A stretch of 64,000 bases of DNA from Blasia pusilla (Eukaryota). This document shows, piece after piece, positions 1 to 64,000 of the stretch. The position numbers and the translations under genes were made by a program. The stretch's first letter is position 1. The number at the start of each line of letters is the position of its first letter. The stretch lies in the NCBI GenBank assembly GCA_050084515.1, contig CM114271.1, positions 16,864,001 through 16,928,000 on the forward strand, written 5' to 3'. The notes beneath the pieces are model-generated. The model did not search any database. It worked only from the letters and a program-made list of their open reading frames with translations, and was not told where the DNA came from.

Positions 1-459
1 GGAAACCTAGACCAAACGCGAGCCAAGACTTGAGAAGAGTTGAGTCTTGGAAGGTTGGTTGCCAAAGAGGTCAGAACCAATTTTGGAACACAACTAGCGT
101 TTGGGGAATTTGGCTGTGTTTTAGACCATAACATTTAGCCCCAAGATTGGTTCAAGACAAACAAGAGCTCGTTGGAAAGCTTATCTTGAGACGTTTCCAA
201 CGCACTAAAGATCTTAGCAAACACATAAGTACAGACTAAGATATTGGCTGAAAACAACTGTGAGAGCAATCGGGTTGAGGGCCAATTGGAGAGGCCTGGG
301 TATCTTTCCATAAATCTAGGGAACCCCGGAGATCCCCATAAGTACTAGTAAGGAAGGAGTCTCACCAAGATATCTTGGAACATGAATCCCCACTTTGAGC
401 ACCAAATGGCGTCTCAGAGGCACGGGATGAAACGGGAGTTTGGCGTTGGAACTTGTCGT

Positions 460-582
460 ACGCATACACATTGCTCCACAACATACATCGCTGTCACCGA
501 GCACACACACAACCACGCATGATCCCATGCTAACTCATGGCATTCAAACAACGAGACAAGAAGTACCAAAATATTTCCAATA
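460..582 (-). repeat. LTR-end fragment, second copy of ~1108-1228
   Basis: cacacacacaaccacgcatgatcccatgctaactcatggcat...acaacgagacaagaagtaccaaaatat..ccaat occurs at both ~500-580 and ~1150-1228. Confidence 0.75.
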
Positions 583-1107
583 AAATAAGATCAAATCTCT
601 CTCTCAACACTATAGTTCTCACATGTGTGCACTCTCACATGTGTCTCTCAATATCAAACCGAACCCACTCTGCTAATGAGAGGCTTGGGTTACACACACA
701 AGACAAGCAAGACCATAACTCCGCCGCCTCATGCCAAGCGGTTCAACAAAAAAAGAATGAGCTCTTAAGCTCTCTCTCCTTGAGGTATACCCCTCCCCTC
801 TCCCAAGCTCTCTCCATGGTAACCTATGCTCCCAAGTCACCTCCTTGGCTCTTGACCTGATGTAGGAGGTCAAGGGCTAATAACCAAAAATAGAAAGTTG
901 ATCACATACTCAAAATGGTACTTACCTAAAATAGTAAGTTCCTCAATATGGCTCCAAATGAGCCGAAACGAAGGGAAAACCTACTCTCTCAAGTTTCCCG
1001 ATGCCTCGATAGGTCATCCTCAACCTACTGAGCCTGTCCTCCGCTGCTCATGAAGGCGCTTTACTAGATCCCACCGATCTATCCTAAGAGACGTGATAGT
1101 TATCGTG

Positions 1108-1240
1108 CGCATACACATCGCTATACAACATACATTGCTATCATCGAACACACACACAACCACGCATGATCCCATGCTAACTCATGGCATCCAGACAACG
1201 AGACAAGAAGTACCAAAATATCTCCAATCGCCCCCCTAGC
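1108..1240 (-). repeat. Start of 3' LTR plus polypurine tract (minus strand ctaggggggcgattgg)
   Basis: Lies just downstream of INT-PHD; the same PPT/LTR junction recurs in the second family copy at ~14535-14550. Confidence 0.7.
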
Positions 1241-1408
1241 TGGTGGTTAGGTCCCTCTAACTCCAGATAGCCATCTATCCCTACCTATCATGACATACAT
1301 CTCTCGGACGCTAAGAGCAAGAAGGCCGGGTGGTCATGTGGCCCCATTGTTAGTCGCCTTCTTATCATCCATGTCATAGACACAAGTCAGAATGTAGAAC
1401 TACCTACT

Positions 1409-1555
1409 CTATGTACATATGTGACACATCCATCGTCCTTGAGGAACCCTAGTGAGAGGTGGCGTCAAACATGCCATATGCCATCCTCACGAACACCCAT
1501 CAAAGACTAGCATAGTGGCTGCACCACGAGCGGAACCACACAACATACATCGCAA
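1409..1555 (-). pseudogene. PHD finger at integrase C-terminus
   Basis: Reading through the TGA gives CMLCGSARGAATMLVFDGCS*GWHMACLTPPLTRVPQGRWMCHIC: C4HC3 pattern (third Cys mutated to Phe) with H..CL.PPL...P.G.W.C..C. Confidence 0.88.
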
Positions 1556-2917
1556 GCCTACACAAACTATTGCTAAGCTCGGATCAACTGTACCGTCAAT
1601 GTTTGGAAGATGACATGGCGCACAGTTACGCACATGGTCCTTCCAAACCATACCATCGTGTCCCTCCAATAAGAGAACACTGGATGGCAAAACCTCATGC
1701 ACTCTCAAGATGGTGCGCCCTGCAGTCACAACCAACGTCGTGGATGCCATCTGCTGCAAGTAGATATAATATCCGTGATGAAACCTCCAGATAGTAGGTC
1801 GATAACCACCTCCACGAATAGTCGCATACCTCAACGTATCCTGATGTTGCACAATCGCCAAGTTTTCAAACGCCATGGGCATCACTCTCCAAAACAACTC
1901 AGCCCTCTCAAAATATGCTCACATCCATACATTAGGGTCATCAAGGTTCAACACCTCACCAGTATCTCGACGAATGGTCGTAGGTAAATTTGGCTCTCGG
2001 CCATAAAGCAACAAGTACGATGAGAAAGACGCCAAGGATGCCTCTATGCTGAATCTGTATCCCATCGCCAACCACAGCAACTCAAAGTCCCAATCTCCTA
2101 GGTGATCTCTCTGCAAGCCATACTTGCGTAGTCCTCTCTTCACCGTCTGCACAACCTGCTCTGCTAGTCCATCCGCCTGAGGATGATCTCGCAAAGTAGT
2201 GCGGTGATCAATCAATGCCTGATCACACAAGGCCTGAAACTCCCTGCGGAACTCTCTACCCTGGTCTGTCAACACCTCAACTGGTGCGCCGTAATGACTC
2301 AACACTCGATCTAGGAAGGCATACGCTACTCCCTCACTCGCTTTGTCAAGAAATGCATCCAACTCTATCCACTTCGAGAAGTGCTCGACCATCACCAACA
2401 CATAACGACTATGGCGCTCCGTCAAAGGCAAAGGTCCTGCAAAATCCAAACTCCATCTATAACCTAAACCCATTATCGGAAGTGGATGCAACTGTGGAGC
2501 TGGAGCATTGAATAATGCTTAGACTCGATCACATACCATGCATCTGGCAACAAACTGTTGAATGTCAGTCTGCATGCGTCGCCACCAATACTGAATCTGG
2601 AGCAAGCTATATGTGTGCTTCACTCCAAAATGACCCAACTCCTCGTGGGCATGACGCACCAAACGTGCTCTCTGCAAAGGATGAGGCACTACACGCACTC
2701 CACCATCCTCCCACACTTGCAACATATGTGTACCCTCCCAACGGAACCGTCTGGCTCGCTGTAGGATCCAATCCCGCTCTCTAGCACCCACTGTGCTTGC
2801 GACGCTACCGGTACACAGGTAAGGCAAGACCACTCCATCGTCGTGAATGTCTTGGCCACCTGTCGTCTCCTCATTGGCCTCTGGATCTAAGGACTCTCCA
2901 TCAGACCTCGCCATCAA
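1556..2917 (-). pseudogene. Gypsy integrase (HHCC zinc-binding domain, DDE core, C-terminal region)
   Basis: HAHEELGHFG...CMVC; WSLDFAGP, VLTDQGREF, HPQADGLAE. Confidence 0.93.
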
Positions 2918-3028
2918 AGTCTAGCAATGTGGCTCTCCATAGCCCAACAAGCCCAAATAGGCTTACGCATGCCATCATGAAACCAACTCCTCATCACTCT
3001 CACCATGCCAACGAGCTCCAGTCGCATC

Positions 3029-3720
3029 TCACTGACTCGAGCATGGGTTACATCTCAAACCATCTGCATCCTGGTTGAGCATCCCAGGTCTATGCACCAC
3101 CTGGAAGTCATACTCTTGCAATAAAAGAGCCCACCTTGCAAGCTTCCCTATAAGCTTGTCGGACTCTATCAACCACTTTAGTGGCTGATGATAAGTAATG
3201 ATGGTAAAGGGATTGCCGAATAGATAACATGTGAAATGTGCGACAGCCCACACTACAGCCAAGCACTCACCCTCATAAGAGCTATACTTTGCCTCTGCAG
3301 CATTGTTCGAGCGACTAGCATAAGCCACCATGAACTCTCTACAATCATTCTCATGCTGGATGAGCACGGGTCCAAGCCCCAACATGCTCCAATTGGTATG
3401 CAACTGGAAAGGACGACCCCTGATCGGTCTCCTCAATATGGGCACAGATGTCAATCTCTCCTTGAGCATCTGAAATGCTCTCTCTTGCTCATGCCCCTAG
3501 TACCACTCCTGATCCACCTTGGTCATCAAGGTTAGCGGCTTTGCAATCAAACTGTAACCCTTGACGTACCGTCGATAGAAGCTCGCCAATCCCATGAATG
3601 CACGAACTCGACTCACATCTGTAGGGCGTGGAATGCGTGAAATAGCCTCTACCTTCATTTGTTGCACACCAAGGCCCCTAGGGTATATCGTATGACCCAA
3701 GTACTCAATCCAGTCGTAAA
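3029..3720 (-). pseudogene. RT connection domain and RNase H
   Basis: VRAFMGLASFYRRYVKGYSLIAKPLT; PFQLHTNWS, VAYASR, YSSYEGECLAVVWAV, LARWALLLQEYDF. Confidence 0.93.
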
Positions 3721-4400
3721 AGAACTTGCACTTGCCTCGTTATAGCTTCAGCCCATGTAACTGCAATTATCGAAACATCTCCTCTAGATGTCGCTCATGC
3801 TCCTCAACTGTGACGCTAAAGACTACGATGTCATCAACATAACACCTAGCAAAATCCAAACCTGCCAAGATCTTATCCATGACCCTCTGAAACTCAGCCG
3901 GGGCGTTCTTTAACCCAAATGGTAAGAACCGCCACAGGTACAAACAATCCTTCCCGTGAGGATTGATGCCCCAAAATTCCATCTTCTGCCTGTCCTCTAA
4001 TCTGATAGGCAGTTGAGGGTATCCGACTCGCAAATCCAATGAACTGAAGTCCTTTGCATGCCCAATCGCATCAAAGATCTCATCAGGGGTGGGCATGGCA
4101 TACCTATCGGCCTTTGTCTGCCGATTGATAGGTTGGTAATCTCCACACATTCGCCTATCCGTCTAGTTGCCATGCACATCCTTCTTGGCGGGCATGATAG
4201 TGGCAGATGCATACTCTCCATGCGACATCTCCACTAGTCCTGCGCCAACCAAGTCCTGGCTCCTACTCTGAATCAGAGCCCTCTCCATATCACTATACCT
4301 CTAGGGTCGTCGGGAGATCGGCGTGTCACTTGACAGCTCAATGTGGATCCTTGGACCCTTAAGCATACCCAAATCATGCATACTAAATGCAAAACAACTC
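3721..4400 (-). pseudogene. Reverse transcriptase
   Basis: MCGDYQPIN, FSSLDLRVGY, LPFGLKNAPAEFQRVM, CYVDDIVVFS. Confidence 0.95.
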
Positions 4401-4794
4401 CTATAACTCCTAAGGAACTGGTGTATCCGACGCCGCTCTCCTCCTATCAGCTTAGGGTCCATATCTGGCTCCTAAGTCTCCATCGTGACTACGATAGGAC
4501 TCTCCAGCACGGATGTTAGTGGTTGTTATGCTGTAACCCCGTCTCGGACTATAGAACTCCCATCTCCACGTGCAGTACCCGAAACCACGCTCGATGGTGT
4601 GGCTATTATCTCCTGGCGTACCTGCAAAACATCCCAAAAAGGCCAAGGTTGTCTCTCCCGACCAACCCTGGTGTGTTGATCTCCTCCGGTCTCGCCCCTT
4701 GCCACTACCTCAATCGTCTCCGTAGGCATAGGGCTCACCAACGCAACAACTGTGATCTCTCGCATCCTCAAACGATGTTGCTCAGCTACTCCTA

Positions 4795-5758
4795 AGCTGA
4801 AAATCCATGTCAAGCAATTCTGGTCCATCGCCTGATCCAAGAGATGACGTCGTGATGCTACCGATAGTGACGGTATTGCCATCACTCTTGTGGGGAATCC
4901 CATCGCTCGCTCTCACACATCGGCGTTGGGCTCCTCCAACCTCTGTACCTGGTCATTCCAAACCAAGCCAGGTCCGGCCTCCTTGAATGCATAAGAAGCG
5001 GGAAAACTCACCAATGTGGGAAAGGCGGCTTGTGGCATGCCAATCCTGTTGACCACAATCAACGGCGGTCGATCATCTTGCCTCACTGCCTATGATCGAC
5101 GGCCTGGATCCAATATAGAATCCACCAACAAATCGGAGGGACACTCCACTCTCGCATAAGCCCACCGCAATACCTCATGTGGTACCAAGTTGGTCCACCA
5201 AAGACACGGGCGATGTGCTCGTGAATCCACACTCGCTGCATCTAACAACACTACCAGGCCGATCCATGCGCGCACCTGATGTGCACTCATCACCACACGG
5301 GACCTCGAATCATCCAAAATTGGCACATTCTCCAAAATGTATGCTCGAGAACGAGATTGATGCACATGTAAATGTCGCAAGATCCGCATCATCTCCCAAA
5401 ACAACCTGGACTGAGTGTTAGCTAACCCCCTACCTTGTCCAACACTCGATTGGCCCTGACACGGCCAACCAGCAATGACCAAGTCTATGGTCTCTACCCT
5501 CTCCAAGTCCTGCGCCCCCAAGAATGAAATGTCCCTCGGTAGGGAACTCTCATAACCCTGAATGGCAGACGCAGACAACAAGTCGGGAAAACAGAGGCGT
5601 AATAGCGCCACATGGTGAAGTGAAGCGCGCCTCACAACATCATCAATCTCCACATATAGGTACTGTTGTACGCGCACTCTAGCGTGCAAAAAAGCAGCTA
5701 ACCCACTGCTAATCCCTCCAAAGAGATCCAACACCCAAATACCCATCTCGAGATGCAC
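4795..5758 (-). pseudogene. DNMT3-like DNA (cytosine-5)-methyltransferase catalytic domain embedded in the retrotransposon pol region
   Basis: Motif I VLDLFGGI, II YVEID, IV DLVIAGWPCQG, VI ILENV, VIII AHRPCLWWTN. The same frame continues past two stops to IX ERAMGFP and X RRHLLDQAMD (ORFs 5090-5758 and 4526-4903 are in frame). Confidence 0.92.
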
Positions 5759-6119
5759 TACACAATTGGGGTAGTGTTCAAAGGGACCATAGAAGAAATC
5801 CTGCCTACCTGGGATTCCTCTGACCCGTCACACTCTAGTGCAAATTTCTTGCTCCACGCGATCTGCACATGCTAAGTGGCTAAGCGTGAAAGCTCCTCAC
5901 TCGAGCCCCAAAGCGGCACCTCTCCTCCACGAACTGATGCGGCTACCATGACTTTTCTCTCCATAGAAATCTCAAGAACGGGAGTATCCTCTGCATGGAC
6001 ATGTCCCTCAATCAAATCACTAGGCCAAGTGATGGCACTAGTAAATGCTGCTAAGGTCGCCATCTCTTCTGGCCATTGCTCGATCACTGCACATGTGAAT
6101 CGAACGGGAAATGAGCTAA

Positions 6120-6591
6120 GGCGCCCATCACCTAACTGTCATCTTCGTCTGTAGGACGTTGACTCCTCCCAGTAATCCAGAGAAAACCCCATCAGGTAAA
6201 ACACTACTCCACCAACCAAGACGTCGTAGGACTCTGCATGAGTCACTATCACCTTGGCTCGCACCACGGACTCATCTGTAGGATGTCCCGGGCGAATCCT
6301 TGCCACAACCTCCTGTCGGGTGATATACTATGTGGTACTCGCTACACCCAAGGATGTCTATATCCAGAATGGACAACGCTCCACATTGGCTCTCGTTAAG
6401 CCCAATCCTCGGAATGACGCTTTCCCCAACATCAGGGGTTGTGCTCCTGAATCCAACAAGACGTGTTGCGGACTAAAAGCTCTACCTCCGCGACTTATCA
6501 ACTGGAAGACCTCTTTCTGGTTATTTAGCAACACAACACCAAGAGAAACCATGGCACACTCTATTGCGGGTCTAGCGGCCATCTCCGCCAT
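6120..6591 (-). pseudogene. Retroviral-type aspartic protease
   Basis: HVLLDSGAQPLMLG catalytic D(S)G motif; a YDVLVG-like C-terminal motif near 6200-6230. Confidence 0.82.
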
Positions 6592-7109
6592 CCTAGCAGC
6601 CGCAACCTACCATGAATCTGACGTGGATGGCCTGAGCATCCGCTCCAAGGGCAGGTCCATCACATCCCCTGCAATCACCTTTGAACGTGATGCAAGAACT
6701 CCAACTCCATGCTCACATAGCGTATCGGCCAGCCAAAAAACCTTGACGGGCGTACCTCCCAACGTCATAACATCGGAAGTATAAAATAAAGGAGCACGGT
6801 ACACATCGGTGGCCGACCCCAACAACGTGCTTGACACATGCCCCTCCTGAGCATCAGCAATAGGAGTTGTCGCACTCGCTTCTCCCATCGCCCTCCATGC
6901 TTGCACACCAACAACATCACCAACTCTCCAGGAACTCTGATCAAGACCCATCGAGGGGGTCCTCATCGCCTCACACAACGTGAAAGACTGAGGAAGCCTT
7001 GTCTGTTTCCTGGCTTCCCCTTGCTATGGATCCCACTCTGAAGCAACAAGTAATAGTAGGCAGCTGCTCCTGAGGTGCCTACTATTACACTGGTGATGCA
7101 ATCACGATT

Positions 7110-8345
7110 TCTTGCATCACCAGTGCAGCAATGTGGACTCCGAGATAGGTGTGTGGCACCACGAGCTCAAGGAGGATACCGAGAGGCCGTGCCATAGAGA
7201 CCTGTGCCTTCATATGCGGCTCAGGAGCAATCGTCTTCGATTATTTGTTGGGCATGTGGTGGAGTTCATCACCAGTGCTATTGCACTCGTCAAGGTCATG
7301 GACGCGGGCCTCAGCATGGAGAAGGAGATGGTGTTGCACCAAGACTTTATCATTGTGATTATTTTTAGAGATACAATCACTCACGCGCCAGGTGTTTCAG
7401 CCTACACCCTGAGTTACGTCCGGACCGAGGGCTAGAGAGGGCACCAAAGCAAGTTGCCAGTCCGGGTGGGCCTAGTGGTCGTGCACTAGGTGGTCCCATT
7501 GGGGGACGAGGAGCTGGATTTGCCTGAGGAGGTGGTGGAGTTTCCCGTGGAGAAGATAGAGTTCCACCACCTAGATGCGTCGAGGGAGACACCCAGCGTG
7601 AGGCTGGGATGGCTACTCAGATACAACTACTATAGCAGCAGATTTCCGCTATGGCTTTGAGGTTAGCCGATGCCGGAGCCATGGCATCAACGGCTTATGG
7701 AGCTGTGAGAGATATGGAGGATATTGGATGGATGTGCGCGACTGTCTAGTTGGAGGCAATTGTTGTTGTTACACGTGGAACTGCTGTGGAGTTGGATCCA
7801 CAGGGGGGGGGAGCCAAGAAAAAAACCATGCTTCCTTAGTCTTTCACGTTGTCCGAGGCAATGAGGACCCCATCAATGGGTCCTGAGTAGAGTTCCCAGA
7901 GAGTTGATGGTGTTGGTGTGCAGGCACGGAGAATGATGGGAGAAGCGAGTGCGACGACTCCTATTGTTGATGCTTGGGAGGAGCATGTGTCAAGTACGAT
8001 GTTGGGGGCGGCCATAATGGTGTACGGTGCTTTGCTTTTTTTTGCTTCCGATGTTAGGACGTTGGGAGGTACGGGCCGCCGAGGCTTTCCGTCTGGCCAC
8101 TACGTTATGTGAGCGTGGAGATGGAGTTCTTACATCACGTTCACAGGTGATTGCATAGGAGATGATGGACATGCCCTTAGAGCCGATGCTCGGGCCGTTC
8201 ACTTGAGATTCATGACAGGTTGCGGCTACTAGGATGGTGGAGATGCCCGCTAGACCCGCGATAGAGCGTGTCATGGCTTCTCGTGGTGTTGTGTTGCTAG
8301 ATAACTGGGGAGAGGTCTTTCAGTTGGTGAGCCCAGGAGATAGAA
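7110..8345 (+). mobile_element. Opposite-orientation fragment of the same Gypsy family (gag zinc knuckle to just before protease)
   Basis: HCDYF*RYNHSRARCFSLHPEL degenerate CCHC knuckle at ~7351-7420; 7790-8345 aligns with the reverse complement of ~6480-7040. Confidence 0.8.
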
Positions 8346-11300
8346 GGATTATTATGATGAGAGAAAAATTTGGTGCTTAGTGGGGCAAGCATTGAGCTTC
8401 TATTGATTTGCTAGATAGGCCTGTATCTATTTCTGGTTAAATAGGTTGCTTATGTTAGTTTTTGTTTAATAAACTCACAAGTAACAACAAATCTCAATTC
8501 ACATATCATGCATCTATGTATTAGATCCTATTGATAAGCAAACAATGAATGACTGAATGTACATGATAACATTTTGAATATTTTAAGATGTACATACACG
8601 TATTAAGCATAATTTTGAGTTACATTTTTTTTTGAGTGAGCATTTTTATGCATTGATTGTTACAAGTAGTGATTGTATGGAGTAGGCTAGGAGGCCCATA
8701 GATAGGCATAATGATTTTATACTCATTTAAGATTCAATTCAATATGGAGTTGGTTGTTGTGGGTGTAGGGGGTAGACTAGGGGGGTGATGGATTGGAATA
8801 ATAATTTTATACTCATTCAAGGGTTCAATTACCCTACATCATAGAGTAGTTTGTTGTAACTAATAGTCGACATTGTGACCTATACCCTATTCATGACCAT
8901 ACTTGCTAGAAATAGGAGCTTCTCTTTCCAAGGGTCTTTCTATTATTGTACAATCTTTACTTGAAAAATTTTAGGGATCCAAATTTATGGATTTGGGACA
9001 TTTTGAAATTAGGAAATGGGGGAAAACTTTTTTGGAGTCTTGGAAACAAGTTTTAGGGTCCATACGCTAACAATTTGCATGTGATGTATAGGTGTACATA
9101 TAGTGACCTCCCATTCACCACCAACCCTCCATATAACCACTCACCTCATTGTCCGTTCATGCCTAATCAGCCACTAATGTTCATATAAGATCCCTTTCAA
9201 ATTATTAATTGCAGAATTTGTTGAAGTGATTTTTTCGACCATTTTCTATTTCATTTGGCGTTTACAAACAACTCTCTCCTATATTCAACCAACCATTCTT
9301 CACTTGCAATTTGTTGAGAGCAACTTCTTCTCCTCACATAGGGGCCACTCCCACTCATTTCTACATTCTTTTTCTTTCATGTGATTTTTTTTAATTCTTT
9401 TGAAATTTGGTTTTAATAATAAATGAATGCTATATCTAACTTTAGCAATAAACGTTCCACTTTAAATGCATTTAGCATTTCTAATTCGAAGTATGGGGAG
9501 TTTTTTCGTGACAACCGGAACATTTCATTCCAACCGGCTAAACAGATACGAATACAAAGGACACCCTCCTTGAACCCTCGGTTTTTGGCCGGTAAGTGAC
9601 TACCTGAATCAGAAATTCTCAAATTCTTCCGGCGAGCTCAACAAGTAACCCCGGACATTGCATGTGGGTGATACTTTCCATAAAGAAGAAGAAATTTTCA
9701 CACAAAAGACTTGAAAGTGTGATTCCACAAAGTCCACCCGGCTGCCTTTCTAGAACTTCAAAACTTTGTCTCTTCCTTGCGACGCATGTCGGTGGAGGCG
9801 CTTGTAACCATGAGAAGACAGTGTCAGATGCATTCTTGTAATGTTACGGATCACTCATTCGTCAGGAGCCGGTGTCCACTCATGGTCAGACGGGACAGCT
9901 CAATCGTCATCTATATGTTGGTCCTCAACAGTTCGACTCAACACAACACATGTGGGGCGCTACCTCCAATTTACATGTGTCATAATTCACGCCAGTGCAT
10001 AAACACGGGTGAAAATCACCCCAGAAAAAAAGTTAGGCTCAATTTACACGTGCCATCACGGGAGGATGGCATCTTCAAACCCCGTCCTCTTTTATTTTAA
10101 TCATATGGATTGTTAATCTCTACACGCTTTGCACCTACTGACGTGTAGAGCGTTCGCTGTTGGGTTGGGGGTGTGTGTGTGGGTGGGGGGGGGAATGAGT
10201 TTCCGCTCCCGACTACAGGTCCTGGCCGTTGCTGCCGGGGCTGGATTGTGGAGTTTAGGCTCCAGGATAGGAACTTACAGCATATGATTCCGGTGCAGAG
10301 CGTTCGCTGTTCGAGCGAACTCCAATCGGGTCTCGCGAGAAATCGAATCCAGTTTTCCGCGCGTGCTATCGCTTGGTGTAAGCAAATGGTATGGCGAGAA
10401 CGGGCTGAAGGGAATACTGTGTTGGAGCGACAGTCAATTCTCGGTTCCGAGTGCTTGTGACATCAACCAATCAATAATCATGACTACACCCGTCCGTCGC
10501 TCTCTCGTGAGGTAAGCTGCTATGCTACAATATTTCCCGAGCTTTTAGGTTCTTGGAAACTGGGATTTGCAAGGACGCTTTGGCTTGATGTAAAAGACGC
10601 GGATGTGGAGTGTGTCTTTGTTGACCCCGTGATCATCATGGGTGCTGTTTTCGGTTCTCTCCATACAACCTAGTCGACTCCATTCTCCGTTCATCATCTG
10701 TGCGAACAATCTTCCCCAATTTTTGTTCCCGTCTGCGAAGTGCTTTTATAAAAGTGGTTGTCAAAGCTCCTTTCATAGGGAAAAAACCACGGCGGTTCTT
10801 TCCTCCTATTCTTGAAACCTGTACAGCAGAAAACGTACAAAGAATGGATTGAAGGGAAATTTCCGTAGCCTGGAGACAAAGGTTCAAACGTATACACAAT
10901 TAGAAATCTGCAGGACGAGTGTACTGGTGACGGAATAACTGCTTTCACATAGGAGCACATAGAGTCACTGGTTCTCCAGACAGGACGTATTCCGAGCGTA
11001 TGATTGAACGATTATGTACCTAAAAGTTTGATAAAATTCCATCAATAGTCAAGTGAGTGCGATCTGCGGTCGAATGGTGTTGGAGAGTGTTTTTCTTACA
11101 TCTTTCGTGCGGAATCAGTACGAGAGGGGCAAGAAGATTGTCACAGACGTCCTAAAAGGCTTCCAACTCACTCTCTCGTGATTCTCCAAAGAATCCAGGG
11201 TCGTCGCAGTTTCAATTTGCAAGATAAGGTCCACTCAGAATCGGACATTTCGTTTGTCTGCAGCGAACAGAAGAAGCTCTTTGCATGGGGTTGAATCATA

Positions 11301-11546
11301 CATAATCTTCCAATATTTGCTGAGGAGCATCCCTGATGAGTAGAGAGAGCCAAAGTCGAAATTTTATCTGCAGAATGACATGTCATTGAACCATTCCAGG
11401 AACTGGATATCAGCGTGTTTCTTCGTAGTGCTCACCACGAGACCTTGCGTTGGAAAACTCTGAAGTTTTTCGCCTTACAAATTCGTGTGCGTAGGGCAAC
11501 TCAAATTTGGAGACAAACAAGGAAACAAGCAGTCGCAGTTCCGGTT

Positions 11547-12772
11547 ATGCAACGACAGATGTCGACGTCAACAGACTCTGAGTCTGTCGTCCAAAAGAAG
11601 TATTTTCCCATACACTTTCTTTACTTCCCGATACTCCATGAACTACGTCAGATCCTTCATTCTGTCACTGCCGTACATATGCATGACGTCGCACTTTCTT
11701 CAGCTTTTCCTCCCTGAGCGCCCATCGTGGCACAGTCCAACAAGTTCGGGATTCTCGTTATGCAACAGCGGATGTGTCGAAAGAGTCTCAATCCTGGCCA
11801 GTGATACGCCCCGAAAGGCTACGACATCATCCCTGTCTCTAAAGGATGCGTTGTCACCATTCAGCCCTGATTCTCTAGGCAGAAAACGTGGGTCTGATGT
11901 AGGTCGGAGGAAAATGTGAAAAATCTAATGGATGATGTAATGCATCTGCATCGAGCAGGCTATTGGGGAAGGTGGCAATCGTAACTGGGTCAGCTGGGGG
12001 TATCGGGGCGGCCACTGCCAAGCTATTCGCAGCTCACGGAGCACATGTCATCATTGCAGACATCCAGGACGAGCTAGGTGGAAAGACTGCCCAACAAATC
12101 GGTCCCAAAGCGCTCTACCGCCACTGTGACGTCACACGAGAAGAGGATATCTCCTCAACAGTGGACTTCGCCGTGAAGGAATTCGGCAAGTTGGATATTA
12201 TGCACAACAACGCGGGCGTGTACCCTGTTGAGGAAAATTTCTGGACCTTAGACATGAAAAATTATGACCAGGTTACGGCAGTCAACGTGAGAGGGGTTGT
12301 CATGGGAATAAAGCATGCCGCTCGAGTCATGGTGCCTGCGAAAAAAGGAGTCATTCTCAACACCGCCAGTATGGCTTCGGTTTGCACCGGCAACATTATG
12401 TCTCTCATCTACAACATCAACAAGATGAATCACCCGGGTCTGACGAAAGTGGCGGCGTTCCATTTGGGGAAGCATGGAATTCGGGTTAACTGCATCTCTC
12501 CAACTGGTATACCCACAGACATGTCAGACGCTTTGCTCCGACGGTCTGGCATTGTTGACTTAGTCGACCTTACGGATGTGTACTCGAAATCGTCGTGCCT
12601 TGAGAACAGGAGCTGCACACAAGACGACTTTGCCAAAGCTGCGCTGTTTCTGTGTAGCGATGATTCTGGATACATCTCTGGTCATAACCTGTTGCTGGAT
12701 GGTGGCCTCACTAATGTCACCTCCTACGACCCGTTCAACTTCGGAGAACCCGCCAAACTCAGAGACGTTTGA
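11547..12772 (+). CDS. Short-chain dehydrogenase/reductase, plant ABA2/secoisolariciresinol-dehydrogenase-like; exons 11547-11599 and 11959-12772
   Basis: TGSAGGIG, NNAG, catalytic Ser (NTASMAS), YNINK (YxxxK), IRVNCISP. The GT-AG intron joins AA|G to give K-LLGKVAIVTG, the usual intron position in this family. The start codon is inferred. Confidence 0.92.
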
Positions 12773-13609
12773 TCAATCCCTCCCTCCCCATCCGAATCCG
12801 CAGTTTGCGACTCGCGACATGGCTATGCCTATTTCCTGCCTGTCAAACACGTTGTTCAGACTGACAGCACAATTCTACTCCATCGCTCGGGCTAATGAAA
12901 CGATGAAAGTAATACGATCGTAATAAAAGTGGTCCGTTGATGAAGGCGGCAAGGATATGCTCCAAGAGTTATCGGGAACTAAGTAGGGACGATTGTATTT
13001 ATACGCTACTTGAAGTTTGATATTGTGCTCAGTGCGGAGTTCAACCTCATTCTGAAGTTTAGTCTTACTCATTCATGTTTGCCGTTAGGATTATTGTGAG
13101 CTTTTGAATGAGCTTTATTCATGTGCACGGTTGCTTGGAACTCTGCAAGTAACTCTAGCACTCTAGCATCTAGAGTTGCTATGCCTATTTACTAATGTGA
13201 GCTACATAGATACTAGCCCTATGCTTTGGTCTATTTTAACTACCAAGCTTGTACACTCTTAAAGTCCAAGTTTTGGTCCAACGGACCAAATTTGGTATGT
13301 GTGAACAACAATGGAAGGTTGTTTTTAAGGGTTTGGATTAGAACCAAGATAGCACCCCTCAACTAGTTTTAATTGAGATTCTGACCCCAAGTGTAGCATA
13401 CCTCATTCTACAACATACCTACTTCTACCACACATAATATATAGCCGGTGCATGGCGATCAAGATGTGTCACTTCACTTGGGAGCGATTAACCTCATTTT
13501 TTAGTAGGTGAGGCGCTTGAGGTGTGCGTTCACCGGAGGGGTAAAATTGAGTCGAAGTTTGCAATAAAAAGTTGAAATAATCTTTCTTTGATTTGTTTCA
13601 TCACTATGT

Positions 13610-13728
13610 TGTACGACTACACATTAATGCCAACATATATTGGTTGTCATACACACACATGTCTAAGATCCATCTACCTCATATGAGTCCTAACATGTCT
13701 ACGCATGAACGAGTGGACAACCCCAACA
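13610..13728 (-). repeat. LTR-end fragment, copy of ~14440-14538
   Basis: ggttgtcatacacacacatgtctaagatccatcta...ggacaacccca shared; this copy starts with canonical TG on the minus strand. Confidence 0.7.
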
Positions 13729-14329
13729 TAAAGTTGAATGTAAACTGAAAACTATGATGAAATATACAATCAACCATGCTTCATCTAAGCATCCATATCC
13801 ATGAATTATATACACACTATTGTAATACCAGGAGAAGGTGTACAAAGGACTCCCAAAATGTGTATGATCTTTGATCAATCCTACCCCACTCTTCTAGAGA
13901 GAGTCTAGACTCAATACATGCAAGTTGCACGGTATCACGGACCCAATACGGGTTTGATCTTGAGGAAGATGAGCTCCAAATGAGCTTTCTCCAAAGTCCA
14001 TCCCCTTGGGCACCTCCCTGGGTGATTTGTACACACAAGTCACTTCCTCTCTACATGTCACTAACAACATGTATTACGCGAGTACCAACTCCTTAACAAC
14101 TACACATGTGGTCTCCTCATGAGACTAACTATCAACTAACCCACAATCCTATAGGTTCAAGTGGAGCCATACATGGCTAGGAGGTTCAACCTCTCCAAGG
14201 TTGCCACTCCTCATAAAGGGAAGGGTGACCTACACTCGTAGGTCACCTCCTAAGAGCAAGTGACATATGACCTCTCAAAATTGGGAAGTACAAGACCCTT
14301 CTAAGGCCTTGATAATATCTCTTCTTACA

Positions 14330-16390
14330 CCTCATCTACCATGACAACTATCGTGCGAATACACATTGCATGGGAATATGACCGAAAGTCTAGGGAGCAA
14401 CACGCTCTTCCTTTTCGAGTGGCTTCGCCTGGCATAAGTCCTAATACATCGGTTGTCATACACACACATGTCTAAGATCCATCTATCTATTGACCCTAAC
14501 ATCTCTATGCATGAACATTTTCAATTGGACAACCCCAATCGCCCCCCTAACTGGTCGGTTACGTCCCTCTTACTCGAGATAGTCTACAAAAAAAGTCTAA
14601 ATGCTATGCAGCTTTTTGATGCTAAGATCTGGAGATCGGGTGCTATGTAACCCCATCATAAGTCACTTACCTGCAATCCATAACATCAAGAGTCATCTTG
14701 TAATCTACTTATCACACCTATCTATGTACATCTGGGACAAAGCCAACATCCAGGAGAAACCAAGTCAAGAGGCGGCGTCAAAAACGACATATGCCATCCT
14801 CGAGAATACCCATCATAGACACTATCATCGTGGTTGCTCCTCTAGCATACCCACACAAGATGTATCTCAAGCCAAGCTCAGCATTGTGGAATACACATTG
14901 CATGTTCTCAGCCCACTGAGAACACGTTTGTACCCATACGTGTGGATCGTCGAATTGAATTCCTCAACCCCATCTCGTTGAATAGATGAAGACAACTCCG
15001 GCTCTATCCTATAGAGCAAGAAATAGTAAAAATGATGCCAAGGATCCTTGTCATCCAAAGTGGTAACCCATCACCAACCACCGCAATTGTAGGTTCTAAT
15101 CTCCCAAGTGTCCTCTCTACAGTCCAAACTTGCCCAATCCTCTCTTCATCGTTTGCCAAACCATTTGGCTCCGAATGATCTCGAGAAGTTGTACAATGAT
15201 CTATCAATGCCTGATCATACAAGGCCTCAAAAGTCACCCCTAAACTCAATATCCTGGTCTATTAACACCTTTGCTAGTGCACCAAGATGACTAAGCACTC
15301 TATCAAGAAATGCATAAGCCACTCCCTCACTTGACCTATCCGGAAATGCTACCAGCTCAATCCACTTGGAGAAGTGCTCCATCATGACCAACACGTATCG
15401 ACTATCGCATCATGTCAATGGTAAAGACCCTGCAAAGTCTAAACTCCAGTGAGACCCTAATCCTATGATCGGTAAAGGATGCAAGTGTGGGGTCTGAGCA
15501 TTGAACGATGCCCGCACCCTATCACATACAATGCATCTAGCTGTAAACTACAGAACATCAGTCTATAGACCATGCCACCAATATCGAATCGGAATCAAGT
15601 TATACATTTGCTTGACTCCAAAATTTCCTAACTCCTCGTGAGCATGTCTCACAATACCTGCTTGCTACGAAGGATGCGGCACCATCCGCACTCGTCCATC
15701 CTCCCAAACTCAAAGCACATGTGTCCCCTCCTACTAGAATCTCTTGGCTTGTTGTAGGACTCAATCCCGCGCTCTAGCTAAGACACCACTGTGCAGGCAC
15801 TCCAAGACCATCTCATCGTCGTGGATGTTTTGGGTCCCTGTCGACTCCTCACTGGCATCTGACTTTGAGGACTCACCATCCAACCTCCCTCCTAGAGTGG
15901 ATACCCCTACTGACTTGACATAGTCAACATACACAAATAGGTTGATATATGCATGCTAACCCTGCACCATCTACTGATCACTTTCACCATACCATCGGGC
16001 TCTAATTGCATTGCTCTAGCTCGTACATGGGTTACGGCTCAACCCGTCCGGATCCTGGTTTAGATGTTTTGGACAATGGACAACCTGAAAATCGTACTCG
16101 CGCAACAAATGTGACCATCTGGAAAGCATCCCTATAAGCTTATTAGACTCCATCAACCATTTGAGTGGCTAATGATTAGTGATGAGCATGAAAGGGTTCC
16201 CAAAAAAATAACATCTGAAATGGGCCACCGTGTATAGTGCCGCTAAGCACTCCCCCTTGTAAGAACTATACTTCTCCTCCCCAACATTGTTCAAGAGGCT
16301 TGCATATGCCACTACGAACTCCTTCCCCTCATCCTCTCTCTGAGTGAGCACCGCTCGTAACCCCAACATACTCCAGTCCGTATGAAAAAG
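14330..16390 (-). mobile_element. Second degenerate copy of the PHD-bearing Gypsy family (RNaseH-INT-PHD-PPT-LTR), 5' truncated
   Basis: HTDWSMLGL...VAYAS...YSSYKGECLA RNase H; integrase collinear with 1900-2950; PHD remnant GWHMSFLTPPL...WLCPRC at ~14722-14870; PPT aggggggcg at ~14540-14548. Confidence 0.9.
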
Positions 16391-16638
16391 GAAACAAAAA
16401 ATGAGATGTTTCAAATGAGAGAAATCACAAGTGTAATTGAATCGAGAATCGTGGGCCCATAACCTGTGATGTAGCAGACGTGTGATAATGTGAGCAGCAC
16501 ATACTCTCCAATACGTGAATACGCACTCTTTGCAAGAACATGCATCTTTTTCAATATGTATTATTTCTCGTTAGAACAACATGACGTATCGCTCTTTTAT
16601 CCACGACAAAACAAGATAGTCCTACTAGGAGCCAAGTG

Positions 16639-16710
16639 GTTTGAATCTTCAATTTGAATACTCAACTAGTTTGAATCTTGAATTTGAATCCCCAACTGTC
16701 TGAATCTTGA
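16639..16710. repeat. Short ~30-bp tandem repeat (about 2.3 copies)
   Basis: tttgaatctt(c/g)aatttgaat..caact repeated. Confidence 0.6.
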
Positions 16711-17899
16711 GCTCTCTGCCATCATGATAGCTAAAAGCGCAATAGTAAAAGGGTGCCGGACCATCCTAACATATCTGAAATGAAAGAAGGTTCACGACCC
16801 TACATTGGTCAATATATACACTAAGGCCAAGATAGAACACAAAGAGATCGAAGAAGAAAAAGAAGAAAGGGATTTCTTCACAAATTCCTCCACACTAGCG
16901 GCACCCCAAATCTTTCCAACCTCTCAATGAGGGAAAGTTGTACCACGTAACCTCTTCCTTGACTAAGCCTCATTCACCAACCAAGGGAATCAGAACTTGA
17001 GTTTTGATAGAGTGACAAGCTCTTCTTCTTACTTTTTCCACATTAGGGCTATTAGAACTTAAGTTCTAATGCCTCGCGCAAGTGCTCCACTATTGCTCTC
17101 CCGCCCTTTCCACAAAATTGTTCCACTCCTCGTAGGAAATCTATGTTATTTTTAGGAATATTTTTGGAATATTCCTCAAATGAGCTTTGTTTCTAGTCTC
17201 GTTTTCATTGTCAAACTCAGTTTTTCATGATCATATCAATTGTGAATTCAAATCTTGCAAAATCTTGCACAATCAAACACGATTGTGCCCTCCTTACTTT
17301 CGCTTCTTACTTAATTTTACTCCTACCCAACCTTCATCGGATTTGGTCTAAAATCAAGCACACCTCACTCAAAATCAGCAACAAAGTGCCCACGCACTTG
17401 CTAACTTGCGCACACTCAATCAGGTCACAATTGACATTGGTTTCCTCACCAAAATCATCTCAGGAACTCCATCCCTACAATATGATCCTCAATTGCTCCA
17501 CTATTGAGCAACTCCATCAGGATTGAGAAGCCTTTCGATCCCCTCTTCAAATCCTATCAAATCTGCTACACTTCACAGATTTCTCAATTCTGAACATCTA
17601 ACTTTGATTACAAAAATTCTTCTACCCTATGTCCTCCCACATGGTCAGGATACACTAGCTTGCAATTCTTGCAAACCCATAGCACCTCACTTGTGTAATA
17701 ATAAAACGATACACACATTCATGAAGATGAGTCCATCTTGGCGAGTCAAAAGATATAAGGTTGGACTCAGCACGGAACGAGATTTGACCTAATAAGATCA
17801 AGTAGAGAAACTCATTTCATTGGTACAAAGGGTGAATTTTGTAAATATAACAATACCATTGGTTCTACAAATTACAATTTCCAAGACTATCTAGGACAA

Positions 17900-19973
17900 A
17901 GACGTTATGTACCCTATTAGGATAGATCTTCAATAATTCATAATCTTACAAGTACTGAATGAATGTAATTTTCTCAAGACTCGAAGGCCTATTGGAATAT
18001 AATTAGTAGGATATATGCAAGGAACAGATGGCATTGCATTCTTCTAAAGGAAATTTCTTCTACATAATGGGTTACTATCAATGTAATGTAGAGCTTGGGA
18101 TCCATAAATTATGGGGATTTGTAGATAGGCAAGCGCAGCTTGAGTGGAAGACACCAAGCAATTTAAGATGTATGTGTTGGTTGCTGCACCATTGGATCGA
18201 GATAAGATTTCAGAGCGGCATTGAGATTCTATAGGATTTGTGTCTCCCACATTCAAACAAAACATCGCGATTGCGCATCCGACAAGTTTTTTTAATTATT
18301 CATTCAATGTGAGGCTACGTGAAGTGATAGGATTAGTGTCCTTCGTCCTTTTGAATCACCAGAAATTATCTTAGTAAATGACCTAACTACAGAGGAAGTT
18401 CTGCTATTTGAAAAGATAAGACACATGTCTTATGGGATAGTCATGATTTCACGACCATCTGGCTGCGACAAGACATTCTCCATTCACTTCATGCAAAAAT
18501 ATTGGAAGAGCGTGTCACTGCCTTATTTACTCACTGCCACTACTAGCATTGTTGCTATCCGTTTGCACAATATTACAACTACTGTCCATTCAACCTTTGC
18601 CATAACCCTACGAGGCAACTTACCGTCTATGCATACATCATCCGAACAATACTATCGGCTAAAGGAAGCAAGAGTTGTAGTCATTGATAAATGCTTTATT
18701 GAAGATTGAGTTACAATCAAACTCATAAGACACCTGAACTGCCACATTTGGTACTCGCACAAAGTAGGGAAGCTTAATCTTGGTTAGTCACTTAAGCACA
18801 ATTATCCTAACTAGGGTTAGTTAATCACGGTTAGTCTAAATCGAGACCATGGTTAAGGGTAGGGTTAAGGTTGCTTGTACATACCCTATATAATTGAGAA
18901 AGGACCAACCTCCACTCAATTTCTCTCATTGCAAATTTCGTTCTCCATGGTGGTGTGTGTGTGAGAGTCGTTTTCCACCATTTATGCTTGTTTAGCAATT
19001 TTCCACATGCTTGATGCTCACCCCGCGTCTACTCCAGATAATTGCTATGAGATTGTACCAAGTACTCCCTTCAACTAACCTCAATCCCTTCTCAGATAAA
19101 CTGCTTATATTGGTAGGGGATCTTTGTCAATTACCTCCTGCATGCCGTCATAGTTGTGACACCCTTTGTTCATTATGTCCTACATCATCGTCACCATTCT
19201 ATTCTACTATGACAAAGTGCCATCTATCTATTGGAGTCAAGCATAGTTCATATCTCGTATCTTTACAGTTCCTGCATCAAGTACGCGTTGCACCACCTAC
19301 TCAGTGTGAAATCGATCGGGTCCTTTGTGATTGCTCCACAAATGAGATCGACGCCATTGATTTCTTAGATAGCAGTACTCCAATCATCTGTTCCCATTGT
19401 GTTGATGTCCATCTTTTTAACCTTATTATGCTTAAGAGGTTGTATGGTAGTGCAGAAATATTTCCCATTTACATTTCTACATATGCTCCTGCTGATGTCA
19501 ACATACAGCAGTGGCTTGGAGATGATGCCTTCCATCAGGTCCAATTTTTGGCAATTGGCTGTAGGGTATTACTTACATCCAACATCGACATTATCAACCA
19601 GGCAGTTAACGGTGCATCTACCACTATAGTTGAATCCATCTACGTTGTACAACAACCAACAACCATTATTGTTAAAATAGACTCAAACAATAAACATATT
19701 CATATCACAAGAACAAATTGTGCCACTCTACGTTATGATGCACAAAATAAATACCATAAGAGCATATTTCCTATTTTTTTAGGGTATGTCATGACCGATC
19801 AAAAAAGCCAATGTCTAACGGTTCCTACAAGGTGTCTACTTGTTCTTAAGAAAACATTTGCACCCGGCCTTGTGTACGTTATGTTTTGGAGAGTGAAAAG
19901 GAGAGAGCATCTATTACGCATTCTAGGGTGTTTGGTGCCCTTTGATTTTATTGTCTTTGGACAGGTTTCTTGA
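17900..19973 (+). pseudogene. PIF1-family helicase, probably the helicase half of a Helitron RepHel, degenerate and split by an insertion
   Basis: Eroded Walker A (RPSGCDKTF), TATTSIVA, TVHSTFAI, VVVIDKC(LML), GDLCQLPP, VLLTSNID...VNG, FPIFLGYVMTDQKSQCLT, FAPGLVYV..RVK. Confidence 0.88.
18697..19007. mobile_element. 311-bp solo LTR inserted in the helicase
   Basis: Perfect 5-bp TSD tgctt (18692-18696, 19008-19012); TA(TG)...CA termini; internal ccctatataa TATA-like box; removing it restores the frame. Confidence 0.85.
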
Positions 19974-20559
19974 TTTAGTCATTTATGTTATCTAAATACT
20001 CGTACCTCAAGTGTTTTTAGTATGGCTACAAGCGACGATTCTATTAGGGGTCATGGTAGGAGGTCTACAACACCAACTACGCCACTTCTTCTCATCAACA
20101 AGACTTCATCTACAATTCGAGCTACATGTGTCACCGTAATTGTGTTGAGTGACATCGGTTCTCCTTAGCATGAGCACCACACGGCAACTCCAACTGCTTG
20201 GATGTACAGCAATGACCACGAGACTGCCTCTGAAAATCAGTTTTGTAGTATTTAATTCACTTCCTCAACCAAACTATAATCTCTGTTGGGATATTCTGAC
20301 AACAATATAAACAAGTACCCAAGTCGTACGTCAACTTTGCAAAAATGATATTGAATGACATGCCAGACATTCATGCCAAGACTGCAACCCAGTTAGTGCC
20401 ACCGACAGATGCACAACTGAAGTACGCAAACAGTTTAGGCCTGAATCACAAAAATTGGGGGGGAAATATCACCAGCTGCCAAAAGAGCCGTTTAATTGAT
20501 CAGAGGGCCACTACATTTAGAGAATTGAAGAAGCAACCATCGGCGATAGGTGCTACATC

Positions 20560-20889
20560 CAAGGTTGCATGTAGACAATGTCCGTTTCCGTAGATATGTC
20601 AATGTCTGTGGACTTATGTCCATCCTATGGAAGGACTTGTCCGTATGGACCCCACCTTTCCCTTCTTTCTCATTCCCCTTACTTGCCGTAGTGTTCCATA
20701 CTCTCCCATTTATTCCTCCCTCTACCTCCACTCCCTCCTTCCTCATTGCTCCTCTCATCCTTACCTTGCCTTCCATCATGGCCTAAAAGTATGGGTCCCA
20801 CCCCTTAGGGCCCATGTTAGTGGACAAGTCCGGACTTTTCCGTCCATGTCCGTCCTAAGCAAGAACTTGTCCATTTTTGTGCAACCATG
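20560..20889 (+). mobile_element. hAT-type MITE (330 bp)
   Basis: TIR caaggttgca...tgcaaccatg; 8-bp TSD gctacatc/gctacacc. Confidence 0.88.
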
Positions 20890-23800
20890 GCTACACCTTC
20901 CTTATTCTATTTTATTTTCTTCATTCTTATGTCTATTAAATAAGTAATCCCACATTTTCTTTTTTTTGCATCGGATCACTTATTATTCACTCTATTAACC
21001 AATACAGATATCGTGAAAGAGGTGATGACTTTCAAAGGGTCGATTTCAATTAAAATGAGCTCACAAGGCTGCAAGCGGAAGCTCACTACAGCCGATTGAC
21101 AGGTGGTATTAAGGCCGACCAATTTCAGGAGTTGAGGATCATCATGAGGCTACCACTCGAAATGCTGGTATACTTTTCGTCCTCCATGGTTGCCCACCTC
21201 CTTGCTCGGCTCCGTGATGCGCGTCAGGATGGAACTCTCTCAAATATCCCAGATCCGGATCATCAATACAATCTCACACCGCAAGTGCCACATACAACGC
21301 ACCTCTGTTACCTAAGTCGCTAAACAAGCGCAAGTGTGCTTTAGGTTAGATGCATAGTCCGCACCTTTTCGTCCTTTCTTCGTGTTTCACAAATTTTCAT
21401 TCACATTCACTACATATATCTGCGCACTCACAAAACATGTTACTTTCTGTTTCTACACTCCACTATATTATGTGGAGTGTAGCTGCTTGTGCCACGTGCA
21501 ATGTGGAGTCTTCATCTAGCCAACTTTATTTTTCTAGCTATCTCTGCGGATCCTATTACACTCTGTCGTTGTTCCATTGTAGCCTTTTTGTATTTCCCGA
21601 CTACAGAGATATCCCTTGTAGAGAAACACTATCCATGTTCACGGTCTAATTTTTTTAGATTCAACTATTGATGGAACATAGTTGTTCTCATTATGATGAG
21701 CCACACTTACTGGTTCTTGTTTGTATCAATTGATATGCAGCATTTTTCTAGATAGTCATGACAGATTCTATTCCAGCCATTTTGGTATTCAAAAGCTCAC
21801 ATTTTATTGCGAATTACTTGGAGACATATGTAACTTCAAATATGAACCACTACATATTTTGAATGTCGCTTTCCGTTTTACTGCATTCACTTTTATCTAA
21901 TTTACAATTCCATCTGACCTAACATCTGCTACTACATGCACATTAATGGCCGAATTCTTATATATATTTGCTCCAGTGTTGTTGGGTATTCATTCTCTTT
22001 TTTTCATTGTGCATTTCTCAATGTTCTATGCTAGCTCCATGTCTTTTTTGAAACCTTTGTTGCTTTTTTTTGCTGCAGAGAAGAGTATCGCATCTCCAAT
22101 CTGCACCTGGGAACAATCGCATACAACGCAGGCTACGTGCAACTCGTGATGTGCTGACCAAAGGAAAGGGCCTACTTCAAGAAGCAACTACTCTTGTTGA
22201 AAACAAGACACCAAGGCCAACTCGAGCTAAGCTAGTTGGGAGGTTTCTATTTGAGGCAGCACTTAAAAATATCCATACTTTGCACGACCAACTTGCAAGA
22301 AGTGAATCAAGTAACAATATACTACAAAAAGTGATGTCGTTCATGACAGATGAACACGGCTAGAATTTAGCTACTATACTCATTCTACAAGACCGCCTCA
22401 CTGATTTCTATTAAGTTGTTAAGAACCTGCACCAATATTGTTCCGAGAACTATCCTACAGACACAGAACTTGCTTCCCATTTGTGTAGCTTGACAGATTT
22501 GTGTCCACATGAGTAGTTCAACTTTTCAGTTATGTCGTGATATGATATGCATTCAGTCTTACATCTCTGTAACACAGTAAAATCTTGTTTTCACTTAGCT
22601 ATCTTGTGGCAAATGTGATCGTCTTAGCTTTAAGTTACATTCGGCTATATAATGTACTAATTTGATCTTAGCACTACCACATCATACTTCAGCTACGTTT
22701 GAATTTTGAGCATATATTTTTCTTAACTCACATATTAGGTTACAATAGAATTATTCAACATATCTTGACGCACAAATCGACCTTTTTCATGCGTCAAGAA
22801 AAAGCTCTTACTGTTAAGAAAGCATGTATGTTATTCCACTCATTGTCGACAATCTTCACCGAATGGGTATACTCATTCTTCTACTCACTAAAATTTCATC
22901 TAGTCACAAAGTTCAATGTGCTTCCAAAAAACTATTGTAATTGCTCTGTGTTTTGTTTTTCCAAATTTTGTAACTCTAGAGTCATGCACTTTACTTCAAG
23001 TTTTTCATTCTACACTCTCCTACTTTTCTGATGTCTTCTCGTTCTAGAGTTCCCGTTCTAGTACTCCATCTATTGACCAGAAAACTCATCAAATATATGC
23101 GATTTCCATTTAACACAATTATAGTTCTCGTTGGCTGTACATTCTTACGCCACCTAGCCTACTCATACTCTACTCTATCATGCAAATAATTCACTCGCGG
23201 AACACGGCATCTACAATGGAAAAACCACCAATATCAATAGTTTCATACCACATGTTGGGCAAAATATTTCCGTCAGCTTCAAAGGCATTTCAGTTCACAC
23301 CTTACGAACAGTATGCATGAAATAAGTAATAGCAGCCATGAAGATGACACCAATTTATTTTACTTCTAAAACTAAACGAACACTAGTACCCATCCAACTA
23401 TATTACTTTTGATCTGAATAGTCGTTACACTTTTATCCCCACCTACGCTACTATTGGAAAATTCGTATTGATGTAGAAAACCGTGAGTCTATTCATCACA
23501 AGTCTGGGCCGAAAACTTGTTTTATCTAACCCTTCAAGGCCTAGGCAACATGCTTTCTTTGTATCAAAATCAAGTGAACTTGTTGATACAAAGAAAGCAT
23601 GTATTCTACAGTAGAGAAATAGTTTTGAGACAGAGAAGTTCTATTAGACCATATATTAGCTTAATGTTAAGGAGACATGGGGAGTGTACCCACAAATCTT
23701 ACAGGCAAGTTATACATTTGGGAGTTACTGAAGGAGGCTAGAATAAGGCAGAGGACTTGACATCAACCTCCAGCAATCTTCTACTAGTAAGTATCCTTGC

Positions 23801-25326
23801 ATACAGACCTGTCTTTGCAATAACTTTCACCTCCATAATATTTTTGGATGCTTAAGAATGACAAAGAAGATGTGTAGTCCACTTGAGAGAAAGAAGGGGC
23901 AATGGAGAAAGAATTAAGAACATGATTGAATATATACTAGAAAAAATTAAATAAGTGAATCAATTCAAATGTTGATAGCTTGCTAGAATGCAGATATGGG
24001 GAGGTGGTCTACTTTGTCAAGGAAATAGGTCAAACATAAATGATCCTAGACAGATTTTTGCCCATGACGAGAAGCTTTGGCGAAGAGAGAAGGAGGCAGC
24101 TAGGATCCTCAAGCTGAAGAAAATCAGGTGCTCTTGTAACGAGTTCACAGGAATCAAATTTTGTCTCTTGCACGTAGTCAAAAAAAATCTTATTTTGTAC
24201 AAGAGATATCCTCCAAATCAAATTTGGAAGAATATGAATGACTATGACTCCTCGTTTTTCTTCGTGGTCTAGTAGATTCCAAATGATGAAAGAAATGAAT
24301 GAAAAGAAAAGACGTTTTATGAAGAAAAAAAATGGTTTGTTAAAATGTGAGGGTGTTCTGTTAGATGAAGAGTTTATAAGTGGGAGGTATGAAGAAGAGG
24401 GTTTTGGAGATAATCTTGAAGAGGTGTTCACCCAGATGAGCACCGATTCGCTCGAAACAAGTATGATTATAATTGACGACAACGGAGGGTCTATGAGGCC
24501 AAGATTATTTGTTTATTTACTTGAGAATGCTTTGGAATTGGGTCTTAAGCTCCGATATGGTTGACGAACGCACAAACCTTGGCAAAGTCCGCATTCAATC
24601 GTCCGCCATCTCCTTTACTGTGAAGTCACGAAATAAATTTGTTTCTATTGCAAATATTGGTCTAACGGGTGTACGTCGACTTTAATCACATCACACGCTA
24701 GCCTTCGCTCTCCCGAGATGTCCAAAGAAACAAACAAAATAAACACTATCAACATCATTCTTAACGTTTTAACTTCAAGATCATACTATATAGCTTGTCA
24801 ACAATTAAAAGAGACTTGATTGGTTGCAAAAGCACTTGAATACATGATCATATTTAAATGGACTTAAGTCCTTATTTTACTTGTAAGCATGACTTCAAGA
24901 AAGTCGAAAACCCAAAAATATTTTAATTCACCAAGAATGTCGAAAGTGGTGTTGGGATCAAGAAGAACTTGGACATATGGCAATACAAATCCTCTTCTCT
25001 TAAGTATGGTTTTTGTTTCTTCTACTTGTGAAGTTCTTTATTTAAAATAAATGTGAGATTGATTAAACATAAGGCGATGAACCAACGTAATCTATGCATC
25101 TTTAGAGGATACGGCTTGTTCAATCAAGATATACTAAATGACTACCTAGATCTATTTCAAATGTAATCTTCAAAGGAAGTTTGTCCATTTTAGAAGCCTC
25201 AAGGTATAGAAATAAGAATGGAAATAGACATGGCTCTATAGTTAGATTTGGATCTAAAGAATTGCTAAGATAATCTATGAGTAGACTCTCACATGAGCTC
25301 GTAGAAGAACGTAATGGTATGGGTCA

Positions 25327-25658
25327 CATGGTTGCACAAAAATGGACAAGTCCTTCCTTTAGACGGACATTGACGAGCAAGTCTGGATATGTCCACGAAC
25401 ATGGGTTCCAAGAGGTTGGACCCATACTTTTAGTCCATGATGGAAAACAATGCAAGGATGCATATGAGAGGAGCAATGAGTGAGGAGGGAATGGAGGTGG
25501 GGGGAGGTGGGGGGAGGAAGAAATGGGGGAATATGGAACACGAAGGCAAGTAAGGGAAATGAGAAAGAAGGAAAAGGTGGGGCCCATACGGACAAGTCCT
25601 TCCATAGGACGGACATGGATATGTCCACGGACACGGACTTTGTTCACATGCAACTTTG
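25327..25658 (-). mobile_element. hAT-type MITE (332 bp)
   Basis: TIR catggttgca...tgcaactttg; perfect 8-bp TSD atgggtca. Confidence 0.92.
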
Positions 25659-28600
25659 ATGGGTCATAACTCATGTATTGAGTAACCTGACCTTTACTCT
25701 GAGATGAGTTAATTATCGATTGAACTAATAAAGATGGTAGTACAACCAGCCCAGATGATGGGTTTGGTAGTTCTAATAGAATCTTGTAATATTTGTATAG
25801 GTTATTTATTCGGAAATTTATGAGGATTTCTTTGATAGTTGGTGATGTGGGATTTTGAAATCTTTTTACAATAGTGTTAAAGTTAAATCCCACTAGAGGG
25901 GAATCTAACAATGAAGTTATGCAAAAGAATCCTCTGTGAAAACCGTTTGAATTTTATTTACCACACCAATTCTCGAGTCCCCTATTCAGAGAAGTTGAAA
26001 CTTCAAGGGGTCAATACTAAGTACAACCCAAATGTACAATGGACTCATGTACAGATTCAGATTTTGCATGGCTTATTTGAAATATATATGTCACAAATAT
26101 GGAAGTGTTTCAAGCGTGGAATTATGTATTGCCTTTGGAATTCATTGCACAATGCATATGATGGGGGCTCAATAGAGTGCATAACAAACATCGTAGAATG
26201 TAGATTATGGTTAAGAATAACTCCACAATATCCGCAACATTGTATTTTTTAAATTGTAGATAAGCATATTGACTACCATTTTAGTAGGTAGGAAGAAGCT
26301 GATGACCAATCATAACAATGTGATCCACAATTCAATTTCCTAGCTAAGGTAAAATAGCTTTAGCATTCCAAAGTAGTGAGGAAATACTTTACTTTGTGGA
26401 AGGGAAAATTAGACAAATGTAGACTATCTTGACTACTTTCCTCCACAAATTTTGATAAAAAATTTCCTTGAGCACAAGAGATCCAATGTATAATACGCTA
26501 AGACTCTCCTTATGTTTGTTGTAGTTTGGGGCCTCTGTACCGTCCCTTACCGTAGCAGATGCTGAATGTTTTGTTGGTTTATTGGTAAGATATATATAGA
26601 TAGACATAGGAATAGTCAAAATGCACTTTACAAGATGAATATTTTAGTGTGGATTTTTATCACATCATAGTAATTATATAAGATATCCATATGAAGACAA
26701 AATAGCCAATGTTTGGACCAGGTATGTTAAGGTCTGATGCTAATAACATATAAAGTTATGCTATTAAAATGATTGCAAAACACTTTGTGTTAGACCATAT
26801 AATTGTGCCCACTTAACCTAACTCCCTCTCAATCGTCTTATTTGTAGGTGATGGCGAGAATTAATCTCCAAGACTGATCCTATAAGCACGCTCTTGTAAA
26901 GAGGCTCACTTGGAAGTATTTGGCATAGAGTTTGAACTTTTGAATTATGTGTTGTGGTTGATATAATAATGAATTTGGCCTCGAGAATGGCTAAAATTGC
27001 ACATGTGAGAGAATTGTCTAAAAGTCCTTGATAATTACTGATCATCTTAAGTGCTATGTTATATCATGTTATAACATAGCACAAACTCAAGATGTTGCTT
27101 GATTGTTCATACATAGGATGGAATGGGTATATTTAACCCATTCCATCCTATGCGTCAACAAGTCATCCTCTACCTCCTCACGATGTCTTCCAATCTCTTC
27201 AAACGGGCTCTACGGATACTCATCGATCCATTCTACAAGACATGACAAAATAAAAGTTAAACTTTTGGAAGAAGTTGACAATCCGCAATTACATCTTCCA
27301 ATAAATGTTTTTTGAAAATATAGCTTGTAAGAAATTTATATATATATATGTGGGAGACTTATTATCAGCTAGGCTAGTAAAAAAATGAAAGATACTATGG
27401 ATCAAGTTTTTAAAGACTAATAAAGATACATCTATCCCATAAAATCGACGGACCTGGTTTCACCAACTCCCTCAAATGTTTCTTGAAGGTGCATTGAATG
27501 TCATTTAGGCTCTTGTTCCAAGATTGTATGTGTGACAAGAATCACGACTCGTATTTTTGTTAGGTTTTTCTTTTCCACTGCTAGCAAATAGTCATGTAAA
27601 AAAATCATTTAAATTTGAATATACGTCAATAATCGGGTCACAATTTAGTATCGAGAATAGCTCATCGAAACAGGACTATTCGATTTTATATCTTTTTCTA
27701 ATATTATCTAATCTGAAATTTTAAAATGTAATAAAATTTCTGGGCACTTATTCAACTAATTCGGATATAGGACGAAGACTTGTTTGATCGACGTTTGAGA
27801 AAGTGACTTAGCTTTTCAAAAGCCTGCGAAAGGTTTTTCATGCTGCATGGTATGTGTGACAAGATTTTCGATGATCAATCAATCAAGACTTCTTGGACAT
27901 GTTCACGGAGGGAGCGTGGGTAAGATCTATTCCCATTTGAAGAATCTTCACTTTTCCAACGTTCGATCTCGGAGAGGTCAAAACCAAGATTCTTTGCTGA
28001 CGGTGGATGGATGGATGGATCAAGCGCCGCTGAAAAGAAAAGATCTAGAATCGAAATTTGCATGGAAAGGTCCATTTTGAGGAGGCACTGTCGCACTTTG
28101 CATCAGGTGACATTCTGTGTCGAGCTGAAATCAGCCCGGAGTCACACCCTGCAGAAAGTCAGGATCAAAGTTCGTTGCTCACGCGCCAGAAAAGGAAGCA
28201 ACGCGTTATGAGAAGCGATCCAACGATTGGTATTTCTTGGATGACAGTAGGTACACCACGCCTAGTCTAACGAGGCCGAGAGATTTCCCTTCTTGACAGC
28301 AATTCTCAAGTCTCCCCGTGGAGCTACTCAAGTCTTGTAGTCGGCAACTCGCCATCCGCGGACATGCAAGCCGTCTAGGGCGTCTCTGTAGCGCAGCAAG
28401 GCAATCTTTCGGTCAAACCTCCGCACACAACAGGTGCCATTTCCAAATTTGACGACGATAGAATCGAATGCTGTAGCAATCTACCTTCTGCATGGTTTCT
28501 ACCGTTAACTTATTTCCGACAAGAGGAAGAAAGGAAGCAATTATGCGGTTCCTCTAGTTCGCGCACTCTGTACAACGATTACTCTTTCCTCATTGAACAC

Positions 28601-30959
28601 TATCCCCCCCTTCCTTTTCGTCAAGAATCGTAGATACATTCGTTCTTGAATCCCTCTTCTACTCTTGTGGATTTTCCTTTTCTCTGTATTCCTCGTCTCG
28701 TCGAGTAGAACTGGACGAGATGATGCTATCGACTTAGTGAAACTCCGCCCTTCCTACGTGAAAGACGCACTTCCCTCGCACAGACTTCGGAGCTTTCTAG
28801 CGTGTTGCTGTACCATACCTAAGGAACCACAGAAGGGAATGAATGCCCTGCGCCTTCAACAATGAGGATGGCTGGAATGGAGGGCTTTCCCGTTAGAAAA
28901 AGCCTTAGGTTAGATTCGGCGTAGCAGGTTTGCGATTAGCTTGCAACTTATTGCCGCTATCCACAAAAGATGAAGGCGTACGAAAGGAGGCTGTACTGGA
29001 GAGAAACTTCTACCTGCAAAGCCTCGTATCCCTGTTTCGTGCAGGGATGCGAGGAGGGATCGGATCTCGAAAGGCAGGAATGCGGGGAGAGAGGGATCGA
29101 ATGGATGCGAACAAAAGACGGTATGCGTAAAGTGAAGGAAGGGACGGATCCGTTATTACAAACGCATGTGCTCTGCATCGGATACGGCGGCCGGCAGATG
29201 CATGTGAATTTTGAAAGCCGGAGGAGTTCGGAGAACCTGACACAATTCAAAGCGCAAGAACCGATGAGATTTTGACGCATGTAATTCAACATTTGTAGAC
29301 ACAGCTCGCGAAAAGAGAATGTGACCAAGGCATCAAGTACGCGGGAGGCAGGTCACGACGCTCATATGCAAACCGACTTCGAAGATTCGAATGTGATCCA
29401 TCTGCCCTGTTTAAACTGCATTCCGGAATCCGGATCCCAAGGATTGTGGCATTGTGCCATTGGGCATGCGTTACAAGTTGCGATTATGTGCGGGAAGCGT
29501 GTTCTTTTATAGAAACTGAGAAAGAACTCTTATTACATATAAAAACATTCTACGTCGAAGCGGGAACATCAGAGCAGCGCAGTCCAGTCGATACAAGATC
29601 GGCTCTCAACACAGGGAGATCTTCGATCAGAATAAACCTAGGAAAGCACGCTATGCTAAGCTTTTGCCATAGATTCGTCCGAACCGCATGAATCTTCAAG
29701 TGCATCTCGACGTTTGTATTAACTTTGGCTCAAGATCTGGAAAATCTATCGTCAAACAAATGTGTTTGACAATAGATTTTAAATTTTAAATTAATTTTTT
29801 AAAGTCCATAGTTTAGACTAGTATGGTACCATAAATTTGAGATTATATTTTTTAAATATGCATAGAGTACTTACTGAAATGTTTGGGAGCCTCCCACATG
29901 GATATGTACGCATTAATCTTACCCGTAATTTTTTATATGGTTGCAAATGAAAGCATGTGGAGAATGAGAATGTGAAACATCCTACACATGTTGAAAGTAG
30001 ATAGTTTAACATTCAAAACGTGACACAAAATAAGAAAATGTAATTTTTACTTAGTACTTACAATATTCATAACAATGGATGTCTAACTTAGCTTTGAAAA
30101 AAGTTACAAGCTCTTCCCTTATTAATCGGAGAAAGAAACTTTATCTTTTCCTTTTCAAATCCCCATCCTTCAATTAAGAAAAACAATCAATTTTTGTAAA
30201 AAAAATTCTAAAATAAAAACTAAATTTGCTCTAAACCAAGCTTGAAAATTAAAATTAATACAAATAAAACTCTTTCATCGCTTCCAAGAGTAGTTTTTAT
30301 CCCAGCATTCTCTCATTATCCTTTTTCCCAAAATATTTCTTAGTTCTCTTTCCAAACTCAGCTTGAAATTATTTATCTTCTAACAATTTTTTTCATGAGC
30401 CTTCAAACAAATAAATTTCTACTTGCAAATGAGCAAGATAATGAACATGAGGGAGCGTAAGGAAGATTTCCTAACTATTGGGAAAACTTTAGGAAAAAAA
30501 AAAATCCTAATTAATTTAGTCTAAGTACTATTTCCTCATAAATTTAAATTTTAGTAAATTTTAAAAATAAAAAGTTTCCAATTTTAAAATGAAAAATAAA
30601 AGGAATTCATCTGATTACTAAATATAGAGTAAAATTTAGAGAACAAGGAAAGTGTTATGAAGATGCTTCGTTCATAAGTTGCATAGATGGCTTTCATTCA
30701 CAAGTCCTCCATTTGAGCTAACCCTTATAATATTATGAATAGTAGATTGCACCTTACCGATATTCTCTCCCCATAAATTCCCCCAAAAATTAATCATTGT
30801 TATAAAAAAAAATATTTTTTCCTATTACCCTACATCAAATAGAATATGCAAATCAAGAAGCTAGACTTTCTTTTCAGCATAGATTAAATAAGATAACATA
30901 CATGAGTTTAGATTGCTATAAAAGGTATTACATATATACAAGGTTGCACAAGGACAAAC

Positions 30960-31450
30960 TCTATGCTCGCGTTCAGCCCCGCGGGCTTTGTGTCCCACAA
31001 CGGAGCCCGCATACGGGCCCGCGTACAGCCCGTGTGCGGGCTCTATGGCCCGCGATCCCCCCTCCTCCCCCCCGCCCGCATACGGGCCCGCCACGCCCTC
31101 CCCCGGGCCCGAGAGCCCTCCCCCGCCCGCATGCGGGCTCAAGGGCCCACGTACAGCCCACGACGGAGCCCGCATGCGGGCCCGTGAGCCCTCACCCGCC
31201 TCCCCCCCCTTGCGCGCGCATACGGGCCTACGAGCTTACATGCGGGCCCGCCGTAGCCCGCATGCAAGCCCGCAAGCCTCCGCCGTAGCCCGCGAACCCC
31301 TCCCCTGTCTGCCCCCCCCAACCCCACTAGCCCGTCGTGGCCCGCTCGAGGGCCTGCTGCTCCCGCGAACCCCGTGGGGACATGTGGCGGCCTGGGAGTG
31401 GCTAGGGCCAAGTTCGAACCCCAACCCCCCCCCCCTCCCCTTCCCCCTCC
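30960..31450. repeat. GC-rich subterminal repeat array of hAT end
   Basis: Dense agcccgc/gcgggc motifs in both orientations next to the TIR. Confidence 0.8.
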
Positions 31451-32149
31451 CTTCCCTTTTTTCCGTTTTGGGTAAAACCCATAAGGGATGGGCCCACAAA
31501 TGGCCCCAAAAATGTACATATGGAAGGAGTAAAGTACCCAATTATTAGTAATTTCTCCTATTTATCTAGTTTTTTAGTGATATTTTGGATTTGGCTCCAA
31601 ATGTTTATGGTGCCTTGATGGCTAAGGGCATTCAAGATCACTAGGAATTTTGAGAAATCCCTTGGGTGCCTTTTGGGAGTACTTGGATTTTATTTGGGAC
31701 CAACTTGGATATTTGCGCTCCTTGTTGCATCTGAAATAAACTCCGATTGACTCCACATTAGGTGAGTGTTTGTGAGTGTGGAAATCTCTTGTTTCACTAA
31801 ACTTGTTGGGTGATTTTGAGATTTCTGATCCCTAGACCCGAGTGTTTTGAATTGTTTCATTGGTTCTCCTTAGCACATCGAGGATGTGGAGGTGATCAAG
31901 GAACCTTGTCTAAACACGCCCATATCTACCTATTCCCTTTGAGAGCCCAACCCTAAACTTCCATCATTCACATGTTGGTACATTATGAGCCATTTTTTAG
32001 CATCTCACGTTATTCTCTTTTCGGTATTTTCTCGTCTCAACCCGTACATTTCTTTCCCTTTTATTTTTAAAGATATTATTATCTTCTTCATCCGAGGGAA
32101 ATATCTAGTGGGGTTGGGTCTTCTTTGGGGTTATTGCACATGGAATGGT

Positions 32150-33216
32150 CAATATCAACCCCAAAGAAGTACTACGTCCCTTGAAAAGACGTTGAGCACT
32201 TCTTAACTCTATATAGAATCTTTCTATGAGAGCCAACTCTGGGTTGAAAATGTACTTCTCTGGGGTTGACATTGACCGTTCCGTGTGCAATAACTTTGAT
32301 TTACCATAAGAATGTAGTAATAGGACATCACCCAAGCGATATTGTGGGAACTGGTTTACACGTAATTATGTACTGTTGTAAAATAAATTGAACCCATGGC
32401 TTTAGGGAAGGAATGTACTATTGCATGAAGGTGTATAAGGAATCATCTCTATCAAGATCTACAAAATCGATGATGCGAGAGGAGTTGTTTGCGAGTATTT
32501 TACATCGCGGTGTTGTTTGCATGGTGGGAAGGTTGATTGCGGATCCACCGCGTGCCATTTTTCCATATTGGAATGATGGACACCTCAAAATGCCATGTTG
32601 TTCTTCAAGTTATGGCAAGCATGCCATAACTTGAAGAACAACAAGTGTAATCTCGGAGAGTTGGAAAAGATGAGATGTCTCGCAATAGCATCAAATGTCA
32701 TCCAACTTGTGGTTGTTCTTCTTGGTACCATGGAGATTGTCCACAAGCGTGGGGTTTCATACCGACCTCCATGCTAGAAACATGTTCATCCATTTTGGAT
32801 CCAACTCTAGCCCATACATCGGCTTTGGAGATTGGGGGAATGCCATGTGGACTAATGAAGTCTTAGAGTCTCCTTATAGATGATGGCAGTATGAACAAAA
32901 AAATCATGTTGGGTATATAGCACCGGAATTGACAGCAGGGCCTCTGAATCTCCCTTTTAGCAAGGCCACTTAAATCTTTGCCCTAAGAATAATTGTGAAG
33001 AATTTGAACTATATGACATACAACCTCTCTGTCGGGAATGCCCAAGCGAACGTGAGATTTACTTATTTGGAAAGGATTCAAAAGTGGGCATGAGCTCCGA
33101 ATCCCTTTGAATGCAAAAGCTTAGAGTTTCTTATTGCATATATCAGAGCAAATGCGAAAGTATTAGGTGTAGACGATGTAGATTCCGGATTAAGTCCAAT
33201 AACAGTGGTAGTATGA
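32150..33216 (+). pseudogene. Intronless protein kinase-like pseudogene
   Basis: IVGTG, YCMKVY, REE, HRGVV, HTDLHARNMFI, IGFGDWG, GYIAPEL in order across frameshifts and stops. Confidence 0.8.
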
Positions 33217-33409
33217 TTGTAATCCCGTTTGAGGATTGGATATTTTCATGAGAAATGAAAGACTTGGTTCAAAAAGATGAATGTGTTACTATGAAATTTT
33301 GTAAATGATGAATCTTGATTGATGTGCGGATGTATCGTGTGCCATCGTATCACTATTATTAGAATCATTTCTAAATCACCTTTCTTTTTGTATTTCGGTA
33401 AAAGACAAG

Positions 33410-35638
33410 ATGGAGTTGCCACCTCATGAAGACCGTAGCCCTCACGACGATGGAAGAGGGGAAGAATCCCTCGATACACCGACACCAGAGATCCCTCCAA
33501 AGATAAACAAGAAGACGGTCTCGCAATTTGTCACGGAAGATCAATTGAAGGCGCACTTTGATAGCGCCATTGATCCACAAGTTTTGAAAGGAGATTTCAA
33601 GAAGTCACGGCTAAAGTGGCCAGAGCGTGGGATTGGAGAATTTGCAAAGAAAGTGGAAGAGAATGATTGGACAAAGGATCGGGCTTTATTCAATGGCGTC
33701 CAAAAGTACGAAGAATTCCCCTAGAGAAAGAGGAAGTTAGTGAGCAAGGTATTTGTTCAGCACAAAGTCGTAGAGTTGATGAAGGAAATGGAGGTCCAGT
33801 ATGGCGATGTGGATGAGGGGTCTCCAAGAAGAGATAAGAGACCAAGAGAAGAAGACAGTAGAACCCCACGGAAACACTTTAAACGAGCAAGAGTGGAAGC
33901 TTAATCACCACGAGCGTCGTCATGCCATTATCAGCAAGGTGGATTGTCAAGGAGCCTTAGAGCCATACTATCTTTCTTGGATGGTCAAAGAAGAAATCGT
34001 CGTGTTGAAGAATATATACAAGATGAGAGTGGAGATGAAGGGCCAGTACAGATGGGGGAGGAGGATAGATGAGATGGTTTGAATGACCTCTATGTAGGTC
34101 GTAATACGAGCTTTGATGAGCCCGAGGAGAGTTTTTGATCGCCCTATACATAGCGGTGCTCCTCCCCAAACCTTTTGTGGGGAGAGTGCTCTGGATAAAA
34201 GCGAGGTAATGTCTCCTCTATCATAGTTGGAGAGTTTAATAATAAATTCCCAACGTAATTTTGATTTGGCCGCGAAATTCAACGTTTTGAAGGGAAAGTA
34301 TGAACAACTATCTAAGGAGCACATCAGATTGAAGAAAGAGATGGAGAAGTTTTTGAACGGATCTTTTGCTAGAGATGACCTCCATAGAAGGAAAAGAGTT
34401 GTAATGGTTTACCACAAAAAGCAGTGGAGGAGAGTATGCGAGAACATCATGGCAAGATGACAGCAAGAGATGGATGAATTGTTGCGATTGAGAGTAAGAG
34501 GTAACATGGGAGAACTCATCCCCGAGACAACCCTACTTGAGGGTCATCTTGTGAAGGAGATTGATATGATCTTATTTCAACTTGTATAGCAGATGTGGCC
34601 TCCAACTCTATGCGCAGCATGGGACAATGTGATAGATCCAAACGCTGCGAACTATGCCTCTATGATGTTGGCACCAACGCCTCTTAATACGAACACACAA
34701 GTGCAAGATCTTCCGGATTGGATGAAGACAATTGCAATATGTGAAGGAGGGCCCTCATGCCAAACAACTGGCCCAAATGCATGATCTGCTTCAACCCCAT
34801 CGCGGCAGAAGGTTGCTACATGATAGGCACATTTAAAGCTTGTTATTGGCATCCATATTATCTTCAAAAGGCCATGCTACTATCTCACAAGTGTCCAACT
34901 TGTAGACAAGTTTGGTCAGGAAGACTCTATCACCTTTTGGCATATCTTTCCGCACTCTTGATGGCAATGCACCACCCACTTATCGCAAATTAATCCAAGA
35001 GCAAGAAAAATTCACTTTTAGTTTAGGACATCATAGCCCCCGATCGAACTATAACCCCAAAGTGAACATAGACGGGGTGGTTCAAAAAAATCCCTCGCCA
35101 GCGGAGGATTGATCGAGCAATGCAAGCGGGGTTGGTCCACTTCATTAACAAGTAAAATCGAGGAGAGCTCATCCATGGAACAACCATTGATCTCCAAAAT
35201 CGAGAGGCGAAAAACTTCTTCTTTGCTCAAGGGTTGAATTCACAAGAAGTTGGAGACGCCCTCAACACAACTCGACAACTTGTGCGAAACCATCATAAAA
35301 AATCCATTGATGGATGAGCTTGTTTTGAGGAGACTCAAATTGATCTTGCCACCTTTCTTATGGCAAGATATTCCTCAAAGGACTGAAGGCGGATATCCTT
35401 GAACATACTATTATCCTTGTCGAATGTAGGAGGGACTCTTTGGATTCTTCGAGAGAGAGTGGGAGATGTTTCCGACACAGCCAGCACAAGAATTTGATGA
35501 TGGTGAAGCTGATGTTGAGTTGGAAAGGACTATTCCTTGTGGAGGTGGGACGCGTGTGACTAGAGCTAGGGGCAAAGAAGGAAGAAATGGTGAGACGTCA
35601 ACACCGGTGTTACATATATCGGATGATAAAACAGATTA
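33410..35638 (+). pseudogene. Intronless coiled-coil plus RING-finger-like pseudogene
   Basis: Long E/K-rich reading segments broken by stops, then CMICFNPIAAEGCYMIGTFKACYWHPYYLQKAMLLSHKCPTCR (eroded RING), acidic tail. Confidence 0.65.
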
Positions 35639-36469
35639 GAGAGAATGAGTTGATATTTATATCTTTGTAATGTACTTAAGTATTAGGTTCCTCTCAATCC
35701 AAATGTTTTTTTGGATACTCCTCATTTATTGTAAAACATTTTCAAAAAAATTCAAAATATCCCATTAAGGAAACTTGTGAATGTGAGCCGATCACGAATG
35801 TTGTCCATGAAGTGAGTTCATGAAATGGATGAAAATTTTCTCTTGGGTTATAAATCCTTGGATAAGGTGGAAGGTACCATAATTGAATGATTTGTTTGAT
35901 ATAAATTTAATTTTTTAATCACTAACTCCTAAAAAATTACTAACTCATCAAAATAATTGACTTTCTTTTATTTATTGAAAGATGGGGATTGGAAAAGGGA
36001 TGAATTTTTTTTCCAAAATTAATGAAGGAAAATCTATGTTTGAATTGAAATGTAAAGGAAAATAATATATGAATTTTTTTTAGTGACCAATATTGCATGG
36101 GGTAGAATTTGAAAGGGACTTGGATGGAATAGAAACCAAATTTACTTATTAATTCATTTTTTATTTAATACTATAATAGATGAATATAAATCTTACTAAA
36201 TTTGTATAAATTTTAAAATGTTAGATAAATAAATTCAGAGGTGCTTTGATTCATATGTAATGGAAAGAGAAATTGAATTTTAATGGAGAATGAATAGATT
36301 TGGTTTGAATTTTATGGAAGGATGAATTTACTCTAGGGAGTATGATATCATTTACATTTGATTGCAAGAGTGTAATTACTTACAAGAGTGAAATATAATA
36401 ACTCTTCTAACATTCTATAGAATAGTGCAGATGGTTCACAAGTAACATCTATCACTCTGACAAAGTCTC

Positions 36470-38330
36470 ATCCCAAATTAAATTTAAAATGACCTTTTGG
36501 ACCCGAAGCAAATAACCTTGAATGAAAAAAAAGGTCTTTAACCAGACATCTTGTCCAATGTTTCCATCTTGAGCTAAACTTTTGCCCACGTGGTCTCCAA
36601 GGTGCATCTAGCACTCTTGCCAAGTTTAAATCAAAATGGAGTTGGGACCACAAGCTCAAAAAGTGGCAAGTCCATTTTGGACCCGAACCATTGGACCTTC
36701 TATCAAAATAAGATTTTTCCATTTTTCATTTTGTCCAACTTTCACATTTTGCACTGAAATTTGTCCAACATATTCCCCAAGGTGCATGTTAAACTCTAGT
36801 ACAGTTTCATGTAAAATGGAGCAGTGAGCAAAAGCCCCAAAATTACTAACTCCGTTTTGGACCCGAACCATCATACCTTCTATGAAAAAATGGTTTTTTC
36901 ATTTTTCATCTTGTCCAACTTTCTCATATTAAGCTGACATTTTCACAACATGATCCCCAAGGTGTATGTGACATTCTTGCCAAGTTTCAGTCAAAATGGA
37001 GTTGTGAGAAAAAAACTCAAAAATTACTAACTCCATTTTGGATCCAAATCATTAAACCTTCTACCAGAATAAGGTTTTTTTATTTTTCATCTTATCCAAC
37101 TTTCTCATCTTGAGTTGAAATTTGGCCCACATGGTCCCCAAGGTGCATCTTATACTCTTGCCAAGTTTCAGTCAAAAGAGAGTTCTCAAAAAAACTCAAA
37201 AATTACTAACTCTTTATTGGACCCGAACCATTAAACCTTGAATGAAAAGAAGATCTTATGATTTTTCACCTTCTCCACCTTTCTCATCTTGAGGTAAAAT
37301 TTGGCCCATATGAGCTCCAATATGCATATAAAAGTCTTGCAAATTTTCATGCAAAATGGAGACTTGAGCAAAAGCTCAAAAATTACTAACTCCTATTTGG
37401 ACCCAAACCATTGAACCTTCAATGAAAAGAAGGTCTTATGATTTTTCATCTTGTCCATATTTCTCAACTTGAGATGAAATTTGGCCCACATAGTCTCCAA
37501 GGTGTATCTAGGAGTCTCGCCAATTTTCAAGTAAAATGGAGTTGGGACCACGAGCTCAAAATTTGGCAAGTCCTTTTTGGACCCGAACGATCAGACCTTC
37601 AATCAAAATAAGATTTTTTCATTTTTTATCTTGTCCAAATTTTTCATCTTGAGGTGAAATTTGGCCCACATGGTCTCCAAGGTGCATCTAGTAGTCTTGC
37701 CAATTTTCATGCAAAAGAGAGATGTGAGAAAAAGCTCAAAAATTATTAACTCCTTTTTGGAACCCAACCATTAAACCTTGAATGAAAAGAAGGTCTTATG
37801 ATTTTTCACCTTGTCTACCTTCCTCATCTTGAGATGAAATTTGACCCACATGGTCTCTAAGGTGCGTTTAGCAGTCTTTCCAATTTTCACGCCAAAGGAA
37901 GTCAGGACCAGAAGCTCAAAATTTGGCAAGTCCTTTTTGGACCCAAACCATCATACCTTCTATCAAAATAAGGTTTTCTCATTTTTCATCTTGTCAAACT
38001 CTCCTCTTTAGCTGAAATTTGGCCCACATGGTCCCCAAGGTGCATGTTACACTTTTTCCAAGTTTCAATGAAAATAGACTTGTGAGAAAAAGCTCAAAAA
38101 GTACTAACTCCTCTTTTGACCCGAACCATTAAACCTTGAATGAAAAGAAGGTCTTATGATTTTTCACCTTGTCCAACTTTCTCATCTTGAGGTGAAATTT
38201 GGCCTAGATGTTCTACAAGGTTCATCTAGAAGTCTTGAAGAGATTTTCATGACAATCAAATAGGAGAGGAGAATTTTGGATGCTTAATTTAAGCTCAAGG
38301 TGAAAAGTCTTACTAACTCCTTTTGAAATG
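36470..38330. repeat. 180-bp tandem satellite, block 1 (~10 units)
   Basis: The aattactaactcc / atttggcaagtcc anchor recurs at ~36661, 36841, 37021, 37201, 37381, 37561, 37741, 37921, 38100. Confidence 0.95.
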
Positions 38331-38744
38331 CACCGCCGGCATGCAGAATCAACCATTGTTATGCATACTATGCCGTGGCACACCTTTCGAATCGACTTGA
38401 GTTACGTCTTCAAACCATCATATATTCACCGTTGTCAAACCTTTAAAGCTAGGTGCCTTTTTCAAATTTATATTTACGACAGAGCCTCCCTCTATCCCAA
38501 ATTTCTAAGATCATCAAATGAATTTTGTCCCTAGGTTCTCTACTTTGAGGTTTAGATCATCTTGATCTTTAGTTGCATCAAAGTAAAATATATTATTTTG
38601 AGGTGTCTCAACAAAATATGAGAAGATTTACCCATGTCCGATCATGAAGGGAAGATTTATGGATGATATAACATCCTCTTTATGAACATAGCACTCTCAT
38701 GGGGCGTATGATGGTAGGAAAGAGTAAAATGGCTTTGGCCTTTG

Positions 38745-40010
38745 TCATGCAAAATGGAGTTTGGAGCAAAAGCTCAAAAATTACTAACTCCTTTTTGGAC
38801 CTGAACCATTACACCTTCTATCAAAATAAGGTTTTTTCATTTGCCATCTTGTCCAACTTTGTCATCTTGAGCTGAAATTTGGTCAACATGGTCCCCAAAG
38901 TGCATCTAGCACTCTTGCGAAGTTTCAAGAAAAATGGAGTTTTAAGAAAAAAACTCAAAAATTACTAACTCCATTTTGGAGCCGAACCATTAGACCTTCT
39001 ATGAAAAACTGGTTTTTTCATTTTTCATCTTTTCCAAATTTGTCATCTTGAGGTGAAATTTGGCCCACATGGTCCCCAAGGTGCATGTTACACTCTTGCC
39101 AAGTTTCAGTCACAATGGAGTTGTGAGAAAAAGCTCAAAAATTACTAACTCGTTTTTGGACTCGAACCATCACACCTTCTATCAAAATAAGATTTTTTCA
39201 TGTTTCATCTTGTCCAAATTTTCCATCTTGAAATAAAATTTGGCCCACATGGTCCCCAAGGTTCATGTTACACTCTTGCCAAGTTTCATGCAAAATGGAG
39301 TCGTGAGCAAAAGCTAAAAAATTACTAACTCCTCTTTGGACCCGAACCATCAAACCTTCTATGAAAAAATGGTTTTTTCATTTTTCATCTTGTCCAACTT
39401 GGTCATCTTGAGGTGAAATTTGGCCCAATTGGTCCCCAAGGTGCATGTTACACTTTTTCCAAGTTTTTGTAAAAATGGAGTTGTGAGCATAAGCTCAAAA
39501 ATTACTAACTCCTTCTTGGACCGGAACCATCAGACCTTTTATCAAAATAAGGTTTTTCCATGTTTCATCTTGTCTAACTTTGTCATCTTGAGCTGAAAAT
39601 TGGCCAACATGGTCCCTTAAGGTGCATCTAGCACTCTTGACAAGTTTCAAGCAAAATAAAGTGGTGAGAAAAAGCTCAAAAATTTCTAACTCTTTCTTGG
39701 GCTCGAGCCATAAGACCTTTTACTAAAATAAGGTTTTTTCATTTTTCACCTTGTCTAACTTTCCCATCTTGAGCTGAAAGTTTATCTACATGGTTTCCAA
39801 GGTGCATGTTCCACTCTTGCCAAGTTTCAACCAAAATGGAGTTGTGTGGAAAACCTCAAAAATATGTAAGTACCTTTCAGACCCGAACCACTAAACCTTC
39901 AATGGAAAGAAGGTTTTTTCATTTTCATCATGTCCAACTTTCCCAAGTTGCGTTTGTAGCACTCTTGCAAAGTTTTGAGCAAAATGGAGTTGTGACCACG
40001 AGCTCAAAAA
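38745..40010. repeat. 180-bp tandem satellite, block 2 (~7 units)
   Basis: Same monomer, anchor at ~38780, 38960, 39140, 39320, 39500, 39681, 39861. Confidence 0.95.
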
Positions 40011-40459
40011 TCACACTTACCAATTTCACCTTCAATATAAAAATAAATGCTTTATTAGCGAGAAGTATATAAAAAGGAATTTTCCTAAAAATGACATTCT
40101 TACAATAGTCAACACAAAAAAAGTTTGCTACAACTATCTACTAAGCCATCTCACTAAATTTTTTAATTACTCTTCTAGTCTAGGTCTATGGCTGGGTCCG
40201 GTGGATGAAGATATAAGCGGTAATTTGGCGGCTCAATAGTTCGAAGTCAGGTGGATCGGCGATGAGTTCCTATTACTCTGGTTTCATCATCGGAGGAAAT
40301 GTATGAACTATCCGTGCCATGATTGATGGGTTGAGAGTTTGGAACCATATGTGTGAGAACATCATTATCATTAGGCTCATCAACTAAGTCCACCGTTTCA
40401 ACGCTCAAAGATTGTGGAGGAGTATCTCGCATAGGTTCACTAGACTCGATGGAATAATT

Positions 40460-42902
40460 CTGAACTCTTAATTTTGCAACAATATGAGGGTAGTATGTCG
40501 TTTTAGGAGAAATGTTCGGCAGATTGGCTTTTCTTGAAGTCCTCCGTTATTGCTCTCCCTCGTGCTCTCGAATCCAATGTTCCATTTCAACATCATCTTC
40601 ATCTCTTCCAAGCCCCTCGGAATCAAAATTTTCAGTGTTGTCGATATGAGTATCCTCTCTCCCTTTGATGCCATGAATTCCACATATCACATCCATCTCC
40701 TCTAGGTCCTTATCTTTCAAGTCATGGTTTCTTGCATGCAAGTTAGATTCATTGCCATCTTCTACTACCCTTCTAGCTTGTTCTTATCCATCCCTTTCTG
40801 AAAACTATTTCTCGTACAAGAGCGCTTATCATGATTTCCGAAAAACACCTTTGTCTCCAAACCTTGAGTTTGTATAGATGTAAACCAAATCCCTGGCACG
40901 TTCGTTGGTCAATTTATTCCTGTGCTTGTTGTGGATGAAACCATAACTACTCCAATTTCTCTCCACTAAAGAAGATGAAACCACTAGTGCTAATATGGAC
41001 TTAGCCACAGAGCGCAATGTTGGTGCACCTTGACCGTGCATGCTCCACCAATCAAAGGGACTAAGTGAATCAACAACTTCCCTACCAAATTCATCCACAA
41101 ATATTTCCTGATGGTTCAAAATGTTGCCCAACTCTCGCAAGCAAGTTGCCACATAAGAATTAGCCTTGGTGACATTGAGGCATGCACCCCTATTGCATAA
41201 AGTTTCAGATATTGTTTGAAATCTCTCATGCACTCAGCATTTGAAGTGACGTCTTGAACACTATCAAGAAGATTGTAAGGTGGGAGAATGTAGCCTATTG
41301 CATGTAACTTGTTGTGGATAAATGCCCACTGCCTAGAAATAACATTGACCATCTCTATAGCTCTAGACATTGTGACAAAATAACCGCGATGCCTTCCATC
41401 CACACCGAGCCATGGAGTTACAAGAAAAGAACGAGTCTCTTCCATTATCTCAAAAGTACAACGATAAATACGCCTAGTCATTGCTTTATGACCATCACAC
41501 TCTCTCAACAGAATAATAGTTGGTTGAGCCGCAACAAAAAACTCCTCACCCTCCATCCTAAAATTGTGATTGCCTCAGTAGTCTCAATCTCTCGTGCCTT
41601 CTCCCTTTGCCTCACATCCTTGCCATTGAAATACTACCTAAAAGCATTGGTGGTAATCATGGCGTGGAACGCCTACCTCAATTCTAAGACGCGTCCCAAC
41701 ATGATAAATTTTGTTGCAAAGCGTGTATTTGCAGGAAGAAACAATCGTCTCTTCATTGGATTGGTTTCCATGAATTTGGCCATCATCCAAGTTCTAGTCT
41801 TCACAAATACTACCATCTCACGAGCTTGTGCAAAAATCCTGTCCACCCAAGGCCATTTACCCCACTCTTCGTAGACTAGATCAAGAGAATGTGATACGCA
41901 TCCACCCCAAAGAATATGAAAGAACTTTGCTTTGATAAGTTTCCCTCTTGCTTGCTTATTGCTAGCATTGTTTGTCACAAGTTGCAACACATTCTCTGGA
42001 CCGATGCGCATGATAGTCCTCTCTATGTGACCTGCCAACCATTCCGTCGTTTGGGATTCCCCTTTGATGTCTACCAACTCAATCATGACCTCACCTTGTG
42101 GACAAGACACCATTATGTTCACTAAAGACTTGCTCCTCACATTGGTCCAAGAATCCATTATGATCGTGGCCCCCAAACACAAATTGTCCAATATATCATC
42201 CACCTTTTCCTTCACATTCCCCATATGTTTCTCAAGTAGGGTGGTGCGCAACGAATTGTAACTAGGACCTCAGTAACCCTTCACCTTTGTTGTTGCAAAC
42301 ACTTCTTCTTTGAAAGCATCTTGCCGTACTACGTTGAATGGTATTTCACATTTGTAGAAACACTTCGCCCATATGTTATTTGCAACTTCTATTCCTTGGA
42401 TGTTGAAAGAATCCCTTAGATCAGCTTGCTTCTTCCCACAACTACTACTCCCTAAAATGGGCCCAAGAACTCCTCTATATTGCTGGAGACTGTCACTTGG
42501 TGGCATGTCCACAACCCCATCAACATTTTGTACAACATAAACACTATTTATTATTTTTTTCAAACCTATTTGTAATGGAGTCGTCTTCTCCACTTCACTT
42601 GAAGGTCTCGCTCCCCTTATTTATCCATTTCCCACTAGTACCCCGTTTCGGAGATCCCGTTGCACGCTAGGAGGGACCTTCACACATAATTAGGCATGAT
42701 GGGTATCCTGATTCCCATCCTTTGTCTTTTGTCTCTCTAGTGTAAAATGCTCCACCATCCACGCGCTATGATAGGTTTTCATAGAATATGAACAATACTT
42801 GCACTCCCATCTGCTTGATGTTCCACCTTCCATATGTACTTCTTCCCAATCTTCCTTCACAATCTGTTGGAGTTCTTTGGCTTTGGTCATGACTACAGGC
42901 AC
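40460..42902 (-). pseudogene. hAT transposase (BED finger, DUF659-type DDE region, C-terminal dimerisation domain), disrupted
   Basis: WECKYC...H; CEIPFNVV; IIMDSWTNVR.KSLVN; LQLVTNNASN; CVSHSLDL; NTRFAT; DWWSMHG...LRSVAKSILALVVSSSLVERNWSSYGFIHNKHRNKL. Confidence 0.93.
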
Positions 42903-43354
42903 TCACTAACCCCACCCAAAAATATTTGGAAACTTTGCAACAATTTACTATGTCAATATTAGTATATATCGATCAGTAAAATATATGAAAATCCTTCCAA
43001 AAATGAGCAAATTTATATAGGGGAGGATGGAAGGAAGAGAATGAACCCTTCTAACTCCCCAAATCATCTACCCTCACTTACAATTGATTACTAAACCATC
43101 TCCATTAATTTCTATAATAAACCTATTTTTATTCTCCTATTAGATTCCTTCTTGACATATCCTAACTTCTTAACCTTGTTTATATTTCCAACAGACCTAT
43201 TTTGCAATGCAACCAGCCTATTCAAATCTATTTTAATATTTTCATTCCTTTCTCCACCACTAGGATCCTAAATTCATCACTTATTCTCATTCTAACTAAC
43301 CTATATTCTCCTACAACAACCTTATCCCAACCTCTAAAACCGTCAATCACCCAA

Positions 43355-44100
43355 ACTCGCTACGAGCCCGCAGTGGGGGCCATCTGCACACTTAAGGGCT
43401 TGCGGGCATGCTAAGCGGCCCGCGCCCTAGCCCACACGCGGGCTCTAGGGCCCGCGCATAGCTTGCACTACGAGCCTTGGAGTCCGCACGCGGTGTCTTC
43501 GCGGGCTCCAGGGCCCACAACTAGCCCATGCTTGCAGGCTCGGCGGCTCGCATGCGGGTTCCCAGGCCCGCAAGTAGCCCGCAAGTAGCCCGTAACATAG
43601 CCCGCTCGCGGGATTTAAGGCTCGCACCCTCGCTCACAAGCAGCCCGCACGCGGGCTTGGCGACTCGCGACCTAGCGTGCAGGCGGGCTCCACGGCTCGC
43701 AATGAGGCCGCGCTTTAGGGCCTGCATCCGTGCCGCATGCGGGCTCGGGCGGGCTACATCCGCCACGGGCCGTGAGCCCACACACGGGCTCGGAGGCCCG
43801 CAAGCGGCCTGTAATCAGCCCAAACGTGGGCTTTAGGTCCCGCACCCTAGCCCGCAAGTGGGCTCCAAGGCCCGTAACAAGCTCGCGCGCGGGCTGGAGG
43901 GCCCGCGACCTTGCCTACACGCGGGCTTGGCGGCCCACAAGCAGGCTTCAGGGCCCGCACCCTAGCTCGCACGTTGCACTCGCTTGCATCCTGCATCACG
44001 ACTGAGGCCCACACCCTTCATCGGAGCCCGCACCGGTGGCCCGCAAGTGGAGCCTACGCAGTCGATTTGGGCGCCACAAAAACCCGTGCTCGCGCCTAGT
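43355..44100. repeat. GC-rich subterminal repeat array of hAT end (transposase 5' side)
   Basis: Dense gcccgc/gcgggc motifs leading to the TIR at 44149-44159. Confidence 0.8.
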
Positions 44101-45769
44101 GTTCCATGTCCGGACATGTTTGTCCCATGGACGGACTTGTCCATTTCGGTGCAGCCTTGAGCATGGAGATGGAAATGAAAAGACTTTATGAAAGAATTAG
44201 ACATTTTTTTAGAAATACATACAATGATAGACATTTGATTTCAAAATATCTTTGGTAAGATATCTTTTGCAAGCCCAAGAAATGGAGAATCATAATATTG
44301 TGGAGGGATTGGAAACATGTTGAAATTCAAAGAGTTTCAAAATAGTAAAGATAGATTTCCAATTGAATACTAAAGAGAAAGAAACTAAAATTTTGCTTTG
44401 AAAGAAGAAAAAAAATCTTTTTTTCCTTGATAATTTGGGGAAAAAATAATCTTTTCCTTTTCCAACCCCCATTTTTTAGTTACAAAAAGATGATCACTTT
44501 CGTTATTCAAAAAATGAAAATTTTGTCATAGCATGGTCTTCTTCTCCCCCCTGATTTTTCCCCAAAATATTATTTACTTTTTCCTCAAAACCAAAATTCT
44601 AAATTCAAAAATTTCCCTTTTTAAAAATTGGGATAAATAATGAATAAGAGGAAGACTTAGGAATGGTGCACGAAGATCTTTATTGTTTTAGGAAAGGGAA
44701 ATCTTCCTTTGGAATTGAAAATTTGAATTGAAAAGGTAGTATGAACTTTTATTATTTTCAAGAAAATACTAAATATTAGGCTTTTAAGCTCCAAGTGTGT
44801 AAACATAAGGCGAACAATAAATGATTTGCTCCCAATTTTATTCAAAATATAAATTTGGGAAAAAATAATTTACAAAATTTAATCAATTATGGATTTATCA
44901 ATAAATAATTATCTATTCTTAGTCACAAAATTAATGGAAAATTTTCCTCATGTCTCAATGAAAATAAACGATTTGGTGTCAAACAAATTAGGGGGAAAAG
45001 TATACATGAATATTTTGTAAGGGAGATCGAATATAAAAAGCTACTTGGAAATCACATCACACTATAAAAAATGGACAAAAATCAAAAGGATCAAGAGAAT
45101 CTTTTGAATGAAAATACAATAAAGTATGGAGAGGAAGTTTGAGCTCCTTACCCAACCACAAGTGAAGAATCCAACAAAGGTAAAGCACGTGGCTCTCATA
45201 TGGAATCAATCATGGATAACTTTTAACTTCAGAAAACATAAGTTAATTATTTTTTAATTTGTTCCTCTATAATTTTCTCAAATTTTCTCAAATTTTTTCC
45301 TTTGAATTTTCCTACTTTTCTATAATTTAGATATTTCAATTTTTTTCACTTTTCAAAGTAGTTTCTTAGAATCTAATTATCTTATATATTTTAATCACAT
45401 AAAAAACTTGAATTGATAATGTAAATTACTTATTAGTAGTCTTTTGTCCCATATATAATTCAAGCTTATCTTCATAAAGTTAAAGTTCTATAAATCTCAA
45501 ATTCTACCTTCATTTTATCATTTTTATTCAAAAAAGAGAGAAATTAATTAATCCAATTGCTAAGCAAAAGTGTGTTTTAAAATTAGTGAAGGGAGCATTA
45601 ATTTTTTCAAATAAGGAAGTGACTAACATGTCTTTTTTGTTATTGAAAAAACTGTGAAAGGAATTTTTTAATCAATTACTCTCTACATGCAAAGAAAATT
45701 TTGTTTATATGCCCTTTCCAAAAGCTATCTATAGTTTTGGAAATGATTTTTTTGTGAAAAGGGAAAGGT

Positions 45770-46285
45770 AGTCCGAGTGGCAACAAAGACAATCATTGAC
45801 AAGAGAGAAGGATTTATAGAGATTTTTGGGTCATACCAACGTAATTCATGTGGTGGGATGCCATTCACAAGAGGATATGGACTTATAGTGAAGATTTTGT
45901 ATATACTCACATGAGGCAACTATATGGAATATTCCATATACTAGTGGATGAGATTGAACCTTGCATGCCAACTATATTCAAGTGGGGGAGAGCAAGAAAG
46001 AGAGTTGAATTAGCTAAATATGCTACCATATTCATTTATCAATTGGCCCATAAGCCACAAGTGACACTACTCAACCATTTGTACAATATTGGTGAGTCTA
46101 CTATTGTCAAATATACTTCCATATTAACTGACGTTCCCACTAGTAAATGTAAACTATACTCAAAATATGTGAGATGGCGAGATATCAATAAAATGAAAGA
46201 ACAAATGTGAAAATATCAACATATATGTGGAATTCCACAAATCATAAGAGTCATTCATGGGTCTCACATCCAGCTTAGAGTTAAA
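45770..46285 (+). pseudogene. PIF/Harbinger (HARBI1-like) transposase N-terminal fragment
   Basis: WW...F..HMR...F..LV; IFIYQLAH...LYNIGESTIVKY; reading past the stop gives GIPQIIRVIHGSHI, matching G.P...GAIDGSHI. Confidence 0.75.
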
Positions 46286-46492
46286 ATTACAATGCCATTT
46301 TTTCTTGAGCATTGTACAAATTGTCATTCCAAGGTTTTCCTGAAATTATTTTTACGAATTTCATATTTTTTTCAATTTTTTTCCTAATTTTCACAAGTCC
46401 GGTTCTTGTTTTGGTGTAGGGTGTTTTGCGCCTAAAAAAATAATTGTGGAGCCCAAAAATTAGGCACCGGCGCCCCATTCCACTGTTGAGCG

Positions 46493-46680
46493 CAAGGTTG
46501 CACATAGAGAAGGTCGATGTCTGTCAAGTTATGTTGGTCCCTAGGACGAACATGTCCATCCGGGCCCAGGTTTCGACGGGGTGCACTCGAGGCCCGTCGT
46601 GCCCCCTACGCAGACCCGGCTTGACCAACCCACACCTAGTCTACAAAGCTGTTTCCGGTTCTTGCCACCCATTCCCGTTG
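46493..46680 (+). mobile_element. Orphan hAT terminal fragment
   Basis: caaggttgcac TIR followed by a GC-rich stretch; no partner end found. Confidence 0.5.
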
Positions 46681-48300
46681 ATGTTGAATGTATAGATATA
46701 TGAGGCCACACATAGATGTTGAATATATAGAGTGTAATATCATGAAAATTGACAGATTGAAAACTCATCTCACTCATTCATTAATTTTTTTTTGTTATAG
46801 CTTATTTTTTAATCCTCTTAATTTGGCAAAAGTGAAAATTATTAATTTTTTGCCCGTGCGACGCATTAGATTAGATGGATGGAGATCAAAAGAGATCCCA
46901 AAGGAGAATATAATGTGAACTTGTTAGAGACAAGTCATTTTTTCATGTGCGATGCATTCGATTAGGTTTATTGAAATGAAAATAATCATATTGGAATTAA
47001 TTCAGTTAAATTTTTTTCCTTATTAATCGTAATAGAAATCTGTTCTCACATATTTTTGTAACCCTCATAATTTCCCAATTGAGGAAGAGAAATTATTCAT
47101 TTTGATCCAAAGTTTTGTTTCAAAATATAGTTTGAATTTCCCTCCCAACCAAGCTTGGAAATAGAAAAAATTAAAATTAAAATTTCTTTCATCCTTTTGA
47201 AGAGTATTTAATTTTCCACTCTTCTTTGAGTATCCTTTCCCATTTAAAAAAATAACATGAAATTTTCCCTCCAAATTCAGCCAGAAATTTGTAATCTATT
47301 TTTTTTGCAATAATTTAAAACAATTCTATTTTTAAGTGAAAAATATTAAAATTCAGGAATATTGAAAAAATGTTATAAAATTATTTTTAAGTGAGAATTA
47401 ATATAATTACTGAAACCTCTTCCCATTGAATTCTTAGCTTAGTATAAGGTAAATCAGGATATTAATTGAGAGGCTTCATATACGGCGCTAGGATGATATG
47501 TTGAATTTCCAGAATTTAAGATTGAAAAATTTGAGGGATAACTAGTAACTATGAATTTCCTCTTAATAAATAAATATTTATTTATTTATAGTAAGGAAAC
47601 CCTTCTTAAGAAATAAAATATTGGGTCTATTAATTTCAAGAGAAATAAGTATAACCTTATGAATTTTTTTCTTTTCCCAACCCTTGAGATCTCCCAAGCA
47701 ATGAAAGATAACCACCCTTCCATCCATTTTGTTTTTCAAAAATATAATTGAAATTTCCTTCCAACCAAGCTTGAATATTCAAAAGAATCTAGAAACTAAA
47801 GTCATTTTTATCCTTATGAAGATTAGTTCTTTTTCTACTCTTCAATTTTAGACTTCCTTATTTTTCCAAAAAAATTGTATTTCCCCTTCAAACTAATCTT
47901 GAAATTTAAATATTATCTTATTTTCCATATTTTTATTTTAAAAAATATGTTATATGTGAAGAAGACTTCAATTTTCTGTTAATATTGAGAAATTTCTAGA
48001 AAAAATTTATTTTAAAATGAAATTTTGATAGAATTACTAAAACCTGTTTCCCTTCCAATTTTTGGCTTTGTATGGAATAAAATCAAATATAACTTCAAGA
48101 AAATTGAAAAGTTCATTTAAGTTCATAGGTTGTGCTAATTGAGAGTTTGTGCAAATGAGCTAACACCAATAATAGAATGATTAAGCTACTATTTTTTTTC
48201 GGATTTAGTTTCCAAAATTTTCAAGAAAATTCACTCCCAACCAAATTGTAAAGTTTAAATTCAAAAATAAAATCACTTCCATATATTTCACTAATAAATA

Positions 48301-48330
48301 CTAATAAGGTGCCCTTGCGATGCACGAGAA
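48301..48330 (-). mobile_element. Helitron 3' terminus (hairpin plus CTAG-like end)
   Basis: Minus strand ctcgtgcatcgcaagggcacctta-ttag|t resembles the plant Helitron end CCCGTGC..CGCACGGG...CTAG|T; 5' end not located. Confidence 0.65.
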
Positions 48331-49295
48331 ATTAAAAAGTGTTTGAAGAACTAGTGTATAGATTGTGAAGGGAAGAGGTTAATGATGATGCACAAAAATT
48401 CAAATTTTTTTTCTTACTGCCCGTAGCATGTGAAATATTTTCTTGATGCCCAGTCGCCATGCGTCAAGTATAGAGGTGTTTGAAAATCAAGAAGGCACAA
48501 AAAAAAAGAAAGAAAGAAAGAAAAAGACACATAATGTCTTGGCCATTGAGTGACCAAGCATCAATAATCAAGTAGATGCAAGATTACGAGTAATCGTAGA
48601 TAGTTAAAATCAAGAATTTCCGCTTTATTGAAAATTGGTCCAGAAAGGATATCGGGGGTTTCCTTTTTAGAAGATATCTGAAATTCAATTTGAATACTTG
48701 TTTTACTGTTCCGATTGTCAAATATCAACAGTGTAACAGTTCCCATGGAAAAACTCCTCGAACCTTGCCAAGCATTACATAGAGGCTTTGGTGAAACCAA
48801 TTTTTTTGTATATGCTACACCTTGGTTTCATTGCACCACATGGTTATTTGGGATTACTTCACTAACAAGAATTTCTATTAGCTTGTAAATATTGAAAGGA
48901 TTGATAAGTTAAATAACTCTTCTTCCAATAATGCCAATATTTAGAATTTAAGAGATATTATATGGATTATTGAATTTTTTGATTTTTCTGGTCTAAGATC
49001 ACTTTATAGATATCTCAAGTAGGTAGATATTCACTAGGTAGAAAGAAAGTTCTTTGTGTAAATGGATTTTTTCTAGTAGTGAATCTATTTTTTCCATTTC
49101 ATAATTCCAATTCATGATGTAGACTATAATAATTATTCTATTAAATCTATTTCTAAGATGGTTTGGATTTTTTTAAGAAAAATGGCAAGAAAATGAGATC
49201 TTGGATTCTCTAAGCATTGTATTTCTAATCATTATGAAAATATTTCCCGATTAAGGACAAAAGAAGTGGGACAAACATGCCTAACGGGTCCTGCC

Positions 49296-49712
49296 CAATG
49301 TTGCACATTGACAAAGTCTATGTACGTGGATTTATGTCCGTTCCACATTTGTGTGGGCTTGGGTTCCTATTGCCCGCAACGTTGACCCAAGCTTAACTAG
49401 CCCACATCCAATCCAACGATTTGTCATGCTAAGATCCATACGGAGCTTGCGGAGGCCCAAATTAAGCCCACGTGACCCACAAGGTCCCTAGAGGACGGGC
49501 TCAAGACCCACACCAAGCCCTCCCTCTAAGGGCCTTGTGCGGGCTCATAGTGGGCTTGGCGAGCCCTCGTAGCCCTCACACCCGCTTGATCCTTACATTC
49601 ATCCATTCCCGCATTTTGAGCCCGTATGGGCGGTCGGGTTAAAAACAATTTCAAGATGGAGGACCCGTTGGGCATATCCGTGGATATGTCTGTCCTTTTG
49701 TGTGCAACCTTG
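49296..49712 (+). mobile_element. Non-autonomous hAT element, second subfamily (417 bp)
   Basis: TIR caatgttgcac...gtgcaaccttg; TSD gtcctgcc/tccctgcc; interior has gccc motifs unlike the 330-bp MITE. Confidence 0.75.
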
Positions 49713-50000
49713 TCCCTGCCCAAGTTTTTTGTCACCTAATGGTTAATATGGGCTCTAGAGATGGGAACAAGTACATGCTCAAATTAAGGGAGGCAAGCAG
49801 GGATTGGACGGATATGTGGATGCGATCCCACACCTTACTTGCATCAAACTCGTACGTGGTTTGCATCGAGCGTGGCTGGTCCACACAGGGCTCGTATTGG
49901 CCCGCGTAGAATGGGCTTTGAGTCCACAACCCAATCAAGTCATATTTCAAAGGTATAGTATTTGTGGTGATCTGCCCAAAGCAAGCTCTAGACCCAAGGC

Positions 50001-50332
50001 CAAGGTTGCATATGGAAAAAGTCTAGGTCCATATAGACACATCCATATCTGTGGACTTACGTCTGTCTTACAGAAGGACTAGTCCGTATGGGCCCTTTCT
50101 CTCCCTTCTTTCTCATCCCCCACTTGCCTTCGTGATAGGCTTTTTCTCGTTTCTTCCTCCTCCCAGCTCCACTCCCTCCCTAATTATTCACCCGCCCATC
50201 CTTGCCTTGCCATCTACCATAATTATAAATGTGGGCCTCATCTTTTGTAATCCATGTTAGTGGACATGTCCAAACTTATTTGTTGACCATGTCCGTCCTA
50301 GGGAAAAACTTGTTCATTTTTGTGCAACCATG
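50001..50332 (+). mobile_element. hAT-type MITE (332 bp)
   Basis: TIRs as in the other copies; TSD cccaaggc/cctagggc. Confidence 0.85.
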
Positions 50333-50440
50333 CCTAGGGCTCTTAAATGGGCTTTGTGTGGGCATATTATTATCCTCTATGGATGAGGCGTGGTCTATGT
50401 TGCAAGTAGGACGGGCCTACTGTGGACGGCAGGAATCCAA

Positions 50441-50748
50441 CAAGGTTGCACGTGAACAAAGTCCGTGTCCGTGGACTTATGTCGTTATATGGAAGGACTT
50501 GTCTGTATGGGTCCCATCTTTATCTTCTTTCTCATTCCTCTTATTGCCATTGTGTTTCATATTCCCCATTTCTTCCTCTCTCCACCTTCATTCCCTCCTA
50601 CCTCCACTCCCTCATGCCTCATTGCTTCTCTCATCCTTGCCTTGTCTTCCATCATGGACTAAAAGTGTGGGTCTCATCTTTCGGAACCCATGTATGTGAA
50701 CATGTCCAAATTTGTTCGTCCATGTGCGTCCATTTTTGTGCAACCATG
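50441..50748 (+). mobile_element. hAT-type MITE (308 bp)
   Basis: caaggttgcac...tgcaaccatg, interior homologous to the other copies; no clear TSD. Confidence 0.85.
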
Positions 50749-52025
50749 GATGAACAAATCTGGACAATATCCATGGGACCCACACCAACATATCTATCGT
50801 AGACATGTTAATCAACCCACACTAAAATGTCTATCATAGGGATATGCAACCCTCTAGTTAAAGATGTTTTTATACTACTAAATTACATATGGCCAAAAGA
50901 AAGGTGAGATAATTTCTTAGTGTAAGAATGAAGGAAAATAAACATTTCATTTTCTTTTTGCATTTTTTGACTTTTTTTTCAGGATTTTTTCCTTAATTTA
51001 ATTAAAAAAATTACTGACCTTAGATAACTTAAATTACTCATAAAAACCTAAAAGTACTAATAATGACTTGACTAATTAAAAAAAAATTGGGCGAATCTTG
51101 AGAGGGATCTAGTTGGACACGGTGTAGAGAAGAGAGGGGTCCAAGTGAAAATAATATAGAGATCCATATTTTGATTCCTCACAATCCCCATTTGAAGTCC
51201 AAAAACTCCCACAACGAAATCCGAAAAGTGCGGCTCGCTGAAGTGAATAAGTGGATTCTAAAGTGCGAATGGACCGTTGGGAAATCATTCCTTCCGAACG
51301 TCCATATGACAAGAAGATGCCTCTCCACTGTCTGCATGACCTGTTAGGACGCGAAGACAGACATTCCATGGCGACTCTGAATGTCCGCTCAGCCTCCAGC
51401 GAAGTAGTTGAATTGTGACCCAGTCGCTGTTTAAGCCCAAGGAGTGCTCTGTTTTCGTAGGAGCTAATAATCCTCGGGCTCGCACTCTATGATGGATACT
51501 TACTTACTTTAGTCTCCAGTTCGAGAGGTCGTTTCATTTCATTCCTTCTGAAGAACTGCGTACTCGAACGTTTCCCGCACGAACGGAAAGCTTCGAGCAC
51601 CACGCGCAGTTGAGCTCTGGGTGTCGACCTACAACATGCACACTCGCCAGACTAAGTTAATATAATCCGAAACGTTGAAAACAGATGATGCGTGGGGTTG
51701 ACTCCTCGGGGCGAAATCCGAGGAGCCCGGGGCTCTGTGAGGAGCTTTATTGATCGTGCGGTCGTATGGGCAAACCTCGGGGGCAGACTGGTCAAGGTTT
51801 CGGTACGTTATGTGAGCCTCGAAATGTTATATATGCGGGATGGATCTATGGAACAGGGAGTCGATTTGAGTGTTCGGGCCAGCGAGCGAGTTTCCACGGA
51901 GGATATGAGAAGGAACAAAAGATCAGGACGTCGGTGAAACGGTGCGGGGAGTGGTTGGGAGACTGCGACGACGAGTTCTGAAGCGCGAGAGGCAGAAGTA
52001 CGCTCCGGAACGCGCGACGAGGATC

Positions 52026-55000
52026 ATGGCACCCCGAGAATCACAGTCGGCCAAGCCGTCTGCGGATCCTTCTTCTCCGAACAAAGTAAGTCGGCATTGA
52101 TTTCCCCGAATAGTACTACGTGTGTACGTGATAGCTCGTAGTTGGAGCACTCACTCTCTGTTACTTACTCGCCGCGCGAGTCGTTTGTGTTGCTTGTGTG
52201 TATGGCAGCGGCTGTCCAAGGCTCGCTCTCTTGTATCGATTCTAGTGAATGCAGCGATCCGAATTAAGGGTCTTGGGATCTTTCAGAGGAGCTTATGATG
52301 GTGAGGCTCGAGCTCGAGCTTGGACACAATTGCGGGGATTCATACAGAGAAATGAGCTCGTGTTCATGACTACGTTGTAGCTATCGGAGTCAGCTCACCT
52401 TTCTCGTCCAAGTCCTTGTATTGAGAGTACCCAATTAGTGCGCTAGCTTTTAATTTTCGTCCCAAACCGAGAGCGGTCGTTGCGTGCGGACGCCATGATT
52501 AGCATCCGTTACTCATTCAGTTGAACGCGTATTCATGGCTTCCCAATTCATAAGACACTCGGAGTCCGAATCCAACAGCGGGAGAGTAGAGGGTCGTGTT
52601 GGCCGAGTGGAAGACCCCGTCGCTGAAGAGCAGATATCAGATAAGTTTGAGACTATGATCGATATATTTCATGCCTACAGCTAGGAGAGCTCGCCTCCAT
52701 CATTAATGGACGGATTGTAGAACATCTCTTTCAAGGCCCTACATCCTCGAAACTGCAAGAATTTTGAAAATTATTCTTTCTTTCACAAGTTCCTGATAGA
52801 TGTCTACACTGTCTGGCGGTTTCCGTAGATTTCTTCCACGTATCTATGGATGGATTGCAGCCTTGACTTCCAAAGTATCCATTAGCATTCGATGGAATAG
52901 ACGAGTGCTCAACGAAACCCTTTCGTACTTCAATTCGAGGAAATCTTAACGAAAATACGCATTTCGCTTAGTTTCTACTTTCTTAGTACATAGGCTTGTT
53001 TTTCCCTCGACACTACGTATACACACGTCCTAATGTAGAGTTTCGTATTCTTGATTGGTGTTACTTATATTTTCTATAGCCCGAAACATGCGTGTAGATT
53101 GGGGAGCTGTTCAGATCATTTGTTCAAGTCTCGTGTTGTTCGTCAAGGGATCGTGATTAATCTTAATAGATGGGCACTAGATTATGTACTGGTTCATATA
53201 ATTCAGGAGTTCATCCGACACCTCCGTCGTAGATTCTCTGTGACTTCGTGCGTAGAGATGTCGATATGTGAACTGACATCCCATATCGCCAGTTTTAGTA
53301 GCCAGCGGACCCAAGGTTTCTGCGAAAAACGTCCTATCGATCTGAATTTTTTCCTCGGGGATGGCAGTTTGAACATATTTGGATCCGATGCTTTCTATCT
53401 GACGGGATTCCGTTCAGCTATACTTTCTAACTTGCTGCTTTTCTCATCACCTTTGGGTCTCCCGTCATTGTGTGGAAGATACTAGGTAGGACCGATAATC
53501 CGTAAGTAGTGCCAACGGATTTGGAGGTTAATATCTTCGGTGTTTGCATGGGGTCCTGATTTAGAGGGTTCTGATGCTGCAGACGCAGAACGAAACTGCG
53601 ATAAGTGTAGATGGATCAAGACAATCCGGTGGTGACAATGCGAAGAACTTCGATGATTGGCTTCCCATCACTGCGTCTCGACAAGGAAAATGGTGGTACT
53701 CTACTTTCCACAACGTGACGGCGATGGTGGGGGCCGGTGTGCTGGGGCTTCCTTCCGCGATGAGCTTTCTCGGATGGTACGTCCTGCCCATGTTCCTTCC
53801 ATTCAACTGGACTTCATACGATTCTTCCCCCCCCCCCTCTCAAACCGCATTCCATGGTGATCTTCTGGTCCGACTGGCTGGCTTCCATCACTCTAAGATT
53901 AAATGATGTCTCAGTACCTCTGGCCTACAAGAGCATGATATTAAAATGTTTCGTCGGAAGTCGAATGTATTTTAATCACTACCCGATGTGCAGAAATGCA
54001 AGCTTGATCAGCTGAACTTGTTCATAGCTGTATATCGACTCTTTGTGGAGTGGCATGAAGGTGTAGAGCTTTCCATCGATTGTAACTGTAGCTAGTTGAA
54101 TTCTAAGCCCAGGCATAAAATCTCTGCATATAAATAAGTAAAAACCGAAAGAAAAATAGATGAGAGTATGCGTCCGGACTCCTACCGCTCACAGATCGAA
54201 AGAGCTGTTCCCACGAAGAACATGAGTGCATCCGTACGGTTTTTCACTTGAGCTTACTCATGAACATTAGGCGGTAGGAGCTAAGCCCCTCACGAGGCTA
54301 GATCGTACTCGAATCGTAAAGTTTGAAGGGGGCTTAGGCTTAGTGTGCAGTGATGGATTGTGCGGAGGTCATCAGCTGACACTGGCATATGGCTTGTTAT
54401 GGGTGTCTGGTTGGGACAGGGAAGGTGGCATAGTTGTGCTGATAAGCTCGTGGGCTATCACGCTGTACACTCTGTGGCAAATGGTTGAGATGCACGAGAT
54501 GGTTCCGGGGAAAAGATTTGATCGATACCATGAGCTGGGCCAGCACGCTTTCGGTCCGAAACTGGGGCTGTCGATGGTGGTGCCACAGCAGCTCATGGTG
54601 AGCTCGGGTTTCGGAATCGTGTACATGCTGACAGGCGGGGAATCGCTGCAAAAGTTTTACAGCTTGATCAAGTGCCCTGACATGAAAATCGAAAAGGACA
54701 CGGACATTCATTGCGGTCATATTGGCAAATCAGCTTGGATCATCATCTTCGCATCTCAGCACTTCTTCTTCTCACAGCTCCCCAATTTCAACTCTATTTC
54801 TGGTGTCTCACTCGCCGCTGCTATCATGTCCGTATGGTACGTACACACGCCCGAACCTTTTTGGAGACATGTCTACTGCGGACGTCTTTACGAGTTCTCC
54901 CGTTGAAGCTGAATCTACTCCGTGTTTCTATATATATAGAAACACGGAGTGGACTTCCTATATTTATTTATTTATTTAAGTTAGGTCAATATTCTTGGTT

Positions 55001-57201
55001 GGTGATCTCCCCATATATATAGTGTTGATGTCAATTCTTTCTTACTCACCATGTAAGAAAGAATGGTCAAGATCAATCTCCCTTATTTGCTAGCCGATTT
55101 ACCAATGCCTCAACTATTCACATGTATGCTAGGGTCACGTCGACGATAGAGGTGATCTCTCCATGGTGTATATCTCCGGGGTTTGTATATTCCGTATCAT
55201 TCACACACGAACTTTGAGATCTCCTTAAAGAGTTATGTTTAAACACAAAGAAGATTAAGGTAAGAGAATAATTTTCACTCTAATGTAAGCGAGTAGTTAT
55301 TATTCATGACATACCATGACTAGGCAGCTAAATCCCAAACTGCTGCAGCAGCAGCAGCAAGGCCTAGCTGATTAACGAACTAATTAGCGGGAATCCCAAA
55401 GAGAAAAAATCGGCTGCCGTCGAAAACAAAGTAGGGCGCTTTAATAATTCGGGGGCCCCTGGACGTGGTCGTGAGCAGCTATTCCACGATAGCATGGGCC
55501 GCACCTCTTCATCATGGACAGTACGAGAGTCCGGCGGACTACAGCTTCCCCGGCGAGTCGTCCGCGAGCATGGTTTTCGGGGCGTTCAACGCTCTGGGCA
55601 CCGTGGCTTTCGCGTACGCGGGGCATAACGTGGTGCTGGAGATCCAGGCCAACATTCCCTCCACGCCGGAGAAACCGTCGAAGATTGCTATGTGGCGAGG
55701 CGTCGTCATGGCGTACATAATCGTCGCGGTGTGCTACTTCCCGGTGGCAATCGTGGGGTATTGGGCATTCGGCAACGCAGTGAAAGACAACATTCTGCTG
55801 AGTTTGGGGAAACCCAGATGGCTCATTGCGATGGCCAACATCATGGTGGTGGTTCATGTCACTGGCAGCTTCCAGGTTCGCCCCATTCGCTTTCCCTTCC
55901 GTGCAGATCCTCAGCTTCACGTTTCATGGGCGTTCTAGCCAGCCAGCCAGCTAGCTAACTAGCATTCTGAATTGTGGCTTCATCTACTCAGTCGCCACAA
56001 AATCTTATCGTCCGTGTTGAGAGCTCGAATTCGCATTCGCTTACTACCTTGAGTAGTAAGTCTGGTCGAGGCTCGTGAGCGTCTGATGCAATGGGGGAGT
56101 TCGGAACGGTGGCTGCTGCAGGTTTACGCGATGCCGGTGTTCGACATATTCGAAGGTTGTCTGGTGAAAGGACTAGGACTCCCTCCTTCTACGCTCCTGC
56201 GCATCGGTGTTCGCAGCTCCTACGTTGGTAATCACGCTTCGCTTTTCACTCAGTTGAGATGTTTGTGCAATGGTTGGTACGAGTGTGGATGGATTCATCA
56301 ACTCGGGTCCACGAGCTTTGTAGCTTTCTTCTGCACAGCGCCTCGAGTTTTCTCAACTTTTTGATCGAATCTTGACCAATCGAAGTCTGGCTTCTTCTGA
56401 GCTCCAATCTATACTACCAGTCAGGGAAAACAGATAAAATCTGTACAGCGTAGTACAGAGCTAGCGGCGTAAAAAACATCTCGTTCGATGCACACAGCTC
56501 AAAGCTAACGTTTATTTCGTTCTCTCAACAGTAATGACGGCGTTCGTTGCGTGTTCTCTACCGTTTTTCGGATCTCTGCTTGGATTTCTGGGCGGAATAG
56601 CGCTGGCTCCCATGACTTACTTTGTAAGCCCAACCCCTGGCTTGACGATCCACTAGCTTCCGTTCTAATCGATAGCAGGATCACCAGCTCTTGTTTTGGC
56701 GATCAGTACGTGAGAGTGGTCTCCCATCGAACAGCATACGGTTTCGTCTACTTTCTCTCCGTGTGAAACAAAAGTGGATATGTATGCAGTTCCCGCACTC
56801 GCTCAATCTGAGAGACTTGTGGAGCACTCGAGCTTTATGACTTGTTTCGAAATAAACTTAGAAATGTGTACAGACTGACGCTCTCACATTCGTCTCGCTC
56901 TGGAACTCGTGCGTGTGCAGCTACCGTGCATGATGTGGCTGAAGACGAAGAAACCCAAGCCCGGGAGTAAGTCTTGGCTCATCAATTGGGTACGTAGACT
57001 CCGTAGCCGCTCCGCAAGCTTCCGAGAGTGACTATACACATATTTCTGTGGGTCGAACTCACCTCAGACTTGACCGCCGTCTCCGTGTGCGTGCAGTTCC
57101 TCATAGTCGTGGGAGTGCTGCTCATGCTCACGTCCTCCGTCGGGGGACTCCGTGGGATCGTCATCAACGCTTCCAATTATAAGATCAAGTCCTACCATTG
57201 A
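52026..57201 (+). CDS. LHT: Lysine/histidine transporter (LHT, AAAP family). Exons 52026-52085, 53583-53776, 54420-54836, 55479-55875, 56122-56227, 56532-56623, 56921-56989, 57097-57201
   Basis: [84 protein letters not shown] junctions keep the frame to a TGA. Exon 1 is less certain. Confidence 0.95.
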
Positions 57202-57406
57202 TCTCACGGTCATCATTCATCAGCATCATCGTCATGATCCCGATATTTCACTGGTGGCGGCGGGCTAAAGGACTGAGTACTCTCATACGTCTTCATGGAA
57301 TGGGGCGTCTGATGGCGACGTCCGTGCGCCCATGCAGCGTCGGGAAATCGGCGGCGAGATCTATATCTATGCCGCATCGATCGGGATCACGGGAATCGCA
57401 GCTGTC

Positions 57407-57725
57407 ATTAATTATTAGGGGAGGAGGGGGGTATGGCTGTTTAGGAAATATTTGTTCCTTCTTCTATAGACGTAGCGCTTCCATGTAATAAAACATACTA
57501 TAGTTAATTATTAAGGGAGGAGGGTATGGGTGTTTAGGAAATATTTGTTCTTGTTAATTATTAGGGGAGGGGGGGTACGGGTGTATCGGAGATATTTGTT
57601 CTTGTTCTTTAAACGTAGCGCTTCCATGTAATAAAAGATACTAGTTAATTATTAGGGGAGGGGGGTATGGGTGTTTAGGAAATATTTGTTCTTATTCTTT
57701 AGACAAAGCGCTTCCATGTAATAAT
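57407..57725. repeat. Tandem/partial repeats of ~95- and ~50-bp units downstream of the LHT stop
   Basis: ttaattattaggggagg(a)gggggta(t/c)gg.tgtttaggaaatatttgttc four times, three followed by agcgcttccatgtaataa. Confidence 0.85.
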
Positions 57726-58963
57726 GCTTTCCTAAGCATTACGATTGATGCTCGCCTTCACCTCTTGGAATCGGACTGAAGAGTCAGGTAAACGGTGTAC
57801 ATAGTCATCCAAAATGGACTCAATGAATCTCTAGAGGTGGCAAGGGACTTCCATTGATCAAGCGTCTTAGAGTGGTGAATCGTCTTTAAGTTAGCTTTAG
57901 CAATGTCGTTAGGGTAGGATAGGGTAGTTTGAAGCGAGGTTTAGTAGGATGCCCGCAATGGGGGCTTATAATAATAACAGGTTTGTAGAAGGAAATAGTA
58001 GATTTTAAATAATTTATATTTGAATGATGAATATGGGGTTGATTATGTATAGAATTCGGAATTAAACACTCCACACCAACCATTCAAGATGCCAGATTGC
58101 TTTGTACATTGACCCCTCACTTCAAATGAAATAGACTTTGGATATGGGATGGTATTGTACTAGCACATGTGAAGATCTACTTCTTAAAGTTTAGAAGCAA
58201 GCTTGGCATGATTTTAGGTGACATGTTATGATATGGGTAATAAGAGAATTCCACAGGAGGGAAGTAAGTTTGCTATTAGGCCTTCTATTTTATGTTACAA
58301 GTGGTTTCACTTATTTGGAACATAACCTCCCACAAATACTTACGTTTTTATCCCCTTCCTTGCATCAAACAGAACTTGTCCTATTGTCTAATTATCGTAT
58401 TCACTTTATTTACCACTTAATACTCTTTTTTTTTGGGAGTCATATGATCGCAACAAACTATCTCATGTCAATTTTGTTTTAATCTTATGATGATCTATTG
58501 CATTGACGCATCCTAGTTCAACAATAATGTGTGATTCGCCTCTTCATTTGGCCAATCAACTCAACGAGTGAAGTGAATGTAGCGTGAGGTGCTTTTTAGT
58601 GTCTTGGAGGTGTTTGCTTAGTGGGCTATGCCACAATATAGTATGTTCCCCGCATTTATCAATGATTTTGGAATGTTAGGAAATTCTCTTAGGGAGGTGC
58701 CAAAGCCGCATTGACTGCCAAATAGAACTCAAGGTTTAGCATTCCTTGAAATTTCCCAAAAAAAATGAAACAAAATTTAAAATTTTGGGCCAAAAATTTG
58801 AGCTTTCAGCACCAGTGGCCCAATTTCGTTTTCTATACCCTTGGTTGAGACCTCGCACCTCACACCCACTCGTCGGCATGTTGAGGCTCATTGATCAAGG
58901 TTGCAAACTAACAAAATCCAAGTTTTTGGACATGTATGTGGATCTACATGCAGCCCTAGGACG

Positions 58964-59191
58964 CAAGGTTGTGTGTGGATTTATATCCGTCCTATTTAAA
59001 GACTTGCTCAAGTGGGCCCCATCTTCATGATTTCTTAGTCCCCCCCTTACTTGCCTTTATGTTTTGTGCTTACATGTTGCTTCCTCTCTCCACCTCCACT
59101 CCCTACCCCTTGTTGTCTCGGCCTACCTTCCACCATGATCAGTAAGTGTGGGCTCCACCTCTCATAATCCATGAATTTTTTTGCAACCATG
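58964..59191 (+). mobile_element. Internally deleted hAT MITE (plus an adjacent partial copy ~59260-59405)
   Basis: caaggttg...tgcaaccatg with homologous pyrimidine-rich interior. Confidence 0.7.
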
Positions 59192-59706
59192 CTTGAACAA
59201 AAATATTCGTGCACGCATGAGTTCCTCTAGCCCGCCCCGCACTTAACATAGACCTCAATATTTTGTGCTTACATCTTGCTTCCTCCCCACCTTCCACTTC
59301 CTATCCCCTTGTTGTCTCATCCGTCCCTGTCCCACCATGATTAGTGAGTGATAGCCCCACTTCTTGCAATCCATATCCACCGACATGTCCAAAATTTTCC
59401 GATCAAGATAAAAGGACAAAACTTGGAGCTACGTTATTTTGATATCAATCAAAATTTAATATGTGTTTCATATGTTTAAAAAACTATTTGTGGATACTTA
59501 TGTATGTTCCAATGATGCACTTGTTTGTGCCCAAAAAAATTTCCTCCATCTTCGAGTTCCAACCTCACAACCACCTATGCTCCTCAACCTAAAAAAGTGC
59601 AAAAAATCACCAAATATAAAAACATATTGAAAGAATAAATTTCCAAAGTATGCCTACATGCTCATGGTAGAGTATGGAAAGTGAATATGGAGGAAATTAG
59701 ACAAAC

Positions 59707-59985
59707 GAGAATGTGTTGCTGTAGCACATCCTCAACTATTTGATTGCTCGGGATATTTTCTTCTATTTCATCTTGCATCAAGGTGTTGGACACCGTGATG
59801 CAAGATAATGCTAGATCATGACATGAATGTCACTCATTCCACATATGAGAATGTGTTGTTGTAGCAATTCCTCAACTATTTGATTACTGGGGATATTTGA
59901 TCTATTTTCTTCTATTTCATCTTGCATCAAGGTGTTGGGCAACATGATGCAAGATAAGGCTAGATCATGACATGAATGTCATTCG
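59707..59985. repeat. Tandem duplication of ~140 bp
   Basis: gagaatgtgttg.tgtagca...ctagatcatgacatgaatgtca twice. Confidence 0.85.
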
Positions 59986-61330
59986 TTCGACGTGTATGTT
60001 GTGACCATGAGTCTAGGCTTCTCCAAAGTTCCAAGAGGGATATTCAAATTAACAGTGCAAAATAAGGAGGGGATGATGAATATGATTCAAAAACATATAT
60101 GAGAAATAAATAACATTACAGAGCTTATGAAGATCAAGCTGTAATGTATTAAAGATTGAGATAAAGGCATATTGAGTAGAGGTCTTTGAAATGCGCATAG
60201 AAAAATTAGAATGATAATTTAGGTTATGTTGAGGGCTTAAGAATGGGCCCATCAAGAGGGATTCTTTGGATAAAGGGAGGTCATCCTCCATAAGTAGTTA
60301 TAAGTTTGGACCTTAATATGAGGCTTAGATATTTAGTTTAGGTTACAAATTGATTTGAACCTTAAGCCTATAAACAAAGGTTCAATACATACTTGCATGC
60401 AACCTTGTGTTCATCTATTACTAACTTTCAACTTTCTTTTGCGTAGCAAGTGGAAGAAATTTAACCCCTGACGTCATATAACTTACATCCACTTTAACAA
60501 TCACTAGACTTGGCCATCTCATGGTAAGCAAGATTTCCTCATTCCACCATCATTTTACTAACCAAGTTTTTTTTTCTATTCCTTAAGTTTCAACTACGTT
60601 TGCCCAAACCATTGAAGTCACCGATCCATCGCCCTATAACTAGTTTTGGGCCGAAAACGTTAAGGTACAAATATCCAAATGGAATTTTAAATTTAGAGCG
60701 CTAGTGGTGAAAATTTTTAATGCTTCTGTTCTCATAAACAAATGCATCTTATGTATATACTCATAAGCATATGCTCCTTATCTCCAAACATATCGAGCTC
60801 CATATTCATTCACACATGCAATTGATTAGCATGGTTGGGCTAATGTGCGTTATGATTGATTGACTCTAAGGACTCTACATTCCACTCGAATCGCCATCGA
60901 ATGAAGCTCTACAGTTCTTCCACAGCGCAGCGATTCATCTAGCGAGACCTGACGGTCTTCGAAGTGGAAGAAAGACAGAATGTTTGGTAGATCGATGGGC
61001 TTAGGCAAACTCTCGAAAGCTGGTCTCGAGGGATTCTTGTGTAGAAAGCGCTCACAAGAGAAAAAAAGAAAAGAAAAGCGAAACGAAAGCAAACGTCGTA
61101 TCGGGCAACAAAGGGAGTGGCAGTAGAAACCAGTGAGGAGCTTCTTCGAATATCCTAAAATATGATCGAAATGTGGGGGAGTGTGAAGTGCGTTTCGTGG
61201 CATCCACTGACTGACTCCGACTGCAGATTCGGGACTGGAAGCAAAGAAGAGATGCAGTCGATAGCCATAGGTTGGAGTTGAAAACTTGGAGTATTATGTC
61301 TAGTTCGAATACATCGTAGTTGATCGTACT

Positions 61331-61363
61331 TATATATATGTATATATATATATATATATATAT
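61331..61363. repeat. (TA)n microsatellite
   Basis: Direct reading, one interruption. Confidence 0.9.
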
Positions 61364-61582
61364 CGTACTAGATTGGTGATCATGATCATGAGCACTTGAA
61401 CAGTCTGGATCATTCGATTGTGAGTGCTGCAGCGGACCACCGTTCCGGAAGCAGCTGCGTTCTTCCCCCCTCGAATGTGGAATGACGGCTCCATCGATGC
61501 GTCGAGACTTAGGGTCCGGTGTCGACCGGTGTGATGCTTAGCAACGTGGGAGTTGAGAGACCGCGAGCAAACGAAGAGTTTG

Positions 61583-63878
61583 CTACTGGTAGAACTCGAA
61601 CTTCGAAGCGTGGTTTATGAGGCTTCGTAGCCCGCCAATGGAGGATACGAGCATGAGAATCGCTCCCATGGTTATGCAGAACTGTCCACGCATCGATCGA
61701 AACTGGGCTGTTAGAAACTCTCAGGACTTATTGGCAGATCGGCAAGAGTTCGAAAGATTCCATCCTGAGCATTCACTACTTACGCCCAGCAGTGCATATA
61801 AATCAGAGTAGTTATTAGCAGCCAAGAGAGTGCGAATTCGAACTTCAACGTACCCAATTGGCGACCCAAGATAAACCCCAGCGCTTCGGCTTGTAAATCA
61901 CCAGCCACATGACGCACGGTAGCTGCGCACACATGCAATATGAAATAATGAGCCTATGAAGTCCAGAAGCAGAACGAAGTCATCCGTGAGTAGAAGATAT
62001 AAGGAAAAACGCTTCGATGTGACGATGTTCGAAACTCAAGAATTAGATCGATCTACAACTTTAGGATGGCTTGGATCATCCTTGCTCGAACAAGCATGGT
62101 TATGCCGCTCCTCAAACCCGGTAGCTACCAGTGACATGAATGAAGCCTATGAGCTAAGAGCTAAGAGCTATCGATGCAAAGCTATGAAGCCAAATTTCGG
62201 TCAGGACGGGAGGCTTACGAAGAATGTCGTGGGAGCAAAAGCGAAGCCTCCAAGAAATCCAAGCAGAGATCCGAAAAACGGTATGCTACAAGCGACGAAT
62301 GCTGTGAACGCTGCATCCGAAAGAAGGAAGCAAACCTGTCAGCATATTCTCTGCTGTGAACTTCAAGGCAGTAATTATTTATGCATAACTCGCAACCGTA
62401 ACGACGAAATCGACTCTCGTGGCACCCGATTCGACCCGCTCCTAACGATGGGCCGCACTCGAATCCCGAAGAGCAAGCAAGCTTCTACCACAACACATTC
62501 GCGTGAGGTGAGGGAGGGCTTACCGACATATAAGCTCCGACTCACCACTCGGAGCAGCGTAGAAGGAGGTATGCCGAATTTCCTCACCAGAACAGTTTCC
62601 ATCATATCGAAGACGGGCATCGCATAAAGCTGCACATGCATCACTTGTTCGATTCCCAAAACATCAGACATTCTTCCCGAGACCAGCTGGGTCAGACTTC
62701 GTGGAGTCCTAGACAATACCACTTTTCTTTTCTACTATAACATCCACGCGAGAGGATTCTAACACACGTACGTCAATCGAATCTGAGCCTTTTTCGCCAC
62801 TAGCTCTTCTGCAAAACGGTCCCATGTAATCGGCAGTAATGCCAACGAACGACTAAGTAAATGATCGAGTGCAGAGCGTGATTGTGCAAACCTGGTAGCT
62901 ACCAGTGACATGAATCACCACCATCATGTTCGCCATCGCAATGATCCACCTGGGTTTACCCAAACTGAGGAGGACGTTATGCTTCACTTTGTTGCCGAAT
63001 GCCCAATAACCCACGATGGCCACCGGGAAGTAACACATGGCAACTACCGTGTATGCAACGACCACGCCTCGCCACATAGCAATCTTGGACGGCCTCTCCG
63101 GTGTGGAAGGTATGGTAGCTTGGATCTCCAGAACCACGTTGTGCCCTGCATATGCGAATGCCACATTGCCCAGAGCGTTGAAGACTCCGAAAATGAAACC
63201 TACTTTCGAGTCGCCAGGGATGCCGTAGTCGGCTACGCGGTCGAACTTTCCCTCCGGATGAAGAGGAGCGATCCATGCTATCGTGGAGTAGCTGTTCGAG
63301 CAGAGACCATCGAAACAAACCGATTCACGACAAGTTCAGATATTCGAAGATTTCATTCATGATTCGTTTAGGCGATAGCGATCGAAGTTGTGAGTTCGGG
63401 GTGTTGGTTTTTTCTTTTTTTTTCTACGTTTAGGAGCTTGAGAAATCACAGCCCACGATCTTACCTCAAAGACATGATCGCAGCTGCGAGGGACACGCCG
63501 GCGATGGAGTTGAAGTTGGGTAGCTGTGAGAGGAAGAAGTGCTGGGATGCGAAGATGATCATCCAAGCCGACTTGCCTATATGGCCACAGTGAGAATCGG
63601 AGTCGTCGACAGCGTCTTCAGGGCAATGGACTAAGCTGTAGAACTTCTCCAGCGATTCGCCGCCTGCCACCATGTACACGATATCGACTCCGATGTCCAC
63701 GATGAGTTGCTGTGGTACCACAATCCACAGCCCCAGTTTCGGCCCGAAAGCTTGCTGCCCCAACTCATGGTACCGATCGAATCTCTTGCCGGGAACCATC
63801 TCGTGCATCTCCACCATTTGCCACAAAGTGTAGAGCGTAATCATCCACGAACCTACGAGAACGACGATCCCGGCTTCC
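61583..63878 (-). CDS. LHT: Second LHT paralog, 5' part outside the window. Exons 63465-63878, 62892-63291, 62524-62629, 62219-62310, 61854-61922, 61583-61681
   Basis: Same motifs and same intron positions; exon lengths 106, 92 and 69 equal those of the plus-strand copy; frame intact to TAG. Confidence 0.95.
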
Positions 63879-64000
63879 CTGTTGGAAATCATAATCCAGC
63901 GCACTCGTCAGAATCAGCTGGCAGCTCACTAACAAGCCCATCTTCCCCATCCGCAGTGCTCTCATCGTTTCTTCATATATTTCCCACTTCGATGATCGGT

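Follow-up and report, generated by a model that had tools for sequence, protein, structure and literature searches.

Two kinds of Gypsy retrotransposon come close to the element described here. KnitGypsy-Dnmt3 of Klebsormidium nitens carries a DNMT3 within a Gypsy element (de Mendoza et al. 2018, PMC5890265). In the text of that paper, the methyltransferase domain is reported to be under purifying selection (Ka/Ks <0.2), and the isolated domain gave no methylation in yeast, a result that the authors call inconclusive, human DNMT3B having failed too; no other bench test of a DNMT3 domain from a Gypsy element is known. In Chlamydomonas, Gypsy Gag-Pol proteins with an accessory PHD finger have been reported, namely REM1 (Perez-Alegre 2005) and Gypsy-7a_cRei (Craig et al. 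2022, PMC9940879), and the passages of the latter paper on these elements propose that the PHD influences insertion sites. Two further groups combine retrotransposition with chromatin tools. In chromoviruses, targeting of integration by the chromodomain has been shown (Gao et al. 2008, as cited in PMC6673714), and EpiLTRs and DAM-LTRs have been presented as LTR retrotransposons whose DNA methyltransferase(s) and chromatin reader form 'epigenetic toolkits' (bioRxiv 10.64898/2026.05.21.726589).

The element that we found in the window, by which we mean the whole stretch of 64,000 nt analysed, shares features with all of them. Like KnitGypsy-Dnmt3, it has a DNMT3-type, unrearranged and intronless domain within a Gypsy coding region, and its 3′ repeats, in a B-A-B layout, recall the 'DIRS-like repeat structure' named in the Fig. 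4 legend of PMC5890265. Unlike KnitGypsy-Dnmt3, its host is apparently a bryophyte and not the alga K. nitens. In the text of PMC5890265 the capture of the methyltransferase is seen as an event of the K. nitens lineage alone, but the relatives found here span liverworts, Sphagnum and chlorophytes. The words 'PHD' and 'chromodomain' do not occur in the main text of that paper, whose Fig. 4c or supplements may show a PHD. As in REM1 and Gypsy-7a_cRei, a Gypsy Gag-Pol is joined here to a PHD accessory domain; in the chlorophyte sister clade of our element a DNMT is placed after RNase H and before integrase, and the PHD is followed by a tail, whereas the passages on Gypsy-7a_cRei in PMC9940879 mention no methyltransferase. 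Like the chromoviruses MAGGY and Tf1, the element has a domain of histone-reader type fused to the C-terminal end of integrase, a PHD zinc finger here and a chromodomain there. EpiLTRs and DAM-LTRs, as outlined in the preprint, occur in Euglena and other protists and bring together a chromodomain, an adenine methyltransferase and a DNMT4-related DNMT, whereas here a DNMT3-like domain goes with a PHD. Finally, cellular DNMT3A and DNMT3B also unite a DNMT3-type catalytic domain and a zinc finger of H3-tail-reader type in one genetic unit. Unlike them, the element has neither ADD nor PWWP, and its canonical PHD lies about 1,100 residues away, beyond reverse transcriptase, RNase H and integrase, and may sit in a separate ORF from the DNMT. 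DNMT3 in Gypsy and PHD in algal Gypsy are thus both already in print, but their regular pairing across a group is hardly described, and our literature search found no paper describing PHD together with DNMT in one Gypsy element.

The element and its family

A minus-strand frame runs from 5827 to 1412 (1472 codons) without frameshift and encodes, in sequence, DNMT, reverse transcriptase (RT), RNase H, integrase (IN) and PHD. Both PF00145 and PF00628 match within it, which bears out the proposal of an earlier note on this DNA that reader and writer domains lie in one retroelement. The features of the locus are:

453..1228, minus strand: 3′ non-coding repeats in B-A-B layout (repeat comparison, read depth)
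1409..1411, minus strand: stop codon closing the integrase-PHD frame, 2 codons past the last Cys pair
1415..1549, minus strand: PHD finger of C4HC3 type, broken in the window copy (Pfam PF00628, E 1.1e-7)
1550..1918, minus strand: integrase C-terminal domain with a helical portion and a small beta-barrel (same frame; model of relative P0206)
1922..2518, minus strand: integrase catalytic core, rve (Pfam PF00665, E 5.7e-12)
2522..2920, minus strand: integrase N-terminal H2C2 zinc-binding domain (Pfam PF17921 Integrase_H2C2, E 3.1e-16)
3032..3496, minus strand: RNase H (Pfam PF17917 RT_RNaseH, E 6.2e-32)
3500..4162, minus strand: reverse transcriptase (Pfam PF00078 RVT_1, E 1.1e-17, on 3770-4162)
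4526..4528, minus strand: in-frame TAA, codon 434, candidate native ORF boundary (gene calls of relatives)
4529..5827, minus strand: DNMT3-like cytosine-5 methyltransferase domain (Pfam PF00145 DNA_methylase, E 2.4e-11, on 5093-5827)
6361..7023, minus strand: aspartic protease (DSGA motif) and C-terminal part of gag (ORFs; a frame other than that of the DNMT)
7789..8344, plus strand: inverted partial gag/PR copy (82% nucleotide identity to 6481-7038)
14725..16393, minus strand: another relic, truncated and diverged, from a related family, with RNase H, integrase and a PHD remnant (sequence comparison)

It is nearly certain that this element is a dead, 5′-truncated member of a Ty3/gypsy retrotransposon family that is transcribed and present in many copies, that this family falls within the group of DNMT3-bearing Gypsy elements of which KnitGypsy-Dnmt3 was the first described, and that the family layout is gag-PR-DNMT3-like followed by RT-RNase H-integrase-PHD. 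The hallmarks of Ty3/gypsy are present, namely the Pol order PR-RT-RNase H-IN, the H2C2 zinc domain and the DDE integrase (Pfam matches in one frame, with the DSGA of the protease (PR) upstream), and among named relatives liverwort gene models come closest, which makes a bryophyte host probable. We consider the window copy dead because the DNMT-to-PHD frame holds 16 in-frame stops, one of them within the PHD, because one zinc ligand is missing and because the 5′ end is truncated. This truncation lies beyond about 7040-7340, and family read depth falls after the bin 6671-7337. Pfam gave no match on the gag/PR pieces of the window (6361..7023), and the protease was found in relatives by phmmer with the PR of P0012 as query. 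At the other end of the element, a 129-nt unit (1100-1228) recurs at 453-581 with 91% identity and a spacing of 518 nt, and read depth peaks in the bin of these non-coding repeats. Comparison of the 3′ flank (1-1500) with the sequence upstream of gag in this 5′-truncated copy, by repeat finder and blastn with word size 7, found no terminal repeat pair. A pair of 1-base indels at 2922 and 2943, just upstream of the H2C2 domain, is private to the window copy.

The integrase C-terminal domain was examined on a structure model of the relative P0206, in which strands at 100-150 precede the PHD. The model is moderate overall (mean pLDDT 68.2, pTM 0.36). Its top Foldseek matches are the Tudor-plus-PHD cassettes of PHF1, MTF2 and UHRF1, at rmsd 12-15 Å, and because of these distances the predicted likeness is read at the level of domains only.

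DNA and RNA reads of the same species were mapped to the window, with depth taken from about 1% of one run. Depth was about 1100-1500x over RT-IN versus about 0.9x in six flanking bins, which suggests a family of roughly 10^3 copies at a likeness of at least 88%, an estimate that has a flanking depth below 1x underlying it. At the site of the PHD stop (1489), 1634 of 1657 DNA reads and all 353 RNA reads have a sense codon, so in other copies of the genome the PHD is uninterrupted and in frame. First mates of family RNA map to the plus strand at about 10:1 or more, whereas those over a plus-strand host intron (10509-11493, GT..AG) map to the minus strand; for a minus-strand element, this means that the family RNA is sense.

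The PHD finger and the DNMT3-like domain

The finger that the earlier note saw at the end of the integrase frame, in the place where chromoviruses have their chromodomain, was recovered by PF00628 at residues 124-168 of the 1412-1918 piece, where it scored 32.2 bits (cut-off 24). No match to the chromodomain family PF00385 was obtained in the window pieces or in P0010, P0012, P0029 and P0038. The integrase end carrying a PHD and giving no chromodomain match, the PHD occupies the chromodomain position, and membership of the chromoviruses was rejected on the same ground. The window copy itself retains seven of the eight zinc ligands, the third Cys being Phe, and is interrupted by an in-frame TGA (1487-1489) that falls after the fourth Cys and before the His. 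The earlier note had held that its reading would fall if the consensus finger lacked zinc ligands or stood out of frame with integrase in young copies; the strict C4HC3 pattern is intact, at the same place, in 116 of the 120 best integrase relatives, and as described above the finger is in frame in other genome copies. This recurrence also led us to reject a chance match, and precomputed Pfam annotates PF00628 in 118 of the same 120. By clade, the finger is intact in 53/63 members of the window's clade and in 107/110 of the sister clade, and its commonest spacing is C-x2-C-x11-C-x2-C-x4-H-x2-C-x14-C-x2-C. In the relatives of the window's clade the PHD is terminal too, with a median of 8 residues past the last Cys. 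The relic at 14725-16393 terminates in the same finger type; there, the PHD remnant shows Cys-to-Tyr changes and a frameshift and is more decayed than the main copy.

What might such a finger recognize? The nearest solved PHDs (60 matches listed, E 2e-15 to 1e-7 overall) are those of CHD4, PHF12, DPF2, PHF21A/BHC80, Lid, KDM5A/B PHD1, ATXR5, KAT6A, DPF3, UHRF1, BAZ2A/B and AIRE, which we take to be readers of the unmodified H3 tail (H3K4me0 type); BPTF, ING and TAF3 are absent among the 60 listed. In the model of P0206 the PHD (pLDDT 80-88) can be overlaid on DPF2 at 0.6 Å (45 columns) and on BHC80 at 1.0 Å (48 columns). From this likeness to solved H3-tail readers, we infer that the PHD of the family is probably an H3-tail reader. 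The loop ahead of the PHD beta-strand is acidic in the sister clade (2.5 acidic versus 0.8 basic residues) and basic in the window's clade (mean 1.0 acidic versus 1.9 basic), so K4me0-type reading is less secure in the latter.

In the case of the methyltransferase, motifs I, IV, VI, VIII, IX and X occur in normal, unrearranged order, and all 29 PDB sequence matches of the domain are DNMT3A, 3B or 3C. The window copy is inactivated by two stops, an Arg-to-Cys change in motif VIII and a Gly-to-Asp change in motif X. We aligned 106 DNMT-bearing relatives (37-56% identity) with this copy. The motif IV catalytic Cys is kept in 90 rows and, in motif VI, E is kept in 97 and N in 95; conservation extends to the motif I glycines, the Arg pair of motif VIII and motifs IX and X. 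The residue before the catalytic Cys is Glu in 40 aligned domains versus the canonical Pro in 45. Judged by this alignment, the predicted key catalytic residues are kept in the family and lost in the window copy.

Distribution of the two domains and the ORF boundary

Co-occurrence of DNMT and PHD among relatives, which the earlier note had proposed as a check, proved frequent: a DNMT domain is present in 72 of the 120 best relatives, and 69 of these 72 also have an intact PHD. In all, the stretch from the integrase C-terminal domain through the PHD finds 309 clusters (50% identity) at E<=1e-30. The integrase tree has two clades. The streptophyte-type clade comprises the window, Klebsormidium and liverwort rows, with the DNMT ahead of RT and the PHD terminal; the K. 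nitens integrase-PHD models P0167 and P0199 fall here (support 99), and no K. nitens protein appears among 35 DNMT-region matches. The chlorophyte-type clade, with Haematococcus, Pleodorina, Tetrabaena and Chromochloris as named relatives, has the DNMT between RNase H and integrase, and its members bear a tail of about 320 aa past the PHD. In P0029 this tail gave a sub-threshold match to Methyltransf_11 (E 0.16, 13.1 bits versus a cut-off of 21.2) and no PDB sequence match. Across the two architectures, the DNMT domains share 37-39% identity over about 300 aa; their likeness to solved DNMT3A (E 3e-7) is far lower.

The position of the ORF boundary was placed from automatic gene calls of relatives. 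Their PR-DNMT proteins end, and the first Met of their RT-IN-PHD proteins lies, at window codons about 431-450, and 24 of the 34 proteins found by the DNMT search alone are PR-DNMT proteins without RT. The TAA at codon 434 may therefore be the native boundary between a gag-PR-DNMT ORF and an RT-RH-IN-PHD ORF. In P0012 and P0010, DNMT and IN-PHD are fused in a single ORF, and hence a single polyprotein exists in some members. The suggestion of the earlier note that one polyprotein couples reader and writer is thus sustained in part: the two domains share one frame in the window and one ORF in P0012 and P0010, but they belong to separate ORFs in many relatives, the DNMT ORF ending before the RT-RH-IN-PHD ORF, which makes a single 'reader-guided writer' polypeptide doubtful.

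A proposed life cycle with a reader and a writer

The explanation that we favour, at about even odds, is that the window holds a dead copy of a DNMT3-bearing Gypsy family in which the PHD tethers integrase and the DNMT is a separate product. Once integrase is made, the terminal PHD would bind the N-terminal tail of histone H3 and so tether the integrase-cDNA complex to nucleosomes of a particular chromatin state, a role like that of the chromodomain in chromoviruses. Encoded on the gag-PR side of the apparent ORF boundary, the DNMT3-like domain would probably be processed into a separate and more abundant product, which might methylate the cDNA of the element or its fresh insertion. Reader and writer would then serve one life cycle and yet not be a single reader-guided enzyme. 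A broader reading, which we offer tentatively and think possible but the less probable, is that a DNMT3-like writer and an H3-tail PHD reader have co-travelled in one Gypsy lineage across the green lineage as an ancient, selected, transposon-borne set. Such a set would mirror the logic of the ADD-methyltransferase, the PHD leading to H3K4-unmethylated chromatin and the DNMT marking new copies at once; that both clades carry both domains, and that their DNMTs are close kin, argues for it.

One alternative, along the lines of the earlier note, is a true coupled reader-writer, in which the PHD of an uncleaved or complexed Pol would guide the DNMT to nucleosomes unmethylated at H3K4, like the ADD in DNMT3A, so that one mark would set both integration and methylation. 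The 69 relatives with both domains, found in both tree clades, the DNMT likeness across two architectures, which fits long co-inheritance, and the fused ORFs of P0012 and P0010 are all in keeping with it, as are the nearest solved PHDs, which we take to read K4me0, the mark also read by the DNMT3 ADD domain. Nevertheless, the DNMT has the protease ahead of it and is parted from the PHD by RT, RNase H and IN, so normal Pol processing would separate the two; the DNMT ORF of many relatives stops before RT; and the place of the DNMT varies by clade (before RT or in the RNase H/IN gap) while the PHD stays at the IN end, which argues for independent modules. We regard such coupling as improbable.

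The other two alternatives concern one domain each. With a chance as small as that of coupling, the PHD may not read histones and may have another partner, such as a nuclear import factor, a host factor or the Gag of the element itself. The PHD is a versatile type of finger, the window's clade is without the acidic loop that the sister clade shares with K4me0 readers, and no aromatic-cage pattern was identified in the finger. However, chromatin proteins make up nearly all of the 60 solved sequence neighbours listed and of the best structural matches to the PHD alone, many of them solved with H3 peptides (e.g., 5i3l, 5vab, 3t6r, 4lk9), and the position of the PHD copies that of the chromodomain, with its demonstrated targeting (Gao et al. 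2008, cited in PMC6673714). Somewhat less improbable, although still unlikely, is that the DNMT-like domain does not methylate DNA in vivo and could act instead as a pseudo-enzyme, as a structural part or on RNA. The yeast result with KnitGypsy-Dnmt3 and the Glu in place of Pro in the Pro-Cys motif of 40 domains are consistent with this, and the discussion of PMC5890265 raises RNA methylation for LINE-borne DNMTs. On the contrary, a dead fold would not be expected to keep, across 106 relatives, the motif I glycines, the catalytic Cys, the Glu of ENV, the Arg pair of motif VIII and motifs IX and X, and the Ka/Ks reported in the same paper points the same way.

Retrotransposons with chromatin tools of their own show how parasites handle host silencing. 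The reading that we favour, with a tethering PHD and a separate DNMT, concerns a DNMT3-bearing Gypsy group that extends beyond Klebsormidium to bryophytes and, in rearranged form, to chlorophytes and many environmental contigs, with a conserved PHD at the integrase end in nearly every member. In this liverwort-like genome the family has on the order of a thousand copies and sense transcripts. Marchantia has close relatives of the element, mature genetics and epigenome maps, so the role of a transposon-borne DNMT, and steering by its PHD, would be testable there.

Methyltransferase and PHD finger in a single Gypsy frame

The Ty3/gypsy element occupies a minus-strand frame of 1472 codons running from 5827 to 1412, which is free of frameshifts and encodes five domains in the order cytosine-5 DNA methyltransferase (DNMT), reverse transcriptase (RT), RNase H, integrase (H2C2 zinc domain and DDE core) and PHD finger, the last ending two codons ahead of the terminal stop at 1409-1411. 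The earlier note had read the element as joining a DNMT to a PHD finger that closes the integrase frame in place of a chromodomain. Pfam bears this out within one frame, and no chromodomain was matched by Pfam in the element.

Features of the element and of the rest of the window
Minus-strand frame: DNA methyltransferase domain (Pfam PF00145, E 2.4e-11)
Minus-strand frame: reverse transcriptase (Pfam RVT_1, E 1.1e-17)
Minus-strand frame: RNase H (Pfam RT_RNaseH, E 6e-32)
Minus-strand frame: integrase zinc domain (Pfam Integrase_H2C2, E 3e-16)
Minus-strand frame: integrase core (Pfam rve, E 5.7e-12)
Minus-strand frame: PHD finger (Pfam PHD, E 1.1e-7; 32.2 bits, gathering score 24)
6361-7023: protease (DSGA motif) and end of gag, upstream of the DNMT in a different frame
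10509-12769, plus strand: expressed host gene; intron 10509-11493 (GT..AG) backed by RNA reads
11936-12769, plus strand: short-chain dehydrogenase exon of the host gene (adh_short_C2, E 1e-55)
41676-42269: DUF659 open reading frame (E 8e-36), a domain of hAT-type transposase-derived proteins
54271-55935: amino-acid transporter in two exons (Aa_trans)

The window element is a dead copy. Its frame contains 16 in-frame stops, one of which (1487-1489) interrupts the PHD finger after its fourth Cys and before its His, and Phe stands at the third Cys ligand. The DNMT carries an Arg-to-Cys change in motif VIII and a Gly-to-Asp change in motif X, both at sites near-invariant among relatives. Gag is cut off near 7040-7340, opposite a head-to-head inverted gag/protease fragment (7789-8344) with 82% identity to 6481-7038. 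Some DNA reads join 6495 and 8329 on opposite strands, which may mean that the inverted layout occurs more than once. For this copy with its gag cut off, repeat searches of the window found no LTR pair. The sole repeat in the 3′ non-coding part (453-1228) is a 129-nt unit in B-A-B layout, which recalls the 'DIRS-like repeat structure' that the legend to Fig. 4 of PMC5890265 mentions for KnitGypsy-Dnmt3, a DNMT3-bearing Gypsy of Klebsormidium nitens. Among the reads are a 72-nt length variant that joins 1228 to 654 and consistent sequence alternatives at 654, 707, 1228 and 1264, indicating that the 3′ region differs among family copies. A second relic, from a related family and in a worse state of decay (14725-16393; 45–73% amino acid identity by domain), ends in the same type of finger. 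It lies only about 1.4 kb downstream of an expressed host gene.

Copies and RNA of the family in the same species

Raw reads under the same species label (about 1% of the DNA run) were mapped to window positions 1-20000 at 88% likeness. DNA depth averaged about 0.9x in six flanking bins and reached 1100–1500x over the RT-integrase bins, which suggests a family in the order of 10^3 copy-equivalents, a rough figure given the thin flanking baseline. The 3′ repeat is deepest in the element (about 2700x). The DNMT bins (4670-6003) reach about 530–600x, roughly 45% of the 1100–1500x seen over gag/protease and RT-integrase, and RNA depth falls there even more steeply. Either the DNMT segment is absent or diverged in many copies, or it decays at a faster rate. 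Most family reads are 88–95% alike, making the window copy an old one. Two other repeated stretches were seen: 18677-19343 at about 290x DNA depth, and 9339-10005 (around 9500) at about 35x, with RNA on both strands and an insertion variant of about 39 nt at 9524-9526.

Over the element, RNA-seq first mates lie on the plus strand by about 10:1 or more; at the plus-strand host intron they lie on the minus strand, and this opposite orientation indicates that the family RNA is sense. A PHD out of frame in young copies, which the earlier note had named as speaking against its reading, is not what the reads contain: the PHD stop site is a sense codon in 1634 of 1657 DNA reads and in 353 of 353 RNA reads.

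Relatives and the PHD finger

All three window-derived protein queries were the translated window frame with X for stops. The integrase-PHD search against proteins of near length gave 240 matches; among the best 120 of these 240, precomputed Pfam lists PF00628 in 118 and a strict C4HC3 pattern occurs in 116. The search of shorter proteins gave 1191 matches, the best being P0155 (77% identity). Integrase-PHD matches include Marchantia polymorpha (68–76% identity), Calypogeia fissa (73%), Sphagnum fallax (60%), K. nitens (45–52%) and Chromochloris (44%), and the DNMT part matched Marchantia gene models best (53–59%). These matches point to a bryophyte as the probable host, in all likelihood a liverwort. 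An exhaustive search with a 219-residue Marchantia query (integrase C-terminal domain and PHD) yielded 309 clusters (50% identity) at E<=1e-30.

The commonest ligand spacing among relatives is C-x2-C-x11-C-x2-C-x4-H-x2-C-x14-C-x2-C. In the window's clade the finger is terminal (median 8 residues beyond it) and has a basic loop, whereas in the sister clade the loop is acidic and a median 317-residue tail follows. This conserved tail of the chlorophyte-type clade may be a third, unrecognised domain; that of the relative P0029 (residues 1759-2113) shows weak likeness to Methyltransf_11 (E 0.16) and matched nothing in the PDB by sequence. The nearest solved PHD sequences are those of CHD4, PHF12, DPF2, BHC80, KDM5 (PHD1), ATXR5, KAT6A, DPF3, UHRF1, BAZ2A/B and AIRE, which are readers of the unmodified H3 tail. 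Among the 60 solved PHD matches listed, there is no K4me3 cage reader. In the AlphaFold model of P0206, a Marchantia relative, superposition of the PHD part (pLDDT 80–88) gives 0.6 Å to DPF2 and 1.0 Å to BHC80. The best whole-model Foldseek matches are Tudor-plus-PHD cassettes (PHF1, MTF2, UHRF1), so that the integrase C-terminal barrel and the PHD may together resemble a two-module histone reader, although the rmsd is too high for a closer comparison.

DNMT and PHD together in two architectures

Co-occurrence of the two domains, which the earlier note had proposed to check across the family, proved frequent. Among the best 120 of 240 relatives, precomputed Pfam flags a DNMT in only 18; family-specific phmmer queries find one in 72, of which 69 have an intact PHD. 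In 66 of the 72 the DNMT follows RNase H and precedes integrase (in shorter proteins it immediately precedes integrase), and in 6 it lies ahead of RT, as in the window. A midpoint-rooted FastTree of 174 rows, from integrase core to PHD and with SH-like support only, splits into two groups (support 99). One (64 rows) holds the window, all six rows with DNMT before RT, the Klebsormidium and Calypogeia rows and none of the other type; the second (110 rows) holds all 68 rows with DNMT between RNase H and integrase, and includes Haematococcus, Pleodorina, Tetrabaena and Chromochloris. Between the two architectures, DNMT domains share 37–39% identity across roughly 300 residues (E 1e-56 to 2e-71), and their solved relatives are all DNMT3A/B/C (E 3e-7 or weaker). 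The 106 aligned DNMT relatives conserve the glycines of motif I, the catalytic Cys, the Glu of ENV, the arginines of motif VIII, and both motif IX and motif X; motif IV reads Glu-Cys in 40 aligned domains (e.g. P0012, P0084) versus the canonical Pro-Cys in 45, its Cys being near-invariant.

The layout of open reading frames bears on how closely the two domains could work together. Proteins with protease and DNMT but no RT make up 24 of the 34 found by the DNMT search alone. These proteins end, and RT-RNase H-integrase-PHD proteins have their first Met, at positions that correspond to window codons ~431–450, so that an ORF boundary often parts DNMT from integrase-PHD. Codon 434 of the window frame is an in-frame TAA (4526-4528), exactly where the relatives' gag-protease-DNMT ORF stops and the RT-RNase H-integrase-PHD ORF starts; it may be a same-frame readthrough boundary, with protease and DNMT on the 'gag' side. 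The relatives P0004 and P0142, both listing an 8955-base longest contig, may be two ORFs of one element, and P0012 (2358 aa) and P0010 are fused ORFs. The protease would separate DNMT from integrase-PHD regardless of this boundary. The earlier note's proposed coupling of histone-guided integration to de novo methylation is partly supported: the retention of both domains in relatives speaks for it, their frequent ORF split and the expected protease cut between them against it.

Each domain has been reported from Gypsy elements. Passages of PMC5890265 already describe DNMT3 within Gypsy Pol of K. nitens, under purifying selection and without activity in yeast, a result inconclusive according to its authors; passages of PMC9940879 and PMC8557442 report PHD fingers in Chlamydomonas Gypsy elements. 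Fusions of PHD and chromodomains with transposons have been surveyed (10.1101/2021.11.30.470311), and a 2026 preprint describes LTR elements with two methyltransferases and a chromodomain (bioRxiv 10.64898/2026.05.21.726589). A search of published texts found none pairing a PHD with the Gypsy DNMT3. Judging from sequence, a putative PHD reader and a DNMT3-like writer appear to have been kept together in two architectures, one in the streptophyte-type and one in the chlorophyte-type clade, and this reader-writer pairing across both clades merits specialist attention.

What the first reader, a model, noticed from the sequence alone, without database searches (positions are those of the whole stretch)
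4795..5758. Gypsy retrotransposon carrying its own DNMT3-like cytosine methyltransferase between protease and RT
Seen: C5-MTase motifs I, II, IV (PC), VI (ENV), VIII, IX and X in one frame, on the pol strand, between DSG protease and RT, without introns. Known: standard plant Gypsy pol has no such domain; motifs VIII-X resemble DNMT3 (AHRARYFWGN, ERVFGFP, RQRLLG), and the motif order is unpermuted, unlike DRM. I recall DNMT-bearing retrotransposons being reported in charophyte algae and dinoflagellates, but they are not a standard land-plant feature. Inference: this lineage may have methylated its own cDNA or target sites in a land plant. This copy is dead (stops).
Basis: partly seen in the sequence, partly recalled or inferred. 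Interest (0 to 1): 0.95.

Follow-up and report, generated by a model that had tools for sequence, protein, structure and literature searches.

The report
Liverwort Gypsy retrotransposon carrying a DNMT3-like methyltransferase
A decayed copy of a jumping gene in a liverwort genome carries its own DNA cytosine methyltransferase between its protease and reverse transcriptase, and it belongs to a large, transcribed family, a kind of element so far described in print only in algae.

Summary
On the minus strand, one reading frame runs from 5827 to 1490: 1446 codons, 15 stops, no frameshift. It encodes a C5 cytosine methyltransferase (MTase), then RT, RNase H, integrase and a PHD finger. Gag-C and protease lie upstream, one frame change away.

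- **Nature of the domain.** The MTase matches Pfam PF00145 (E 2.4e-11). Its nearest solved relatives by sequence and by fold are DNMT3A/B/C. Motif order is unpermuted.
- **Not a chance insert.** There is no poly(A) and no flanking duplication. The same PR-MTase-RT layout occurs in 58 database proteins.
- **Host and relatives.** The host is a liverwort. Relatives include 14 Marchantia polymorpha gene models, and also Calypogeia, Sphagnum and Closterium.
- **Copy number and expression.** Genome reads of the same organism cover the MTase about 2000-fold against about 1-fold for unique flank. Stranded RNA reads are sense.
- **New anatomy.** An in-frame stop followed by CARYYA, the tobamovirus-type leaky-stop signal, separates MTase from RT in the window and in 3 metagenome loci. 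The MTase is therefore the C-terminal end of a Gag-PR ORF1.
- **This copy is dead.** It is 5'-truncated, with 20 disabling stops and one frame change.

It is a new land-plant member of the Gypsy-DNMT3 kind published for Klebsormidium. Enzyme activity and the direct link to the Klebsormidium elements were not tested.

The parts
4772..5743 (-). C5 cytosine methyltransferase domain, DNMT3-like, with motifs I-X in unpermuted order. Two internal stops at 5090-5092 and 4913-4915.
   Evidence: Pfam PF00145 E 2.4e-11. PDB profile search: DNMT3A 1.8e-25. AF2 model pLDDT 91.3. Foldseek and VIA best matches are DNMT3A/B.
5744..5760 (-). Site of the single frame change between the gag-PR frame and the MTase-RT-RH-INT frame. 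It is a mutation of this copy.
   Evidence: tblastn with Marchantia P0158: residues 459-873 map to 7038-5761 and residues 880-1245 to 5743-4622, so 6 residues face 17 bases. Intact relatives have PR and MTase in one ORF. 1103 genome reads leave the window's sequence at 5744.
4520..4528 (-). In-frame stop (TAA 4526-4528) at the ORF1 end of relatives, followed by CAACCA, which fits CARYYA. Candidate leaky stop between MTase and RT.
   Evidence: The same layout is seen in L001 (TAG CAGTTA), L003 (TAG CAATCA) and L002 (TAG CAGTTA). Protein ends are given. The motif is defined in PMC5382211 (passages).
6142..6606 (-). Aspartic protease, with DSG at 6445-6453 and two stops inside.
   Evidence: Translation. 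It aligns to the PR region of P0158, P0184 and P0186. Pfam gave no hit on this decayed piece.
6610..7044 (-). C-terminal part of gag. The element is cut off here, so the first ~460 gag residues and the 5' terminal repeat are missing.
   Evidence: tblastn with P0158, P0157 and P0156.
3500..4471 (-). Reverse transcriptase.
   Evidence: Pfam RVT_1 E 1.1e-17 on 3767-4162. Same frame as the MTase.
3032..3496 (-). RNase H.
   Evidence: Pfam RT_RNaseH E 6.2e-32.
1922..2920 (-). Integrase: H2C2 zinc domain and DDE core.
   Evidence: Pfam Integrase_H2C2 E 3.1e-16 and rve E 5.7e-12.
1415..1549 (-). PHD finger at the C-terminal end of integrase. The pol stop is at 1409-1411.
   Evidence: Pfam PF00628 E 1e-7, 32.3 bits against a cut-off of 24. 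Nearest PDB sequences are PHF12, KAT6A, DPF3, KDM5A/B, CHD4, ATXR5, AIRE, PHF21A and UHRF1. Relatives P0184 and P0007 carry PHD in the same place.
453..1228 (-). 3' terminal block after a purine run (1229-1243). A 129-nt direct repeat (1100-1228 and 453-581, 91% alike) flanks 517 nt.
   Evidence: The second fragment has the same layout (14444-14538 and 13635-13726, 83%).
7204..8344 (+). Inverted partial copy of the same family (gag CCHC knuckle to the start of PR), lying head to head with the main element. 6481-7045 and 7782-8344 pair as inverted repeats, 80-83% alike.

Best explanation
This is a dead, 5'-truncated copy of a Ty3/Gypsy LTR retrotransposon of a liverwort. Its family carries a DNMT3-like C5 cytosine methyltransferase (MTase) as an integral part of the polyprotein. 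The family layout is gag(CCHC)-PR-MTase | in-frame stop + CARYYA | RT-RNase H-integrase-PHD.

Inferred working of intact members:
- ORF1 gives an abundant Gag-PR-MTase product.
- A minority of ribosomes read through the leaky stop and add RT-RH-INT-PHD.
- The MTase travels with Gag into the particle or the pre-integration complex. There it methylates the new cDNA or the integration site de novo, so the new copy arrives already marked.
- The PHD finger on integrase steers integration to chromatin with unmodified H3 tails.

Shown here: the domains, their order and frame, conservation of the catalytic motifs across the family, the high copy number, sense transcripts, and the conserved stop context. 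Inferred only: enzyme activity, readthrough, the substrate, and the PHD ligand.

The confidence given (0.8) is for the identity and anatomy. The proposed working (self-methylation of new copies) I put at about 0.4.
For: **Domain and frame**
- MTase, RT, RH, INT and PHD share one frame over 1446 codons.
- Nearest solved structures are DNMT3A/B/C, by sequence and by fold.
- The AF2 model has pLDDT 91.3.

**Same layout elsewhere**
- Of 205 related proteins, the type PR-MTase(-RT-RH-INT) and the type RT-RH-MTase-INT both occur.
- On a tree of 178 MTase domains the two types form two clades (support 98). A second tree of 50 of those rows gives support 99.
- The window groups with Marchantia polymorpha models and P0156 (support 100).
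- Full-length open polyproteins have CCHC-PR-MTase-RT-RH-INT with or without PHD: P0017, P0184, P0186, P0192.
- Named hosts are Marchantia (14 of 56 hits), Calypogeia, Sphagnum and Closterium.

**Catalytic motifs kept**
- In a 30-row alignment of 27% mean identity, E166, R206 and N213 are invariant, and C123, Q124 and N167 are at least 90% conserved. The window keeps all of them.

**Family in this genome**
- Summed DNA depth is 2026-2247 on the MTase bins and about 3300-3800 on RT/INT. It is 0-2 on the unique flank 10417-13000.
- RNA depth on the MTase is 36-74 in the sense direction and 0.35-4.3 in the other. The neighbouring plus-strand SDR gene calibrates the library's strand.

**Leaky stop**
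- Stop + CARYYA is present in 4 of 4 sequences examined: the window, L001, L002 and L003. The residue after Gln varies (Pro, Leu, Ser).
- Of 38 clade-A proteins whose last domain is the MTase, 27 end 61-179 aa after it, with similar tails.

**No retrocopy marks**.
Against: - No activity was measured. For the published Klebsormidium Gypsy-Dnmt3 the yeast methylation test was inconclusive (PMC5890265, section 10).
- Motif IV is PCQ, where DNMT3A has PCN.
- The fold margin over the bacterial CpG methylase M.MpeI is small: Z 28.7 against 25.7.
- No tree with reference DNMT families could be built, so placement in DNMT3 rests on similarity ranks only.
- The window's stop is TAA, whereas the type I motif is defined for UAG. 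L001 and L002 are close kin, so the four cases are fewer than four independent ones.
- Some relatives (P0184, P0186, P0192, P0017) have no stop there.
- MTase depth is only about 0.6 of RT/INT depth, so some copies may lack the domain, or it is simply more diverged.
- RNA depth sums over about a thousand copies, and most reads are under 90% alike to this copy.
Confidence: 0.8

Rival explanations
1. The MTase is a copy-specific accident: a host DNMT3 retrocopy or gene fragment that landed inside one Gypsy element.
For: The copy is rearranged, being 5'-truncated with an inverted partial copy beside it. Genome reads break away from the window at 5744 and 4564, near the two ends of the domain.
Against: The domain shares its frame with RT-RH-INT with no indel. 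There is no A/T run of 7 or more in 4300-6100, and no shared 9-mer between the two flanks. The same position is seen in 58 related proteins of several genera. Read depth on the domain is about 2000-fold. The break at 5744 coincides with the small length change of this copy, and 4564 lies in the variable linker.
Confidence: 0.02
2. The domain is a real part of the element but is not of DNMT3 origin. It descends from a bacterial, viral or other eukaryotic C5 methyltransferase lineage and only resembles DNMT3.
For: Motif IV is PCQ, as in most non-DNMT3 enzymes. M.MpeI scores Z 25.7, close to DNMT3B at 28.7. Identity to DNMT3A is only 20-23%. A 2026 preprint (10.64898/2026.05.21.726589, passages) places other retrotransposon DNMTs of Cymbomonas and Euglena beside DNMT4, a family with no solved structure to compare against.
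Against: The profile search ranks DNMT3A (1.8e-25), DNMT3B/C (about 5e-22), then DRM (1e-15 to 1e-12), far above M.HhaI (7e-9). No DNMT1, CMT or DNMT5 chain scores at or below 0.01. Motif VIII (AHR...WW.N) and motifs IX-X align to DNMT3A. All listed Foldseek top rows are DNMT3. The published Klebsormidium elements were placed in Dnmt3 (PMC5890265, section 9).
Confidence: 0.15
3. The domain no longer methylates DNA. In intact copies it serves as a DNA- or chromatin-binding module that tethers the particle or guides integration, together with the PHD finger.
For: A PHD finger sits on integrase where chromoviruses carry a chromodomain. The yeast test of the Klebsormidium domain gave no methylation.
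Against: The catalytic Cys, the ENV Glu and the motif VIII Arg are kept across clades with 27% mean identity. This is hard to explain without catalysis. The yeast result was called inconclusive by its authors, because DNMT3B also failed.
Confidence: 0.15

Closest known systems
KnitGypsy-Dnmt3 of Klebsormidium nitens (de Mendoza et al. 2018, PMC5890265; sections 9 and 10 and passages read)
   Same: Both are intronless Dnmt3-related MTase domains with unpermuted motifs, built into the pol ORF of a Gypsy LTR element of a streptophyte. The catalytic residues are kept. The paper's figure legend speaks of DIRS-like repeats (A-coding-B-A-B). The window shows coding-B-A-B at its 3' end.
   Different: The host here is a land plant (liverwort), and the family has on the order of a thousand copies, where the paper speaks of few copies in Klebsormidium. 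The main text does not mention a PHD finger, a chromodomain or Marchantia. I searched it for no term on a leaky stop. I could not see its figure 4c or its supplements, and no Klebsormidium sequence was at hand, so neither the domain order nor direct kinship was compared.
Mammalian DNMT3A/3B/3C catalytic domains (for example PDB 2qrv, 6u8p, 4u7t)
   Same: They are the best sequence and fold matches. The target-recognition region between motifs VIII and IX is short. Motif VIII has AHR...W.N, and motifs IX and X align.
   Different: Identity is 20-23%. Motif IV is PCQ rather than PCN. There is no PWWP or ADD domain. The domain is embedded in a retrotransposon polyprotein.
SymbioDIRS-Dnmt3 of Symbiodinium (PMC5890265)
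   Same: A retrotransposon-borne Dnmt3-type domain. Those were shown to methylate CG de novo in yeast.
   Different: The backbone is DIRS with a tyrosine recombinase, not Gypsy with a DDE integrase. The host is a dinoflagellate.
Chromoviruses (Gypsy elements with a chromodomain on integrase)
   Same: A histone-reader module is fused to the C-terminal end of integrase.
   Different: The statement about chromoviruses rests on the introduction of the 2026 preprint and on recall.
Tobamovirus type I stop-codon readthrough (UAG CARYYA; review PMC5382211, passages read)
   Same: A stop followed by CARYYA lies between an upstream product and the polymerase.
   Different: This is a retrotransposon rather than an RNA virus. 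The window copy has TAA. Readthrough was not tested.

Membership tests
C5 cytosine DNA methyltransferase (Pfam PF00145) | Profile match above the curated cut-off | tested here: met
   44.1 bits against a cut-off of 22, E 2.4e-11. Relatives also match.
C5 cytosine DNA methyltransferase (Pfam PF00145) | Catalytic motifs: FxGxG (I), PC (IV), ENV (VI), and motif VIII Arg | tested here: met
   LDLFGG, GWPCQG, ILENV and SRAHR are present. The same columns are conserved in alignment A1.
DNMT3 (eukaryotic de novo methyltransferases) | Closest to DNMT3 among solved enzymes, by sequence and by fold | tested here: met
DNMT3 (eukaryotic de novo methyltransferases) | Falls inside the DNMT3 clade on a tree with DNMT1/2/4/5/6, DRM, CMT and bacterial enzymes | not testable with these tools
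   No reference sequences could be fetched. The three protein searches returned only transposon-type relatives.
DNMT3 (eukaryotic de novo methyltransferases) | Motif IV PCN, as seen in DNMT3A. That this marks the whole family is recalled, not tested. | tested here: not met
   The window and the family consensus have PCQ. DNMT3A shows PCN in the printed alignment.
DNMT3 (eukaryotic de novo methyltransferases) | Unpermuted motif order, unlike DRM | tested here: met
   The order is I, IV, VI, VIII, IX, X along the frame. DRM2 aligns only to model residues 13-158.
Ty3/Gypsy (Metaviridae) LTR retrotransposon | pol order PR-RT-RNase H-integrase | tested here: met
Ty3/Gypsy (Metaviridae) LTR retrotransposon | Paired long terminal repeats with a target-site duplication | tested here: inconclusive
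   The 5' end is missing. Only the 3' block 453-1228, with a 129-nt repeat at both of its ends, is present.
Gypsy-DNMT3 elements (KnitGypsy-Dnmt3 kind) | Dnmt3-related domain inside the pol ORF of a Gypsy element, intronless | tested here: met
Gypsy-DNMT3 elements (KnitGypsy-Dnmt3 kind) | DIRS-like repeat layout A-coding-B-A-B (figure legends in PMC5890265) | tested here: inconclusive
   Coding-B-A-B is seen in the window's two family fragments. The 5' A copy is absent. No such repeats were found in L001 or L003.
Gypsy-DNMT3 elements (KnitGypsy-Dnmt3 kind) | Sequence kinship with the Klebsormidium copies | not tested
   No Klebsormidium protein appeared among the named hits.
Type I programmed stop-codon readthrough | UAG followed by CARYYA | tested here: inconclusive
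   CARYYA is present in 4 of 4 sequences. UAG is present in the 3 metagenome loci, but the window has TAA. Translation was not tested.

The most novel reading that the evidence does not exclude
Green plants harbour an old lineage of Gypsy elements that carry their own DNMT3-like enzyme. It has two fixed layouts: PR-MTase-RT in streptophytes (Closterium, liverworts, Sphagnum) and RT-RH-MTase-INT in chlorophytes (Scenedesmus, Cymbomonas).

In liverworts the lineage is a thousand-copy, transcribed family. It makes the methyltransferase at Gag-like levels from ORF1, upstream of a tobamovirus-type leaky stop, and carries an H3-tail-reading PHD finger on integrase.

If the enzyme is active, a land-plant retrotransposon writes 5mC on its own new copies, or on host DNA. 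It could then account for part of the de novo methylation in bryophyte genomes.
Probability: 0.25. Interest if true: 0.8.

Novelty: new member of a known kind. Interest (0 to 1): 0.6.

Why it matters
Retrotransposons that carry the very enzyme class hosts use to silence them have been described in dinoflagellates and in one charophyte alga. This window shows the same kind of element in a land plant, as a high-copy and transcribed family. It has close relatives among the public gene models of the model liverwort Marchantia polymorpha, where genetics, methylomes and transformation are available.

That makes the open question of what a transposon gains from its own DNMT directly testable in a tractable plant. 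The candidate leaky stop after the MTase and the PHD finger on integrase give two further testable handles: the stoichiometry of the enzyme, and the targeting of integration.

Marchantia gene counts and DNMT inventories may also be inflated by these models, which are annotated as hypothetical proteins.

Tried and rejected

- The window's own genome is not held, so no genome-wide count of intact copies was possible. Read depth was used instead.

**Searches that fell short**
- The profile search for longer proteins gave 27 hits, only two of them new (P0328, P0329). None was from Klebsormidium and none was a host DNMT3, so no reference tree could be built.
- Name look-ups of 30 proteins gave 10 with an organism name: 1 Calypogeia, 8 Closterium and 1 Scenedesmus. 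None was Klebsormidium.
- A metagenome scan with alignment A1 failed for lack of a conserved stretch. With A2 it gave 4 loci.
- L001 and L003 show no terminal or B-A-B repeats, so the repeat layout could not be checked in intact elements.

**Window features that did not help**
- The second family fragment (14907-16393) holds only RH-INT. It says nothing on the MTase.
- Pfam found nothing on the decayed PR and gag pieces, nor on the ORFs at 18323-19973, 25324-25953 and 30922-31548.

**Sequencing runs**
- No RNA holder was listed by the word index. RNA evidence comes only from the laid raw reads.

**Literature**
- Nine searches found no paper describing these elements in liverworts or other land plants.
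- Subscription journals and supplements were not visible. The supplementary trees of PMC5890265 and PMC12344493 may include bryophyte sequences.

Full report
**What is in the sequence**

On the minus strand one frame runs from 5827 to 1490. It spans 1446 codons with 15 stop codons and no frameshift. Reading along it:
- a C5 cytosine methyltransferase (MTase; about 4772-5743; Pfam PF00145, E 2.4e-11)
- reverse transcriptase (3500-4471; RVT_1)
- RNase H (3032-3496)
- integrase (1922-2920; Integrase_H2C2 and rve)
- a PHD finger (1415-1549; PF00628, E 1e-7)
- the pol stop at 1409-1411

Upstream, in another frame, lie the C-terminal part of gag and a DSG protease (7044-5761; six stops). The frame change falls within 5744-5760, a few codons before motif I. 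Intact relatives have PR and MTase in one ORF, so this change is damage to this copy.

No A or T run of 7 or more lies in 4300-6100, and the two flanks of the domain share no 9-mer. The domain is therefore not a separate retrocopy.

**State of this copy**

- It is cut off inside gag at about 7044.
- It abuts an inverted partial copy of the same family (7204-8344, from the gag zinc knuckle to the start of PR). The overlapping parts are 80-83% alike.
- It has no 5' terminal repeat.
- Where most genome reads of the family differ from the window, the window mostly has A or T where the reads have G or C: 417 of 730 listed places, against 88 in the opposite direction (run X14). CpG observed/expected is 0.68, against 0.84-0.89 in nearby genes. 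This is the pattern of C-to-T decay expected of a methylated, silenced copy. It explains many stops with almost no indels.

**What kind of methyltransferase**

- A single-sequence search of the PDB puts DNMT3A first (E 1e-7), then DNMT3B/C, DRM2 (0.009) and the bacterial enzymes.
- A profile of 30 family members sharpens the ranking. DNMT3A scores 1.8e-25, DNMT3B/C about 5e-22, tobacco DRM 1e-15, DRM2 1e-12, M.HhaI 7e-9 and DNMT2 6e-5. No DNMT1, CMT or DNMT5 chain scores at or below 0.01.
- The AlphaFold model is confident (pLDDT 91.3, pTM 0.90). All the Foldseek top rows listed, up to rank 49, are DNMT3A/B/C.
- A Foldseek-independent scan gives these Z scores:

| Enzyme | Z |
|---|---|
| DNMT3B | 28.7 |
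| DNMT3A | 27.8 |
| M.MpeI | 25.7 |
| M.HhaI | 23.1 |
| DNMT2 | about 22 |
| DNMT1 | 19.5 |
| DNMT5 | 19.0 |
| ZMET2 | 18.5 |

- Against a simple DNMT3 label: motif IV is PCQ where DNMT3A has PCN, identity is only 20-23%, and I could not build a tree with reference families.

**Host**

The neighbouring intronless short-chain dehydrogenase gene (11936-12772) has its five best named hits in liverworts: Riccia, Marchantia and Calypogeia, at 57-62% identity. The sequencing runs that hold the stretch carry a coded species label.

**Relatives**

The MTase domain has 2030 relatives at E <= 1e-3 in the representative library, many of them inside proteins of 1000-3400 residues.

Mapping PR, MTase, RT, RH and INT on 205 fetched proteins gave two layouts. 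One is PR-MTase(-RT-RH-INT), as in the window. The other is RT-RH-MTase-INT.

On a tree of 178 domains these are two clades (support 98):
- 73 rows: 58 of the first layout, 14 unassigned, and the window
- 105 rows: 79 of the second layout and 26 unassigned

A second tree of 50 of those rows gave the same split (support 99).

The window sits with Marchantia polymorpha gene models and one metagenome protein (support 100 in both trees). Marchantia supplies 14 of the 56 hits, at 48-60% identity. One of them stands for 18 near-identical sequences.

Other named members of the window's layout come from Calypogeia fissa, Sphagnum fallax and four Closterium strains. The other layout includes a Scenedesmus 'pol' and a Cymbomonas protein. 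Four open full-length polyproteins show CCHC-PR-MTase-RT-RH-INT, one of them (P0184) also with a C-terminal PHD.

**The family in this genome**

Laying about 1% of a whole-genome run and three RNA runs of the same coded organism on window 1-13000, at 80% likeness, gave the figures below.

| Region | Summed DNA depth |
|---|---|
| Two MTase bins | 2026-2247 |
| RT, RH and INT | about 3300-3800 |
| Unique flank 10417-13000 | 0-2 |

- The MTase-bearing family therefore has on the order of a thousand copies. This is a rough figure, because single-copy depth is only about 1.
- Of 166,612 DNA reads laid, 123,115 are under 90% alike to this copy. The family is old and diverse.
- RNA reads are strongly one-sided: 36-74 against 0.35-4.3 on the MTase, and up to 317 in bin 869-1302. 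The plus-strand dehydrogenase gene shows the opposite side, so the element's RNA is sense. Family members with the MTase are transcribed.

**A conserved stop after the MTase**

One of the window's 15 stops (TAA 4526-4528) lies where many relatives' proteins end. In metagenome loci L001 and L003 an ORF for gag-PR-MTase is followed, in the same frame after a single TAG, by an ORF for RT-RH-INT. L002 shows the same TAG at the end of its MTase-bearing frame.

In all four sequences the six bases after the stop fit CARYYA:

| Sequence | Six bases after the stop |
|---|---|
| Window | CAACCA |
| L001 | CAGTTA |
| L002 | CAGTTA |
| L003 | CAATCA |

The second codon differs (Pro, Leu, Ser), which points to conservation at the RNA level. 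UAG-CARYYA is the type I readthrough signal of tobamoviruses (PMC5382211, passages).

Of 38 proteins of this layout whose last domain is the MTase, 27 end 61-179 residues after it, with similar tails.

I therefore read the family as ORF1 (gag-PR-MTase), a leaky stop, and ORF2 (RT-RH-INT-PHD), with some members fused into one ORF. Readthrough itself is untested. The window has TAA rather than TAG.

**PHD finger and terminal block**

The PHD finger is closest to those of PHF12, KAT6A, DPF3, KDM5A/B, CHD4, ATXR5, AIRE, PHF21A and UHRF1. From recall, most of these read the unmodified H3 tail. It sits where chromoviruses carry a chromodomain.

After the pol stop and a purine run, a 776-nt block (1228-453) begins and ends with a 129-nt direct repeat (91% alike). 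The window's second family fragment has the same arrangement. This matches the 3' half of the A-coding-B-A-B layout that the figure legends of PMC5890265 give for DIRS elements and for the Klebsormidium elements. The 5' end is missing here, and two metagenome loci show no such repeats, so this stays open.

**Comparison with the literature**

De Mendoza et al. 2018 (PMC5890265; sections 9 and 10 and passages read) described Dnmt3-related domains in the pol ORF of a Gypsy element of the charophyte Klebsormidium nitens. They proposed self-methylation of cDNA. Their yeast test of that domain was inconclusive.

Later texts speak of 'streptophytes (Gypsy-DNMT3)': a 2026 preprint (10.64898/2026.05.21.726589) and PMC12344493, of both of which I read passages.

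My nine searches found no description of such elements in liverworts or any land plant. I could not see supplements or subscription journals.

I therefore file this as a new land-plant member of a known kind. Three details appear to be new in print: the PHD finger, the copy number, and the candidate leaky stop that places the MTase at the end of ORF1. Two more are new as far as my searches reach: transcription, and the two-layout split across green plants.

**Verdict**

- This particular copy is dead.
- The mechanism is inferred, not shown: an abundant Gag-PR-MTase, readthrough to RT-RH-INT-PHD, and methylation of new cDNA or of insertion sites.

Noticed in passing
window 7204-8344 (+) against 6481-7045 (-): An inverted partial copy of the same family (gag zinc knuckle to the start of PR) lies head to head with the truncated main element. 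The arms are 80-83% alike. A few genome reads join 6495 to 8329 on opposite strands, so the arrangement, or one like it, is present in the reads.
   Followed up: partly
window 14907-16393 (-), with 13635-14538: A second fragment of a related element, RH-INT only (58-73% protein identity to the main one). It has the same short direct repeat flanking about 700 nt after pol. Its upstream part is replaced by other sequence.
   Followed up: partly
window 1096-1103: About 840 genome reads on each side leave the window here, with AT-rich loose ends that are near reverse complements of each other. Most other copies seem to hold an AT-rich palindromic insert that this copy lacks.
   Followed up: no
window 10509-11493 (+): RNA reads skip 983 bases with GT..AG ends, on the strand of the dehydrogenase gene (11936-12772). 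The gene probably has an upstream exon and an intron in its leader.
   Followed up: no
window 3289-4366 and 787-1282: RNA-only joints skip 1076 and 494 bases inside the element, without GT..AG ends (3-13 reads per run). They may come from deleted family members or from template switching.
   Followed up: no
window 40829-42269 (-): A hAT-type transposase (DUF659, E 7.7e-36; hAT dimerisation domain, E 2.9e-11), broken into several ORFs.
   Followed up: partly
window 53565-55938 (+) and 62853-63907 (-): Two amino-acid transporter genes (Pfam Aa_trans) with introns, in opposite orientation. Their exons are very similar, so they are probably a local duplicate pair.
   Followed up: partly
window 18323-19973 (+); 20594-20947, 25324-25953 and 50229-50802; 30806-31561: A long ORF of 325 aa with no Pfam hit; a repeated ORF family sharing a 'GLVRM.PTF.FF' stretch at three places; and a GC-rich proline-rich stretch open on both strands. 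None is explained.
   Followed up: partly
proteins P0007, P0015, P0026, P0121 and about 80 others: A second clade of the same MTase sits between RNase H and integrase (RT-RH-MTase-INT, often with PHD). It includes chlorophyte proteins from Scenedesmus and Cymbomonas. Layout and MTase tree agree perfectly among the rows with an assigned layout.
   Followed up: partly

Follow-up and report, generated by a model that had tools for sequence, protein, structure and literature searches.

Termini and transposase of a 13.2-kb hAT element

The locus described here lies at positions 30939–44159 of a 64,000-nucleotide window of Blasia pusilla DNA, and its physical order of terminal inverted repeat (TIR), kinase gene, Cys-rich gene, satellite, transposase and second TIR is real. 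The left TIR (30939–30949, plus strand) reads CAAGGTTGCAC and resembles the left ends of the MITEs in the window, while the right TIR (44149–44159, minus strand) has the reverse complement CAAGGCTGCAC and is followed inward by MITE-type right-end sequence. The two termini are identical at 10 of 11 positions, in agreement with the complementary hAT ends 13.2 kb apart proposed in the initial annotation. Both carry a terminal repeat of the YARNG type, which we take to be the hAT terminal pattern and with which CAAGGTTGCAC is compatible. CAAGGYTGCAC with at most one mismatch occurs 16 times in the window (1.64 expected), a count reached in none of 100 shuffles. The five MITEs, each of ~330 bp, belong to the same hAT family, and the 30939 and 44159 termini correspond to their left and right ends, respectively, in the right mutual orientation. 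The MITE left ends match the 30939 end with E values of 1e-3 to 0.15, and at the 44159 end two of the MITE right ends match with E values of 9e-5 and 3e-4 and two others with 0.16 and 1.8; in the fifth MITE, the last 12 bases resemble only the left terminus, and in inverted orientation (E 0.71). Both termini are true hAT ends of a single subfamily.

Inward of the TIRs, the GC-rich GCCCGC/GCGGGC arrays previously noted at both ends are indeed present, with 17 motifs in the left array (30950–31420) and 22 in the right array (43351–44148). Together with the TIRs, these arms have a GC content of 0.73 and a CpG observed/expected ratio of 0.88 (30939–31420), and of 0.67 and 0.93 (43351–44159). The window holds 51 GCCCGC sites in total (9.4 expected), of which 17 fall within 30981–31345 and 22 within 43366–44044. 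A pyrimidine (C/T) tract (31411–31470), which was masked in the read-depth analysis, marks the inner edge of the left arm, and a similar tract occupies the middle of the MITEs; the match between positions 145–173 of MITE 25327 and 31427–31457 (E 1e-3) is of low complexity and hence weak. Within 30939–44159, no inner hAT ends were found at up to two mismatches except for one chance match inside the satellite, and BLAST of the MITE ends against the element interior gave zero inner matches. A second copy of the element or of its internal block was not found within the window.

The transposase pseudogene (40250–42890, minus strand) comprises a BED-like Cys/His motif, identified by eye, followed by DUF659 (E 7.7e-36, 123.5 bits against a cut-off of 34.7) and the hAT dimerisation domain (Dimer_Tnp_hAT, E 2.9e-11, 43.4 bits against a cut-off of 21.4). 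These matches place the transposase in the hAT superfamily, which is characterized by a C-terminal dimerisation domain and an RNase-H-like core. The gene is broken: three stops interrupt the first 409 codons, another lies at 40547–40549, and the C-terminal part is distributed over two other frames, such that the pieces occupy three frames in all. The stop codon is at 40247–40249, and the AT-rich region at 42891–43350 (minus strand) probably represents the leader or promoter of the gene. The oppositely oriented transposase of the initial annotation is thus real as regards strand and domains, but not as an intact gene.

The internal segment

From the left arm to the stop codon of the transposase, 8.8 kb of DNA accommodate two broken plus-strand genes, one for a kinase and one for a Cys-rich protein, as well as two arrays of 180-bp units. 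The kinase pseudogene (32266–33213, plus strand) displays the motifs HTDLHARNMFIHF, YIGFGDWG and GYIAPE, as well as a C-terminal SGLSP, but contains seven in-frame stops in 322 codons and lacks an N-terminal region of ~170 residues that is present in its 440–470-residue homologues. Its own score for Pfam PK_Tyr_Ser-Thr (13.3 bits) lies below the 23.1-bit cut-off, and no PDB kinase matched it at E<1. A phmmer search against 1.84 billion representatives nevertheless yielded 16 matches at E<=1e-3 (best E 7.9e-15), 14 of which pass the Pkinase or PK_Tyr_Ser-Thr cut-off, and relatives of the family are found among liverwort proteins. By homology, the open reading frame (ORF) is assigned as a genuine member of the protein kinase superfamily, within a distinct atypical family with HxDLHxxN and GDWG motifs. 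In the family alignment the columns of the catalytic Glu, Asp and Asn and of the GDWG Asp are kept, the Lys column being judged by eye. Because the motifs are atypical (HxDLHxxN, and GDWG replacing DFG) and the frame carries seven stops, catalytic activity cannot be claimed for this copy. The earlier identification of a kinase gene therefore stands as regards homology, but what remains is a pseudogene.

The second broken ORF (33410–35636, plus strand) combines a charged N-terminal portion with a possible coiled coil and a Cys/His motif; reading it as far as ~35636 requires frames 2, 0 and 2 in turn and others after them, and four in-frame stops add to these frame changes. In most other copies (70 of 132 reads), an extra T follows 34934. 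The homologue search with this ORF returned no match. The Cys/His motif (34778–34903, plus strand) is of the RING-like form C-x2-C-x17-C-x2-H...C-x2-C and fills six of eight ligand positions; it reaches E 0.18 and 12.5 bits with zf-RING_2 (cut-off 27.3), 12.9 bits with zf-C3HC4_3 (cut-off 27) and E 0.11–0.2 against single RNF4 RING chains. Its designation as a RING finger is therefore not supported for this copy, which has six of the eight Zn ligands and scores below cut-off for both Pfam models; a family consensus might differ. The sole support for the coiled coil is a HALZ match (E 0.018), and the coiled-coil/RING gene of the initial annotation is accordingly reduced to a Cys-rich ORF.

Beyond the second ORF lies an AT-rich spacer (35641–36500, GC 0.27) with a ~70-bp AT-rich repeat (35952–36030), inverted copies of which occur in both outer flanks (30114–30195 and 44421–44490). 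The single 180-bp array recognized previously is present but resolves into two, array A (36547–38228; 9.4 copies, 76% matches) and array B (38745–39941; 6.6 copies, 82% matches), separated by an interruption (38229–38744) with an inverted partial monomer at 38296–38324. On visual inspection, array B seems to continue in another partial monomer to ~40010.

Abundance and decay of the kinase block

Whole-genome read depth was assessed with reads at least 85% alike, covering only the left 6 kb of the element. The kinase and Cys-rich genes lie within a high-copy block (31630–36500, plus strand) with a depth of 43–144, peaking over the kinase catalytic region (32655–33064) and the Cys-rich motif (34705–34909). 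Mean depth is ~88 for the block, ~3.3 for the left arm (1.4–3.4) and ~0.4 for the flank. At this likeness, the block exceeds the left hAT arm ~27-fold and the single-copy flank, whose level rests on about one read, roughly 200-fold. Both genes are thus repeated about hundred-fold or more in the genome, and most of the spread of the block took place in the absence of this arm or alongside arms that have diverged too far to match. Sequencing bias alone fails to explain the gap between arm and block, since the depth of the arm itself exceeds that of the flank. The depth of the block drops stepwise between 31700 and 31460 (68 at 31830, 32 at 31603 and 11 at 31501), with no cluster of loose ends at this edge among those listed in the read analysis, and contig runs X1 and X2 hold almost nothing that matches the left arm.

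A six-frame search of the block at E<=0.1 detected no Pfam family, and hence no transposase, reverse transcriptase or helicase domain. Lacking a mobility domain of its own, yet present at a depth of ~88 as against ~0.4 in the flank, the block needs a helper for spreading. Reads and contigs contain internal deletions with short filler DNA (32836>33731, 33813>35642 and 33791>34666), and such deletions are how cut-and-paste elements such as Ac/Ds yield derivatives. Compared with the rest of its family, this copy has suffered additional damage: a stop codon, two 1-bp frame changes and the loss of a stretch after 32120 occur in it alone or in a minority of copies, and 73 of 82 whole-genome reads have TGG in place of its stop at 32881–32883. 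RNA reads of family members number 37 of 10.1 million records, split 0/1/11/25 by likeness, with none at least 99% alike to this copy.

Target site

In line with the initial annotation, an 8-bp target-site duplication is absent around 30939/44159, where the flanks CATATATA and AGCATGGA are alike at three of eight positions, which is chance level. The flanks of the five MITEs are identical at 8/8, 7/8, 6/8, 6/8 and 3/8 positions, that is, at six or more in four of the five, and the chance probability of at least six matches among eight is 0.6%; the MITE family thus generates 8-bp duplications. Without such a duplication, there is no proof that the 13.2-kb unit inserted here in one piece.

Origin of the element

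The element is a decayed relic without present function rather than a working cargo carrier. We favour, with a confidence somewhat short of even, the reading that 30939–44159 represents a large element from a multi-gene lineage of the hAT superfamily, now dead and rearranged. Left- and right-type ends in correct orientation without inner ends, shared GCCCGC arrays, the 8-bp duplications of the family and the transposase domains argue for it, as do the similar decay of transposase and module and the additional damage of this copy relative to its family. The block also occupies precisely the interval from the left arm to the stop of the transposase, and its excision leaves a canonical element of ~4.4 kb; the lack of mobility genes in the block and the internal-deletion derivatives with filler DNA may point the same way and keep a true multi-gene hAT lineage plausible. 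The kinase/Cys-rich module would then be a passenger or accessory module of the hAT lineage, as opposed to a chance nested insert, and would owe its dispersal to hAT transposase provided in trans, for the most part within elements whose arms are unlike those seen here. The target-site duplication would have been lost through recombination between copies or rearrangement of a flank, with decay following afterwards. Against this reading stand the abundances of arm and block, as the ends of a normal hAT family are at least as common as its interior, together with the missing duplication and the unsupported RING identity. The cargo-carrying hAT of the initial annotation therefore survives as a TIR-to-TIR arrangement, but with every gene broken, no duplication for the unit and a block far in excess of its arm. 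The annotation had held that finding the block elsewhere without these TIRs would speak against its proposal, and the ~27-fold excess over the left arm comes close to this.

The same excess is what would be expected if an ordinary hAT of ~4.4 kb (30939 to ~31470 and ~40240 to 44159) had been interrupted once or several times by an unrelated high-copy repeat bearing the kinase/Cys-rich pseudogenes and the 180-bp arrays, with the genes never having been hAT cargo. This scenario, which we regard as rather unlikely though well worth considering, draws further on the canonical size and layout left by removal of the block, on the high frequency of nesting in large repeat-rich genomes, and on an 8-base direct repeat AGTTCGAA at both edges of the insert (31411–31418 and 40238–40245). 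The AGTTCGAA pair is, however, no better than expected by chance (E 1.4), its left copy falls outside the tract apparently common to the MITEs, and a search for insert termini (TIR, LTR or hairpin) and a convincing target-site duplication found none. In addition, the left edge of the block is gradual rather than sharp, the block brings no mobility gene, and an insertion that spared the arms as well as the transposase ORF would have been a lucky hit on perhaps 5–10% of the element by our estimate, while the missing hAT duplication still requires a second event. A further possibility is that two nearby copies of the same subfamily contributed, respectively, the left end and the transposase together with the right end, through separate insertions or aberrant transposition, the DNA between these parts being local repeat-rich sequence or having been joined by deletion or alternative transposition. 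Although the 3/8 likeness of the flanks (6–8/8 in four of five MITEs), the ~70-bp AT-rich repeat common to the inner spacer and both outer flanks, and the tendency of hATs to hop locally and of pairs of their ends to cause rearrangements, as in Ac/Ds, agree with this origin, we consider it improbable: the subfamily is low-copy (about 4–10 arm equivalents), and local hopping would be required for a second hit within 13 kb of the first, neither inner ends nor remnants of them were found, the halves are oriented exactly as in one element, and the block starts directly at the inner edge of the left arm.

That the kinase and an E3-ligase-like gene work on the host, for example against silencing, as the initial annotation suggested, is the most remote of these explanations. 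The catalytic positions of the kinase family (Lys, by eye, Glu, HxD, N and the GDWG Asp) are kept even here, depth is highest over the kinase catalytic region and the Cys-rich motif, and a few RNA reads of family members exist. Seven stops and a deleted N-terminus in the kinase, four stops and frame changes in the second ORF, the absence of RNA reads at least 99% alike and the lack of support for a RING identity speak against it, and nothing in the data ties the genes to silencing. For this copy, in which every gene is broken, the stop codons rule out any such action.

Relation to known systems

The element resembles autonomous plant-type hATs (Ac/Tag1-like, DUF659-type) in its short TIRs starting with CAAGG, in the subterminal short-motif arrays at both ends, in the 8-bp duplications of family members, and in a transposase with DUF659 and hAT-dimerisation domains whose 5' end lies near one element end. 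Autonomous Ac is a few kb in length, whereas the present element measures 13.2 kb, contains two further ORFs and 3 kb of satellite, lacks a duplication at this copy and has all ORFs broken. Two distant hAT ends enclosing other DNA also recall Ac/Ds macrotransposons, in which both elements retain their inner ends and whose insertion creates an 8-bp duplication; Ac/Ds alternative transposition, in turn, produces rearrangements that remove matching duplications. We reject a macrotransposon here, given no inner TIR at up to two mismatches (bar the one chance satellite match), no MITE-end match inside and no 8-bp duplication.

Pack-TYPE elements carry low-copy fragments of host genes. According to PMC8903248, they are non-autonomous, acquire DNA via mobilisation of neighbouring elements and contain less repeated DNA than other members of their superfamily; Pack-hAT elements exist in maize, and all hAT elements annotated in that study have 8-nt duplications. 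The present element shares with Pack-hATs, as portrayed there, non-transposase DNA between hAT ends, but a Pack-hAT or Pack-TYPE identity is rejected because a transposase gene is present, the interior is high-copy with whole ORFs and the unit has no flanking duplication. Amplification of a gene by a transposon, or transduplication, has been described in fungi (PMC6710886; see also PMC3538342), the amplifying transposons probably being hATs. The likeness to the present case lies in amplification of a gene by a transposon and the difference in another kingdom and other genes, amplification by hAT ends being a candidate mechanism here. A full-text search of narrow scope found no literature on a kinase-carrying hAT.

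We tentatively raise the possibility, with low confidence, of a clade of multi-gene hATs, not confined to a single genome, with master copies that encode a DUF659-type transposase, an atypical kinase and a Cys-rich RING-like protein, both extras being accessory genes retained by selection and multiplied to a hundred or more copies, with the window holding a complete but dead example with both ends. In such a clade the kinase would have HxDLHxxN and GDWG motifs together with SGLRP at its C terminus. Should the module prove an integral part of a hAT lineage, the element would be an unusual cut-and-paste transposon, one with several genes including a signalling-type enzyme, and how a transposon benefits from a kinase of its own would then need explaining; should it be no more than a nested repeat, what we describe is an ordinary transposon graveyard. 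On either reading, an atypical kinase family that is repeated about hundred-fold or more and has relatives in liverworts merits attention genome-wide.

The hAT ends belong to one subfamily

The element is bounded on the left by CAAGGTTGCAC (30939) and on the right by CAAGGCTGCAC, read on the other strand (44159), and the two borders match at 10 of 11 positions. The motif CAAGGYTGCAC, allowing up to one mismatch, occurs at 16 sites in the 64-kb window compared with 1.64 expected, a count reached by none of 100 shuffles, which argues that the pairing of 30939 with 44159 is not due to chance. GCCCGC/GCGGGC sites number 51 in the window against an expectation of 9.4, with 17 lying inward of the left end and 22 inward of the right, and the initial annotation correctly described complementary hAT ends with such arrays 13.2 kb apart. 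End-like motifs at 46493, 21064, 52865, 58896 and 60407 stand singly, with neither a matching partner nor a duplication; the candidate end pairs 46493/49712 and 58896/60407 agree at two of eight flank positions.

Small non-autonomous elements with the same ends (MITEs) are also present in the window, namely four of ~330 bp at 20560–20889, 25327–25658, 50001–50332 and 50441–50748, whose flanking 8-mers agree at 7, 8, 6 and 3 of 8 positions, respectively, and a MITE-like non-autonomous element of 417 bp at 49296–49712 (6 of 8), all with 69–80% mutual likeness. Since agreement at six or more positions is found in 0.6% of random 8-mer pairs drawn from the window, the hAT family makes 8-bp target-site duplications, as is usual for hAT elements. 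The left and right ends of the MITEs are dissimilar to each other, and by comparison with them 30939 is of the left type (BLAST, E 1e-3 to 0.15) and 44159 of the right type (two of the five MITEs matching at E 9e-5 and 3e-4, another two at 0.16 and 1.8). The two ends are correctly oriented relative to each other. The element at 49296–49712 has no right-end match to 44159; its final 12 bases resemble only the left terminus, inversely oriented (E 0.71). The matching end types, together with the same GCCCGC/GCGGGC arrays, assign both ends to one subfamily. The 417-bp element is the sole small element with GCCCGC motifs (49372 and 49539), so that of the small elements it is the one most closely related to the 13.2-kb element.

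The flanks of the element itself, CATATATA and AGCATGGA, have identical bases at three of eight positions, so that the 8-bp duplication is missing, as had been cautioned. A search for a duplication partner of either flank yielded none, and no inner hAT ends were detected by motif with up to two mismatches (one chance match lies within the satellite) or by whole-MITE BLAST. By its transposase domains and end types the element belongs to the hAT superfamily, with 8-bp duplications seen in its family but not in the window copy; lacking inner ends and a duplication, it is not a macrotransposon. An AT-rich repeat of ~70 bp is found in direct orientation in both outer flanks (30114–30195 and 44421–44490) and inversely inside the element (35952–36030), with a mean column identity of 72%.

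The enclosed genes are decayed

The transposase, on the minus strand at 40250–42890, retains a DUF659 domain (E 7.7e-36) and a hAT dimerisation domain (E 2.9e-11), but carries three in-frame stops within its first 409 codons and another at 40547–40549, with C-terminal parts in two other frames; the gene is dead. A word-index protein search with its read-through found no close relative. The 180-bp satellite noted within the element comprises two arrays, at 36547–38228 (9.4 copies) and 38745–39941 (6.6 copies), separated by a 516-bp interruption containing an inverted partial monomer. Rfam and tRNA scans were both empty.

The kinase frame (32248–33213, plus strand) contains seven stops in 322 codons and by itself stays below the Pfam cut-off (PK_Tyr_Ser-Thr, E 0.05, 13.3 versus 23.1 bits), and its read-through retrieved no kinase among PDB sequences. 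A HMMER search of 1.84 billion representatives returned 16 matches at E≤1e-3, led by one at 7.9e-15 (31% identity), and 14 of them pass the curated cut-off for Pkinase or PK_Tyr_Ser-Thr; among the eight looked up, two are hypothetical proteins of two Riccia liverworts and six are short contigs. The family alignment is coherent yet atypical, with WNGG, HNDLHxRN[IV][FL][LI]HF, VYxG[IL][AG]DWG, an APE motif and a C-terminal SGLRP, and the window copy reads HTDLHARNMFIHF, YIGFGDWG, GYIAPE and SGLSP, so the odd motifs are family traits and not decay. The N-terminal region of ~170 residues present in the 440–470-residue homologues is absent from the window by tblastn, only 32266–33204 being aligned. 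Thus, the annotated kinase belongs to a true family but is a pseudogene that lacks its N-terminus. Other queries added one weak generic kinase (a second kinase query against longer proteins in the word index), generic kinase clusters (protein atlas) and, in metagenome scans with two kinase alignments (A2 and A3), pattern matches of which none was confirmed.

The second, Cys-rich ORF starts in a frame that extends from its ATG at 33410 as far as 34069 and is interrupted by two stops; next come a frame at 34227–34781, also with two stops, and a third at 34745–34990 that carries C-x2-C-x17-C-x2-H...C-x2-C, corresponding to six of eight RING ligand positions. With zf-RING_2 this motif obtains 12.5 bits (cut-off 27.3), and single RNF4 RING chains match it at E 0.11–0.2; an E of 8.9e-4 comes from a tandem construct in which the motif is counted twice. 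In what had been called a coiled-coil/RING gene we describe the motif as RING-like and not as RING, and the sole basis for the coiled coil is a HALZ match (E 0.018). The ORF gave no homologue among the longer proteins of the word index, and its plain portion (33410–33721) reached scores of at most 0.85 and no family in the protein atlas.

The kinase/Cys-rich block is a high-copy family

Reads from one raw whole-genome run (~1% of that run) and from one RNA run, together with two contig sets (X1 and X2), were mapped to 30400–36540 at a likeness of at least 85%, whole-genome depths being both columns summed. Depth is 0.39–0.42 on the flank (30400–30809; about one read, hence a rough value), 1.4, 3.4 and 3.2 across 30810–31424, which takes in the left arm, 13.6 at 31425–31629 and 43–144 (mean ~88) on the block (31630–36540). 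Block depth therefore exceeds that of the left arm ~27-fold and that of the flank roughly 200-fold, the latter figure resting on about one read. Contig depths agree with this, being 0–0.4 on the left arm versus 51–422 on the block in X2, and 0–1.3 versus 481–10582 in X1, with ~9 on the flank. Left-arm depth could be partly undercounted, as arrays of short motifs lose positional homology; faster CpG decay in the arms is not supported (CpG observed/expected 0.88–0.93). With arm depth above that of the flank and arm CpG not depleted, the ratio is not explained away.

Most whole-genome reads are 85–95% alike to the window (11, 191, 1500 and 1845 in four classes), indicating that the block family is old. 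Some of its members are weakly transcribed, with 37 reads from 10.1 million RNA records; none is at least 99% alike, and there is no sign that the window copy is transcribed. Where the window copy has its stop at 32881–32883, TGG stands in 73 of 82 whole-genome reads, and an extra T follows 33242 in 40 of 62 and 34934 in 70 of 132, the latter of which would, on translation, extend the Cys-rich frame into 34906–35109. Reads diverge from the window after 32120 (45 reads) and 32241 (26 reads) and continue into sequence absent from it, which fits the missing kinase N-terminus. A near-palindrome of 165 bp (32130–32294; 43-nt arms, 91% complementary, 79 nt between) lies where most family copies enter other sequence, and may mark the deletion that removed this N-terminus. 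Contigs and reads also contain internal deletions with filler letters at their joints (32836>33731, 33813>35642 and 33791>34666).

Six-frame read-through of 31461–36502 gave no Pfam family at E≤0.1, so the block itself encodes no transposase, reverse transcriptase or helicase. Neither terminal repeats nor a credible duplication could be found for it, and blastn and tblastx detected no further copies within the window. Its left edge is gradual, depth rising from 11 at 31501 through 32 at 31603 to 68 at 31830, without a cluster of loose ends being listed there. A TIR-like CAAGATCAC at 31633, prompted by a contig end, has no inverted partner, and depth persists leftward of it; a 24-nt inverted match (31509–31532/42821–42844, VHMEG codons) is no better than other chance pairs and gave nothing by tblastx; and the candidate duplication AGTTCGAA (31411/40238) has a chance-level E of 1.4 and an awkward position relative to the tract common to the MITEs, leaving it a lead only.

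Other features of the window

In a single frame with in-frame stops at 1490–5827 (minus strand), RVT_1, RT_RNaseH, Integrase_H2C2 and rve are preceded by a C-5 cytosine DNA methylase domain (E 3.7e-10), which makes this a Ty3/gypsy-type pol headed by a DNMT domain; a partial second copy (14535–16394) is ~70% alike to 1224–3410. Two amino-acid transporter (Aa_trans) genes or gene pieces, inverted relative to each other, at 53565–55935 (plus) and 62856–63907 (minus), are ~79% alike over several exon-sized blocks, and an uninterrupted short-chain dehydrogenase ORF of 278 residues lies at 11936–12769 (plus; adh_short_C2, E 1.4e-55).

Origin of the element

We tentatively favour the possibility that the element is a dead copy of a multi-gene hAT lineage. 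The block exactly fills the short interval that separates the left arm from the transposase stop, resembles the transposase in decay and composition, and would have had to rely on a helper to attain a hundred or more copies, all of which support an integral module. The same is suggested by the deletion-with-filler derivatives of its family, which are typical of cut-and-paste elements. Against this stands the block/left-arm depth ratio, the sole quantitative datum from the B. pusilla genome, which speaks for an unrelated repeat that spread independently and inserted into a hAT, as does the canonical ~4.4-kb hAT that is left when ~31470 to 40240 is removed; we nevertheless regard such nesting as rather unlikely. 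Two separate insertions, or an aberrant transposition, appear less probable still. Whichever reading holds, a further event is needed for the missing duplication, the simplest cause of which would be recombination between two copies or rearrangement of a flank.

Pack-hAT elements carry low-copy host fragments. The present element is not one of them, Pack-hATs being described as non-autonomous (PMC8903248). In fungi, gene amplification by elements inferred to be hATs is reported (PMC6710886, PMC3538342). A narrow full-text search, with most subscription journals outside its coverage, found no literature on a kinase-carrying hAT.

The initial annotation was largely right in what it observed, but its proposal that the kinase and E3-ligase-like genes act on the host, for example against silencing, is not supported: the window copy is a relic, and working cargo within it is highly improbable. 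The question that merits following is whether a hAT lineage carries the atypical kinase and Cys-rich genes as a regular component.
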